Part shown: positions 1 through 64,000 of the stretch, piece by piece | How the letters are laid out: every line of letters begins with the position of its first letter | Numbering within the stretch: position 1 is the stretch's first letter | Assembly: GCA_964016885.1 (NCBI GenBank) | Contig: OZ024742.1 | Coordinates: 277,388,001-277,452,000, forward strand | DNA from: Eledone cirrhosa | Taxonomy: Eukaryota | Direction: 5' to 3' | Length of the DNA stretch: 64,000 nucleotides | Program-made: the position numbers and the translations under genes | The notes under the pieces: generated by a model | What the model was told of the DNA's origin: nothing | Databases searched by the model: none | What the model saw: the letters and a program-made list of their open reading frames with translations, nothing else

Positions 1-234
1 AAACGACAACGACGATATCAACATATGAGAAGAATACATTTGGAAAGGTTGATTGGTGGTAAGTATTTCCGTTGGACATGCAAAATTATTGCCGACGTAT
101 AGTGTTGAAATATTGCACAAGTTTACTGATTAATGAAACAATGTTTCGACTAATATTATCATCACTATTTAAATTGTGATAAGGACGCTTACAAATTGTT
201 AGAAGAAGCAAAGAATGGAGTAAAACAATTAGAG

Positions 235-306
235 TTCCCATGCCGGGAATCGAACCCGGGCCGGCTGGGTGAAAGCCAGGAATCCTAACCACTAGACCAC
301 ATTGGA
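235..306 (-). tRNA. tRNA-Glu(TTC), unit 1, variant (acceptor and anticodon-stem mismatches)
   Basis: Reverse complement TCCAATGTGGTCTAGTGGTTAGGATTCCTGGCTTTCACCCAGCCGG...GTTCGATTCCCGGCATGGGAA; A/B boxes intact. Confidence 0.85.
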
Positions 307-487
307 AGCCATTGCTGAAATGAGGAAATATTACACTTTTAAATGTGACAATATATTAATAAACTGTAGAAACTTCTATATATTTATAGAAGCAGGCATA
401 ACATGACAGGCACGGTTTTCATTCATAGATAAATATCACTAGCGATTTCTTCAATACGTTGCTTTACTAAAGGTCACGACCTATACA

Positions 488-559
488 TCCTCGGTAGTAT
501 AGTGGTAAGTATCCCCGCCTGTCACGCGGGAGACCGGGGTTCGATTCCCCGCCGGGGAG
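488..559 (+). tRNA. tRNA-Asp(GTC), unit 1, array consensus
   Basis: TCCTCGGTAGTATAGTGGTAAGTATCCCCGCCTGTCACGCGGGAGACCGGGGTTCGATTCCCCGCCGGGGAG; full cloverleaf; TTTTT terminator ~10 nt downstream. Confidence 0.97.
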
Positions 560-827
560 GTACATATACTTTTTATCTATGAAAGAACAACATTTTAGAT
601 TTTTACACACACACTCTCTCTTAGATGTTCAACATATCTTTCCATAACGATCGGTCAATTGTTAGCACTACACATGGCAACTACCATTTTCATCTGGCAT
701 TCTAGCATATTTAATTCTTTCCATTTTACCGTCGTCCCATCTCTGGCAACTAAACAATCTCTCGTTTCGTTCATCTCAAAAATATTAATTCATGTTTGCA
801 CACACAAAGCTAAACTCAAAGCCTCAG

Positions 828-1215
828 CTCGAGCCAGCGCGGCTGGACCGAGGGGACGCCATGACAATCTTCCCATTCCGTGACGGTAGGCCACACGTCT
901 CTCTTGCTACACGATGTGGCACCTTCTCTAGCGGCAGCATGCTGCGTCCGGCTGCCAGCTTAGTATCCGCTGTTTGCCATGCCGAAGATGGGAAACTGTC
1001 CGAGTATTGGCCGCTTTCTTATATGTTTGTGGTAGAGCGAGTAGCAGTGGAGACTACCAGTGTTCTTGACCCCTAGACAACGGCCCCCGCTCATGGCCAT
1101 CGGAGCTGAGTTGGGTGCGCGAAGTTGCAAGTCTCCCCCAGTTTGATTGGCTCTACCAGCTCGTCTCCGTCACCGTCCTCCCAGGCAATATATTCTTCAT
1201 CCTGTCGGTACGAAG
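828..1215 (+). mobile_element. Degenerate 3' end (RLE endonuclease domain) of a CRE-like non-LTR retrotransposon; present in every array unit (unit 1 coordinates given)
   Basis: Translates LEPARLDRGD..MTIFPFRDGRP..ATRCGTFSSGSM..AASLVSAVCHAEDGKLSEY..FVVERVAVETTSVL, then after a stop/frameshift DWLYQLVSVTVLPGNIFFILS. This matches the CRE-type pattern LEP.GLDRGDG.RPDG.T.FP..GR.L.WDAT..DT...AE..K..KY...FEP.A.ET.G..G...WL.QR.S.A..RGN...IL. Confidence 0.8.
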
Positions 1216-1573
1216 AGGTGCAGGGTATGATAGTTTCCACCTCATATTTCTCTTCTGCTGCCTAGATATTTCTTCCTAGACATATGTTACCGAAAGTTTT
1301 CAGAGTAATCGAAAGCAACAGCTGATTTTTGATTTCATAAAAACGACAACGACGATATCAACATAAGAGAAGAATACATTTGGAAAGGTTGATTGGTGGT
1401 AAGTATTTCCGTTGGACATGCAAAATTATTGCCGACGTATAGTGTTGAAATAATGCACAAGTTTACTGATTAATGAAACAATGTTTCGACTATTACATCA
1501 TCACTATTTAAATTGTGATAAGGACGCTTACAAATTGTTAGAAGAAGCAAAGAATGGATTAAAACAATTAGAG

Positions 1574-1645
1574 TTCCCATGCCGGGAATCGAACCCGGGC
1601 CGCCTGGGTGAAAGCCAGGAATCCTAACCACTAGACCACATGGGA
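1574..1645 (-). tRNA. tRNA-Glu(TTC), unit 2, consensus
   Basis: TCCCATGTGGTCTAGTGGTTAGGATTCCTGGCTTTCACCCAGGCGGCCCGGGTTCGATTCCCGGCATGGGAA on - strand; TTTT terminator downstream. Confidence 0.97.
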
Positions 1646-1826
1646 AGCCATTGCTGAAATGAGGAAATAGTACACTTTTAAATGTGACAATATATTAATA
1701 AACTGTAGAAACTTCTATATATTTATAGAAGCAGGCATAACATGACAGGCACGGTTTTCATTCATAGATAAATATCACTAGCGATTTCTTCAATACGTTG
1801 CTTTACTAAAGGTCACCACCTATACA

Positions 1827-1898
1827 TCCTCGGTAGTATAGTGGTAAGTATCCCCGCCTGTCACGCGGGAGACCGGGGTTCGATTCCCCGCCGGAGAG
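1827..1898 (+). tRNA. tRNA-Asp(GTC), unit 2, acceptor-stem variant
   Basis: 3' end reads CCGGAGAG instead of CCGGGGAG. Confidence 0.88.
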
Positions 1899-2913
1899 GT
1901 ACATATACTTTTTATCTATGAAAGAACAAAATTTTAGATTTTTACACACACACTCTCTCTTAGATGTTCAACATATCTTTCCATAACGATCGGTCAATTG
2001 TTAGCACTACACATGGCAACTACCATTTTCATCTGGCATTCTAGCATATTTAATTCTTTCCATTTTACCGTCGTCCCATCTCTGGCAACTAAACAATCTC
2101 TCGTTTCGTTCATCTCAAAAATATTAATTCATGTTTGCACACACAAAGCTAAACTCAAAGCCTCAGCTCGAGCCAGCGCGGCTGGACCGAGGGGACGCCA
2201 TGACAATCTTCCCATTCCGTGACGGTAGGCCACACGTCTCTCTTGCTACACGATGTGGCACCTTCTCTAGCGGCAGCATGCTGCGTCCAGCTGCCAGCTT
2301 AGTATCCGCTGTTTGCCACGCCGAAGATGGGAAACTGTCCGAGTATTGGCCGCTTTCTTATATGTTTGTGGTAGAGCGAGTAGCAGTGGAGACTACCAGT
2401 GTTCTTGACCCCTAGACAACGGCCCCCGCTCATGGCCATCGGAGCTGAGTTGGGTGAGCGAAGTTGCAAGTCTCCCCCAGTTTGATTGGCTCTACCAGCT
2501 CGTCTCCGTCACCGTCCTCCCAGGCAATATATTCTTCATCCTGTCGGTACGAAGAGGTGCAGGGTATGATAGTTTCCACCTCATATTTCTCTTCTGCTGC
2601 CTAGATATTTCTTCCTAGACATATGTTACCGAAAGATTTCAGAGTAATCGAAAGCAACAGCTGATTTTTGATTTCATAAAAACGACAACGACGATATCAA
2701 CATATGAGAAGAATACATTTGGAAAGGTTGATTGGTGGTAAGTATTTCCGTTGGACATGCAAAATTATTGCCGACGTATAGTGTTGAAATATTGCACAAG
2801 TTTACTGATTAATGAAACAATGTTTCGACTAATATTATCATCACTATTTAAATTGTGATAAGGACGCTTACAAATTGTTAGAAGAAGCAAAGAATGGAGT
2901 AAAACAATTAGAG

Positions 2914-2985
2914 TTCCCATGCCGGGAATCGAACCCGTGCCGGCTGGGTGAAAGCCAGGAATCCTAACCACTAGACCACATTGGA
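2914..2985 (-). tRNA. tRNA-Glu(TTC), unit 3, variant (acceptor, anticodon-stem and T-stem mismatches)
   Basis: Glu-TTC body with three substitutions versus consensus. Confidence 0.8.
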
Positions 2986-3166
2986 AGCCATTGCTGAAAT
3001 GAGGAAATATTACACTTTTAAATGTGACAATATATTAATAAACTGTAGAAACTTCTATATATTTATAGAAGCAGGCATAACATGACAGGCACGGTTTTCA
3101 TTCATAGATAAATATCACTAGCGATTTCTTCAATACGTTGCTTTACTAAAGGTCACCACCTATACA

Positions 3167-3238
3167 TCCTCGGTAGTATAGTGGTAAGTATCCCCGCCTG
3201 TCACGCGGGAGACCGGGGTTCGATTCCCCGCCGGGGAG
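3167..3238 (+). tRNA. tRNA-Asp(GTC), unit 3, consensus
   Basis: Identical to unit 1 Asp. Confidence 0.97.
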
Positions 3239-4252
3239 GTACATATACTTTTTATCTATGAAAGAACAAAATTTTAGATTTTTACACACACACTCTCTCT
3301 TAGATGTTCAACATATCTTTCCATAACGATCGGTCATTTATTAGCACTACACATGGCAACTACCATTTTCATCTGGCATTCTAGCATATTTAATTCTTTC
3401 CATTTTACCGTCGTCCCATCTCTGGCAACTAAACAATCTCTAGTTTCGTTCATCTCAAAAATATTAATTCATGTTTGCACACACAAAGCTAAACTCAAAG
3501 CCTCAGCTCGAGCCAGCGCGGTTGGACCGAGGGGACCGCATGACAATCTCCCCATTCCGTGACGGTAGGCCACACGTCTCTCTTGCTACACGATGTGGCA
3601 CCTTCTCTAGCGGCAGCATGCTGCGTCCGGCTGCCAGCTTAGTATCCGCTGTTTGCCACGCCGAAGATGGCAAACTGTCCGAGTATCGGCCGCTTTCTTA
3701 TATGTTTGTGGTAGAGCGAGTAGCAGTGGAGACTACCAGTGTTCTTGACGCCTAGACAACGGCCCCCGCTCATGGCCATCGGAGCTGAGTTGGGTGCGCG
3801 AAGTTGCAAGTCTCCCCCAGTTTGATTGGCTCTACCAGCTCGTCTCCGTCACCGTCCTCCCAGGCAATATATTCTTCATCCTGTCGGTACGAAGAGGTGC
3901 AGGGTATGATAGTTTCCACCTCATATTTCTCTTCTGCTGCCTAGATATTTCTTCCTAGACATATGTTACCGAAAGTTTTCAGAGTAATCGAAAGCAACAG
4001 CTGATTTTTGATTTCATAAAAACGACAACGACGATATCAACATAAGAGAAGAATACATTTGGAAAGGTTGATTGGTGGTAAGTATTTCCGTTGGACATGC
4101 AAAATTATTGCCGACGTATAGTGTTGAAATATTGCACAAGTTTACTGATTAATGAAACAATGTTTCGACTATTACATCATCACTATTTAAATTGTGATAA
4201 GGACGCTTACAAATTGTTAGAAGAAGCAAAGAATGGAGTAAAACAATTAGAG

Positions 4253-4324
4253 TTCCCATGCCGGGAATCGAACCCGGGCCGCCTGGGTGAAAGCCAGGAA
4301 TCCTAACCACTAGACCACATGGGA
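4253..4324 (-). tRNA. tRNA-Glu(TTC), unit 4, consensus
   Basis: Identical to unit 2 Glu. Confidence 0.97.
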
Positions 4325-4505
4325 AGCCATTGCTGAAATGAGGAAATAGTACACTTTTAAATGTGACAATATATTAATAAACTGTAGACACTTCTATATA
4401 TTTAGAGAAGCAGGCATAACATGACAGGCACGGTTTTCATTCATAGATAAATATCACTAGCGATTTCTTCAATACGTTGCTTTACTAAAGGTCACCATCT
4501 ATACA

Positions 4506-4577
4506 TCCTCGGTAGTATAGTGGTAAGTATCCCCGCCTGTCACGCGGGAGACAGGGGTTCGATTCCCCGCCGGGGAG
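4506..4577 (+). tRNA. tRNA-Asp(GTC), unit 4, T-stem variant
   Basis: GAGACAGGGG instead of GAGACCGGGG. Confidence 0.88.
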
Positions 4578-5588
4578 TACATACACTTTTTATCTATGAA
4601 AGAACAAAATTTTAGATTTTTACACACATTCTCTCTTAGATGTTCAACATATCTTTCCATAACGATCGGTCAATTGTTAGCACTACACATGGCAACTACC
4701 ATTTTCATCTGGCATTCTAGCATATTTAATTCTTTCCATTTTACCGTCGTCCCATCTCTGGCAACTAAACAATCTCTCGTTTCGTTCATCTCAAAAATAT
4801 TAATTCATGTTTGCACACACAAAGCTAAACTCAAAGCCGCAGCTCGAGCCAGCGCGGCTGGACCGAGGGGACCGCATGACAATCTCCCCATTCCGTGACG
4901 GTAGGCCACACGTCTCTCTTGCTACACGATGTGGCACCTTCTCTAGCGGCAGCATGCTGCGTCCGGCTGCCAGCTTAGTATCCGCTGTTTGCCATGCCGA
5001 AGATGGGAAACTGTCCGAGTATTGGCCGCTTTCTTATATGTTTGTGGTAGAGCGAGTAGCAGTGGAGACTACCAGTGTTCTTGACCCCTAGACAACGGCC
5101 CCCGCTCATGGCCATCGGAGCTGAGTTGGGTGCGCGAAGTTGCAAGTCTCCCCCAGTTTGATTGGCTCTACCAGCTCGTCTCCGTCACCGTCCTCCCAGG
5201 CAATATATTCTTCATCCTGTCGGTACGAAGAGGTGCAGGGTATGATAGTTTCCACCTCATATTTCTCTTCTGCTGCCTAGATATTTCTTCCTAGACATAT
5301 GTTACCGAAAGTTTTCAGAGTAATCGAAAGCAACAGCTGATTTTTGATTTCATAAAAACGACAACGACGATATCAACATAAGAGAAGAATACATTTGGAA
5401 AGGTTGATTGGTGGTAAGTATTTCCGTTGGACATGCAAAATTATTGCCGACGTATAGTGTTGAAATAATGCACAAGTTTACTGATTAATGAAACAATGTT
5501 TCGACTATTACATCATCACTATTTAAATTGTGATAAGGACGCTTACAAATTGTTAGAAGAAGCAAAGAATGGATTAAAACAATTAGAG

Positions 5589-5660
5589 TTCCCATGCCGG
5601 GAATCGAACCCGGGCCGCCTGGGTGAAAGCCAGGAATCCTAACCACTAGACCACATGGGA
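5589..5660 (-). tRNA. tRNA-Glu(TTC), unit 5, consensus
   Basis: Identical to consensus. Confidence 0.97.
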
Positions 5661-5841
5661 AGCCATTGCTGAAATGAGGAAATAGTACACTTTTAAATGT
5701 GACAATATATTAATAAACTGTAGAAACTTCTATATATTTATAGAAGCAGGCATAACATGACAGGCACGGTTTTCATTCATAGATAAATATCACTAGCGAT
5801 TTCTTCAATACGTTGCTTTACTAAAGGTCACCACCTATACA

Positions 5842-5913
5842 TCCTCGGTAGTATAGTGGTAAGTATCCCCGCCTGTCACGCGGGAGACCGGGGTTCGATT
5901 CCCCGCCGGGGAG
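5842..5913 (+). tRNA. tRNA-Asp(GTC), unit 5, consensus
   Basis: Identical to consensus. Confidence 0.97.
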
Positions 5914-6927
5914 GTACATATACTTTTTATCTATGAAAGAACAAAATTTTAGATTTTTACACACACACTCTCTCTTAGATGTTCAACATATCTTTCCATA
6001 ACGATCGGTCATTTATTAGCACTACACATGGCAACTACCATTTTCATCTGGCATTCTAGCATATTTAATTCTTTCCATTTTACCGTCGTCCCATCTCTGG
6101 CAACTAAACAATCTCTAGTTTCGTTCATCTCAAAAATATTAATTCATGTTTGCACACACAAAGCTAAACTCAAAGCCTCAGCTCGAGCCAGCGCGGCTGG
6201 ACCGAGGGGACCGCATGACAATCTCCCCATTCCGTGACGGTAGGCCACACGTCTCTCTTGCTACACGATGTGGCACCTTCTCTAGCGGCAGCATGCTGCG
6301 TCCGGCTGCCAGCTTAGTATCCGCTGTTTGCCACGCCGAAGATGGCAAACTGTCCGAGTATCGGCCGCTTTCTTATATGTTTGTGGTAGAGCGAGTAGCA
6401 GTGGAGACTACCAGTGTTCTTGACGCCTAGACAACGGCCCCCGCTCATGGCCATCGGAGCTGAGTTGGGTGCGCGAAGTTGCAAGTCTCCCCCAGTTTGA
6501 TTGGCTCTACCAGCTCGTCTCCGTCACCGTCCTCCCAGGCAATATATTCTTCATCCTGTCGGTACGAAGAGGTGCAGGGTATGATAGTTTCCACCTCATA
6601 TTTCTCTTCTGCTGCCTAGATATTTCTTCCTAGACATATGTTACCGAAAGTTTTCAGAGTAATCGAAAGCAACAGCTGATTTTTGATTTCATAAAAACGA
6701 CAACGACGATATCAACATAAGAGAAGAATACATTTGGAAAGGTTGATTGGTGGTAAGTATTTCCGTTGGACATGCAAAATTATTGCCGACGTATAGTGTT
6801 GAAATATTGCACAAGTTTACTGATTAATGAAACAATGTTTCGACTATTACATCATCACTATTTAAATTGTGATAAGGACGCTTACAAATTGTTAGAAGAA
6901 GCAAAGAATGGAGTAAAACAATTAGAG

Positions 6928-6999
6928 TTCCCATGCCGGGAATCGAACCCGGGCCGCCTGGGTGAAAGCCAGGAATCCTAACCACTAGACCACATGGGA
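6928..6999 (-). tRNA. tRNA-Glu(TTC), unit 6, consensus
   Basis: Identical to consensus. Confidence 0.97.
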
Positions 7000-7180
7000 A
7001 GCCATTGCTGAAATGAGGAAATAGTACACTTTTAAATGTGACAATATATTAATAAACTGTAGACACTTCTATATATTTAGAGAAGCAGGCATAACATGAC
7101 AGGCACGGTTTTCATTCATAGATAAATATCACTAGCGATTTCTTCAATACGTTGCTTTACTAAAGGTCACCATCTATACA

Positions 7181-7252
7181 TCCTCGGTAGTATAGTGGTA
7201 AGTATCCCCGCCTGTCACGCGGGAGACAGGGGTTCGATTCCCCGCCGGGGAG
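7181..7252 (+). tRNA. tRNA-Asp(GTC), unit 6, T-stem variant
   Basis: Same ACAGGGG variant as unit 4. Confidence 0.88.
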
Positions 7253-8263
7253 TACATACACTTTTTATCTATGAAAGAACAAAATTTTAGATTTTTACAC
7301 ACATTCTCTCTTAGATGTTCAACATATCTTTCCATAACGATCGGTCAATTGTTAGCACTACACATGGCAACTACCATTTTCATCTGGCATTCTAGCATAT
7401 TTAATTCTTTCCATTTTACCGTCGTCCCATCTCTGGCAACTAAACAATCTCTCGTTTCGTTCATCTCAAAAATATTAATTCATGTTTGCACACACAAAGC
7501 TAAACTCAAAGCCGCAGCTCGAGCCAGCGCGGCTGGACCGAGGGGACCGCATGACAATCTCCCCATTCCGTGACGGTAGGCCACACGTCTCTCTTGCTAC
7601 ACGATGTGGCACCTTCTCTAGCGGCAGCATGCTGCGTCCGGCTGCCAGCTTAGTATCCGCTGTTTGCCATGCCGAAGATGGGAAACTGTCCGAGTATTGG
7701 CCGCTTTCTTATATGTTTGTGGTAGAGCGAGTAGCAGTGGAGACTACCAGTGTTCTTGACCCCTAGACAACGGCCCCCGCTCATGGCCATCGGAGCTGAG
7801 TTGGGTGCGCGAAGTTGCAAGTCTCCCCCAGTTTGATTGGCTCTACCAGCTCGTCTCCGTCACCGTCCTCCCAGGCAATATATTCTTCATCCTGTCGGTA
7901 CGAAGAGGTGCAGGGTATGATAGTTTCCACCTCATATTTCTCTTCTGCTGCCTAGATATTTCTTCCTAGACATATGTTACCGAAAGTTTTCAGAGTAATC
8001 GAAAGCAACAGCTGATTTTTGATTTCATAAAAACGACAACGACGATATCAACATAAGAGAAGAATACATTTGGAAAGGTTGATTGGTGGTAAGTATTTCC
8101 GTTGGACATGCAAAATTATTGCCGACGTATAGTGTTGAAATAATGCACAAGTTTACTGATTAATGAAACAATGTTTCGACTATTACATCATCACTATTTA
8201 AATTGTGATAAGGACGCTTACAAATTGTTAGAAGAAGCAAAGAATGGATTAAAACAATTAGAG

Positions 8264-8335
8264 TTCCCATGCCGGGAATCGAACCCGGGCCGCCTGGGTG
8301 AAAGCCAGGAATCCTAACCACTAGACCACATGGGA
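8264..8335 (-). tRNA. tRNA-Glu(TTC), unit 7, consensus
   Basis: Identical to consensus. Confidence 0.97.
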
Positions 8336-8516
8336 AGCCATTGCTGAAATGAGGAAATAGTACACTTTTAAATGTGACAATATATTAATAAACTGTAGAA
8401 ACTTCTATATATTTATAGAAGCAGGCATAACATGACAGGCACGGTTTTCATTCATAGATAAATATCACTAGCGATTTCTTCAATACGTTGCTTTACTAAA
8501 GGTCACCACCTATACA

Positions 8517-8588
8517 TCCTCGGTAGTATAGTGGTAAGTATCCCCGCCTGTCACGCGGGAGACCGGGGTTCGATTCCCCGCCGGAGAG
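8517..8588 (+). tRNA. tRNA-Asp(GTC), unit 7, acceptor-stem variant
   Basis: Same CCGGAGAG variant as unit 2. Confidence 0.88.
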
Positions 8589-9603
8589 GTACATATACTT
8601 TTTATCTATGAAAGAACAAAATTTTAGATTTTTACACACACACTCTCTCTTAGATGTTCAACATATCTTTCCATAACGATCGGTCAATTGTTAGCACTAC
8701 ACATGGCAACTACCATTTTCATCTGGCATTCTAGCATATTTAATTCTTTCCATTTTACCGTCGTCCCATCTCTGGCAACTAAACAATCTCTCGTTTCGTT
8801 CATCTCAAAAATATTAATTCATGTTTGCACACACAAAGCTAAACTCAAAGCCTCAGCTCGAGCCAGCGCGGCTGGACCGAGGGGACGCCATGACAATCTT
8901 CCCATTCCGTGACGGTAGGCCACACGTCTCTCTTGCTACACGATGTGGCACCTTCTCTAGCGGCAGCATGCTGCGTCCAGCTGCCAGCTTAGTATCCGCT
9001 GTTTGCCACGCCGAAGATGGGAAACTGTCCGAGTATTGGCCGCTTTCTTATATGTTTGTGGTAGAGCGAGTAGCAGTGGAGACTACCAGTGTTCTTGACC
9101 CCTAGACAACGGCCCCCGCTCATGGCCATCGGAGCTGAGTTGGGTGAGCGAAGTTGCAAGTCTCCCCCAGTTTGATTGGCTCTACCAGCTCGTCTCCGTC
9201 ACCGTCCTCCCAGGCAATATATTCTTCATCCTGTCGGTACGAAGAGGTGCAGGGTATGATAGTTTCCACCTCATATTTCTCTTCTGCTGCCTAGATATTT
9301 CTTCCTAGACATATGTTACCGAAAGATTTCAGAGTAATCGAAAGCAACAGCTGATTTTTGATTTCATAAAAACGACAACGACGATATCAACATATGAGAA
9401 GAATACATTTGGAAAGGTTGATTGGTGGTAAGTATTTCCGTTGGACATGCAAAATTATTGCCGACGTATAGTGTTGAAATATTGCAGAAGTTTACTGATT
9501 AATGAAACAATGTTTCGACTAATATTATCATCACTATTTAAATTGTGATAAGGACGCTTACAAATTGTTAGAAGAAGCAAAGAATGGAGTAAAACAATTA
9601 GAG

Positions 9604-9675
9604 TTCCCATGCCGGGAATCGAACCCGTGCCGGCTGGGTGAAAGCCAGGAATCCTAACCACTAGACCACATTGGA
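9604..9675 (-). tRNA. tRNA-Glu(TTC), unit 8, variant as unit 3
   Basis: Same three substitutions as unit 3. Confidence 0.8.
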
Positions 9676-9856
9676 AGCCATTGCTGAAATGAGGAAATAT
9701 TACACTTTTAAATGTGACAATATATTAATAAACTGTAGAAACTTCTATATATTTATAGAAGCAGGCATAACATGACAGGCACGGTTTTCATTCATAGATA
9801 AATATCACTAGCGATTTCTTCAATACGTTGCTTTACTAAAGGTCACCACCTATACA

Positions 9857-9928
9857 TCCTCGGTAGTATAGTGGTAAGTATCCCCGCCTGTCACGCGGGA
9901 GACCGGGGTTCGATTCCCCGCCGGGGAG
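9857..9928 (+). tRNA. tRNA-Asp(GTC), unit 8, consensus
   Basis: Identical to consensus. Confidence 0.97.
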
Positions 9929-10942
9929 GTACATATACTTTTTATCTATGAAAGAACAAAATTTTAGATTTTTACACACACACTCTCTCTTAGATGTTCA
10001 ACATATCTTTCCATAACGATCGGTCATTTATTAGCACTACACATGGCAACTACCATTTTCATCTGGCATTCTAGCATATTTAATTCTTTCCATTTTACCG
10101 TCGTCCCATCTCTGGCAACTAAACAATCTCTAGTTTCGTTCATCTCAAAAATATTAATTCATGTTTGCACACACAAAGCTAAACTCAAAGCCTCAGCTCG
10201 AGCCAGCGCGGCTGGACCGAGGGGACCGCATGACAATCTCCCCATTCCGTGACGGTAGGCCACACGTCTCTCTTGCTACACGATGTGGCACCTTCTCTAG
10301 CGGCAGCATGCTGCGTCCGGCTGCCAGCTTAGTATCCGCTGTTTGCCACGCCGAAGATGGCAAACTGTCCGAGTATCGGCCGCTTTCTTATATGTTTGTG
10401 GTAGAGCGAGTAGCAGTGGAGACTACCAGTGTTCTTGACGCCTAGACAACGGCCCCCGCTCATGGCCATCGGAGCTGAGTTGGGTGCGCGAAGTTGCAAG
10501 TCTCCCCCAGTTTGATTGGCTCTACCAGCTCGTCTCCGTCACCGTCCTCCCAGGCAATATATTCTTCATCCTGTCGGTACGAAGAGGTGCAGGGTATGAT
10601 AGTTTCCACCTCATATTTCTCTTCTGCTGCCTAGATATTTCTTCCTAGACATATGTTACCGAAAGTTTTCAGAGTAATCGAAAGCAACAGCTGATTTTTG
10701 ATTTCATAAAAACGACAACGACGATATCAACATAAGAGAAGAATACATTTGGAAAGGTTGATTGGTGGTAAGTATTTCCGTTGGACATGCAAAATTATTG
10801 CCGACGTATAGTGTTGAAATATTGCACAAGTTTACTGATTAATGAAACAATGTTTCGACTATTACATCATCACTATTTAAATTGTGATAAGGACGCTTAC
10901 AAATTGTTAGAAGAAGCAAAGAATGGAGTAAAACAATTAGAG

Positions 10943-11014
10943 TTCCCATGCCGGGAATCGAACCCGGGCCGCCTGGGTGAAAGCCAGGAATCCTAACCAC
11001 TAGACCACATGGGA
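10943..11014 (-). tRNA. tRNA-Glu(TTC), unit 9, consensus
   Basis: Identical to consensus. Confidence 0.97.
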
Positions 11015-11195
11015 AGCCATTGCTGAAATGAGGAAATAGTACACTTTTAAATGTGACAATATATTAATAAACAGTAGACACTTCTATATATTTAGAGAAG
11101 CAGGCATAACATGACAGGCACGGTTTTCATTCATAGATAAATATCACTAGCGATTTCTTCAATACGTTGCTTTACTAAAGGTCACCATCTATACA

Positions 11196-11267
11196 TCCTC
11201 GGTAGTATAGTGGTAAGTATCCCCGCCTGTCACGCGGGAGACAGGGGTTCGATTCCCCGCCGGGGAG
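11196..11267 (+). tRNA. tRNA-Asp(GTC), unit 9, T-stem variant
   Basis: ACAGGGG variant. Confidence 0.88.
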
Positions 11268-12278
11268 TACATACACTTTTTATCTATGAAAGAACAAAAT
11301 TTTAGATTTTTACACACATTCTCTCTTAGATGTTCAACATATCTTTCCATAACGATCGGTCAATTGTTAGCACTACACATGGCAACTACCATTTTCATCT
11401 GGCATTCTAGCATATTTAATTCTTTCCATTTTACCGTCGTCCCATCTCTGGCAACTAAACAATCTCTAGTTTCGTTCATCTCAAAAATATTAATTCATGT
11501 TTGCACACACAAAGCTAAACTCAAAGCCTCAGCTCGAGCCAGCGCGGCTGGACCGAGGGGACCGCATGACAATCTCCCCATTCCGTGACGGTAGGCCACA
11601 CGTCTCTCTTGCTACACGATGTGGCACCTTCTCTAGCGGCAGCATGCTGCGTCCGGCTGCCAGCTTAGTATCCGCTGTTTGCCACGCCGAAGATGGCAAA
11701 CTGTCCGAGTATCGGCCGCTTTCTTATATGTTTGTGGTAGAGCGAGTAGCAGTGGAGACTACCAGTGTTCTTGACGCCTAGACAACGGCCCCCGCTCATG
11801 GCCATCGGAGCTGAGTTGGGTGCGCGAAGTTGCAAGTCTCCCCCAGTTTGATTGGCTCTACCAGCTCGTCTCCGTCACCGTCCTCCCAGGCAATATATTC
11901 TTCATCCTGTCGGTACGAAGAGGTGCAGGGTATGATAGTTTCCACCTCATATTTCTCTTCTGCTGCCTAGATATTTCTTCCTAGACATATGTTACCGAAA
12001 GTTTTCAGAGTAATCGAAAGCAACAGCTGATTTTTGATTTCATAAAAACGACAACGACGATATCAACATAAGAGAAGAATACATTTGGAAAGGTTGATTG
12101 GTGGTAAGTATTTCCGTTGGACATGCAAAATTATTGCCGACGTATAGTGTTGAAATATTGCACAAGTTTACTGATTAATGAAACAATGTTTCGACTATTA
12201 CATCATCACTATTTAAATTGTGATAAGGACGCTTACAAATTGTTAGAAGAAGCAAAGAATGGAGTAAAACAATTAGAG

Positions 12279-12350
12279 TTCCCATGCCGGGAATCGAACC
12301 CGGGCCGCCTGGGTGAAAGCCAGGAATCCTAACCACTAGACCACATGGGA
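12279..12350 (-). tRNA. tRNA-Glu(TTC), unit 10, consensus
   Basis: Identical to consensus. Confidence 0.97.
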
Positions 12351-12531
12351 AGCCATTGCTGAAATGAGGAAATAGTACACTTTTAAATGTGACAATATAT
12401 TAATAAACTGTAGACACTTCTATATATTTAGAGAAGCAGGCATAACATGACAGGCACGGTTTTCATTCATAGATAAATATCACTAGCGATTTCTTCAATA
12501 CGTTGCTTTACTAAAGGTCACCATCTATACA

Positions 12532-12603
12532 TCCTCGGTAGTATAGTGGTAAGTATCCCCGCCTGTCACGCGGGAGACAGGGGTTCGATTCCCCGCCGGG
12601 GAG
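12532..12603 (+). tRNA. tRNA-Asp(GTC), unit 10, T-stem variant
   Basis: ACAGGGG variant. Confidence 0.88.
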
Positions 12604-13614
12604 TACATACACTTTTTATCTATGAAAGAACAAAATTTTAGATTTTTACACACATTCTCTCTTAGATGTTCAACATATCTTTCCATAACGATCGGTCAAT
12701 TGTTAGCACTACACATGGCAACTACCATTTTCATCTGGCATTCTAGCATATTTAATTCTTTCCATTTTACCGTCGTCCCATCTCTGGCAACTAAACAATC
12801 TCTCGTTTCGTTCATCTCAAAAATATTAATTCATGTTTGCACACACAAAGCTAAACTCAAAGCCGCAGCTCGAGCCAGCGCGGCTGGACCGAGGGGACCG
12901 CATGACAATCTCCCCATTCCGTGACGGTAGGCCACACGTCTCTCTTGCTACACGATGTGGCACCTTCTCTAGCGGCAGCATGCTGCGTCCGGCTGCCAGC
13001 TTAGTATCCGCTGTTTGCCATGCCGAAGATGGCAAACTGTCCGAGTATCGGCCGCTTTCTTATATGTTTGTGGTAGAGCGAGTAGCAGTGGAGACTACCA
13101 GTGTTCTTGACGCCTAGACAACGGCCCCCGCTCATGGCCATCGGAGCTGAGTTGGGTGCGCGAAGTTGCAAGTCTCCCCCAGTTTGATTGGCTCTACCAG
13201 CTCGTCTCCGTCACCGTCCTCCCAGGCAATATATTCTTCATCCTGTCGGTACGAAGAGGTGCAGGGTATGATAGTTTCCACCTCATATTTCTCTTCTGCT
13301 GCCTAGATATTTCTTCCTAGACATATGTTACCGAAAGTTTTCAGAGTAATCGAAAGCAACAGCTGATTTTTGATTTCATAAAAACGACAACGACGATATC
13401 AACATAAGAGAAGAATACATTTGGAAAGGTTGATTGGTGGTAAGTATTTCCGTTGGACATGCAAAATTATTGCCGACGTATAGTGTTGAAATATTGCACA
13501 AGTTTACTGATTAATGAAACAATGTTTCGACTATTACATCATCACTATTTAAATTGTGATAAGGACGCTTACAAATTGTTAGAAGAAGCAAAGAATGGAG
13601 TAAAACAATTAGAG

Positions 13615-13686
13615 CTCCCATGCCGGGAATCGAACCCGGGCCGCAGGGGTGAAAGCCAGGAATCCTAACCACTAGACCACATGGGA
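13615..13686 (-). tRNA. tRNA-Glu(TTC), unit 11, probably defective
   Basis: Two anticodon-stem substitutions (CCAGG>CCCTG) and discriminator A>G. Confidence 0.7.
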
Positions 13687-13867
13687 AGCCATTGCTGAAA
13701 TGAGGAAATAGTACACTTTTAAATGTGACAATATATTAATAAACTGTAGAAACTTCTATATATTTAGAGAAGCAGGCATAACATGACAGGCACGGTTTTC
13801 ATTCATAGATAAATATCACTAGCGATTTCTTCAATACGTTGCTTTACTAAAGGTCACCATCTATACA

Positions 13868-13939
13868 TCCTCGGTAGTATAGTGGTAACTATCCCCGCCT
13901 GTCACGCGGGAGACCGGGGTTCGATTCCCCGCCGGGGAG
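13868..13939 (+). tRNA. tRNA-Asp(GTC), unit 11, D-arm variant
   Basis: GGTAACTAT instead of GGTAAGTAT. Confidence 0.85.
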
Positions 13940-14951
13940 GTACATACACTTTTTATCTTTGAAAGAACAAAATTTTAGATTTTTACACACATTCTCTCTT
14001 AGATGTTCAACATATCTTTCCATAACGATCGGTCAATTGTTAGCACTACACATGGCAACTACCATTTTCATCTGGCATTCTAGCATATTTAATTCTTTCC
14101 ATTTTACCGTCGTCCCATCTCTGGCAACTAAACAATCTCTCGTTTCGTTCATCTCAAAAATATTAATTCATGTTTGCACACACAAAGCTAAACTCAAAGC
14201 CGCAGCTCGAGCCAGCGCGGCTGGACCGAGGGGACCGCATGACAATCTCCCCATTCCGTGACGGTAGGCCACACGTCTCTCTTGCTACACGATGTGGCAC
14301 CTTCTCTAGCGGCAGCATGCTGCGTCCGGCTGCCAGCTTAGTATCCGCTGTTTGCCAAGCCGAAGATGGCAAACTGTCCGAGTATCGGCCGCTTTCTTAT
14401 ATGTTTGTGGTAGAGCGAGTAGCAGTGGAGACTACCAGTGTTCTTGACGCCTAGACAACGGCCCCCGCTCATGGCCATCGGAGCTGAGTTGGGTGAGCGA
14501 AGTTGCAAGTCTCCCCCAGTTTGATTGGCTCTACCAGCTCGTCTCCGTCACCGTCCTCCCAGGCAATATATTCTTCATCCTGTCGGTACGAAGAGGTGCA
14601 GGGCATGATAGTTTCCACCTCATATTTCTCTTCTGCTGCCTAGATATTTCTTCCTAGACATATGTTACCGAAAGTTTTCAGAGTAATCGAAAGCAACAGT
14701 TGATTTTTGATTTCATAAAAACTACAACGACGATATCAACATAAGAGAAGAATACATTTGGAAAGGTTGATTGGTGGTAAGTATTTCCGTTGGACATGCA
14801 AAATTATTGCCGACGTATAGTGTTGAAATATTGCACAAGTTTTCTGATTAATGAAACAATGTTTCCCTTATGACATCATCACTATTTAAATTATGATAAG
14901 GACGCTTACAAATTGTTAGAAGAAGCAAAGAATGGAGTAAAACAATTAGAG

Positions 14952-15023
14952 TTCCCATGCCGGGAATCGAACCCGGGCCGCCTGGGTGAAAGCCAGGAAT
15001 CCTAACCACTAGACCACATGGGA
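14952..15023 (-). tRNA. tRNA-Glu(TTC), unit 12, consensus
   Basis: Identical to consensus. Confidence 0.97.
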
Positions 15024-15204
15024 AGCCATTGCTGACATGAGGAAATAGTACACTTTTAAATGTGACAATATATTAATAAACTGTAGAAACTTCTATATAT
15101 TTAGAGAAGCAGGCATAACATGACAGGCACGGTTTTCATTCATAGATAAATATCACTAGCGATTTCTTCAATACGTTGCTTTACTAAAGGTCACCACCTA
15201 TACA

Positions 15205-15276
15205 TCCTCGGTAGTATAGTGGTAAGTATCCCCGCCTGTCACGCGGGAGACCGGGGTTCGATTCCCCGCCGGGGAG
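15205..15276 (+). tRNA. tRNA-Asp(GTC), unit 12, consensus
   Basis: Identical to consensus. Confidence 0.97.
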
Positions 15277-16287
15277 TACATACACTTTTTATCTATGAAA
15301 GAACAAAATTTTAGATTTTTACACACATTCTCTCTTAGATGTTCAACATATCTTTCCATAACGATCGGTCAATTGTTAGCACTACACATGGCAACTACCA
15401 TTTTCATCTGGCATTCTAGCATATTTAATTCTTTCCATTTTACCGTCGTCCCATCTCTGGCAACTAAACAATCTCTCGTTTCGTTCATCTCAAAAATATT
15501 AATTCATGTTTGCACACACAAAGCTAAACTCAAAGCCTCAGCTCGAGCCAGCACGGCTGGACCGAGGGGACGCCATGACAATCTTCCCATTCCGTGACGG
15601 TAGGCCACACGTCTCTCTTGCTACACGATGTGGCACCTTCTCTAGCGGCAGCATGCTGCGTCCAGCTGCCAGCTTAATATCCGCTGTTTGCCACGCCGAA
15701 GATGGGAAACTGTCCGAGTATTGGCCGCTTTCTTATATGTTTGTGGTAGAGCGAGTAGCAGTGGAGACTACCAGTGTTCTTGACCCCTAGACAACGGCCC
15801 CCGCTCATGGCCATCGGAGCTGAGTTGGGTGAGCGAAGTTGCAAGTCTCCCCCAGTTTGATTGGCTCTACCAGCTCGTCTCCGTTACCGTCCTCCCAGGC
15901 AATATATTCTTCATCCTGTCGGTACGAAGAGGTGCAGGGTATGATAGTTTCCACCTCATATTTCTCTTCTGCTGCCTAGATATTTCTTCCTAGACATATG
16001 TTACCGAAAGTTTTCAGAGTAATCGAAAGCAACAGCTGATTTTTGATTTCATAAAAACGACAACGACGATATCAACATATGAGAAGAATACATTTGGAAA
16101 GGTTGATTGGTGGTAAGTATTTCCGTTGGACATGCAAAATTATTGCCGACGTATAGTGTTGAAATATTGCACAAGTTTTCTGATTAATGAAACAATGTTT
16201 CGATTATGACATCATCACTATTTAAATAGTGATAAGGACGCTTACAAATTGTTCAAAGAAGCAAAGAATGGAGTAAAGCAATTAGAG

Positions 16288-16359
16288 TTCCCATGCCGGG
16301 AATCGAACAAGGGCCACCTGGGTGAAAGCCAGGAATCCTAACCACTAGACCACATGGGA
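16288..16359 (-). tRNA. tRNA-Glu(TTC), unit 13, probably defective
   Basis: T-stem CCGGG>CCTTG; proximal TTTT terminator mutated to CTTT. Confidence 0.7.
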
Positions 16360-16540
16360 ATCCATTGCTGAAATGAGGAAATAGTACACTTTTAAATGTG
16401 ACAATATATTAATAAACTGTAGACACTTCTATATATTTATAGAAGCAGGCATAACATGACAGGCACGGTTTTCATTCATAGATAAATATCACTAGCGATT
16501 TCTTCAATACGTTGCTCTACTAAAGGTCACCACCTATACA

Positions 16541-16612
16541 TCCTCGGTAGTATAGTGGTAAGTATCCCCGCCTGTCACGCGGGAGACCGGGGTTCGATTC
16601 CCCGCCGGGGAG
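16541..16612 (+). tRNA. tRNA-Asp(GTC), unit 13, consensus
   Basis: Identical to consensus. Confidence 0.97.
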
Positions 16613-17624
16613 GTACATATACTTTTTATCTATGAAAGAACAAAATTTTAGATTTTTACACACATTCTCTCTTAGATGTTCAACATATCTTTCCATAACG
16701 ATCGGTCAATTGTTAGCACTACACATGGCAACTACCATTTTCATCTGGCATTCTAGCATATTTAATTGTTTCCATTTTACCGTCGTCCCATCTCTGGCAA
16801 CTAAACAATCTCTCGTTTCGTTCATCTCAAAAATATTAATTCATGTTTGCACACACAAAGCTAAACTCAAAGCCTCAGCTCGAGCCAGCGCGGCTGGACC
16901 GAGGGGACGCCATGACAATCTTCCCATTCCGTGACGGTAGGCCACACGTCTCTCTTGCTACACGATGTGGCACCTTCTCTAGCGGCAGCATGCTGCGTCC
17001 AGCTGCCAGCTTAGTATCCGCTCTTTGCCACGCCGAAGATGGGAAACTGTCCGAGTATCGGCCGCTTTCTTATATGTTTGTGGTAGAGCGAGTAGCAGTG
17101 GAGACTACCAGTGTTCTTGACGCCTAGACAACGGCCCCCGCTCATGGCCATCGGAGCTGAGTTGGGTGAGCGAAGTTGCAAGTCTCCCCCAGTTTGATTG
17201 GCTCTACCAGCTCGTCTCCGTCACCGTCCTCCCAGGCAATATATTCTTCATCCTGTCGGTACGAAGAGGTGCAGGGTATGATAGTTTCCACCTCATATTT
17301 CTCTTCTGCTGCCTAGATATTTCTTCCTAGACATATGTTACCGAAAGTTTTCAGAGTAATCGAAAGCAACAGCTGATTTTTGATTTCATAAAAACGACAA
17401 CGACGATATCAACATATGAGAAGAATACATTTGGAAAGGTTGATTGGTGGTAAGTATTTCCGTTGGACATGCAAAATTATTGCCGACGTATAGTGTTGAA
17501 ATATTGCACAAGTTTTCTGATTAATGAAACAATGTTTCGATTATGACATCATCACTATTTAAATAGTGATAAGGACGCTTACAAATTGTTCAAAGAAGCA
17601 AAGAATGGAGCAAAGCAATTAGAG

Positions 17625-17696
17625 TTCCCATGCCGGGAATCGAACCCGGTCCACCTGGGTGAAAGCCAGGAATCCTAACCACTAGACCACATGGGA
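17625..17696 (-). tRNA. tRNA-Glu(TTC), unit 14, variable-loop variant
   Basis: GGTGGACCGGG instead of GGCGGCCCGGG; proximal terminator mutated. Confidence 0.82.
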
Positions 17697-17877
17697 ATCC
17701 ATTGCTGAAATGAGGAAATAGTACACTTTTAAATGTGACAATATATTAATAAACTGTAGACACTTCTATATATTTATAGAAGCAGGCATAACATGACAGG
17801 CACGGTTTTCATTCATAGATAAATATCACTAGCGATTTCTTCAATACGTTGCTCTACTAAAGGTCACCACCTATACA

Positions 17878-17949
17878 TCCTCGGTAGTATAGTGGTAAGT
17901 ATCCCCGCCTGTCACGCGGGAGACCGGGGTTCGATTCCCCGCCGGGGAG
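17878..17949 (+). tRNA. tRNA-Asp(GTC), unit 14, consensus
   Basis: Identical to consensus. Confidence 0.97.
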
Positions 17950-18961
17950 GTACATATACTTTTTATCTATGAAAGAACAAAATTTTAGATTTTTACACAC
18001 ATTCTCTCTTAGATGTTCAACATATCTTTCCATAACGATCGGTCAATTGTTAGCACTACACATGGCAACTACCATTTTCATCTGGCATTCTAGCATATTT
18101 AATTCTTTCCATTTTACCGTCGTCCCATCTCTGGCAACTAAACAATCTCTCGTTTCGTTCATCTCAAAAATATTAATTCATGTTTGCACACACAAAGCTA
18201 AACTCAAAGCCTCAGCTCGAGCCAGCGCGGCTGGACCGAGGGGACGCCATGACAATCTTCCCATTCCGTGACGGTAGGCCACACGTCTCTCTTGCTACAC
18301 GATGTGGCACCTTCTCTAGCGGCAGCATGCTGCGTCCAGCTGCCAGCTTAGTATCCGCTCTTTGCCACGCCGAAGATGGGAAACTGTCCGAGTATCGGCC
18401 GCTTTCTTATATGTTTGTGGTAGAGCGAGTAGCAGTGGAGACTACCAGTGTTCTTGACGCCTAGACAACGGCCCCCGCTCATGGCCATCGGAGCTGAGTT
18501 GGGTGCGCGAAGTTGCAAGTCTCCCCCAGTTTGATTGGCTCTACCAGCTCGTCTCCGTCACCGTCCTCCCAGGCAATATATTCTTCATCCTGTCGGTACG
18601 AAGAGGTGCAGGGTATGATAGTTTCCACCTCATATTTCTCTTCTGCTGCCTAGATATTTCTTCCTAGACATATGTTACCGAAAGTTTTCAGAGTAATCGA
18701 AAGCAACAGCTGATTTTTGATTTCATAAAAACGACAACGACGATATCAACATAAGAGAAGAATACATTTGGAAAGGTTGCTTGGTTGTAAGTATTTCCGT
18801 TGGACATGCAAAATTATTACCGACGTATAGTGTTGAAATATTGCACAAGTTTACTGATTAATGAAACAATGTTTCGACTATTACATCATCACTATTTAAA
18901 TTGTGATAAGGACGCTTACAAATTGTTAGAAGAAGCAAAGAATGGAGTAAAACAATTAGAG

Positions 18962-19033
18962 TTCCCATGCCGGGAATCGAACCCGGGCCGCCTGGGTGAA
19001 AGCCAGGAATCCTAACCACTAGACCACATGGGA
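18962..19033 (-). tRNA. tRNA-Glu(TTC), unit 15, consensus
   Basis: Identical to consensus. Confidence 0.97.
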
Positions 19034-19214
19034 AGCCATTGCTGAAATGAGGAAATAGTACACTTTTAAATGTGACAATATATTAATAAACTGTAGAAAC
19101 TTCTATATATTTAGAGAAGCAGGCATAACATGACAGGCACGGTTTTCATTCATAGATAAATATCACTAGCGATTTCTTCAATACGTTGCTTTACTAAAGG
19201 TCACCGCCTATACA

Positions 19215-19286
19215 TCCTCGGTAGTATAGTGGTAAGTATCCCCGCCTGTCACGCGGGAGACCGGGGTTCGATTCCCCGCCGGGGAG
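19215..19286 (+). tRNA. tRNA-Asp(GTC), unit 15, consensus
   Basis: Identical to consensus. Confidence 0.97.
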
Positions 19287-20297
19287 TACATACACTTTTT
19301 ATCTATGAAAGAACAAAATTTTAGATTTTTACACACATTCTCTCTTAGATGTTCAACATATCTTTCCATAACGATCGGTCAATTGTTAGCACTACACATG
19401 GCAACTACCATTTTCATCTGGCATTCTAGCATATTTAATTCTTTCCATTTTACCGTCGTCCCATCTCTGGCAACTAAACAATCTCTCGTTTCGTTCATCT
19501 CAAAAATATTAATTCATGTTTGCACACACAAAGCTAAACTCAAAGCCTCAGCTCGAGCCAGCGCGGCTGGACCGAGGGGACCGCATGACAATCTCCCCAT
19601 TCCGTGACGGTAGGCCACACGTCTCTCTTGCTACACGATGTGGCACCTTCTCTAGCGGCAGCATGCTGCGTCCGGCTGCCAGCTTAGTATCCGCTGTTTG
19701 CCATGCCGAAGATGGCAAACTGTCCGAGTATCGGCCGCTTTCTTATATGTTTGTGGTAGAGCGAGTAGCAGTGGAGACTACCAGTGTTCTTGACGCCTAG
19801 ACAACGGCCCCCGCTCATGGCCATCGGAGCTGAGTTGGGTGAGCGAAGTTGCAAGTCTCCCCCAGTTTGATTGGCTCTACCAGCTCGTCTCCGTCACCGT
19901 CCTCCCAGGCAATATATTCTTCATCCTGTCGGTACGAAGAGGTGCAGGGTATGATAGTTTCCACCTCATATTTCTCTTCTGCTGCCTAGATATTTCTTCC
20001 TAGACATATATTACCGAAAGTTTTCAGAGTAATCGAAAGCAACAGCTGATTTTTGATTTCATAAAAACGACAACGACGATATCAACATAAGAGAAGAATA
20101 CATTTGGAAAGGTTGATTGGTGGTAAGTATTTCCGTTGGACATGCAAAATTATTGCCGACGTATAGTGTTGAAATATTGCACAAGTTTACTGATTAATGA
20201 AACAATGTTTCGACTATTACATCATCACTATTTAAATTGTGATAAGGACGCTTACAAATTGTTCAAAGAAGCAAAGAATGGAGTAAAGCAATTAGAG

Positions 20298-20369
20298 TTC
20301 CCATGCCGGGAATCGAACAAGGGCCACCTGGGTGAAAGCCAGGAATCCTAACCACTAGACCACATGGGA
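20298..20369 (-). tRNA. tRNA-Glu(TTC), unit 16, probably defective (as unit 13)
   Basis: T-stem CCTTG and mutated terminator. Confidence 0.7.
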
Positions 20370-20550
20370 ATCCATTGCTGAAATGAGGAAATAGTACACT
20401 TTTAAATGTGACAATATATTAATAAACTGTAGACACTTCTATATATTTATAGAAGCAGGCATAACATGACAGGCACGGTTTTCATTCATAGATAAATATC
20501 ACTAGCGATTTCTTCAATACGTTGCTCTACTAAAGGTCACCACCTATACA

Positions 20551-20622
20551 TCCTCGGTAGTATAGTGGTAAGTATCCCCGCCTGTCACGCGGGAGACCGG
20601 GGTTCGATTCCCCGCCGGGGAG
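20551..20622 (+). tRNA. tRNA-Asp(GTC), unit 16, consensus
   Basis: Identical to consensus. Confidence 0.97.
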
Positions 20623-21633
20623 TACATACACTTTTTATCTATGAAAGAACAAAATTTTAGATTTTTACACACATTCTCTCTTAGATGTTCAACATATCTT
20701 TCCATAACGATCGGTCAATTGTTAGCACTACACATGGCAACTACCATTTTCATCTGGCATTCTAGCATATTTAATTCTTTCCATTTTACCGTCGTCCCAT
20801 CTCTGGCAACTAAACAATCTCTAGTTTCGTTCATCTCAAAAATATTAATTCATGTTTGCACACACAAAGCTAAACTCAAAGCCTCAGCTCGAGCCAGCGC
20901 GGCTGGACCGAGGGGACCGCATGACAATCTCCCCATTCCGTGACGGTAGGCCACACGTCTCTCTTGCTACACGATGTGGCACCTTCTCTAGCGGCAGCAT
21001 GCTGCGTCCGGCTGCCAGCTTAGTATCCGCTCTTTGCCACGCCGAAGATGGGAAACTGTCCGAGTATCGGCCGCTTTCTTATATGTTTGTGGTAGAGCGA
21101 GTAGCAGTGGAGACTACCAGTGTTCTTGACGCCTAGACAACGGCCCCCGCTCATGGCCATCGGAGCTGAGTTGGGTGCGCGAAGTTGCAAGTCTCCCCCA
21201 GTTTGATTGGCTCTACCAGCTCGTCTCCGTCACCGTCCTCCCAGGCAATATATTCTTCATCCTGTCGGTACGAAGAGGTGCAGGGTATGATAGTTTCCAC
21301 CTCATATTTCTCTTCTGCTGCCTAGATATTTCTTCCTAGACATATGTTACCGAAAGTTTTCAGAGTAATCGAAAGCAACAGCTGATTTTTGATTTCATAA
21401 AAACGACAACGACGATATCAACATAAGAGAAGAATACATTTGGAAAGGTTGGTTGGTGGTAAGTATTTCCGTTGGACATGCAAAATTATTGCCGACGTAT
21501 AGTGTTGAAATATTGCACAAGTTTACTGATTAATGAAACAATGTTTCGACTATTACATCATCACTATTTAAATTGTGATAAGGACGCTTACAAATTGTTA
21601 GAAGAAGCAAAGAATGTAGTAAAACAATTAGAG

Positions 21634-21705
21634 TTCCCATGCCGGGAATCGAACCCGGGCCGCCTGGGTGAAAGCCAGGAATCCTAACCACTAGACCACA
21701 TGGGA
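21634..21705 (-). tRNA. tRNA-Glu(TTC), unit 17, consensus
   Basis: Identical to consensus. Confidence 0.97.
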
Positions 21706-21886
21706 AGCCATTGCTGAAATGAGGAAATAGTACACTTTTAAATGTGACAATATATTAATAAACTGTAGAAACTTCTATATATTTAGAGAAGCAGGCATAA
21801 CATGACAGGCACGGTTTTCATTCATAGATAAATATCACTAGCGATTTCTTCAATACGTTGCTTTACTAAAGGTCACCACCTATACA

Positions 21887-21958
21887 TCCTCGGTAGTATA
21901 GTGGTAAGTATCCCCGCCTGTCACGCGGGAGACCGGGGTTCGATTCCCCGCCGGGGAG
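21887..21958 (+). tRNA. tRNA-Asp(GTC), unit 17, consensus
   Basis: Identical to consensus. Confidence 0.97.
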
Positions 21959-22970
21959 TACATACACTTTTTATCTATGAAAGAACAAAATTTTAGATTT
22001 TTACACACATTCTCTCTTAGATGTTCAACATATCTTTCCATAACGATCGGTCAATTGTTAGCACTACACATGGCAACTACCATTTTCATCTGGCATTCTA
22101 GCATATTTAATTCTTTCCATTTTACCGTCGTCCCATCTCTGGCAACTAAACAATCTCTCGTTTCGTTCATCTCAAAAATATTAATTCATGTTTGCACACA
22201 CAAAGCTAAACTCAAAGCCTCAGCTCGAGCCAGCGCGGCTGGACCGAGGGGACGCCATGACACTCTTGCCATTCCGTGACGGTAGGCCACACGTCTCTCT
22301 TGCTACACGATGTGGCACCTTCTCTAGCGGCAGCATGCTGCGTCCGGCTGCCAGCTTAGTATCCGCTGTTTGCCATGCCGAAGATGGGAAACTGTCCGAG
22401 TATTGGCCGCTTTCTTATATGTTTGTGGTAGAGCGAGTAGCAGTGGAGACTACCAGTGTTCTGGACCCCTAGACAACGGGCCCCGCTCATGGCCATCGGA
22501 GCTGAGTTGGGTGAGCGAAGTTGCAAGTCTCCCCCAGTTTGATTGGCTCTACCAGCTCGTCTCCGTCACCGTCCTCCCAGGCAATATATTCTTCATCCTG
22601 TCGGTACGAAGAGGTGCAGGGTATGATAGTTTCCACCTCATATTTCTCTTCTGCTGCCTAGATATTTCTTCCTAGACATATGTTACCGAAAGTTTTCAGA
22701 GTAATCGAAAGCAACAGCTGATTTTTGATTTCATAAAAACGACAACGACGATATCAACATATGAGAAGAATACATTTGGAAAGGTTGATTGGTGGTAAGT
22801 ATTTCCGTTGGACATGCAAAATTATTGCCGACGTATAGTGTTGAAATATTGCACAAGTTTACTGATTAATGAAACAATGTTTCGACTAATATTATCATCA
22901 CTATTTAAATTGTGATAAGGACGCTTACAAATTGTTAGAAGAAGCAAAGAATGGAGTAAAACAATTAGAG

Positions 22971-23042
22971 TTCCCATGCCGGGAATCGAATCCGGGCCGC
23001 CTGGGTGAAAGCCAGGAATCCTAACCACTAGACCACAAGGGA
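22971..23042 (-). tRNA. tRNA-Glu(TTC), unit 18, B-box and acceptor variant
   Basis: GGATTCGA instead of GGGTTCGA; 5' end TCCCTTG. Confidence 0.72.
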
Positions 23043-23223
23043 AGCCATTTCTGAAATGAGGAAATAGTACACTTTTAAATGTGACAATATATTAATAAAC
23101 TGTAGAAACTTCTATATATTTATAGAAGCAGGCATAACATGACAGGCACGGTTTTCATTCATAGATAAATATCACTAGCGATTTCTTCAATACGTTGCTT
23201 TACTAAAGGTCACCACCTATACA

Positions 23224-23295
23224 TCCTCGGTAGTATAGCGGTAAGTATCCCCGCCTGTCACGCGGGAGACCGGGGTTCGATTCCCCGCCGGGGAG
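23224..23295 (+). tRNA. tRNA-Asp(GTC), unit 18
   Basis: Single D-loop T>C (TAGCGG), likely tolerated. Confidence 0.93.
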
Positions 23296-24309
23296 GTACA
23301 TATACTTTTTATCTATGAAAGAACAAAATTTTAGATTTTTACACACACACTCTCTCTTAGATGTTCAACATATCTTTCCATAACGATCGGTCAATTGTTA
23401 GCACTACACATGGCAACTACCATTTTCATCTGGTATTCTAGCATATTTAATTCTTTCCATTTTACCGTCGTCCCATCTCTGGCAACTAAACAATCTCTCG
23501 TTTCGTTCATCTCAAAAATATTAATTCATGTTTGCACACACAAAGCTAAACTCAAAGCCTCAGCTCGAGCCAGCGCGGCTGGACCGAGGGGACCGCATGA
23601 CAATCTCCCCATTCCGTGACGGTAGGCCACACGTCTCTCATGCTACACGATGTGGCACCTTCTCTAGCGGCAGCATGCTGCGTCCGGCTGCCAGCTTAGT
23701 ATCCGCTGTTTGCCACGCCGAAGATGGCAAACTGTCCGAGTATCGGCCGCTTTCTTATATGTTTGTGGTAGAGCGAGTAGCAGTGGAGACTACCAGTGTT
23801 CTTGACGCCTAGACAACGGCCCCCGCTCATGGCCATCGGAGCTGAGTTGGGTGCGCGAAGTTGCAAGTCTCCCCCAGTTTGATTGGCTCTACCAGCTCGT
23901 CTCCGTCACCGTCCTCCCAGGCAATATATTCTTCATCCTGTCGGTACGAAGAGGTGCAGGGTTTGATAGTTTCCACCTCATATTTCTCTTCTGCTGCCTA
24001 GATATTTCTTCCTAGACATATGTTACCGAAAGTTTTCAGAGTAATCGAAAGCAACAGCTGATTTTTGATTTCATAAAAACGACAACGACGATATCAACAT
24101 AAGAGAAGAATACATTTGGAAAGGTTGATTGGTGGTAAGTATTTCCGTTGGACATGCAAAATTATTGCCGACGTATAGTGTTGAAATATTGCACAAGTTT
24201 ACTGATTAATGAAACAATGTTTCGACTATTACATCATCACTATTTAAATTGTCATAAGGACGCTTACAAATTGTTAGAAGAAGCAAAGAATGGAGTAAAA
24301 CAATTAGAG

Positions 24310-24381
24310 TTCCTATGCCGGGAACCGAACTAAGTCCACCTGAGTGAAAGCCAGGAATCCTAACCACTAGACCACATGGTA
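24310..24381 (-). pseudogene. tRNA-Glu(TTC) pseudogene, unit 19
   Basis: Many substitutions in acceptor stem, anticodon stem and T arm. Confidence 0.8.
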
Positions 24382-24562
24382 AACCATTGCTGAAATGAGG
24401 AAATAGTACACTTTTAAATGTGACAATATATTAATAAACTGTAGAAACTTCTATATATTTATAGAAGCAGGCATAACATGACAGGCACGGTTTTCATTCA
24501 TAGATAAATATCACTAGCGATTTCTTCAATACGTTGCTTTACTAAAGGTCACCACCTATACA

Positions 24563-24634
24563 TCCTCGGTAGTATAGTGGTAAGTATCCCCGCCTGTCAC
24601 GCGGGAGACCGGGGTTCGATTCCCCGCCGGGGAG
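24563..24634 (+). tRNA. tRNA-Asp(GTC), unit 19, consensus
   Basis: Identical to consensus. Confidence 0.95.
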
Positions 24635-25649
24635 GTACATATACGTTTTACCTATGAAAGAACAAATTTTTAGATTTTTACACACACATTCTCTCTTAGA
24701 TGTTCAACATATCTTTCCATAACGATCGGTCAATTGTTAGCACTACACATGGCAACTACCATTTTCATTTGGCATTCGAGCATATTTAATTCTTTCCATG
24801 TTACCATCGTCCCATCTCTGGCAACTCAACAATCTCTCGTTTCGTTCATCTTCTCAAAAATATTAATTCATGTTTGCACACACAAAGCTAAACTCATAGC
24901 CTCAGCTCGAGCCAGCGCGGCTGGACCGAGGGGACCGCATGACAATCTTCGCATTCCGTGGCGGTAGGCCACACGTCTTTCTTGCTACACGATGTGGCAC
25001 CTTCTCTAGCGGCAGCATGCTGCGTCCGGCTGCCAGCTTAGGATCCGCTGTTTGCCATGCCGAAGATGGCAAACTGTCCGAGTATCGGCCGCTTTCTGAT
25101 ATTTTTGTGGTAGAGCGAGTAGCAGTGGAGACTACCAGTGTTCTTGACTCCTAGACAACGGCCCCCGCTCATGGCCATCGGAGCTGAGTTGGGTGAGCGA
25201 AGTTGCAAGTCTCCCCCAGTTTGATTGGCTCTACCAGCTCGTCTCAGTCACCGTCCTCCAAGGCAATATATTCTTCATCCTGTCGGTACGAAGAGGTGCA
25301 GGGTAAGATAGTTTCCACCTCATGTTTCTCTTCTGCTGCCTAGATATTTCTTCCCAGACATGTTACCGAAAGTTTTCAGAGTAATCGAAAGCAACAGCTT
25401 ATTTTAGATTTCATAAAAACGACAACGACGATATCAACATAAGAGAAGAATACATTTGGAAAGGTTGATTGGTGGTAAGTATTTCCGTTGGACATGCAAA
25501 ATTATTGCCGACGTATAGTGTTGAAATATTGCACAAGTTTTCTGATTAATGAAACAATGTTTCGATTATGACATCATCACTATTTAAATTGTGATAAGGA
25601 CGCTTACAAATTGTTCGAAGAAGCAAAGAATGGAGTAAAACAATTAGAG

Positions 25650-25721
25650 TTCCTATGCCGGGAACCGAACCCGGGCCGCCTGGGTGAAAGCCGGGAATCC
25701 TAACCACTAGACCACATGGGA
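25650..25721 (-). pseudogene. tRNA-Glu(TTC), unit 20, likely pseudogene
   Basis: T-loop TTCGA>TTCGG, plus acceptor and anticodon-stem mismatches. Confidence 0.72.
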
Positions 25722-25902
25722 AGCCATTGCTGAAATGAGGAAATAGTACACTTTTAAATGTGACAATATATTAATAAACTGTAGAAACTTCTATATATTT
25801 AGAGAAGCAGGCATAACATGACAGGCACGGTTTTCATTCATAGATAAATATCACTAGCGATTTCTTCAATACGTTGCTTTACTAAAGGTCACCACCTATA
25901 CA

Positions 25903-25974
25903 TCCTCGGTAGTATAGTGGTAAGTATCCCCGCCCGTCACGCGGGAGACCGGGGTTCGATTCCCCGCCGGGGAG
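25903..25974 (+). tRNA. tRNA-Asp(GTC), unit 20, invariant U 5' of the anticodon changed to C
   Basis: Loop reads CCGTCAC instead of CTGTCAC. Confidence 0.82.
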
Positions 25975-26989
25975 GTACATATACTTTTTACCTATGAAAG
26001 ATCAAATTTTTAGATTTTTACACACACATTCTCTCTGAGATGTTCAACATATCTTTCCATAACGATCGGTCAATTGTTAGCACTACACATGGCAACTACC
26101 ATTTTCATCTGGCATTCGAGCATATTTAATTCTTTCCATGTTACCATCGTCCCATCTCTGGCAACTCAACAATCTCTCGTTTCGTTCATCTTCTCAAAAA
26201 TATTAATTCATGTTTGCACACACAAAGCTAAACTCATAGCCTCAGCTCGAGCCAGCGCGGCTGGACCGAGGGGACCGCATGACAATCTTCGCATTCCGTG
26301 GCGGTAGGCCACACGTCTTTCTTGCTACACGATGTGGCACCTTCTCTAGCGGCAGCATGCTGCGTCCGGCTGCCAGCTTAGGATCCGCTGTTTGCCATGC
26401 CGAAGATGGCAAACTGTCCGAGTATCGGCCGCTTTCTGATATTTTTGTGGTAGAGCGAGTAGCAGTGGAGACTACCAGTGTTCTTGACTCCTAGACAACG
26501 GCCCCCGCTCATGGCCATCGGAGCTGAGTTGGGTGAGCGAAGTTGCAAGTCTCCCCCAGTTTGATTGGCTCTACCAGCTCGTCTCAGTCACCGTCCTCCA
26601 AGGCAATATATTCTTCATCCTGTCGGTACGAAGAGGTGCAGGGTAAGATAGTTTCCACCTTATGTTTCTCTTCTGCTGCCTAGATATTTCTTCCTAGACA
26701 TGTTACCGAAAGTTTTCAGAGTAATCGAAAGCAACAGCTTATTTTAGATTTCATAAAAACGACAACGACGATATCAACATAAGAGAAGAATACATTTGGA
26801 AAGGTTGATTGGTGGTAAGTATTTCCGTTGGACATGCAAAATTATTGCCGACGTATAGTGTTGAAATATTGCACAAGTTTTCTGATTAATGAAACAATGT
26901 TTCGATTATGACATCATCACTATTTAAATTGTGATAAGGACGCTTACAAATTGTTCGAAGAAGCAAAGAATGGAGTAAAACAATTAGAG

Positions 26990-27061
26990 TTCCTATGCCG
27001 GGAACCGAACCAGGGCCACCTGGGTGAAAGCCAGGAATCCTAACCACTAGACCACATGGGA
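26990..27061 (-). pseudogene. tRNA-Glu(TTC), unit 21, likely pseudogene
   Basis: T-loop TTCGG, T-stem and acceptor mismatches. Confidence 0.72.
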
Positions 27062-27242
27062 AACCATTGCTGAAATGAGGAAATAGTACACTTTTAAATG
27101 TGACAATATATTAATAAACTGTAGAAACTTCTATATATTTATAGAAGCAGGCATAACATGACAGGCACGGTTTTCATTCATAGATAAATATCACTAGCGA
27201 TTTCTTCAATACGTTGCTTTACTAAAGGTCACCACCTATACA

Positions 27243-27314
27243 TCCTCGGTAGTATAGTGGTAAGTATCCCCGCCTGTCACGCGGGAGACCGGGGTTCGAT
27301 TCCCCGCCGGGGAG
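27243..27314 (+). tRNA. tRNA-Asp(GTC), unit 21, consensus
   Basis: Identical to consensus. Confidence 0.95.
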
Positions 27315-28329
27315 GTACATATACGTTTTACCTATGAAAGAACAAATTTTTAGATTTTTACACACACATTGTCTCTTAGATGTTCAACATATCTTTCCAT
27401 AACGATCGGTCAATTGTTAGCACTACACATGGCAACTACCATTTTCATCTGGCATTCGAGCATATTTAATTCTTTCCATGTTACCATCGTCCCATCTCTG
27501 CCAACTCAACAATCCCTCGTTTCGTTCATCTTCTCAAAAATATTAATTCATGTTTGCACACACAAAGCTAAACTCATAGCCTCAGCTCGAGCCAGCGCGG
27601 CTGGACCGAGGGGACCGCATGACAATCTTCGCATTCCGTGGCGGTAGGCCACACGTCTTTCTTGCTACACGATGTGGCACCTTCTCTAGCGGAAGCATGC
27701 TGCGTCCGGCTGCCAGCTTAGGATCCGCTGTTTGCCATGCCGAAGATGGCAAACTGTCCGAGTATCGGCCGCTTTCTGATATTTTTGTGGTAGAGCGAGT
27801 AGCAGTGGAGACTACCAGTGTTCTTGACTCCTAGACAACGGCCCCCGCTCATGGCCATCGGAGCTGAGTTGGGTGAGCGAAGTTGCAAGTCTCCCCCAGT
27901 TTGATTGGCTCTACCAGCTCGTCTCAGTCACCGTCCTCCAAGGCAATATATTCTTCATCCTGTCGGTACGAAGAGGTGCAGGGTAAGATAGTTTCCACCT
28001 CATATTTCTCTTCTGCTACCTAGATATTTCTTCCTAGACATGTTACCGAAAGTTTTCAGAGTAATCGAAAGCAACAGCTGACATTTGATTTCATAAAAAC
28101 GACAACGACGATATCAACATAAGAGAAGAATACATTTGGAAAGGTTGATTGGTGGTAAGTATTTCCGTTGGACATGCAAAATTATTGCCGACGTATAGTG
28201 TTGAAATATTGCACAAGTTTACTGATTAATGAAACAATGTTTCGACTATTACATCATCACTATTTAAATTGTGATAAGGACGCTTACAAATTGTTAGAAG
28301 AAGCAAAGAATGGAGTAAAACAATTAGAG

Positions 28330-28401
28330 TTCCTATGCCGGGAACCGAACCAGGGCCACCTGGGTGAAAGCCAGGAATCCTAACCACTAGACCACATGGG
28401 A
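28330..28401 (-). pseudogene. tRNA-Glu(TTC), unit 22, likely pseudogene
   Basis: Same lesions as unit 21. Confidence 0.72.
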
Positions 28402-28582
28402 AGCCATTGCTGAAATGAGGAAATAGTACACTTTTAAATGTGACAATATATTAATAAACTGTAGAAACTTCTATATATTTATAGAAGCAGACATAACATG
28501 ACAGGCACGGTTTTCATTCATAGATAAATATCACTAGCGATTTCTCCAATACGTTGCTTTACTAAAGGTCACCGCCTAAACA

Positions 28583-28654
28583 TCCTCGGTAGTATAGTAA
28601 TAAGTATCCCCGCCTGTCACGCGAGAGGCCGGGGTTCGATTCCCCGCCGCGGAG
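28583..28654 (+). pseudogene. tRNA-Asp(GTC) pseudogene, unit 22
   Basis: D-loop GG>AA (A box), anticodon-stem and acceptor mismatches. Confidence 0.8.
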
Positions 28655-29660
28655 GTACATATACTTTTTACCTATGAAAGAACAAATTTGTAGATTTTTA
28701 CACACATTCTCTCTTACATGTTCAACATATCTTTCCATAACGATCGGTCAATTGTTAGCACTACACATGGCAACTACCATTTTCATACGGCATTCTAGCA
28801 TATTTAATTCTTTCCATTTTACCGTCGTCCCATCTCTGGCAACTAAACAATCTCTCGTTTCGTTCATCTCAAAAATATTAATTCATGTTTGCACACACAA
28901 AGCTAAACTCAAAGCCTGAACTCGAGCCAGCGCGGCTGGACCGAGGGGACGGCATGACAATCTTCCCATTCCGTGGCGGTAGGCCACACGTCTCTCTTGC
29001 TACACGATGTGGCACCTTCTCTAGCGGCAGCATGCTGCGTCCGGCTGCCAGCTTAGGATCCGCTGTTTGCCATGCCGAAGATGGCAAACTGTCCGAGTAT
29101 CGGCCGCTTTGTGATATGTTTGTGGTAGAGCGAGTAGCAGTGGAGTCTACCAGTGTTCTTGACCCCTAGACAACGGCCCCCGCTCATGGCCACCGGAGCT
29201 GAGTTGGGTGAGCGAAGTTGCAAGTCTCCCCCAATTTGATTGGCTCTACCAGCTCGTCTCCGTCACCGTCCTCCAAGGCAATATATTCTTCATCCTGTCG
29301 GTACGAAGAGGTTCAGGGTAAGATAGTTTCCACCTCATATTTCTCTTCTGCTACCTAGATATTTCTTCCTAGACATGTTACCGAAAGTTTTCAGAGTAAT
29401 CGAAAGCAACAGCTGATTTTTGATTTCATAAAAACGACAACGACGATATCAACATAAGAGAAGAATACATTTGGAAAGGTTGATTGGTGGTATTTCCGTT
29501 GGACATGCAAAATTATTGCCGACGTATAGTGTTGAAATATTGCACAAGTTTACTGATTAATGAAACAATGTTTCGACTATTACATCATCACTATTTAAAT
29601 TGTGATAAGGACGCTTACAAATTGTTAGAAGAAGCAAAGAATGGAGTAAAACAATTAGAG

Positions 29661-29732
29661 TTCCCATGCCGGGAATCGAACCCGGGCCGCCTGGGTGAAA
29701 GCCAGGAATCGTAACCACTAGACCACATGGGA
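29661..29732 (-). tRNA. tRNA-Glu(TTC), unit 23, D-arm variant
   Basis: GGTTACGATT instead of GGTTAGGATT. Confidence 0.85.
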
Positions 29733-29913
29733 AGCCATTGCTGAAATAAGGAAATAGTACACTTTTAAATGTGACATTATATTAATAAACTGTAGAAACT
29801 TCTATATATTTATAGAAGCAGGCATAACATGACAAGTATGGCTTTCGTTCGTAGATAAATATCACTAGCGATTTCTTCAATACGTTGCTTTACTAAAGGT
29901 CACCCCCTATACA

Positions 29914-29985
29914 TCCTCGGTAGTATAGTGGTAAGTATCCCCGCCTGTCACGCGGGAGACCGGGGTTCGATTCCCCACCGGGGAG
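29914..29985 (+). tRNA. tRNA-Asp(GTC), unit 23, T-stem variant
   Basis: CCCCACCGG instead of CCCCGCCGG. Confidence 0.87.
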
Positions 29986-30995
29986 GTACATATACGTTTT
30001 ACCTATGAAAGAACAAATTTTTAGATTTTTACACACATTCTCTCTTAGATGGTCAACATATCTTTCCATAACGATCGGTCAATTGTTAGCACTACACATG
30101 GCAACTACCATTTTCATCTGGTATTCTAGCATATTTAATTCTTTCCATTTTACCGTCGTCCCATCTCTGGCAACTAAACAATCTCTCGTTTTGTTCATCT
30201 CAAAAATATTAATTCATGTTTGCACACACAAAGCTAAACTCAAAGCCTCAGCTCGAGCCAGCGCGGCTGGACCGAGGGGACGCCATGACAATCTTCCCAT
30301 TACGTGACGGTAGGCCACACGTCTCTCTTGCTACACGATGTGGCACCTTCTCTAGCGGCAGCATGCTGCGTCCGGCTGCCAGCTTAGGATCCGCTGTTTG
30401 CCATGCCGAAGATGGCAAACTGTACGAGTATCGGCCGCTTTCTTATATGTTTGTGGTAGAGCGAGTAGCAGTGGAGACTACCAGTGTTCTTGACGCCTAG
30501 ACAACGGCCCCCGCTCATTGCCATCGGAGCTGAGTTGGGTGCGCGAAGTTGCAAGTCTCCCCCAGTTTGATTGGCTCTACCAGCTCGTCTCCGTCACCGT
30601 CTACCGAGGCAATATATTCTTCATCCTGTCGGTACGAAGAGGTGCAGGGTAAGATAGTTTCCACCTCATATTTCTCTTCTGCTGCCTAGATATTTCTTCC
30701 TAGACATGTTACCGAAAGTTTTCAGAGTAATCGAAAGCAACAGTTGATTTTTGATTTCATAAAAACGACAACGACGATATCAACATAAGAGAAGAATGCA
30801 TTTGGAAAGGTTGATTGGTGGTAAGTATTTCCGTTGGACATGCAAAATTATTGCCGACGTATTGTGTTGAAATATTGCACAAGTTTACTGATTAATGAAA
30901 CAATGTTTCGACTATTACATCATCACTATTTAAATTGTGATAAGGACGCTTACAAATTGTTAGAAGAAGCAAAGAATGGAGTAAAACAATTAGAG

Positions 30996-31067
30996 TTCCT
31001 ATGCCGGGAACCGAACCAGGGCCATCTGGGTGAAAGCCAGGAATCCTAACCACTAGACCACATGGGA
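30996..31067 (-). pseudogene. tRNA-Glu(TTC), unit 24, likely pseudogene
   Basis: Lesions as unit 21 plus an anticodon-stem change. Confidence 0.75.
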
Positions 31068-31248
31068 AGCCATTGCTGAAATGAGGAAATAGTACACTTT
31101 TAAATGTGACAATATATTAATAAACTGTAGAAACTTCTATATATTTATAGAAGCAGGCATAACATGACAGGCACGGTTTTCATTCATAGATAAATATCAC
31201 TAGCGATTTCTTCAATAAGTTGCTTTACTAAAGGTCACCACCTATACA

Positions 31249-31322
31249 TCCTCGGTAGTATAGTGGTAAGTATCCCCCCCCCCTGTCACGCGGGAGACCG
31301 GGTTCGATTCCCCGCCGTGGAG
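31249..31322 (+). pseudogene. tRNA-Asp(GTC) pseudogene, unit 24
   Basis: Poly-C expansion in anticodon stem, 1-nt T-stem deletion, acceptor mismatch. Confidence 0.8.
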
Positions 31323-32184
31323 GTACACATACGTTTTACCTATGAAAGAACAAATTTTTATATTTTTACACACATTCTCTCTTAGATGTTCAACATATCT
31401 TTCCATAACGATCGGTCAATTGTTAGCACTACACATGGCAACTACCATTTTCATCTGGCATTCTAGCATATTTAATTCTTTCCATTTGACCATTGTCCCA
31501 TCTCTGGCAACTCAACAATCTCTCGTTTCGTTTATCCTCTCAAAAATATTAATTCATGTTTGCACAGACATGTTTGCGCAGCTGGACCGAGGGGACGGTA
31601 TGACAATCTTCCCATTCCGTGGCGGTAGGCCACACGTCTCTCATGCTACACGATGTGGCACCTCCTCTAGCGGCAACATGGTGCGTTCAGCTGCCAGCTT
31701 AGGATCCGCTGTTTGCCACGCCGAAGATGGCAAAAGCACCGAGTATCGGCCGCTTTCTGATATGTTTGTGGTAGAGCGAGTAGCAGTGGAGACTACTGGA
31801 CAATGGCCCCCGCTCATGGCCATCGGAGCTGAGTTTGGTGCGCGAAGCTGCAAGTCTCCCCCAGGTTTAGTGGCTCTACCAGCTCGTTTCCGTCACCGTC
31901 TTCCGGGGAAATATATTCTTCAACCTGTCGCTACGAAGAGGTGCAGGGTAAGATAGTTTCCACCTCATATTTCTCTTCTGCTGCCTAGATATTTCTTCCT
32001 AGACATATGTTACTGAAAGTTTTCAGAGTAATCGAAATCAAAAGCCAATTTTTGATTTCATATAAACGACATCGACGATGTCAACATAAGAGAAGATTAC
32101 ATTTGAAAAGGTTGATTGGTGGTAAGTATTTGTCATGCAACATGATTGCCAACGTATAGATTTGAAATATTGCACAAGTTTACT

Positions 32185-33313
32185 GACCAGATAGAAAAAT
32201 GCGTACAGCAAAAAAAAAGTATATTGTTGGAAAATAAACCTTTAAAAATACAGGACAAGAAACTAAAATAAAACTTTAAAAGAATAGGACAAGAAACTAA
32301 GATTAATCTTTAAAGAATTGGACAAGAAACTAAGATAAAACTTTAAAAGAATAGGACAAGAAACTAAGATAAATCTTTAAATAATTGGACAAGAAATAAA
32401 AAAATTTACAATAATATTAGTGGCAATATTTTTATTGGTAAAAAATCGAGTTCCACATTCATAGTCTCTGGGTTCCACATTCAGAGGTCGTCGTCAGACC
32501 GGGGGATCATTTGATCCTGGTTTGAACACCAATTGGGCCATAACCAAACCCCTATTTCATCATTCGGCGACACGCCTCATGTGTCATGCATAATGTGAAT
32601 GGACCCATGGCCCCATGAGCACAGATCTTGAGCAGCAGCGGACGGTCTTGTCGTCCCGCTCATCCTTGATCTTGACCAACCCGTCCATCTTCTCCTTGAA
32701 TCTTGTCCTTGAGTTCAAGTCCGGCAGTCCAGATGAATGCATGCTACAGCTTTCTGGTACAGGAAGGGGGAGCAGGAGGACTGGAGGGATGACGGGACAG
32801 AGGGAGGGAGGACCGGTGGTTGAGGGAGGTGCCGTAGTCGGTGGTCAGAGTCGACATCTTGTCCCGGTCGTCTTCTCCATCTTCGTCTGGGGTTGCGGGA
32901 CCAGAAGTGCATTCTTGGAGGAGACCTGCAGCTGCATCGGCCAATTCTTCTTGCAATGGTCATTCTGACGGAGCAGAACTGCTCAGCCAACCAACCCCAA
33001 CCAGAACCAACCGCTCAGGGGCAACGCACAATGAGAGCATGACAATTATTATGCACTAATCAAGAAGATACTGGGGCATAGCACAGGAAACGAATAAAAA
33101 AATTTTGCCACTAATATTATTGTAAAATTTTTTATTTCTTGTCCAATTCTTTAAAGTTTTATCTTAGTTTCTTGTCCTATTCTTTTAAAGTTTTATATTC
33201 GTTTCTTGTCCTATTCTTTTAAAGTTTTATTTTAGTTTCTTGTCCTGTATTTTTAAAGGTTTATATTCCAACAATATTACTTTTTTTTGCTGTACGCATA
33301 TTTCTATCTAGTC
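32185..33313. mobile_element. Non-autonomous foldback-type DNA element with ~215-250-bp terminal inverted repeats built of ~34-bp subrepeats, enclosing a ~650-bp GC-rich interior
   Basis: GACCAGATAGAAAAATGCGTACAGCAAAAAAAAAGT... at 32185 is mirrored by ...ACTTTTTTTTGCTGTACGCATATTTCTATCTAGTC at 33313. GGACAAGAAACTAAGATAAAACTTTAAAAGAATA repeats occur in both arms; TACT lies immediately outside both ends. Confidence 0.8.
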
Positions 33314-34125
33314 TACTATTTTTTAAGGCAATGCAAGCAACAACTATCTAATAATTAAATGACCATAGTGAATTACTGACAAGTGATTGACATTTTAAAG
33401 TTCTTTTGAGTATAATTGCAATCTGGTTGAGGCAACGGGCTTAATGACAAAGCTAGTAAATCATGAATGCATTTGAGATGATTAGTGCATAATAGTGAAT
33501 TGGTGAAACTTGTGCATTTCAATGGTGTTACAACAATAGATGTAAGTTATATAGTAGTAATACTTTATCATTTTAACTTTTTAGAATGGACAAAAACCCA
33601 TGCAAAGAAATGACTTTGACTGCAGTGATTCTCTCCAATTTACTTACAAAGCAAAACGTGGTCAAATACCTTATCATCTCTGATAAAATGCCCATTGAAT
33701 CACTGAAAATCGGATGCATGGAATTCCTCATAAAATGCACCTATGAATCGGAAGCCATCACATATATCAATGGATATAGGGAGTAGTTCACACTGGAAGA
33801 CCATCACTTCATTTGTGACTTCATCAGTTATCTCCACGATTATCTCAGACACCCAATGCCATTGATGAGAGGTGATCCAATGTGTGAGCATGTAACTAAT
33901 CTTATAGAAGTTGTTATCGACCACCTGGCTTTTAGTGACATTTGACTGATTTGACTGATAATGATGTATTTTTAAAAAGTATGTGTACATTCTTGTTACT
34001 ATTTTAAGGCAATGCAAGCAACAACTATTTAATAAAATTTAAATTTAAAAATGACCATTGTGCATTACTAGTATGATGACATTTTATTAAGTCACAAAAT
34101 TAGTCAGTCAGCCATAGAACAAGGA

Positions 34126-34790
34126 TCAGGTGGCAAAAACATTGGCAAAAATTTGTGTCAATTTAAGATTTCCAACATTGTTCAAATGAATCATATCTGG
34201 TTTGAAGTCAGATTTGTCAAATTTTGACCAATTTTCAATGTTGTGAAGATTGGGCAACTTCAATTTTTGAATCATTTCTTTCATGCAGTAATTAAACTTT
34301 TCCAAACGAGAATTTCTCTTGCCCAAGTCATTTTTATTTTCAATTATACTTTATGGACGTGGAATGACACCACTGTAGAAAATGGGTGTACAGTGGTGCT
34401 TTTCCGCTATTTTCTGTAGCCTTGCAAAGAGACTCTTCCCCTGTTTTTCCGGTTTTGTGCCTCGAATGGGCACTTTGTCCTTAATTTACAAATAAATGAT
34501 TAATAAAAAATACTTGGGCAAAAATTATTGTATTACTTTGCACAGCTTTGTAGTGCCAACGGTGCGACGAGGATTCAGATCATTACAGCCGACATGAACC
34601 ACCAATACTTTCACAAAAGGACAACAGATAACAATGTTGGCGATTAACATTACCTGGCCCTGACGGGCCCCAGGTATACAAAATATCTAAGTATTTTTGT
34701 TGGTATGATAAGTAAATACATTTGAATTAATATTTTTATACCTTCTGGTCATTCGATTTCGCCACATTTCTAATTATGGATTTGTAAAAA
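34126..34790 (-). pseudogene. SGNH/GDSL hydrolase-like pseudogene with two short phase-0 introns, probably transposon cargo
   Basis: Spliced reading: SIIRNV..K|IFCIPGAR..VLVVHVGCND..K|DK..IFYSGVIPRP*..FKPDMIHLNNVGNLKL (SGNH blocks I, II, III, V). GT-AG introns at 34687-34741 and 34480-34536; one in-frame TAA. Confidence 0.72.
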
Positions 34791-35474
34791 CTGGCATGAA
34801 TGTGAATTTGATCAGTCCAATTGCCCGATTTTAGTAAAAAGTTTTGATTTGAAATGGAAATACTCCAGTTCCGTGCCATGGAAAAAATGAATAAGCCGAT
34901 CAAAAAGCCGCGAAACATCATTTTTAATTAAGCGAAATTAGTGGATGCAAATCTCAGAAAATATTTTACACTATTCGCACCTATCGGTACAAAAATATAG
35001 CGCACTATTCGCACCTATCGGTACAAAAAATCGCACGACTGTTAATAATACTAGAAGTGAAAACTATCTGTTGAATACCTGGTATATGAAGAGCAACCGA
35101 TACGATCGGTCGGCGATCGGTCTTGAAGAAGAATGAAGAATGAAGTGAAATTTTGGTCTGGTTGTTGTCATCGGTGTTTCGCAGAGATGCCGGCACGAAC
35201 AAAGGTGTCAGTGACACAAAGTTGTTCGCTTGAACAAAGGGGTCGGTCCAACAAAGGTGTCAGTCAGACAGAGAGTCAGACAGTGTCACAGTCGGTGCGA
35301 CAAAGCGATCGATGCGATTAAAAAAAATTTAACTCACATGTTTACCTATATTTTCGCAAACTATTGATAGATTGGTACAAAAAATAGCTTTGATAATAAA
35401 CATAAATTTTTAACGAAGTATTTAAAAAGCATTTTAGCAGTGAAAAGTGAAGTAATGTTTCACACTGACGCAAG

Positions 35475-35605
35475 TAGGGCCGTTCAGAAATGACGTAGTC
35501 AATTAGGAGGGGGGGATTCGGCGATTTGACTACATTTGACTAACGTAATCACAATCACAAGAGTTCCGCCGAAAAAAATTCGTCATTTCTGGATTACCTC
35601 CCCTA
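35475..35605. mobile_element. Possible ~130-bp MITE remnant
   Basis: TAGGG..CAGAAATGACG ... CGTCATTTCTG..CCCTA imperfect inverted termini with TA at both ends. Confidence 0.35.
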
Positions 35606-35962
35606 GCGTCACGCTTACTATTCACTCACTTGAACACAAGATTTATCAGCAAACTTTGATTATAAACTTTTTCCCGCTGGACCAAATTTCTAGATTTTTA
35701 AGCCAAAAGATGCGTAATGATCTACTGTTCATGCTCATATAAGTTTTATCTCAGTTAAATAAAGTAGAGCCGCGCTGTACTGTCGTAAACAGACGATTGC
35801 CAACGAAAACACGACCACAACAATATTACTAGTCCGTTTAGGATTTAGGATTAATGAAACAATGTTTCGATTATGACATCATCACTATTTAAATTGTGAT
35901 AAGGACGCTTACAAATTGTTAGAAGAAGCAAAGAATAGGAGAATGGAGTAAAACTATTAGAG

Positions 35963-36034
35963 TTCCCATGCCGGGAATCGAAACCGGGCCGCCTGGGTGA
36001 AAGCCAGGAATCCTAACCACTAGACCACATGGGA
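35963..36034 (-). tRNA. tRNA-Glu(TTC), unit 25, B-box variant
   Basis: Consensus except CCGGTTTCGA instead of CCGGGTTCGA. Confidence 0.75.
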
Positions 36035-36160
36035 AGCCATTACTGAAGTGTCGATATAGTTCACTTTTAAATGTGACAATATATTAATAAACTGAAGAAA
36101 CTTGTACATATTTATAGATTTCTTCAATACGTTGCTTTACTAAAGATCGTCACCTATACG

Positions 36161-36232
36161 TCCTCGGTAGTATAGTGGTAAGTATCCCCCGCCTGTCACG
36201 CGGGAGACCGGGGTTTGATCCCCGCCGAGGAA
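36161..36232 (+). pseudogene. tRNA-Asp(GTC) pseudogene, unit 25
   Basis: Extra C in anticodon stem; T-loop reads GTTTGATC. Confidence 0.78.
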
Positions 36233-37167
36233 GTACATATAATTTCTACCTATGAAAGAACACATTTTTATATTTTTACACACATTCTCTCTTAGATGTT
36301 CAACATATCTTTCCAGAACGATCGGTCAATTTTTAACACTACACACGGCAACTACCATTTTCATCTGGCATTCTAGCATATTTAATTCTTTCCATTTTAC
36401 CATCGTCCCCTCTCTGTCAACTCAACAATCTCTCGTTTCGTTCATCTTCTCGTTGTCGTTTATACGAAATCAAAAATCAGCTTTTGCTTTCGATTACTCT
36501 GAAAACTTTCGGTAAAATATGTCTAGGAAAATATATCTAGGCAACAGAAGAAAATATGAGGTGGAAACTATCTTATCCTCCACCTCTTCGTCCCGACAGG
36601 ATGAAGAATATATTGCGCCGGGGGACCTTGAGGGAGACGCGCTGATAGAGCCAACTAAGCTCGGATAGCAGTGAGTGGGGTCCTGGCCCAGGTGCCAAGA
36701 ACGCCGGGAGTCTCCACTGCTACAGGTTCTAACACAACCTATGAGAAAGCAGACGATACTCGGGCAATCTGTCCTGTTCGGCGTGGCAAACAGCGAATCT
36801 GGTCTGGTAGCCGAACGCATCATGTAGCATGAGAGATGTGTGGCCTACCGCCACGGAACGGGAAGATTTTAATGCCGTCTGGCCGTTTGCCGTCTCTTAG
36901 GTCCAGTGGCACTCTCTCGAGCTAAGGCCATGAGCTTCGTTGAGTGTGTGCCAACATGAATGGAGAAAATGAATGAAACGAGAGATTGTTGAGTTGACAG
37001 AGACGGGACGATATTAAAATGGAAAAAATTAAATATGTTAGAATGCCAGATGAAAATGTAGTGCTAAAAATTGGCCGATGATTCTGGAAATATATGCTGG
37101 ACATCTGAGAGTGAATCTATGCAAAAATCTAAAAATGAGTTCCTTCTTAGGTAAAAAGGAATTACAC

Positions 37168-37240
37168 CTCCCCACGCGGGGAATCGAACCCCGATCTCAC
37201 GCGTGACAGGCGGGGATACTTACCACTATACTACCGAGGA
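37168..37240 (-). pseudogene. tRNA-Asp(GTC) pseudogene in inverted unit
   Basis: Asp body with anticodon-stem and acceptor lesions, 73 nt. Confidence 0.78.
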
Positions 37241-37388
37241 TGTATAGGTTGCGACCTTTAGTAAAGCAACGTATTGAAGAAATCGCTAGTGATATTTATC
37301 TACGAACGAAACCGTGCTTGTCAAGTTTCTACAGTTTATTATATTGTCACATTTAAAAGTGAACTATTTCCTCATTTCAGGAATGGCT

Positions 37389-37455
37389 TCCCATGTGGTC
37401 TAGTGGATTCCTGGCTTTCACCCAGGTGGCCCGGGTTCGATTTCCGGCATGGGAA
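37389..37455 (+). pseudogene. tRNA-Glu(TTC) pseudogene in inverted unit
   Basis: TCCCATGTGGTCTAGTGG[5-nt deletion]ATTCCTGGCTTTCACC... Confidence 0.82.
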
Positions 37456-38896
37456 CTCTAATCGCTTTACTCAATCCTCCTATTCTTCTAACAATTTGCA
37501 AGCGTCCTTATCACAATTTAAATAGTGATGATGTCATAATCGAAACATTGTTTCATTAATCAGTAAACTTGTGCAATATTTCAACTCTCTATGTAGACAA
37601 TAACTTTTCCCGTCCATGGGAAATACTTACAACCAATCAATCTTTTGAAATGTATTCTTCTCTGATATCTTCGTTATATGAAATCAAATATCAGCTTTTG
37701 CTTTGGATTACACTGAAAACTTATGGTAAGATATCTAGGCAGCAGAAGAGAAATATGAGGTGGACACTATCTTACCCTCCGACTCTTGGTCCCGACAGGA
37801 TGAAGAATATAATGCCCCGGGGGATGGTGACGGAGATGCGCTGGAAGGGCCACTCCACCTGGTGGGCTTGCAGCTTCGCGCAGCCGACTAAGTCCGATAG
37901 CCGTGAGTGGGGGCCGTGGTCCATGTGCCAAGAACGCCAGAGGTCTCCAGTGCTACTCGCTCTACCACAAACCTATGAGAAAGCGGTCGATACGCGGACA
38001 GTTTGCCATGTTCGTCGTGGCAAACAGCGAATTTGGGCAGTTAACCGAACGTATCATGTTGCCGCTAGAGAAGGTTCCGCATCATGTAGCATGAGAGATG
38101 TGTGGCCAAACGGCATTGAACGGGTAGACTATGATGCCGTCTGGCCGTTTGCCGCCCCCTAGGTCCAGTGGCACTGTCTCGAGCTAATGCTATGAGTTTC
38201 GTTGAGTGTGTGCCAACATGAATGGAGATTTTTGGAGAAAATGAATGAAACGATAGATTGTTGAGTTGACAGAGATGGGACGATAGTAAAATGGAACGAA
38301 TTAAATATGTTAGATTGCCAGATGAAAATGTAGTGCTAAAAATTGGCCGATGATTCTGGAAATATATGCTGGACATCTGAGAGTGAATGTATGCAAAAAT
38401 CCAAAAATGTGTTCCTTCATAGGTAAAAAGGAATTACACCTCCACGGCGGGAAAACTTAGGGTAAGATATGTCTTTGAAAAATATCTAGGCAGCAGAAGA
38501 GAAATACGAGAATGAAGAATATATTGCGCCGGAGGACGGTGAGTGAGACGCGTTGGAAGAGCCACTCTACTTGGTGGGAGGCTTGCAGCTTCGCGCAGCC
38601 AATTAAGCCGTGAGCGGTGACGTTGTCTGGGAGCCAAGAACGCCGGAGATCTCCACTGCTACAGGTTCTAAAATAAATATATCAGAAAAAGCCCGGTACT
38701 CGGACAGTTTGCTCTGTTCGGCGTGGCAAACAGCGGATCCTAGGCTGGTAGCCGAACGCCCCATGTTGCCGCTAGAGAAGGTTTCGAATACACCGAAAAC
38801 TTCCGTAGGTAACTTGAACACTTTATTATGTCAAATTACAGAAAATCAATGAATTTAATATTTAGTCGAACTTTCGGAAAAAGAATGTAGAACTAT

Positions 38897-38927
38897 AAAT
38901 AATAATAATAACAATAATAATAATAAT
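38897..38927. repeat. (AAT)n microsatellite at the 3' end of Tx1 element A
   Basis: Direct reading. Confidence 0.95.
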
Positions 38928-39170
38928 GCTTTCTTTATTAACCACAAGGGTTTACATAAAGTAGACATTAAGGACAGTACAGGACAATACAGGACAGTAC
39001 AAATGGGCATTTCTGCGTGTAAAAAAACAGAGGATGTAATAAAAATAACAATGAAAAATTCCCCAATAGGGGGAGACTTCCGAGGGACATTTGTGGAGAA
39101 AGCCCATTAAAAGGCCACAGTGACCCTGACCACCAGGGCAACTGCCCTCTCCCAGTTTTCCACCTTTAAT

Positions 39171-42100
39171 TTACAGACACATACTCAGAGTACTTGCTTC
39201 TCTCACCCATCTTTCAACAAAATGCTGGGAAGAGAGCACTTCCCTCTCTACCCTGATTTTCCTTTTCAAATGAAATTTGAAAAAGTTAATCAGGGCATCA
39301 CCGAAGAGGTAAGTGCTCGTCTTCAGCCCTTTCAAATGTGTCCACCATACTATCTCTTTCGCCATGGCCACCAGACAGATAAAAACTGCCTGCACTTCCC
39401 GGCTAAAGGAAGAGGGCGGGGAAATCCTCACGATGGACTCAGCTGATAGCTGGATCCGTCCTATACCTGACAGCAGGTGTTCGACATAAACCCACAAGTC
39501 AGCAATGCTCGGACACTGGAAGAGTGCGTTCAGGACGGTTTCGTCGCTCTGCGCGCATCTCGGACATTCCCGGCTGACGGCACCTCCATGCCTGTAGAGT
39601 TTATCCCGAATTGGCAAAGCTCCTCGGTAGTACTACCAGGCCAGGGATTTCTGGAAGTTGTACATAGGCCCTGGCCCGAAAGTCCTTCCGAAGAGATTGG
39701 CTAGTTGATTTTCGTCGACGCCTAGAGTTTCTCCAAGTACGTCGTCGCTCTTCCTCTCTACTAATCCTCTATAGAACGCCAAGGTGGAGTTTCCACCGAT
39801 CACATTGCCCGATTGGTCGAGGGCTGTGAGCGCCTGAAGACATTCGAGTCTCCAAGCGCTCCCTCTCGGTCTTCGCTTGACCCAGGACTGCAGCTCCGTC
39901 AAGGAGACAAGCTGGGGAAAAACGTGTCTAGCAAACGGCGACCACACCTGATCACCATCGAGGAAGAGGTGGAGATGTCGTAGCCTGAGCGCGTGTCTGC
40001 GCATCATCAGCCACGGCATGCCCAGCCCTCCACGTAGCGGGTGTTGACAACAGATGGACCACCTGACCATCGGAGCGCGTCCCTTCCACAAAAAGCGAAA
40101 GAACAAACGCTTCAGCGCAGTCAGGCGGGGCTTAGGACAAGGTACGACGGTCAGGCAGTAGTAGATGACGGACGCGATGTACGCGTTAGCCACCTCCGCT
40201 CGACCTTTCAGGGATAGCTTCCTTTCCGCCCATTTCTGGGTGAGAGAAGCCACCCTGCACGTCACCTCGTCCCAGTTTTTGTCCGTCAGGAGGTCCGGAC
40301 CGAACCAGACCCCTAGCAATTTAACCGGTCCGTCCGTCCAGCGCCCGACGACGCTGTTGGACGGCATGCACCTGCCTCTCCAGGTGCCGAGCTGCAGGCC
40401 CACTGACTTTTCCTGGTTGGTCATGCTCCTGTCACCGCTTCGTATTCTCTTAGTGTAGTGCCGATCGCCTCGATGTGTTTGGCGTTCGACACCACTACGG
40501 TGATATCGTCCGCATATGCTGACACGGATCTTCCGCATCCTAGTTCGCGCGGGACCTCCCTCAGCGTCTCCAGTTTGTGCAGTAATGGCTCGAGAGTCAA
40601 TACGTACAAGAGGGACGAGAGGGGACATCCTTGGCGGACCGAGCGCATGATGTTGAGCGGTTCCGAAAGGTGACCGTTCACTCTCACTACAGAGCAGATG
40701 TCGCTGTGCATGGCAGCAATCCAGCCTCTGAAGACGGGCCCAAAGCCAGCCGCCCTCAGGACTGCCGCTAGATAACGATGGTCGACCCTATTGAAAGCTT
40801 TCGACTGATCTAAATTGATCAAGGACCCACCCATGCCAGGTTCCCTAGCTACCCTCTCTACGATGTATCGCATGAGGTGGAGGTTGTCGTGGATGGATCT
40901 GTTGGGAATGGTTCACGTCTGCGCCTCTATCACCAGACCACCAACCTCTTTGCTAGCACCTTGGCCAAAATCTTGAACTCTGTGTTTAGCAGAGTTATGG
41001 GCCTGAAATTATCTATGTTATCCCCCTTGTTCGGATCCTTTCTCAGCAGCGCCACAGCTCCTCGGCTCACAGAGCTGGGAATTCTCCCGTTCTGTTGCCA
41101 GTTGCAGCAGACGTCCGCCAAGAGGCCTCTGAACAAGTCTGGCATCTGTACGTAAAGTTCATAGGGCAAACCATCCAAACCAGGCGATTTACCCCTTGTG
41201 CTCCAGTCATTGCCTCCCGTACTTCAGCGGCTGTTATCGGCTTTTCGCAACACTCCGCCTCAGTGACCGAGAGCCGCGGCAGTCCGTCGAGGTAGACACT
41301 AAAGTCCATCCCTCGATCCGGCCCGCCGCTGCCCCCGAACAGCTGTGCGAAGTGTCGCTGAAAAGCTTCACACATTTGCCCGGGATCGAGTAACATGCGC
41401 CCGTCGTGGTCCACTAAAGACCGGATCGTGGCTTTGTTGTCACGACGCGCCACCGCCACTCGGGCCCACTGAACGGCTTTCGTCCCCTCGGGTCTGAGAG
41501 TACGCACCCCAGCTCTGATAACGCAGCCTTCGTGCTTTGCATTGAAGAATTGGTCACGGGCCAATTTCGCCGCAAGTACGTCGGTCGCGATGCCTTTGCT
41601 AAGCGCCTCGTCTAATTTTCTAACTAATTCTCCCTCTGCTCTATTTTTCTCTATTGCTAAAGCCTTACTAAACCTAATGGACTCTATTCTAATTGCTCTT
41701 TTCAGAGAAAACCACCACTTGTTGTTGACGATGGCCCCCGTCAACGCCCGCTTAACTAGTTCGCTAATCAGGTCTCTGTAGGCCTTGCGCGCTGGTAAGG
41801 ACGCGTTTAGCTTCCAGTAGCCGGGTCCTCGTCTATGAAGCCTATCTAAGTCAAGCACACAGATCACGAATTTGTGGTCCGTGTAGCTGACTATCTTGAA
41901 TTGTTGACAGCCTATGCTAGACTTATCTATTTCCCTACAGAATACTCTATCTAGATATGATCTGGATGACCCTATGCGATTTGTCCAAGTCCACATTGGC
42001 ACATTCGGGAAATCCAATCGGTACCTGTTAGACAGTTCAAAACGCCTGAGCAGGTTGGTGAGGCTTTTGCACCCTCCTCCCCTATCCGCTGATCCCACAC

Positions 42101-42554
42101 AGTCCCAGCGTGCATCTAAGATCCAGTTCCAGTCGCCCACTAACACTAAAGAGCGGGATGTTCCAAGAAAGGTCTCCAGACGCCGGAAGAAATCAGGCCG
42201 CCCTGCTCCTGTCGGGGCATAGACGGCCACTAGCCTGAAAGCTTGCTCGTCTCCGCTGGTCACGTCTAGAACCACCAACTTACCTTCTGGGTCCAGGAAG
42301 ATGGCCCGTATGGCGAGATCCAAACTTCTCCGAAAAAGCACAGCAACTCCTCCCCTCGATCTCGGACGGCTGGGAGATGCGTACATATCGTAGCCGCCGA
42401 AGATCGGTGCGAAGGCTCGTGCTTCGGAGATTCTGGTCTCGCTGATGGCCACTACATCTATGTTTAGTGACCTGAGGTAGTTGAGCAGGTGGCCTTGCTT
42501 CCATGACGACCCCAAGCCACGCGCATTTATGCTGCCTATTCTGAGTGAGGTCAT
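39171..42554 (-). pseudogene. Element A ORF2: AP endonuclease + reverse transcriptase + C-terminal zinc finger, broken into several frames
   Basis: SINARGL, SETR, VYAP, GDWN, YLDRV, YTDH (APE); DGLPYE, NFRPITLLNTEFKILAK, LDQSKAFNRVDH, RQGCPLS, AYADD (RT); CPRCAQSDETVLNALFQCP. Confidence 0.93.
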
Positions 42555-42588
42555 GTTGAAATGGAGTGGAAAAGATGGGAAAGACCAC

Positions 42589-44422
42589 TTACCTTACTTC
42601 TCGTTGAGGAAGGATGGTTTCTCCATGCTTTTCACTGCTTGTGGCCTCCTTCGGAAGGATGTCCTTATAAATCCTCCTGGAGAGTGTTTGTCGGAAGTCT
42701 CCGATGTCTTTGGGGAATTTTTGTTTTAGTGTCGTGTACGTTTTCTGTCTGATGCGAGTGATTTGTATGTGTGGAGGTGGTGTGAACTTTTGGGTTGCTG
42801 TGTAGTCTTTTTCTGTGATGCTGGTGTTGTGTTGGATGTATAGTAATAATTCGTTGTTGTTCAAATTTAATGCTGTGTAGTGTGTATCGTTTTGGTTGTT
42901 TTGTTTTGTTTGCGTTTGTTGTGGGTTTGTTTCTGTTTCGCTTTTTGGTGACTTTTGTGGGGTTGGTGATGGTGGTGTTGGGGTTAATGATGGTGATGGT
43001 GTTGGTGTTTGTGGTGATGGGGTTGGTGATGCTGGTGTGGATGGTGGCATATCTGTCCTAACTTTTTTGTTTGATAGTTTATTTGTTTCCCTCTGTATTT
43101 TGTTTTTGGAGGGGGAAGGAAGAGAATTTTTTTCTTTTTTGGTTTCTTTTTCTTTTTTTCTTTTTTCCTGATATCGTTTCCCACTCCTCGTCGTCACAAT
43201 CTGTCTCCAGTTGCGATAGGTCTGGGAGTGGAAAATCCTCCACAGGCGTTGGTTTTGGATGTGGCGTGGTGGATGGTGTAGGCGCTGGTGCTAACTCTGG
43301 CGCGTTGGGTGGTGGTGGTGTTGGTTTTGCTACTGTTGCTGGGGTTGTTGCTGTTACAGTTGCTTCTGTTGTTGCTGCTACAGTTGTTGCTGTTATTTCT
43401 GCTGCTGGTGGTGTTGATGGTTGAGTCACTAGGTGGGTAAGAGAGGTGGCCTCAACCTTTTAGCCTGAGGGCAGAAAGCCCTTAGCTGGGTTCCTTCACC
43501 ACAAACGACACACCTAGGCCTTCTGCCCTCGACGATTACGGTGAGGTGGCTGCCGTCAGTGAGGTCTATTACCTCTGGGATCTCCTCAATGCTTTTTTGG
43601 TCCGCTTGGATCAGGAGCTCCATCCCAGATCCGGACCAGTTCTCCTGCTTTTCTTTCGCTATTTCGATTATCTTTGAGTTGACCTCGATGCCGGCGAGGA
43701 CGGCAGCCATTAGCCAGGGAATTTCGATGGCCGGTGGAACGTGGGTCACCCTGATCTTCACGAGTCTCTGGCCACAATAGCTTGGGACGAGTGTGAAGTC
43801 GTCACTTCTTAATGGGGCCATGGAGTGTTCTCTAGCCTCCTGTGGTGTTTCAAAGAACACGTCCACGGTTCCATATTTCTGCCCACGTCTGATGTGGGTT
43901 TTTTTTTGCCCACACATGTCCCAAAGCTTTTTGGATTTGGGACTCGGATGCCCGTTCCACTCGGCGCGATTTTATGTTAATCGTCCGATAAGACACGGTG
44001 CATAGGCGCCGATGCTCCATTTTATTAGGTGTGTGTGTGTGGGGGGGGGGGGGGTTGAGGCTGACCCTGTACCCATCTTTCTTTACCATTCTTTTGGCTT
44101 CTTCTAATTCCTCCTGAGTTACCTGGAATGCTTCGCACTTTTTTGCTACTCTGGCAAAAGACAGGGTGGTTTTCTTAATTGCATTGTTGCTGTTGTTGTT
44201 ATCGTTATTTTTGTTATTGTTAATTTTAGTTTCAGTTGTGGTGGTGGTGGCGTCAGTGGTGTTCGGTGTGGAAGAGTTCATTTTGGGTGAATTCATTTCG
44301 ATATCACGAGATAATTTATTTTTTTCTTTTGTTTCTGTTGTCGCTGTGGTGGTGGTTGGGGTGGCGGCTTCAACACCTGCAGTCATTGGTAATGGCGGGA
44401 AATGAATGTCTGCCTGAGACAA
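42589..44422 (-). pseudogene. Element A ORF1 (gag-like; T/N-rich N-terminus, degenerate zinc knuckle, P/T- and K-rich C-terminus), frameshifted
   Basis: ORFs 43850-44422, 43429-43917 (EGRRPRCVVCGEGTQLRAFCP), 43079-43429, 42589-43197; homologous to element B ORF1. Confidence 0.8.
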
Positions 44423-44754
44423 ATTTAAAATATTGCTACTGCTTATATTTTTAGTGTTGGCAAACGTAGTAATATTTACAATGGCGGTGTCGGTGTGAGG
44501 TGTTAGTTTGTGAGGAAGGTGTGACTCTGAGTCGTCTATGATTTTTTCAAAGAAAAATCTTTTGTTTGATAATTATAAAAGTTTAAATTTTGGGCTCAAG
44601 GCCCCACTCTTTTTGAGTGTCCTTTTCAGATAACAATGTATGTGCACTTATATACAGTCAACAATAAAATTTTCCATAAATGGCAATTTTAAACAACTAA
44701 AAATAACAAACCTTTGCGGAGCTCACGATAATACGATTTACTACGTAGGTCGCC

Positions 44755-44806
<52 letters not shown>

Positions 44807-44811
44807 GTAAT
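44755..44811. repeat. (AAT)n microsatellite
   Basis: Direct reading. Confidence 0.97.
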
Positions 44812-45031
44812 ATTGTCATAGGCGCACTAGGGACTATCTCAAAAAGTTTCCAGGGATGGTTAAAGAAAATTGGCCCCTTCACGCTTTTTGGAACGCTTCA
44901 AAAGGCATGCTTGCTGGGAACAGCAAGAACCCTCCGATACGTCCTGAATATCTGAGGCTGCAGGTAGTGGCTTGATATTCATTTCAACAAACTTTCCAGT
45001 TAACTAACATCAATGACTGAGACTCAAAGAG
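44812..45031 (+). mobile_element. 5'-truncated R4/Dong-clade RLE retrotransposon (last 47 codons + 3' UTR)
   Basis: IVIGALGTISKSFQGWLKKIGPFTLFGTLQKACLLGTARTLRYVLNI* (stop 44953-44955) matches the R4/Dong C-terminal pattern PIVIGALG...LQKA.LLGTARILR.VL; flanked by (TAA)n on both sides. Confidence 0.85.
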
Positions 45032-45038
45032 TAATAAC

Positions 45039-45095
<57 letters not shown>
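45032..45095. repeat. (AAT)n microsatellite
   Basis: Direct reading. Confidence 0.97.
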
Positions 45096-45443
45096 TTCAT
45101 TTATTGGCCACAAGGGCCGATATATAGGGGACAATACAAAAGACTGGGGCAGTGGGGTTTTACAGAAACATCGAGTAAACAATATGAATAACAATAACAA
45201 AGTAACAATAAAGTAACAATAAAATTACAAGAAAAAATTCCCAAATAGGGGGGATGACCACCTAGGAGTCGCTCAGGTACCCCAACAGTCCTGAACGACC
45301 CGACGCTTCGAGAGCACCCTGGAAGGGCACCCCTCTCCTCCTCAAATTTACCTACCTACAGCCGCATGACCAGGGTAGCCCCACTCACGGGCCATTCTCC
45401 CCACATTCACCCACCTTTCAGCAAATGTACTGGGGAGCAGCAC

Positions 45444-48400
45444 TTATCTCTCCACCCTCACCTTCCTTTCCAAGTGAAACTTGAAAAAGTTGATGAGGGA
45501 TTGGTCGAAGAGAAAAGTGTCTGTCTTCAGTCCTTTCAACCTCGTCCAACATACAACCTCTTTCGCTACTGCCACCAGACAGAGGAAAATTGCCTGCCCT
45601 TCCTGGCCAAAAGAAGGCGGCGGGTCGATCTTCACTATGGACTCGGCCGATAGTCGGTTCCGTTCTACAAGCGACAACAGCTGTTCAACATAACTCCACA
45701 AGTCAGTAATGCACGGACACTGGATGAGTGCGTGCAGAACGGCTTCGTCGCTCTGCGCGCATCTCGGGCAGGTCCGTCTGACAGCACTTCCGTGCCTGTA
45801 GAGTTTATCTCGAACCGGCAGTGCCCCCCGGTAGCACTGCCAAGCGAGGGATTTTTGGAAATTATCCATCGTCCCCGGCTCGAAAGTCCTCCGGTACAGA
45901 CTGGTTAGTTCGACTTCGTTGACTCCCAGAGCCTCTCCGAGTGCGTTGTCGCACTTGCCCACCACTAATCCTCTATAGAACTCGAGAGTGAAAGTTCCAC
46001 TGACCGCATTGCCCGCCTGGTAGAGGGCAGTGAGTGCCTGGCAACATTCCAGATGCCAGTCACCCAGTCTCGGTCTCTTCTTGACCCAGGACTGCAGCTC
46101 AGTCAAAGAAACGAGCTGCGGAAAGGCCCGTCTGACAAACGGCGACCACACTTGTTCACCGTTTAAGCAGAATATCTGGAGATGCCGCAGCCTCAGCGCA
46201 TGCCTGCGCATCATTAGCCACGGCATGCCCAGCCCTCCACGTAGAGGGTGCTGGCAGCAGATGGACCGCCTCACCAGCGGAACCTGACCCCTCCACAAGA
46301 ATTTGAAGAGGAGCCGCTACAAGATGGCGAGGCGCGAACGGGGTCAAGGGACGACGGTCAGACGGTAGTAGATGACGAACGCGATGTACGCGTTCGCCAC
46401 CTCCGCCCGACTTTTCAGTGATAGGTTCATCCCAGCCTATTTCTGGGTGAGACTGGCTACCCTGCCCGTCACCTCATCCCAATTCTTATCCACCATGAGG
46501 TTTGGCGCGAACCAAACCTCTAGCAACCTTACCGGTCCGTCCGTCCAACGCCTAAAGACGCTGTTGGACGGCATGGACTTGCTTCTCCAGGTGCCGAGTT
46601 GCAAGCCCACCGACTTTTCCGGGTTAAGTTTTGCTCCCGTCAACCTTTCATATTCCTCCAATAAGTTGCCGACCACCTCGATTTCTGAGGTGTCCGACAC
46701 CATCACGGTGATGTCGTCCGCATAAACCGACACAGCCTTTCCGCGTCCCGGTTCGAGCGGGATGCCCTTCCGCAGAGTCAATACGTACAGAAGGGAGGAG
46801 AGAGGGCACCCTTGACGGACCGATCGGGAGACCTGAAACGGTTCCGAGAGGTGGCCATTAATTTTGACCATCGAACAGGTGCCGCTGTGCATTGCAGCGA
46901 TCCAGCTTCTGAAGACGGGGCCGAAGCCAGCCACCTTGAGGACAGCCTCCAGGTACCGATGGTCGACCCTATCGAATGCTTTCGATTGATCTAAATTGAT
47001 CAGAGCCCCACCGAAGCCAGGTTTACACACTACCCTCTCTATGATGTATCGCATTAGGTGGAGGTTGTCGTGTATGGACCTGGTTGGGATTGCGCAAGTT
47101 TGCGCTTCCCCAACCAGATCCCCGACGACAAGCGCCAACCTCTTCGCTAACACCCTGGTCAAAATCTTAAGCTCAGTGTTGAGCAGAGTTATGGGCCTGA
47201 AATTGTCTAATGTGTCCCTCTTGTTCTCGTCTTTCCTTATCAGCGTCACTACGCCCCGGCTTACAGAACTGGGAATACTCCCGTTTTGCTGCCCGTTGCA
47301 GTAGAGGGCTTCGGGGAGATTGGAGAACAAGTCTGGCATATTTACGTAATGCTCGTAGGGCAGACCATCCAAACCGGGTGACTTGCGCCTCATGCAGCCG
47401 ACAAGGGCATCCTGAATCTCGGCTGAAGTAATTGGCCTTTCGCAGTGCCCAGCGTCAGCCGTCGAGTGTTGCGGCAAGCCATCGAGGTAGGGACTGAAGA
47501 CCGCCACCATCTCTGACCCGCCACTTCCCCCGAACAACCGAGCAAAATGTTGGCGAAAGGCCTTACACATCCTCTTGGAATCGCTCAGCTAGTTTCCCGT
47601 CTCGGTCCGTCAAAGACCGAATCGTGGTTTTATTACCACGCTGCGCCTCTGCCACGCGGGCCCATTGAACAGCTTTGGTTCCATCGTTTCTCAGAGCACG
47701 CGCCTTAGCTCTGACAATGCAACCTTCGTGTTTCGCATTGAAGAAATGGTCTAATGCCATTCTCGCCGCTAGCACGTCAGTTGCAATGCCACTACCAATA
47801 GCCTCGTCTAACTTATCTACCAACTCCTCCTCCTTTCTATTTTTCTCTAACGCTACTTCTTTGCTAAACTCTATCAACATTACTCTAATCTCTCTTTTGA
47901 GAGTCCCCCACCATCTATTGTTGACGACACCCCCTGTCAACTTTTTCTTAACTAAATTGTTGACCTGGTCCCTGTAAGCCTTACGTGCCGGAAATGACAT
48001 GTTTAGCTTCCAGTAACCAGGTCCTAACCTACGCGTCTTATCTAGGTCGACCATACAGATCAGAAACTTGTGATCTGAATAGGCGACCGTTTCAAAACGT
48101 CGACAGCTTACACTGTTTCTGTCTATTTTCCTCATGAATATCCTGTCTATATACGATCTAGACGACTCTATGCGATTAGCCCATGTCCACACTGGCGCAT
48201 TAGGGAAATCTAATCGGTACCTGTCAGACAGTTGGAACTGGCTGATCAGGTTCTTGAGGCTTTTGCACCCCCCGCTCCTATCGGATACTCCCACAGTCCC
48301 ATCGTGCGTCTAAGATGCCGTTCCAGTCCCCCGCTAACAGTAAAGGGCGAGACGTACCCAGAAAGGCTTCCAGGCGTTTAAAGAAGTCCGGCCATCCTGT

Positions 48401-48748
48401 CCCAGTAGGAACATAGACGGCCACCAGTCTAAAGGCACCACCTTCGTTATTGTTCACGTCCAGGACCACCAACTTCCCGTCCGGATCCCGGAAGATCGAC
48501 CTTACCTCGAGATCCAGGCCTTTCCTAAACAGCACTGCCACCCCACCTCCCATTCCCGGCCGGCTAACAGATGCAATGATCTGATAGTCGTCGAAAATGG
48601 GGGCTAGTGCGCGCGTGTCGGAAATCCTGGTCTCGCTGACGGCAATTACATCCATTTCTATAGACCTGAGGTCGTTGAGCAGGTGACCCTGCTTCCAGGA
48701 CGATCCCAGGAATCGAACATTTAAACATCCTACTCTTAATACGGTCAT
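45444..48748 (-). pseudogene. Element B ORF2 (APE-RT-zinc finger), frameshifted
   Basis: CLNVRFL, SETR, GDWN, YSDH; KSPGLDGLPYE, NFRPITLLN, LDQSKAFDRVDH, RQGCPLS, VYADD; CPRCAQSDEAVLHALIQCP. Confidence 0.93.
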
Positions 48749-48757
48749 GTTGGCAGG

Positions 48758-50710
48758 TCAAAAAGAGAGAGAGGAAGGTTTACTTACCTTCCGGGCTCTT
48801 GTGAAGGTCGGGTTGTTCGACCTCCATAGTTGGTGGGGTTTCTTTTGCGAACCCCTTGAAGTGGGTTTTACGTTCGGGGTTCCCACGTCCCGAGGAAAGC
48901 TGTCTCGTATTTCTTTGAATATATCGAGCGACATTCGCGCCAGAACCAAATCTTCCGGCACGTGAAATGTGCTCGATTTAAAAATGTCCCCCTCTTTTTG
49001 TATATTTTCACTTCGAGCTACGAGGGCCATCAGTTCCTTGTTGGCCCTCCTGGCGAGCACGAGTTTTGTATGTTTTGTTGGTGTGATTTTATTTGTTTGC
49101 GTGGCTGTGGTGGTGATGGTTTTGGTGGTGTTGTTTCGGTTGTATCTGTGTTTGTTGTGAGTGCGGTGTCTATGGTTTCAGATGTTTGTGTGTATATTTG
49201 TTCTTGCGTCTGTTTAGGTTGTTTGCGTTTGGGGGATTCTGGTGATGGTGATGGTGGTGTTGATGTTGATGTTATTGGAGAGATGTTTGCGTGGGTGGTG
49301 TCTGCGTGTTTTATTGTGGGTGATTTTGTGCTTTGTTGAGTTTTTTTTTCTTTTTGTGTTTCCTTTTTTGTATTTTGGGGGATTTTGGTTTTCCCTCATC
49401 TTCACTACTGGTAGATGAGGGGTCTGTGTCTGTAAGTGTGTCTGTATGTATGTTTATGGTTTTATTGGTGTGTATTTTTTTGGGGGGGGGGGGGGATTTG
49501 ACAGCTTTCCTCGTTTCCCCCCTGGGTGGTCAATGTTGGTGGTGGTCTTTCTATTGGTGTTGTTGTTGGTGGTTTTGCCGGTGCTGGTGTTGGTTGTGGT
49601 CCTTGCCCCGGCGTCGGCAGCAGTGGAACCTTTCGACCCCTTGACTCTTTCAGCAGTTGAGGGCAGAAAGCTCGCAAATGGGTTTTTACCCCACAAACAA
49701 AACACTGTGGCCTTTTGCCTTCGGTCATAATGTGAATGAATGTCCCATTATGAAGGCGGGTGTGGTCCGGGATTGTCTTCATATTCTCGGGCCTGATCTG
49801 GAGAAGGATCTCCAGGTCAACCCCGGACCAGTCCTCTCTGGTCACTTCTATAGGGACGGTATCCGTCCCCTCCACAATCACACATCCCAGAAGCCACCAC
49901 ATGTCAAGTCCTGGTGGGATTCTGGGAATGCGGAGACGGGCCGTTCTTTTTCTCATGTGGGAGGGGTACATTATGACCTTACTGGTTTTGCAAGGAGTCA
50001 TAGCGTGTTTCATAGCGAGGGCTTCTGACTTGAACAACACCGAAATGGTGCCGTACTGTCTGCCCCTCTCTATGTATTCGGTGTCTTCTCTGATGCACCT
50101 CAGCGCGACTTCGACATCTTCTTGTGGGATTAAAGCTGCCCTTTTGGTTTGTGCTGAGATGCATCTATAATGCACCGTTCTGCGCTCCACTGCCTCAATA
50201 GCTTCTACCGGGACAGTTAAGTTGGCCCAGGTTTGCTCTTGCCTGATGAGCTTCCATGCCTGGGCCAACTTTTCATCTTTGTTTGAGAGGTCCATGTTGA
50301 AGCATGGCCTCTTTTTTGCTGCTGCCGCAGCGAAAGTGTTCTTCTTGTTTTCGTTGGGGGTGTTGTGGTCGTTGTCGTTGTTCTTGTTGCTGTTGGTGTT
50401 AACACTGTCGCTGTTATCATTGTTGCCACCGTTGTTCTCGGTGCAGTTGGTATTGTTGCTGTTGGTGTTGTCGCTATTTGTTTTCATGTTAGTGGTGTTG
50501 ATATTGTTGTTGTATTTGTTATTTTTTTTTTGTTATCTGTATTTTCGTTGTCGCTGTTACTGTCATTTTTTTTCAAAATTAGAGTTCTCATTGGTATCAT
50601 TGGTGTCTTTGTTTACATTGTTTGTGATGGTGTTTGTGATATCAATTTGCGTTAATTTCGCTGTAGCGCTCCTCTCAACTTCCACGTCGTTGTCGCACGA
50701 CAGCAGACAT
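48758..50710 (-). pseudogene. Element B ORF1 (gag-like, CCHC zinc knuckle), frameshifted
   Basis: ORF 49462-50487 contains EGKRPQCFVCGVKTHLRAFCP (CX2CX4HX4C); N/T-rich N-terminus; downstream fragments extend to 48758. Confidence 0.8.
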
Positions 50711-50942
50711 ATCGCGGGGGGGGGGGGGGGGGCTCAACCATGTTTTTTTTTTCCGTAAATGTTTTAACATGTAAAAAAAATTCAAATATTTGGGCCAAAA
50801 GGCCCAAATATTATACTTTCCCCTTCACAGGGCAAAGTCTAAGGGCTTATATTCCTTACACAAGAAATATTTAACAACAAATAATTTTAATAGGCAAATA
50901 AAGCGACTTACTGGGAGCGAGCAAAATACGTCCGCTTAGACC

Positions 50943-50969
50943 AATAATAATAATAATAATAATAATAAT
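50943..50969. repeat. (AAT)n microsatellite
   Basis: Direct reading. Confidence 0.95.
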
Positions 50970-51381
50970 GATTTCTTTATTGGCCACAAGGGCTGATATC
51001 AATAAAAACATTACAGGCGGCACAGGACGGTACGATGTGGGTTTTGTGCGTGTAAAGATTTTTATTATTTATATAAGAAAAGAAAAAAAAGACATAGAAA
51101 CATCATATATATATAAACAATAAAAATAAAAATTGAAACAATGAAAAATTCCCCAATAGGGGGAAACCTCCGAGGGTTACTCGTGGCGAAAACCACACAA
51201 AAGACCACGGCCATCCTGACCGCCCTCTCTCAATTTTTCCATTTCTCAAACTACAGGCGTATATTCAGAGCGGTCCCGTTCACTCGGACCTTTCTCACTA
51301 CATTCACCCACCTTTCAACAAACTTGCAAGAAGGCAACACTTGCCTCTCCATCCTGATTTTCCTCTTCAAGTGAAACTTGA

Positions 51382-51382
<1 letters not shown>
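50970..51382 (-). mobile_element. 5'-truncated Tx1 element C (last ORF2 codons FKFHLKRKIRMERQVLPS..FVERWV + 3' UTR)
   Basis: Homologous to the 3' ends of A and B; (AAT)n on both sides. Confidence 0.88.
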
Positions 51383-51414
<32 letters not shown>

Positions 51415-51415
51415 T
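51383..51415. repeat. (AAT)n microsatellite
   Basis: Direct reading. Confidence 0.95.
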
Positions 51416-51545
51416 GTTTCTATTTTTGGCACAAGGCCAGCAATAACCCAGTACATTACTGGTACTTTATTTTATAGACCCCGTAAGGATGAACGGCAAA
51501 GTTAACCTCGGCGGGATTTAACTCAGATCATAAAGGGACGAATGA
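51416..51545 (-). mobile_element. SINE fragment (central GCCTTTCATCCTT..GGGTC.ATAAA-type core, Meta-domain-like, plus 3' tail)
   Basis: Related copies at 52572-52730 (-) and 59567-59725 (+). Confidence 0.7.
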
Positions 51546-51579
51546 AATCATTGTGCACAGTGCTCAGTTGCACTACAAC

Positions 51580-51806
51580 TCATCAAAGGTGCATGTATAG
51601 AACATAGAGTAATGTAGAAATGTCAGGAAAGTGCAGTGTATGAGTCATGATATACATGAGTGTGTATGGAGGGGGGGGGGGGGTATCAGGTGTAGCGTTG
51701 GCAAATTTCAGGAAGCATGGTTTTAAAGGATGCAGTGTCTCGGCAGCTAACAACTGATACAGGTAGTTTGTTCCATGCTTCAGAAACTCTGAGCGAGAAA
51801 AAATGC
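51580..51806 (-). mobile_element. CR1-like LINE 3' fragment
   Basis: - strand reads HFFSLRVSEAWNKLPVSVVSCRDTASFKTMLPEICQRYT*, the CR1-type FFS.RV...WN.LP C-terminus. Confidence 0.75.
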
Positions 51807-52035
51807 AGATGAGAGGAAAAATAGGGAAAGTGCAAGGTTTATTGGGCAATGACATAAATTAAGGGCAAGGGTAGAACCTTTACACCTTAGTCAAAGCGGT
51901 GTTTTGCCTGCGTTCCGCGCTCAAAATGGCTAAGGTTGCCATTTACAATGGCCAGTACACTCGCTGCAACAGCCACCCCACCTTGCAGTCTCCTTCGCGG
52001 GTTGCTGTCGCTCCGATTTTATGGAGGAGATCAGC

Positions 52036-52161
52036 TGTGAGATTTAAAAGTAAACTCTTTGTACTGCTCAGCAATAGCTTGCCATGTGGTCTAGTCGATA
52101 GGATTATGGAGTTTTCACCTAGTGAAATAACGATGATGTCATAATCGAAACCTTGTTTCAT
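52036..52161 (+). pseudogene. Highly decayed tRNA-Glu 5' part plus array spacer sequence (inverted-unit orientation)
   Basis: CAGCAATAGCTTGCCATGTGGTCTAGTCGATAGGATT..TTTTCACC followed by GATGATGTCATAATCGAAACCTTGTTTCAT, matching the array unit. Confidence 0.75.
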
Positions 52162-52571
52162 AGTGAATCATGTCATCATGATTTTCTACATCGGAAACTC
52201 GTCTTTTTTGTGTGTGTAGGGGTATTAACGTGGGACAAACAACTGATATGTAGAGTTATCCTACGAAGTTAACCAGTTCCAGTGTACTAAGAATATAGAC
52301 ATCTCTTATGTGCGACACTATGATTTCTCGCAAACGAAACGCATGAACCTTGTTTACCTAATTACACTTTCATTATGTATTCTCTGTGAGTTATTTCCCC
52401 TGATATTTTCTTGCGGGTATTTACAATTACTGCTCAGATATTTGGCCTCATAAATCACCGACAATCTTGGGATCAAGCCGTTGCTGAACCTCCGAAAAGA
52501 GTCGGAGAACTAAATTGACCCCCACCTACCCACCTTATCAAAGTTAGAACTAAATTAAAACAGAAAATAAT

Positions 52572-52730
52572 GGTTTCTTATTTAGGCACAAGGCCAGTAA
52601 TTTTGGGGGAGGGGAAAGTCGATTAAATCGACCCCACTTCGATACTGGTGTTTTATTTTATCGACCCCGTAAGTATGAAAGGCAAAGCTAACCTTGGCGG
52701 GATTTGAATTCAGAACGTAAAGGGACATAA
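52572..52730 (-). mobile_element. SINE fragment (same family as 51416)
   Basis: TTTATCGACCCCGTAAGTATGAAAGGCAAAG..GGGATTTGAATTCAG; tail GGCACAAGGCC. Confidence 0.72.
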
Positions 52731-53221
52731 CTCTATGTCGCGAATACAACTATTAATGCTTTTAAACAAATTCTTTCTTGTTTCTTGTAATATAAAGTCT
52801 AAAATCTAAAGTAATTGTTCAAGATAAAAGAAATTAATGTCGGTATGCCGAACAATGAAATGCTGGATTCAAGAGCTCCAGGAACCAGAAACTGAATAAA
52901 CAGATTTGTACGTCGTTATTACTTTACTCTATTAACGAAACAATGATGTCTAGAGACATGTAATCAAATTTCAATCACCAACGAAAAGGCAACTTGCAAA
53001 GACACAGTTTAGAGAGCCGAGTCCTATTTGAGGGTTCCATAAAAAAAAGAGCAGTGTCTCAAATTTAAGGAATTGGCAGAGTTGATTAAATCAATACCTT
53101 GCTCCAATCAGTTACAAATGTTTGACACCCCCCCCCTCCTAACATTTTCATTATGCCCTTCTTTTTGTAATAAAAAAAAAGGGAGTAATCTTATTTTTGT
53201 TCTGAACATCAGGCATTTAGT

Positions 53222-53424
53222 GTGTATATATATCATCATCATCATCATCATTATCGTTTAACGTCCATGTTCTACGCTAGCATGGGTTAGACGGGTTTTC
53301 TACGGCTGGATGCTCTTCGTAACACCAACTACATTTACAGTGTGTGCTAGGTGATTTTTGCCATGTCTTCTACACGACCACTTTACAGTGTGGGCTGGAT
53401 GTTTTGTGGTACCAACATAATATA

Positions 53425-53457
<33 letters not shown>

Positions 53458-53545
53458 TTATACATACACACGTACATATATATATCATGATAATGATGAT
53501 GATATACTCGTATGTGTGTATGTACATATATCATCATCACCACCG
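53222..53545. repeat. Microsatellite patch (CAT)n, (TA)n around a short interspersed-repeat fragment (CTACGGCTGGATGC, V-SINE-like core)
   Basis: Direct reading; similar core at 53655-53690 and inverted at 63530-63565. Confidence 0.55.
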
Positions 53546-53879
53546 TTTTACGTCTTTTTTTCCACACTAACATGGGTCAAATGAGATGTCATGTTCTGGG
53601 CAATGCTGTCAGGTGACCGTGCCTTGCTCATACAAAACTGATTCTAGCTTGGTTTTTACAGCTGGATGCCCTTCCTAATGCTAACCTCATTTACAGTGAG
53701 TACTAGGTACCTTTTGTCATGATGCTTACGAAACTACTTTACAGTTTGGACTGGCTGTTTTTTGTCGTGATACCTACAACTTTTTTTCAGTGTGGACTGG
53801 GCTCTTTTTGCCATGTCACCATCACGACCACTTTACAGTGTGGGCTGGGGGCTTCCCTGGGTGCATTTACTTCAGCCTG

Positions 53880-54905
53880 TCTTCGTGAGGGTGAGTTGAG
53901 CATACTGTATATATATGCTTCAGCTTGTACCCGTGGAAGTCGGGTCTTCTGTATTACTGCGTATCGCGAGAGATCTCGGTCCTGTGGCATCGCATTTGTG
54001 AGGTGCAATTGGGCAAGGTCGGCTTTTATCACTGCATCCCAAGTTTTCTGCACCTTTTTATGCAGCTGTCATCTTTCATACGAATCACATATCCATACCA
54101 ATGTAATCTCTCCTGCACACAGCATTTGATTCCTCTTATGTCTAGTTTCTCAGTTCATTTATGCTGCACCGTTCTCGTGTATCACTATTACACATCCATC
54201 GGAGCATGCAAGCTTCATTTCTTTCCAATCTATGCAAGTCTCCTGCTCACAGCACCCAGGTCTCACTACCATGCAACATTACTAGTTGCCTTTCATTCTG
54301 AGAGAAAAGCCTTTTGTAGTCAGCAGTGGTAGTAGCTCCCTGAACTTCTTCCATCCTGTTCTTATTCTGGCTGCTGTGCTTTCAGAACACCCACCACCGC
54401 TGCTAATTCAGTCACCTAATTAGCAGAAGCTGTATACTGTTCCTACAGAGCCCTCCCAGAATTTGGTAGCGCTTGTTCCCTATGGTCGTTTGCTACTTAC
54501 TGTCCTGGTGCAACTGCTACATGTAAAGCCTACATTTTTAGCTAAACTTCCCAAGACCCCACTACATCTCTTGCGTACCCATAGTTTGCATATGGGGCAG
54601 AGGATGGAGTTTCTACCTACACCTTTCCTACATACTGAGCAAACCATTTCCCCGAGGGTATTGTTAATACTTACTTTGCTGAGTGCTCCCCTATACATGG
54701 CTTGTACAGCTTTCATAAGCCTCTCATCTACTCCTACTTTTCTAAGAGCCCACCAGATTATGTCATGGGGCACTCTGTCAAAAGCTTTCTCCAGATCAAC
54801 AAATGCCAGGTAGAGCAGCTTGCTTCTAGCTAGGTACTTTTCCTGCAACTCTCATAAGGAAGAGGACATCAGTGGTCCTTTTGCCTGGTACAAATCCAAA
54901 CTGCA
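53880..54905 (-). mobile_element. RTE-clade LINE remnant with internal deletion
   Basis: QEKY..LYLAFVDLEKAFDRVP..IWWALRK joined directly to CSVCRKGVGRNSILC..CKLWV..RCSG; downstream KTWDAVIKADL C-terminus. Confidence 0.85.
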
Positions 54906-57216
54906 TATATATAAAAATTTTAATCTTTTAAAATCAAATTGATTAGGGTTAAAGAATTTACAGCTGCATTGCTTTTCTTCGCAGATAAATATATTTCTTT
55001 TGCGTTTGAAGTATATGAACAACCATTTGAGTAATGTTACGTGATAGAGTACTTAGCACAGAGATCAGAGTCACTTCATCATGACTGCTACTTCTCCATA
55101 TTGAGAGATCACAGCTCTGATACTATGGGCATGTGGTTAGAATGTCACAGGAAAGAATAGCTGGACAGATTTTATGGGCAAAACCAACCAGCATGAGTAG
55201 ACTCTGAGCAAGATGGTTGGATAACATCCATGGGCTCGGCTGGTCTCACTTGGGGATCCAGCTGGATCAATTGAAAACCGTTGCTTCTGACAGGACTTGC
55301 TGGAAGGAGTGTTTGAGGACTCTGCCTCCATGATCCTCTCAGGAATAAGTGGATGAAGAAGATGAAATGTATAAACATATTTCGTTTACATTCGTAATTA
55401 CATCTGCATCCTTAAAAAACTGAAACAGCAGCATATGAAATTTTCATAGTTAAACAGCTAATGCTTTTGTTAACCCGTTAGAATTTACATTATATATACT
55501 ATTGTATTTTCAAGGTAAAGGCTTTATCTCACATAATATCGAATCTGAGATTTTGATATTTATTTTTATATTAATAAAGTACCAGTTATGTACTGATATA
55601 ATTGCTGGCCTTGTGCCAAAAGTAGAAACATTTATTTTGTGAACAATACCTTAACATCAGTATAAGTGGTTGGTTTGAACACAAAGAGGTGAGAGAATCC
55701 TGGCCGGATACAGTCGGTTTAAATGTTAAAGGATTAAAGCAGAGATTATTACCTTGCTTTTGCAAAACTGAACCCTTTCATTACCCTATTTCTAATGAAA
55801 ATAGACAAGAAAGCTGGTGGTTAGAACAAAACTTTACTAAGGTTCTTACATAATGGAAGATTTTAAAAACATTTTTGTATCATAGAACCAGTAGTTAAAT
55901 GTTGTTTTAAGTATCAATATGGCTAAATAAAGCTTTGCAATGAAACAATTTACACAAACACGATTGAAAGCGTTACTGTTAGAGAAGGTGAATTTTATGG
56001 AAAACATGTCATTTGGCCATTCACTTTTGCTACTTCGATTCCAGTGGCATTTGCAAAAACAGTGCATCTGACTGTCTAGCATTGAGGAAAATGTGTCTGT
56101 TCTGTCTAACTGACCTATTTATGTATGAACAGTAAATTCTGTAATAGTCAATTTAGACATTTTTTAAAAATACACACAAAAAGTATTAAATTTCTTTTTC
56201 ATTTATTATTATTTTCATTAAACTATTTGTGACCTGGCCACTGACTTGATTTTACACTTGTAATGACCAGGTCACCATATGATGAAAATTTTGACACCAC
56301 AAAATGAATGTAAGGTGAATTTGATAGTTTTTATGCGTTTTTAATGGCCAAAATCATTTGTCATGGAAGTACAACTTAGAAATTGTATGTAGTTTTGTTA
56401 AGAACTACATGAGGTATATAACAATTTCAGATAAATATTATATGAATTTTACAGCTGAATGTACATAAGATACGTGAACGAATGCATACATGATCTGGAA
56501 TATAAAGTAGGATGGTGTTCTGTTAAAAAACAGAAGGGAACGACAATTAAAGTAAGGTAGACAATACATCTGGTAGAGAAGGTATATTTTATTTTATTGA
56601 GAGGTGACTTTTAAAGGACTAGTTTTGTTTCACCACTATTGAAGTTGAAGAAATATTTTCTATTATGGTTTATGTAATTTATTTGAAAATATAACAACTC
56701 TACAGTAATGTAATCACTGATTGAAGACAAATACATTTCTCAGCTATTTGCCCACAATGATAAATAAATAGTGTCTTTTCTCCTTTCTAGAAATTTCTGA
56801 AAGAATCATTGCCATCATTTATTTCCGTTTTTCCTTGTTAGCAAGTGTTATATATGAATATTCTGAAAGAATGCTTTTATCAAAAATATCCCATTGATGA
56901 GTTCACCTCACTAATGAAGATACATGTGTAGTTAAATAAAATACTGTTGAGAGGTTATTACACTGTTGTTATCTTATATGTGAGAACATCTGTGGTAAAA
57001 TAATACTTTTTTTCTCAGAAAGCATATTGAAGTAATAGTCATTCATCATTATCGTTTTATGTCCATGTTCCATGATGGCATGAGTAGGATGAGTCATCAC
57101 ATTCTGTTTGAAAAACATATTTTGTGAAAATGATTTAGTACAGGTATGAGAGGTGTGACTTTTCTCCTGTGCCACTATGCTTGTATTTAATTAAATTGCA
57201 TTTTTAAGTGTTTGAT

Positions 57217-58485
57217 TCACCACAAATGTGATTTTTCTCTTATATGAATTTGTTTGTGTCTACTTAACCTACCCTTTACAGAGAATGATTTACCACAAAT
57301 ATCACAGTGATATGGTTTATCTCCTGAATGAATACGTTTGTGAGTAATTAGGTCACTATTTCGGGAGAATGAGTTACCACAAATATCACAGCGATATGGT
57401 TTATCTCCCACACGAACGCATTTGTGAGAAGTTAAATAACTTCTTCGAGAGAATGATTTACCACACATATCACAGAGATATGGCCTTTCTCCTGTATGAA
57501 TACGTTTGTGAGTTGTTAAGTGACTATCTATTGAAAATGATTTACCACAGATATCACAATGATATGGCCTTTCTCCTGTATGTATGCGTATATGTTTAGT
57601 TAAGCTACATGTTACAGAAAATGATTTACCACAGATATCACAGTGATATGGCTTTTCTCCTGTATGAATACGTATGTGAGTGGTCAAAACACTACTTTGA
57701 GAGAATGATTTACCACATATATCACACTGATATGGTCTTTCTCCTGTATGAATACGTTTATGAATAATTAAGTTACTACCTATATTGAATGATTTACCAC
57801 AGATATTACAGTTATATGGTTTCTCTTCTGAATGAATATGTTCAGGAGTAGATATTTTATCAATTTCAGAGATATCCCAGTTGTCTGGTTTAACTCCTGT
57901 ATGAATACGCTTGTGAATAGCCAAATTACTACCTGTAAAGAATGATTTACTACACACATTACAGTGATATGGCCGCTCTCCTGTATGAGTGCATTTGGGA
58001 GAAATTGAGAGGACTGTTGCTGAAAATGATTTATCACAGATGTCACAATATGGTTTATCTCCTGTATGAATATGTTTGTGAGCAGTTAACTCACTACTTT
58101 GTGAGTATGTTTTCCCACAAATATCACAGTCATATGGTTTCTCTCCTATATGAATACGTTTGTGACTAGTTAAGTTACCACTTTCAGAGAATGTCCTTCC
58201 ACAGATTTCACAGTGGTATGGTTTCTCTCCTGTATGAATACGTTTGTGAGTATTCAAGATGCTATTTTGAGAGAATGATTTATTACAGATATTACAGTGA
58301 TATGGTTTCTCTCCTGTATGAATACGTATATGTCTACTGAGGTTACTTTTTTTAGAGAATGACTTTTTACAAATATCACAGAAGTATGATGTTTTTACTA
58401 CCTGTTTCTGTATTTCATCAGGAAAATTAATCGTTTTAGAGTTTGTTTCATATTTAATTTGATCCTCATATAATTCAGTTTCCAT
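57217..58485 (-). CDS. C2H2 zinc-finger protein, 422 aa, single coding exon; 11 canonical fingers plus 3 degenerate units
   Basis: Repeated [11 protein letters not shown]....[10 protein letters not shown] units in an uninterrupted ORF; short acidic N-terminus, no KRAB-like domain evident. Confidence 0.93.
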
Positions 58486-59566
58486 ATTTTTCTTCTTTCA
58501 CCTATAATATACAGATATTTTTCTTGTTAGGTTTATCATTTGGTTCCAAACTGTACTTCCACAGAGTGTAATCTTTATCAATACCTGAAGATAGTGTTAT
58601 TCGTCATTTACAAAATGATTTATTATATGACAATCCTTTCATATAATTACTCTATGATGAATTATTACAATAAAAGCTGGTCTTTAGGAGCAAAAGGTAA
58701 TGTAAAACGCTTTGTGAAGACATATATCCACATATAAAATTTGTTGCAGAGAAGTCAATTAGATATTCATGGTAAATTTGTCCAAATTTAATTGGAATGT
58801 AAAATTATCTTGTATATATTCCAGACAGTGAAGTAAAGAGATGTTGATATTAATTTCAGATTGGAAAAAATATTTCACAGTAGTTCAATCATAAATTCGT
58901 ATATAGTTTTATTTGTTCTTTAAAAGATGATAAATACTGTTGATGCATATGAAGGAAAGAATTATTTTATGCCAAAGTCATCTGATAATCTGAAACAATA
59001 AAGAATCAGCATAAGATAGTGAGAATACTTAAAAAGTAGAGATTCAACCGTGGAAATTTTACATTTCTACATTTGATAACGATAGATATAAACATTTAAA
59101 TTTTACTACTTATTTTTATCAAGCATCATACAACATTGCATGAGGTTTTCATACTTGCAAATTACACAGGTACACTTTTAGATTGTCTACCATAATAGAT
59201 GTTAACCTACAGAAAACGGGCCATAAAAAATCAGTTTAGCCCTCATACAGCAGACCTATCAAAACTGTTCCAGACATGAGCAGCCATAGATAGAACTATA
59301 TCGTTATCCAATGTATCCTTCATTTTTTAAGATAATAGATTGTGATTTGGGGATATGTTGGCTTCAGAATAGTGAAATATAAAATTCTTGTTTCTCCACA
59401 GATATTTGTTGTTGTTTTGTCCCAGTTCAGCCCAGATGCAGCAAATTGATGATCAAAAGCATTCCAGCTGGGACTATCACACCTTATATTAAGACAGTGT
59501 GTCTAAGACTATATCATTCTCAAATATGTCCGCCTTATTTTTTGACTGTGGTATGAACTGAATATA

Positions 59567-59725
59567 GGCGGCGAATTGGTAGAATCGTTAAGACGTTGGA
59601 TAGAATGCTTTACGGTATTCGTCCCACCTCATTGCGCGCTCTGAGTTCAAATCTCGCCGTGGTCAACTTTGCCTTTCATCCTTTCGAGGTCGATAAAAAA
59701 TGTACCAGTCCAGTACTGAGGTCAA
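59567..59725 (+). mobile_element. tRNA-derived SINE (head plus core)
   Basis: GGCGGCGAATTGGTAGAATCGTTA (A-box-like), GAGTTCAAATC (B box), GCCTTTCATCCTTTCGAGGTCGATAAA core. Confidence 0.75.
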
Positions 59726-61045
59726 TTTTTCCTCTATAGAAAAAAAATCGGCTGGTTTAAAAGTGCCCTAGGCACGCCGGTGCCTCTACGACTCCACAAG
59801 GAGTTATGAGATCTTTATCCTTTATAAATTGAATAAGATTTGGCTGTTATTTCTAGCAGTGTGGACGACTACGTAGAGACTCCATTTTGGCCTCAATAAA
59901 GATATTGTTTCGATTAATTTCAAGTAATTATGCACTCCACATTAGGTGTTAGCACTCACGTCGATCTCTTGTCTAGGTTTATTTCTTTAAACTCTTCTGT
60001 CTGAAGAATTGATAACAAAATATTTTCAAAATAAGAGCCAACAAAGGAGCTTCTAAGCAGTTTCTTAATTTGCTAGAAATAGCAGCCAGAATTTCCCCCA
60101 AATTACATCCTAGTGTGCATATAAGGATATATGACACATAATAAACAAATGTGTAAAAGATACATACATATACAAGGTAATCATAACCTTCAACAAATCA
60201 TACCATTATCATTAAAAAAGAAACTCTTAAATAATTTGGTCCGAAGAAACGATAGAATTTAACACTTGCAGGATAGTCACAGTAGGAACGACAATTAGAA
60301 AAATGTCTGCTGGACAAAACTTAACAGCTGCATATTTCTAATAGAAGACACTATGATTTTCAAATTTGGAGTTATTTAGTAAAGCAATTGACTTTTTAAC
60401 TATTAAGTTTGGTGTTTGGAACATAAAGGTTATTACATAAAATTATGATGAAAAGTTTTTAGATAAATAACACTTTAAAACAGTTTTGTATCGTAGAACA
60501 AGGAGCTTTGGTATAAAAAAGGTTATCATTATATAATAAAACATTGAATTGATAATTCAATATATATAATACTTACAATATATCTATGTAGTCCGAATGT
60601 GAAATATGTCAGATGTTTACGAGGACAACAATGATATTCTCACAACACCTAGCACTTGGATTTATTTCTAACAAAATCACAAACAAGACAACATCAATGT
60701 CTTTGTTATAGATTTTAACATGAAATTATCTAACGTCTTATGGGAAACTAATAATATATGCCTATAGTGAATCATCAGCTTAGAACGAATAAATTTATAT
60801 TTTAATGTCTTTACATCGGAGAAATTGTCTCAAATAATGGTAATATGTTTTGAGTAGTTACGATGAAACTAGCATTTCATATGTAATAGAATTGTTGTAG
60901 TAGGTAACTAACTGCTATCTCTGACCAAAACAGCCAATGGATGAATTGTTGTAAGTAATGGCGACAAAGAATTTCGTAGATTGGAGGGAGGGTGTGTCTT
61001 TTTAAAAATTCAGAATGAGGTTTATTTCTTCCCCGTCGCGCTTAC

Positions 61046-61080
61046 GGAACAATAATACCGGAAGATAGAAAGAGGAAGTG
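61046..61080 (-). promoter_or_regulatory. Candidate transcription start/first non-coding exon of the zinc-finger gene
   Basis: - strand CACTTCCTCTTTCTATCTTCCGG (pyrimidine-rich initiator-like sequence, ETS-like CCGGAAG) followed by donor GTAAGC; local CpG enrichment; acceptor TTCAG ends at 58585. Confidence 0.35.
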
Positions 61081-61369
61081 ATATAGTAAATAAATACACA
61101 GCGCTCTACCTAGGGAGATAAATTAACAGATCAGAACACGGTAGATAATTAGGGATAGTTACACTTCTGGCTAAAACAAAAAGGTTTAAACCGAAATTTG
61201 TTTTCATTATTTTCCTTCTGGCCTTGTGCCAATAGTAGAAACAATTATTTTCCTTTATATCTTTATAGATATATTTCCACCGTTTTAAATAAATGACCTT
61301 TTTTATGGTTTTAAAATAAAATATGACACACTCACACACATATATATATTCATTTATGTGTGTGTGATT

Positions 61370-61500
61370 GTGTGCGTCTGGCCCATGACTGTAAGGTCGT
61401 GAGTTCGATTCCCAGTAGCGCATTGTGCTTTGAGACATTTATTTCACGTTAATTCCAGGAACAAAGTGAGCTGTTTGAACACGCGTTGGAACCGAACGAG
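61370..61500 (+). mobile_element. tRNA-derived SINE head remnant
   Basis: GTAAGGTCGTGAGTTCGATTCCC B-box followed by TTGTGCTTTGAG..CATTTATTTCAC. Confidence 0.5.
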
Positions 61501-61509
61501 GGCCAACAG

Positions 61510-61625
61510 CATGCATGCATGTATGTATGTAAGTATGTATGTACGTACGTACGTATGTATACATAGATGCATGCATGTATGTACGTACATACGTACGTAT
61601 GTATCTATTTGTGTATGTATCTATG
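61510..61625. repeat. Compound tetranucleotide microsatellite (ATGC/ATGT/ACGT)n
   Basis: Direct reading. Confidence 0.9.
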
Positions 61626-63494
61626 AAGCGATTTGTGAAGTTTCAGCTTCCTTTAAATTATATCACTCAACTCTTCGATTACTAGCATTCTTTTCGCTGC
61701 CTACACCGTTTGTTTACATTAATGTCACTTCCTTGTGCTATCTTCCAGCATCAATATGCCAAAGTTAATATAAACCTTATTTTGAATCAGATGTGCGAAA
61801 ATCAAACGTAGAAAATTCTTCGTTATTCTTATTATAATTAGCTTTTATTTTATTTTTGAGAATATGTGAAGCATTATTATCTTATAACAAATATATAAAA
61901 TGAAATAGAAGTTCATACATATAATAAATTAATTATTGCTAGAAACTTTATAAATATAATACACAAACATATATAATCAAAGCGGAAAAAAAAACATCAA
62001 TTCAGTATTAAATGCATCAAGGGTTATTGGAAATTTTTGAATCAAGTCAGCACACTCGGATCATTATCATGGGTGATGGCGAAGGCAAGGCGTTGAAACA
62101 ACAAAGCACCCTCACGAGTGAGCCACTAACGATAACAAGATCTTCGCTGTCAGCAGCCCAGCTCCATCAAAAGTCTCGAATGCCACAGGCTTGAAAGAAT
62201 AGTGGATATTCCAGGTATTTTAGGATGCTATTCCATTCGGGTTCAGAAGCAGTGACCCTCTCGTTTGCCACAGCATCCAGGATGTGGCCAGGAGCAAAAG
62301 AGTCACTGACTGTGGTATCCTAAATGAGACATCTACCTCTTATCCAGGGATAAAGGGTTCGGTCGCCTGGTCTCTTTTTATCAATTCTGGTTATTCTAGC
62401 CGGCTCCAGAACAGAGGGGATATTTACTCGAGCTAGGGCCCACATAAGGATCAGGTTTAGCTTAGTGGCTGGTGAAGTGACCAGCATTCAGGCGACAAGA
62501 CAAACCATGGAGACCTAATGTAGCGAAATCTGTCTACACTTTGACCCCTGGGTGACATTTAATGGTCATTTTCTAGGTTATCTCCTTTCGGATATCAACC
62601 GGTCTGAGAGTGGACGGCCGCTAAAGGTCAGCCCTTTGTTCTCAAGGCTTGGGGACAGATGAAGCGACATGGATAAATAGCTTGCCTTAGACCAGCACAG
62701 GCAGCAGTTCGGAGCTGTTCTTGATAGAGTAAATATGTAAAACAATTGCTTTCCACAGACCCCTTTGGGTCTTACAGACTCTTACTCTCTTTCACTCAAT
62801 CTCTATCTCTTGGCCTCTCTCTCAACCCAGCCAGTGAAGTTCATGAAGTTTTCTCAGTAAATACGACTTTAACTCTACTTTTAAAACAAACAAATAACGT
62901 CCATAATTCTTGTATATTTTTTGTATAGCTTCGGCGTGAGCTTCTTTCAATGAATTAATAATATAGCGATTTGGTGTTATCGTGGTTCATTTATGTATAT
63001 TCATTTTTTGCATGATCAAAGAACTATCATATCATCATTAATGAACACTTACTCACCTTCACACATGCAACCTCTGGTCACACTGTATCACACAACAGTG
63101 ACCACACGACACAGCACGCTACAAGTGAGTACACACGCAACAAACGAATCAACGCCACAACACAATCAACTATCAACATGACCCACAAATCCTCGCCATA
63201 GACATGTGGAGTCGAGGGGCCTTCCACGGCGATATCTCGGCTCTCACTCTGAGCGCAATGAAGATGCGGAGCTCGTCCTGACAGAAGTCTACCAATGTTG
63301 GTGGCAGGCAGGGCATCAACCTATTCCCCCGAGAATTTTGTGCTTGTAGTGATACCTCGAAAATTGACCAGATTGATCAAAGAAAGAATATGATTTACAA
63401 AAGAAAAAAAATCAAGAAAAGAAACAAAGGTGCGTTGGTGACACGATGAAAATGTTCCCAGTCCAGCCTGTAAAGTGATTGTTTTGTTGTTATG

Positions 63495-63680
63495 ATAAAA
63501 AGCATCCAGTCCATGCTGTAAATGGGCTTGGCGTTAGGAAGGGTACTCAGCTATAGAAACCAAGCCAGGGACAGTTCTGTATCAGCATGACATGGTCACA
63601 TGATCTGACTTGTCTCACAATGGGACAACTTATTTAACGCATGCCAGAGCGGAAAATGTATGCGAAATGGTGATGATTAT
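63495..63680 (+). mobile_element. Interspersed-repeat fragment with V-SINE-like core
   Basis: GGCGTTAGGAAGGGTACTCAGCTATAGAAACC, inverse of copies at ~53300 and ~53660; ends in a GATGAT-like tail. Confidence 0.45.
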
Positions 63681-64000
63681 TTCATTTCAGAAATTTTCAG
63701 AAAAGAGGAAAGATACTGTTGATTTTTAGGATATTAGTATCAGTGTATATTTAAGAATGACAATAATTGCAGGTGAGTGTTGTGACATGGTTTTACTTCA
63801 CAGAAGTCAAATAAATTGATATAAATAATTGTTACCACATGTTGATGGTCAGTTAGTCACAACTCCCAGACTGGAGTGTGTGGAGAAGAACAGAAATCTT
63901 CTCTTGGTAAGGTTCAAGTGTTTCTTTAGGCTGCCATCGCAGGAAGTGAGACAGGAGTCATCTCTTGACAAGGTCTGAGGTGTTCTTGTTGCGGGCGAAG

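Follow-up and report, generated by a model that had tools for sequence, protein, structure and literature searches.

A decayed retrotransposon endonuclease fragment carried in every complete unit of a tRNA-Glu/tRNA-Asp tandem array

The tandem array and its repeat unit

The window, the whole 64-kb stretch of DNA analysed here, corresponds to G000:C3:277,388,001-277,452,000 of a 3.0-Gb genome. The right end of a tandem array with a unit period of ~1,337 bp (1.34 kb) fills its first 32 kb. The whole array spans ~183 kb and is composed of 136 full and 2 partial units, each built around a tRNA-Glu and a tRNA-Asp gene (Table 1). Gene calls within the array comprise 135 tRNA-Asp, 134 tRNA-Glu(TTC) and 2 tRNA-Glu(CTC), together with one aberrant call. 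Most exact-match tRNA-Asp(GTC) and tRNA-Glu(TTC) genes of the genome reside here, with 95 of 100 and 93 of 100, respectively, among the matches listed. The tRNA-Glu gene is the most variable region across the 136 units (diversity 0.037), including the two CTC anticodons and one TTA call.

Downstream of tRNA-Asp, every unit carries a fragment with homology to the restriction-like endonuclease (RLE) of non-LTR retrotransposons. It measures 406 bp, which is 30% of the unit, and starts 269 bp past tRNA-Asp on the same strand. An initial annotation, made from the letters alone, had placed such a piece ~270 bp downstream of tRNA-Asp in the same orientation, had estimated that roughly 30% of the unit is retroelement-derived and had assigned the piece to every tRNA unit. 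These three descriptions are borne out, the last by all 136 complete units, which keep all fragment columns. The right-edge unit and three inverted relics within the window also carry the fragment. Its boundaries were set by an empty paralogous unit (L062, described below) and by dispersed parent copies; they agree with the start first proposed, 828, and move the end from 1215 to 1233.

Table 1. Positions of the array, its unit and the copies of the fragment (window coordinates unless a locus is named)
Feature	Position	Strand	Remarks
Tandem array, right-hand part	1..32186	+	whole array ~G000:C3:277,236,990-277,420,186
tRNA-Glu(TTC) of unit	234..306	-	divergent from tRNA-Asp
tRNA-Asp(GTC) of unit	488..559	+	
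Left junction	824..827	+	TCAG; the empty site and two older inverted units have TTAG; final 2 nt (AG) also in parent element
Decayed RLE-coding fragment of a non-LTR retrotransposon	828..1233	+	one copy per unit, both ends truncated
15-bp deletion site	854..855	+	catalytic R-P-D motif removed in main array
Stretch between two +1 frameshifts relative to parent frame	1082..1136 (approximate)	+	
Position of parent's stop codon	1226..1228	+	TAA in 23/136 units, TAT in 106/136
Right junction	1230..1235	+	TTAGTT in parent element and empty target, a 6-nt microhomology
Fragment in diverged last unit	31576..31953	+	last unit 87% to main unit
Fragment in old inverted unit	36571..36921	-	junctions as main array, PD motif kept
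Fragment in second old inverted unit	37770..38183	-	junctions as main array, PD motif kept
Partial fragment in third inverted relic	38509..38782	-	
tRNA-Asp copies with array-like trailer	L059, L060, L061, L063, L108, L114, L115, L117, L118, L119		

An inverted-repeat element of ~1.1 kb (window 32186-33313), with 34-bp internal repeats in both arms, lies at the right edge of the array. Beyond this edge, window 35849-38782 holds old diverged units with inversions, 74-92% identical to the main unit. Microsatellite richness, a C2H2 zinc-finger array and named relatives from Octopus sinensis may point to an octopus-like animal. A GC-rich stretch that follows an AAT repeat (window 38900-40000) resembles, by eye only, the 3' portion of a further, minus-strand LINE. 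The minus strand also contains a 426-aa open frame of C2H2 zinc fingers (window 57000-58700) and degraded CRE-like relics of other families at 62215-62562 and about 51910-52023. Elsewhere on the same chromosome lies an orphan 700-bp copy of the filled spacer (L146, G000:C3:36,145,371-36,146,066), which is 87% identical to the unit, lacks tRNA genes and has the PD motif intact.

Identity of the fragment and its parent family

Homology identifies the fragment as a broken C-terminal RLE piece of a non-LTR retrotransposon. In tblastn searches it matched a 456-aa dispersed copy (E 2.9e-18) and three outside RT proteins (E 1.2e-13, 6.7e-10 and 1.2e-7). A profile built from 80 outside proteins scored the main frame at 48.7 bits, against a best score of 8.0 bits among 500 shuffles and less than 0 for the reversed fragment. 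The last frame alone reached just 3.8 bits against the same profile. Pfam returned 0 families for both fragment frames, and a protein search with the 84-aa piece directly gave 0 of 223 candidates at E≤0.001. The RLE non-LTR identity first proposed is upheld by the profile and tblastn scores, while several details of the initial annotation required revision. The recurrent 94-aa ORF corresponds to frame 789-1076, which has 95 aa between its stops and 94 when counted from ATG; the homology crosses three frames via two frameshifts, not this frame and one following frame. The cited protein motifs were slightly idealised, and the window has TIFPFRDGRP and ETTSVLD. The term 3' end is inexact, since the piece stops 5 nt past the old stop codon of the parent and has no 3' UTR or tail. 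In most of the 30 dispersed copies compared, the 3' UTR extends for at least ~30 nt.

The fragment retains neither an intact frame nor the catalytic residues: the R-P-D motif is deleted, the conserved WD is lost, two frameshifts are present and the knuckle is absent. The R-P-D motif is present in two inverted relics and the orphan copy and is missing throughout the main array. The same 15-bp deletion is found again in dispersed copies, L020 among them. The 94-aa frame repeated along the array does not represent a gene, and the array inflates repeat counts for the parent family.

The parent family is dispersed in the genome. A search with one dispersed copy returned 40,677 first-look candidates, of which 150, on many contigs, were scored; the dispersed copies sampled here were the few top scorers among tens of thousands, not a random draw. 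The 3' motif of the source subfamily has 133 matches. The parent ORF is single and ~900-1000 aa long, with an RT and C-terminal CCHC, RH, E and R/KPD motifs (67 of 80 relatives). In the long copies L065, L066 and L074, RT motifs stand ahead of the RLE, placing the RT upstream in the parent. Most of the best outside relatives of at least 799 aa carry PF00078, and Pfam matched RT pieces from the genome itself weakly, with one frame of six at E 0.081. The CCHC knuckle with the PD-(D/E)xK endonuclease motif was found in L031 and in 67 of 80 relatives. One long copy has an N-terminal finger, which we take to be PHD-like; PF00628 was found on 3 of 68 relatives. A young subfamily is represented by four long copies that are 92-95% identical to each other. 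The array piece derives from an older subfamily, with 66-78% identity over matched stretches. Copies of this source subfamily are 100-455 nt long in 22 of the 23 that could be measured, and short pieces are therefore typical of it.

The endonuclease of a dispersed relative is predicted to fold like that of R2. The model of the L031 endonuclease domain has a pLDDT of 92.6, and all seven Foldseek matches at E≤0.001 are R2. VIA-align superposed the model on R2 with Z-scores of 14.8 (rmsd 3.1, 190 aligned) and 13.6, with the next unrelated entry at 7.9. Sequence searches of solved structures found nothing with L031 alone and, with an alignment, at best a weak match to R2Bm (E 0.067). The clade label CRE is plausible for the parent family, which we assume to be CRE-like from its motifs. 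The motif spacing fits the REL pattern of SLACS and CRE1/2; RH is followed by A, not D/N, and the pattern is common to other RLE clades. None of the database matches to the family carries the name CRE.

A 22-bp minisatellite of at least 40 kb (G000:C3:346,450,001-346,490,000, L178-L181) matches the part of the old subfamily that spans the stop codon and 3' UTR, and is likely a satellite born from the old-subfamily element. This locus at C3:346.46 Mb was ruled out as a second tandem array, as it is a 22-bp minisatellite without tRNA.

Origin, spread and decay of the array copies

A paralogous unit at C3:117.80 Mb (L062) is empty at precisely the insertion site. It has the same Glu/Asp layout, spacers 72-84% identical to the main unit and no RLE match, and it is continuous across the junction. 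It is the sole paralogous Glu/Asp unit among 22 tRNA-Asp genes examined outside the array, and the one empty unit that the search suggested in the initial annotation yielded. L062 reads GCTTAG followed directly by TTTCC, and the filled units read (C/T)AG, 406 bp, TTTCC. The spacer of the empty unit also contains a TA-flanked element with terminal inverted repeats (L062:4578-5469), presumably Tigger/pogo-like and unrelated to the RLE piece. The spacers of the filled inverted unit are closer to the main unit (82-95%) than those of L062, which suggests that L062 split off before the insertion. Were the filled unit ancestral instead, a deletion running exactly from one TAG repeat to the other would have emptied the paralog. 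TAG does stand on either side of the insert and the empty paralog is a single case, but L062 is the most diverged unit and precise loss is less parsimonious than insertion, making this order of events very unlikely. The fragment would remain a passenger even if L062 had lost it by deletion.

The junctions suggest how the piece may have entered the spacer. Both ends of the insert lie at microhomologies, since the parent element has CAG where the left cut falls and TTAGTT where the right one does. The flanking TAG copies may represent a duplication of 3-4 bp or microhomology supplied by the element. Target-primed reverse transcription could have made the insertion, with priming within the element RNA at the 6-nt TTAGTT match and early termination at the 2-nt match. 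Repair-templated capture would fit the insert ends equally well, and the data do not separate the two routes.

The array copies descend from a common source. In a tree with 23 dispersed copies, all eight array-derived pieces fall on one side of a branch with 100/100 support. These eight are three main-array units, the last unit, the three inverted relics (window 36.4-38.8 kb) and the orphan at C3:36.145 Mb; L042, whose anchor was not found, and L022 are not part of the tree. Two inverted relics and the orphan share their junctions with the main array. It is highly probable that the fragment landed once in the ancestral Glu/Asp spacer and then multiplied to ~137 copies by tandem amplification. 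The single clade, the common junctions and the empty paralog favour the proposal in the initial annotation of one truncated insertion in a founder unit. Amplification and homogenisation of the filled unit would have proceeded by unequal exchange or gene conversion, in the inferred order of empty unit, insertion, inverted relics, orphan copy, 15-bp deletion and present array. Counting against a single passenger insertion, the path from the subfamily radiation is longer for the array lineage (~0.30) than for its dispersed sisters (0.11-0.22), which were chosen for similarity and are biased accordingly.

The filled state also appears under other organism labels. Contigs from runs labelled organism B and organism C run gap-free across the deletion site and the 5' junction, with 99% identity (6 differences in 510) and 94% identity (9 in 147), respectively. 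The comparison covered 4 of 24 listed runs, with organism labels as given, and its contigs show presence only. Among the contigs listed for the four runs, none spanned the 3' junction and none had the empty site joined, an absence that is not evidential there; coverage of the unit by runs X6 and X7 was partial and bridged no junction.

Since insertion, the fragment has diverged without a codon signal, as indicated by a third-position share of 0.20-0.33 in six array-derived pairs against 0.55-0.57 between subfamilies. Its diversity within the array is 0.027, compared with 0.017-0.028 for the other spacers. Between main and inverted units it is the most diverged of five regions (80% identity, other spacers 82-95%), and older units have lost parts of it. 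Judged by these comparisons, the fragment is free of coding constraint and likely a neutral passenger. The units thus combine a common remnant and common junctions with neutral divergence, and an empty state exists. CpG is better kept in the array, with observed/expected ratios of 0.83-1.02 (8 rows) against 0.35-0.84 in dispersed copies (23 rows); this retention and the long array branch count against pure neutrality. Co-option, with selection for its spread, could for instance have made the fragment a CpG-rich spacer or insulator, or a small-RNA source directed at the family. Among the RNA runs listed, none contained more than 0.05 of the words of the unit. The retained CpG, the full retention in 136 of 136 units and the presence of the fragment under at least two other organism labels would be in keeping with such a role. 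Homogenisation alone suffices for that retention, however, and the fragment diverges as fast as the other spacers or faster and has been lost in part from older units. We regard co-option as highly improbable.

R2 is 28S-specific, and the elements of the CRE group are specific for spliced-leader genes or telomeres. The other proposal of the initial annotation was a CRE lineage targeting tRNA arrays, considered here as a sequence-specific lineage that would target the tRNA-Asp/Glu spacer as R2 targets 28S rDNA. RLE elements often target repeats, and the accessible text of PMC4640811 describes some that target tRNA genes. Against such a lineage, the array pieces form one clade with one junction pair, and the 136 units contain no full-length or differently truncated copy. 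Relatives lie on many chromosomes, and the dispersed copies have unrelated 3' flanks and ragged 3' ends. Mapping of the 3' ends of 37 young copies was blurred by microsatellites; its usable result is likewise ragged ends with no shared flank. BLAST for tRNA-Asp/Glu found no match in 84 family loci (438 kb, 81 distinct places), so that none of these relatives has the junction in a tRNA-Asp/Glu spacer that had been anticipated. Default ARAGORN detected no tRNA around family copies in sets of 13, 30, 12 and 30 loci. Relaxed ARAGORN made 13 calls in the 84 loci, which were not counted; several lie inside the element and none is tRNA-Asp/Glu by BLAST. There were no independent fixed-site insertions, and the sampled copies are not mostly in or beside the target repeat. 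The existence of one empty unit dates the single insertion rather than showing repeated targeting. A targeting lineage is largely refuted by these results and extremely unlikely.

A looser association was also considered, in which CRE-like elements lack a target sequence and instead favour open chromatin around Pol III genes, with the array insertion as one product. Within 1.5 kb of dispersed tRNA genes we counted 11 CRE-like pieces, partly of a second family, in 127 kb of flanks, compared with 4 in 158 kb of background, a ~threefold excess (p 0.024) that weakens to p 0.066 once two likely double counts are removed. The background is small, hand-picked and non-random, the loci overlap, and distances and orientations are mixed. 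Three of 22 dispersed tRNA-Asp genes (L109, L110 and L111; C7, 22.4-23.8 Mb) are followed at 264, 540 and 446 bp, respectively, by the end of the second CRE-like family, antisense in each case, but all three are on one chromosome and may share ancestry. None of 29 other copies of this family has a tRNA within 1.5 kb, a comparison of low power because tRNA genes are far rarer than the element. We consider this preference unlikely; if real, it would be a position preference not described for the CRE-like group. The second family itself was discarded as a tRNA-Asp-associated family, being otherwise dispersed (23,226 candidates). A dense tRNA-Thr cluster with a tRNA-Ile (G000:C1:243.65-243.68 Mb; L213, L215) has no CRE-like piece in its 3-kb loci.

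About ten dispersed tRNA-Asp copies have an array-like 3' trailer, in most cases followed directly by a common SINE-like repeat. They are likely retrocopies or chimeras of array pre-tRNA; if so, the array or its ancestor would have been transcribed in the germ line.

Relation to known systems

A single dead insertion would have grown to ~56 kb in total as the tRNA array carried it along, which makes it a clean case study rather than a new mechanism. The empty paralog, the inverted relics, the orphan copy and the 15-bp deletion provide ordered markers with which to date the array and gauge turnover in related species. In the literature searched, mostly papers open without subscription, we found neither an account of the array nor a CRE lineage reported from tRNA arrays.

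A passenger retroelement remnant in a tRNA array is an already known kind of process, because human 1q23.3 tRNA repeats hold LINE and LTR fragments in every unit. As described in the available text of Darrow and Chadwick 2014 (PMC4041453), the human tRNA VNTR consists of tandem units ~98% identical that include tRNA-Glu and tRNA-Asp, each with an LTR fragment (5.7%) and a partial LINE (7.37%), and the mouse tRNA unit has a partial LTR and a SINE. The present array is likewise made of tandem tRNA units that each hold a retroelement remnant. It differs from the human repeat in its 1.34-kb unit with two tRNAs, its ~137 copies and its RLE-derived remnant of 30%, and in having junctions fixed by an empty paralog.

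Among RLE elements, the CRE group comprises CRE1/2, SLACS, MoTeR and FoTeR, with a REL pattern given in the accessible part of PMC12857005. CRE-type LINEs are reported in cephalopods (PMC10294476, in its available text), and the available text of PMC8967140 makes no mention of CRE. The parent family resembles the CRE group, as described there, in its RT and C-terminal CCHC, RH, E and R/KPD motifs; unlike that site-specific group, it is dispersed and has ragged 3' ends. The predicted endonuclease fold is like that of R2 (PDB 9dou, 8gh6, 8ibw), with which it has only 15-17% identity, and R2 inserts repeatedly whereas the piece in the array stems from one insertion, now dead. Families of RLE elements with tRNA genes as targets include NeSL-1_TV (tRNA-Pro), LIN15_SM (tRNA-Arg) and LIN25_SM (tRNA-Glu), according to the accessible text of PMC4640811. 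Like these families, the array combines RLE sequence with tRNA genes; in contrast to their tRNA-gene specificity, here 269 bp separate the gene from the piece, whose family lacks such specificity. Transposon remnants in rDNA intergenic spacers have been inferred from short direct repeats, in the available text of bioRxiv 10.1101/2023.02.20.529178. Here too, the spacers of an RNA-gene array are partly transposon debris, but unlike in that work, the remnant is protein-coding in origin and its source family is identified.

Follow-up and report, generated by a model that had tools for sequence, protein, structure and literature searches.

Structure of the retroelement stack

The analysed DNA, here called the window, is a 64,000-nt stretch of the Eledone cirrhosa genome (contig OZ024742.1, positions 277,388,001 to 277,452,000). 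Its first 32 kb consist of a tRNA-Glu/tRNA-Asp tandem array with a unit of 1.34 kb. Dewa-like targeting of this nearby array was considered and rejected: the array unit carries no AAT tract, and none of its sequence was noticed in the flanks that were read for the elements described below. Further along the window lies a stack of retroelements, whose six tracts are the only (AAT)n runs of at least four units in the 64 kb. Direct reading of the sequence bore out the order, strands and junctions of the elements given in a preliminary description of this DNA, together with its statement that no unique DNA separates them.

The stack begins with (AAT)10, including one AAC (38898..38927, read directly), which forms the 3' flank of element A, a frameshifted full-length Tx1-type copy of 5827 bp on the minus strand (38928..44754). 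Between the 5' end of A and the truncated 5' end of a Dong/R4-like RLE element lies (AAT)17+ with a short degenerate end (44755..44812). The Dong-like piece (44813..45031) retains the last 46 codons and the 3' UTR and, as first read, is opposite in orientation, being on the plus strand against the minus strand of the Tx1-type copies. Its 3' end shares a (TAA/AAT)21 tract (45032..45095) with the 3' end of element B, a second frameshifted full-length Tx1-type copy (5847 bp; 45096..50942, minus strand). The 5' end of B is joined through (AAT)9 (50943..50969) to the 3' end of element C, a 5'-truncated Tx1-type copy of 412 bp from a separate subfamily (50970..51381, minus strand), and (AAT)11 (51382..51414) connects the 5' junction of C with the 3' end of a 5'-truncated SINE copy (51415..51540, minus strand). 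The SINE, abundant and about 180 bp at full length, ends in TGGC-CTTGT-GCCA followed by a purine-rich run. These coordinates agree with the earlier reading that A, B and the truncated C all lie on the minus strand with (ATT)n at both ends.

The segment at 51541..51810 (minus strand; end approximate) is presumably the 3' end of a CR1/L2-like LINE, a name given by a sequence motif. Its short ATT tail adjoins the 5' end of the SINE, so the stack extends past the SINE by one further element.

Anatomy and classification of the Tx1-type elements

A domain search of pieces of the window detected APE, RT and zf-RVT domains in A and B, interrupted by frameshifts; the two elements are 74% identical over ORF2. 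In A (minus strand), ORF1 carries a degenerate CCHC knuckle, seen as a sequence motif at 43471-43512, and ORF2 (APE-RT-zf) starts at about 42557. The splice-donor-like motif AGGTAAGT is present at the end of A ORF1 (42587..42594, minus strand), ~40 nt ahead of the ORF2 ATG, and again ahead of B ORF2 (48782..48789, minus strand). An ORF1 CCHC zinc knuckle is a feature of the Tx1 clade. The form CX2CX4HX4C occurs in B (sequence motif at 49663-49704, minus strand) and in the families Y, Z2 and W, while A of the window has an H to Q change. At their 3' ends, A has the hairpin AACC-CTTGT-GGTT, without poly(A), and B has GGCC-CTTGT-GGCC.

Y is a young intact subfamily found by protein search. It is 85-86% identical to B, many of its copies have open 1150-aa frames, and the youngest copies are 99% alike. 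C represents a third subfamily, whose longer copies are 79% identical to A and 75-76% to B/Y. The preliminary description gave ATT|GG as the start of the long copies, which holds for A (ATT|GGCGAC) and B (ATT|GGTCTA); Y starts ATT|GACG, so the GG start is not universal.

The Pfam domains Exo_endo_phos, RVT_1 and zf-RVT were detected both in the window pieces and in the intact ORF2 of Y and Z2, and ORF2 also contains a C-terminal zinc motif, CPxC..H..C. The best PDB match of the intact 1150-aa APE-RT-zf ORF2 was L1 ORF2p (E 1.9e-54, versus 6.8e-22 for R2). The RT is thus nearer to L1 than to the RLE clades, which shows that A, B, C and Y belong to the L1 group. Within it the elements are best labelled Tx1-type, a probable assignment made by anatomy and L1-group similarity rather than by a tree with named Tx1 families. 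The nearest named protein comes from Argonauta hians (70% identity across the RT region), and a metagenome scan for relatives returned 26 loci with identities of only 24-39%.

Association with (ATT)n tracts across the genome

To tabulate the 5' flanks of genomic copies, searches were run with ATT-free 5' ends. These gave 2385 first-look candidates for A and 1598 for B; for either element, 40 candidates were scored and 30 fetched. For Y, 40 loci were fetched, and one (L268) was left out as it did not match Y. The sample is not random: all copies are the top-scoring matches of their search, and three pairs are likely segmental duplicates (L007/L009, L064/L065, L416/L424). Within this sample, all of the other A copies (29/29) and B copies (29/29) abut (ATT)n at the 5' end, and each of the 39 Y copies examined starts ATT|GACG in (ATT)n. 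An in-phase ATT is present at the 5' junction in 96 of the 97 full-length A, B and Y copies. One A copy (L002) is preceded by (TTC)n, yet is joined to it through (ATT)3. At the 3' ends (n = 101), (ATT)3 was found in 83 cases, (ATT)2 in nine and less in the remaining nine; poly(A) was found in 0/101.

A second set comprised 5'-truncated copies, found by their 3' ends and cut within 1.5 kb; 33 were scored, and removal of one that proved full length (L429) left 32. Within 12 nt upstream of the junction, 15/32 have (ATT)3 and 20/32 have (ATT)2. In an evenly spaced background sample of 200 kb, (ATT)3 occurs within that distance at 0.13% of positions, a rate resting on six tracts of at least four units, and (ATT)2 at 2.8%. 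By subfamily, (ATT)3 was present in 11/15 truncated copies of A, 0/3 of B and 4/14 of C. Two of the three truncated B copies have (ATT)2, and those two are a duplicate pair. At five of the 14 truncated C junctions the sequence upstream is that of the element, probably through internal rearrangement. In another truncated A copy (L033) the tract precedes an inverted 5' piece, and in yet another (L038) there is a 9-nt ATT-like duplication.

The claim that at least two diverged APE-type subfamilies are specific for (ATT)n is upheld by these flanks, and the majority of non-(ATT)n flanks that would have spoken against it was not seen. For truncated copies the association stands as a strong enrichment over background, less strict than in full-length copies. 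Target preference has been defined as more than 20% of flanks sharing a sequence (PMC4494074); the shares are 96/97 for A, B and Y and 15/32 for the truncated copies. We put the probability that A, B and C represent a LINE lineage sitting in (ATT)n genome-wide, likely through APE nicking of the (AAT)n strand, at about 0.85.

Related families in other repeats

Related elements stacked on (ATCT)n were encountered at one background locus (L123). In the ATCT families, the 3' ends and a large number of the truncated 5' ends fall within (ATCT)n, and a minority fall at CAATA-like sites. Family W occupies a pyrimidine-rich degenerate minisatellite, at TATATCWA-like sites. ORF2 is intact in Z2 and W, and the proteins of Y, Z2 and W are 1150-1159 aa long.

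Endonuclease identity is 70-89% among the ATT families and 57-62% between these and Z2/W (ATCT/minisatellite). Differences occur within and close to the loop that has been linked to the selectivity of L1: the betaB6-betaB5 loop reads WTNRIGSSRS in the ATT families and WSNRSG(S/T)SRS in the ATCT/minisatellite families. In an RT tree, all families and the Argonauta protein form one clade (support 1.0), the remaining rows being unnamed relatives, and the ATCT families nest beside B/Y (support 0.989). The identities of the endonuclease, thumb and C-terminal domains are at odds with this tree and set the ATT families apart (the C-terminal value of B was left out, as it probably comes from a neighbouring A copy). 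The sister families differ from the ATT families both in their diverged endonucleases and in the repeats they occupy, which points to the endonuclease as the likely target determinant.

The SINE and its 3' hairpin

In every Tx1-type family identified here, the 3' end is formed by a 4-bp stem enclosing CUUGU or CUGGU and, after it, a purine-rich run. The 3' end of the SINE has the same stem-loop and purine-rich run with the stem pairs reversed. In an alignment of the hairpins, 89% of cells are paired and three of the four pairs covary, a score reached in 0/500 shuffles and not by slid controls, which scored lower; the alignment consists of nine hand-picked related rows, and relatedness can inflate the score. 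In the fetched loci, 58 of the 74 full-length SINE copies join ATTAT, and the duplications, 10-21 nt in length, start with ATTAT. Among the 50 copies outside a pure tract, duplications of at least 10 nt were found in 24, whereas shuffled pairs gave 1.3 on average. The 200-kb background contains 19 SINE copies with intact 3' ends, 12 of them within one 10-kb stretch. A- and B-box-like words were spotted by eye in the SINE; an Rfam search of one full copy for a tRNA-related head gave no match.

The common covarying hairpin and the ATTAT duplications suggest that the SINE is a non-autonomous partner of the Tx1-type lineage, and on these sequence features we regard it as a likely, looser passenger. 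It is rather unlikely that another LINE (an ATT-tailed CR1/L2-like element, or RTE) moved the SINE and that the likeness to the Tx1 3' end arose by chance. Such an origin would fit the short stretch common to SINE and Tx1 (~25 nt), the looser SINE sites (50/74 without (ATT)3 on the 3' side) and the possible inflation of the hairpin score. It accounts poorly for the agreement of SINE and Tx1 in loop, spacing to the junction and orientation, for stems that keep pairing when reversed (GGC/GCC in the SINE versus xCC/GGx in Tx1), and for the frequency of long duplications and ATTAT starts; moreover, no such hairpin was seen by eye in the CR1-like 3' end.

Stacking and the Dong-like element

A retroelement lies across the 5' tract in 65 of the 97 full-length Tx1-type copies: a Tx1 3' end in 38, a SINE 3' end in 17, a reversed Dong-like element in eight and a CR1-like tail in two. 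The other 32 tracts have no recognised element on the far side. A second script counted 39 Tx1 neighbours, 23 from another family and 16 from the same family, which means that tandem duplication does not account for most stacks. Only crude bounds, 33,000 and 196,000, could be set on the number of tracts available in the genome, which limits any estimate of enrichment for stacking. It is plausible that the stack is self-propagating, as had been proposed.

The Dong-like piece of the window (219 bp) matches, at 94% identity, the end of an intact ORF of 1141 aa in copy L283, which came from a protein search. This single ORF encodes RT and a C-terminal PD-(D/E)xK endonuclease, and its best PDB match is R2, the RLE stretch included. 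Fourteen truncated Dong-like copies were counted by eye: 12 have TAA at the 5' junction, one is reversed in ATT and one has neither. The proposal that APE-type Tx1 elements and an RLE-type element converge on the same (AAT)n tract, in opposite orientations, is supported, with 12/14 for the Dong-like family.

Proposed mechanism of insertion

Target-primed reverse transcription driven by an APE is established for L1 (PMC1950540). By analogy, the ORF2p of the Tx1-type elements would bind its own RNA at the 3' hairpin and its endonuclease would nick the T/A step, 5'-AAT^AAT, the new copy likely being primed at the nicked (AAT)n strand. A few AUU bases at the end of the RNA would anneal to the freed primer, as may be glimpsed in an A copy nested in another A copy (L036), and a staggered second nick would duplicate part of the tract, leaving a tract on each side after insertion. 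The resulting tracts, together with the ATT tails that SINEs and CR1-like elements carry, would be hit again by any ATT-Tx1 family; the same tracts would also receive the SINE, likely via Tx1 ORF2p, and, reversed, the Dong-like RLE element.

At imperfect targets, insertions are accompanied by duplications of about 9-20 nt. L038 has a 9-nt duplication plus 5 nt of microhomology (9-14 nt), an interrupted 18-nt tract is present on both sides of L280, and two copies of a sister family (L339 and L361) have duplications of 16-22 nt. L279 and L281 carry an interruption in the 5' tract that is missing from the 3' tract, so the duplication there was limited to about 9-11 nt or the 3' tract was templated.

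It could be argued that the tracts are part of the element itself, its RNA beginning and ending in the (AUU)n of the donor locus and only a short AT-rich site being needed. Full-length copies are almost perfect in their junctions and truncated ones only about half so, and part of the full-length 5' tract could therefore come from RNA. Similarly, the 3' junction of L036 reads AT in place of the CC of its host, and L002 and L006 have only (ATT)3 behind a different repeat. RNA probably templated a few bases of the 3' tract. As a full account, however, element-borne tracts are improbable: truncated copies, which are incapable of a 5' RNA extension, still abut (ATT)3 in nearly half of cases, L038 and L054 show a plain duplication with hardly any 3' tract, and two-thirds of the 5' tracts of full-length copies are joined to older elements.

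Loose insertion followed by survival, or tandem duplication, in ATT-rich repeat piles without any active targeting is largely refuted and very improbable: Y does occur in head-to-tail arrays and makes up nine of 39 upstream neighbours, but the youngest copies keep the in-phase ATT junction in 39/39, most Tx1 neighbours belong to another family, and passive survival would not predict sister families in different repeats of the same genome.

Comparison with known systems and implications

Tx1 families residing in microsatellites include Kibi in (TC)n, Koshi in (TTC)n and crocodilian elements in (TTCC)n/(TTTC)n (PMC4494074, PMC3812793). The elements described here resemble them in being APE-type and lying within a microsatellite with the repeat on both sides. 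They are set apart by their invertebrate host and by their targets: (ATT)n for A, B and Y rather than the (TC)n or (TTC)n of Kibi and Koshi, and (ATCT)n or a minisatellite for the sister families. Dong, of the R4 clade, targets (TAA)n (PMC3812793, PMC7998251), the same microsatellite, and a Dong-like family with an intact RT and RLE ORF uses the same tracts here. In contrast to Dong, A, B, C and Y have an N-terminal APE, two ORFs and the opposite orientation, with ATT on the sense strand. The crocodilian SINEU has been proposed to be mobilised by the target-specific Tx1-Mar on the grounds of a common target preference (PMC4494074). Here too a SINE is linked to a target-specific Tx1; unlike in that pair, a structured 3' end is also common to SINE and LINE, and a microsatellite takes the place of Mariner as the target. 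The endonucleases share the APE scaffold and catalytic motifs of Xenopus Tx1L and human L1, and the betaB6-betaB5 loop aligns with theirs (PDB 2v0r, 1vyb; PMC1950540); the loop sequences of the ATT and ATCT/minisatellite families differ from that of L1 or of the Tx1L graft.

In Octopus vulgaris, L1-Tx1 and Dong-R4 are both annotated as abundant (PMC13282606, PMC8967140, PMC9115989), and both classes are given as recently active, with 13 L1-Tx1 families (PMC13282606). The available parts of those annotations contained no target analysis of either class, the word 'target' occurring 0 times in the available text of PMC13282606. No (ATT)n-targeting Tx1 was found in the literature searched (Repbase, outside that search, may list one), nor was an octopus SINE paired with Tx1. 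A word search of the accessible text of a review of 58 SINE-LINE pairs found Tx1 in two passages only. As far as the portions of these publications allow a comparison, microsatellite-specific Tx1 and TAA-specific Dong are known in print, and the target radiation and the likely SINE partner extend them.

Taken together, it is tentatively proposed, at somewhat less than even odds, that an octopod Tx1-type lineage with intact young members has radiated into endonuclease variants for (ATT)n, (ATCT)n and a minisatellite, converging with Dong on (AAT)n and driving a main SINE via the 3' stem-loop. If true, this would provide two things new to the literature, a stringent Tx1-SINE pair and a natural series in which APE specificity can be mapped. 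It bears on the way in which APE endonucleases acquire sequence specificity and change it; because closely related intact ORF2 proteins (Y, Z2 and W) with different targets occur in one genome, swaps of domains or loops can test this directly. APE and RLE elements are seen here to converge on one microsatellite in opposite orientations. The stack model offers a mechanism by which retroelements may pile up locally in a genome of 3 Gb, and a likely autonomous partner can now be named for a very abundant SINE.

Arrays and orientation of (ATT)n-sited copies

Young copies of Y, the intact ATT-sited Tx1-type subfamily, were found in head-to-tail arrays separated by spacers consisting only of (ATT)5-6. 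Such arrays lie at 181.41 Mb and 423.36-423.38 Mb of contig C1 and at 264.52 Mb of contig C2 of the same genome (G000; loci L143, L144, L150, L135 and L147). The 5' end was retained in 19 of 20 Y loci, all of which had been found via the 3' end and then extended. A Dong-like copy at locus L217 is in reversed orientation: the tracts bounding it on either side read (ATT)n in its sense direction.

At locus L085, ORF1 of a B copy is interrupted by a SINE, flanked by an 11-nt duplication starting with ATTAT; element B of the window, near 49960, represents the empty form of this site. SINE-like pieces related to the stack SINE also occur in the window at 52563-52726, 55573-55636 and 59637-59728, and an open exon on the minus strand at 57217-58497 encodes 426 aa with about 12 C2H2 zinc fingers.

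On the other side of the stack, 1-32186 and 35849-38782 are taken up by a tandem array with a 1.34-kb repeat unit, present in about 24 copies. The units are 97% alike, each carrying tRNA-Glu(TTC) and tRNA-Asp(GTC) on opposite strands, and degenerate and inverted units extend as far as the stack. At the array edge, two mutually inverted 34-bp minisatellites (32234-32401 and 33135-33267) flank about 1.1 kb, a sequence arrangement that resembles a small terminal-inverted-repeat element.

Conserved and variable features of the elements

The splice-donor-like word AGGTAAGT occurs on the minus strand at 42587-42594 in element A and 48782-48789 in B, as well as in L134 (intact Y), L295 (Z2), L400 (W) and L402. 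It precedes a pyrimidine run, after which comes the start codon (ATG) of ORF2. All six families seen share this arrangement, although the sequence around it is not conserved. Other conserved-looking heads follow (ATT)n at L046, L094, L183 and L189, and possibly represent additional ATT-targeting subfamilies.
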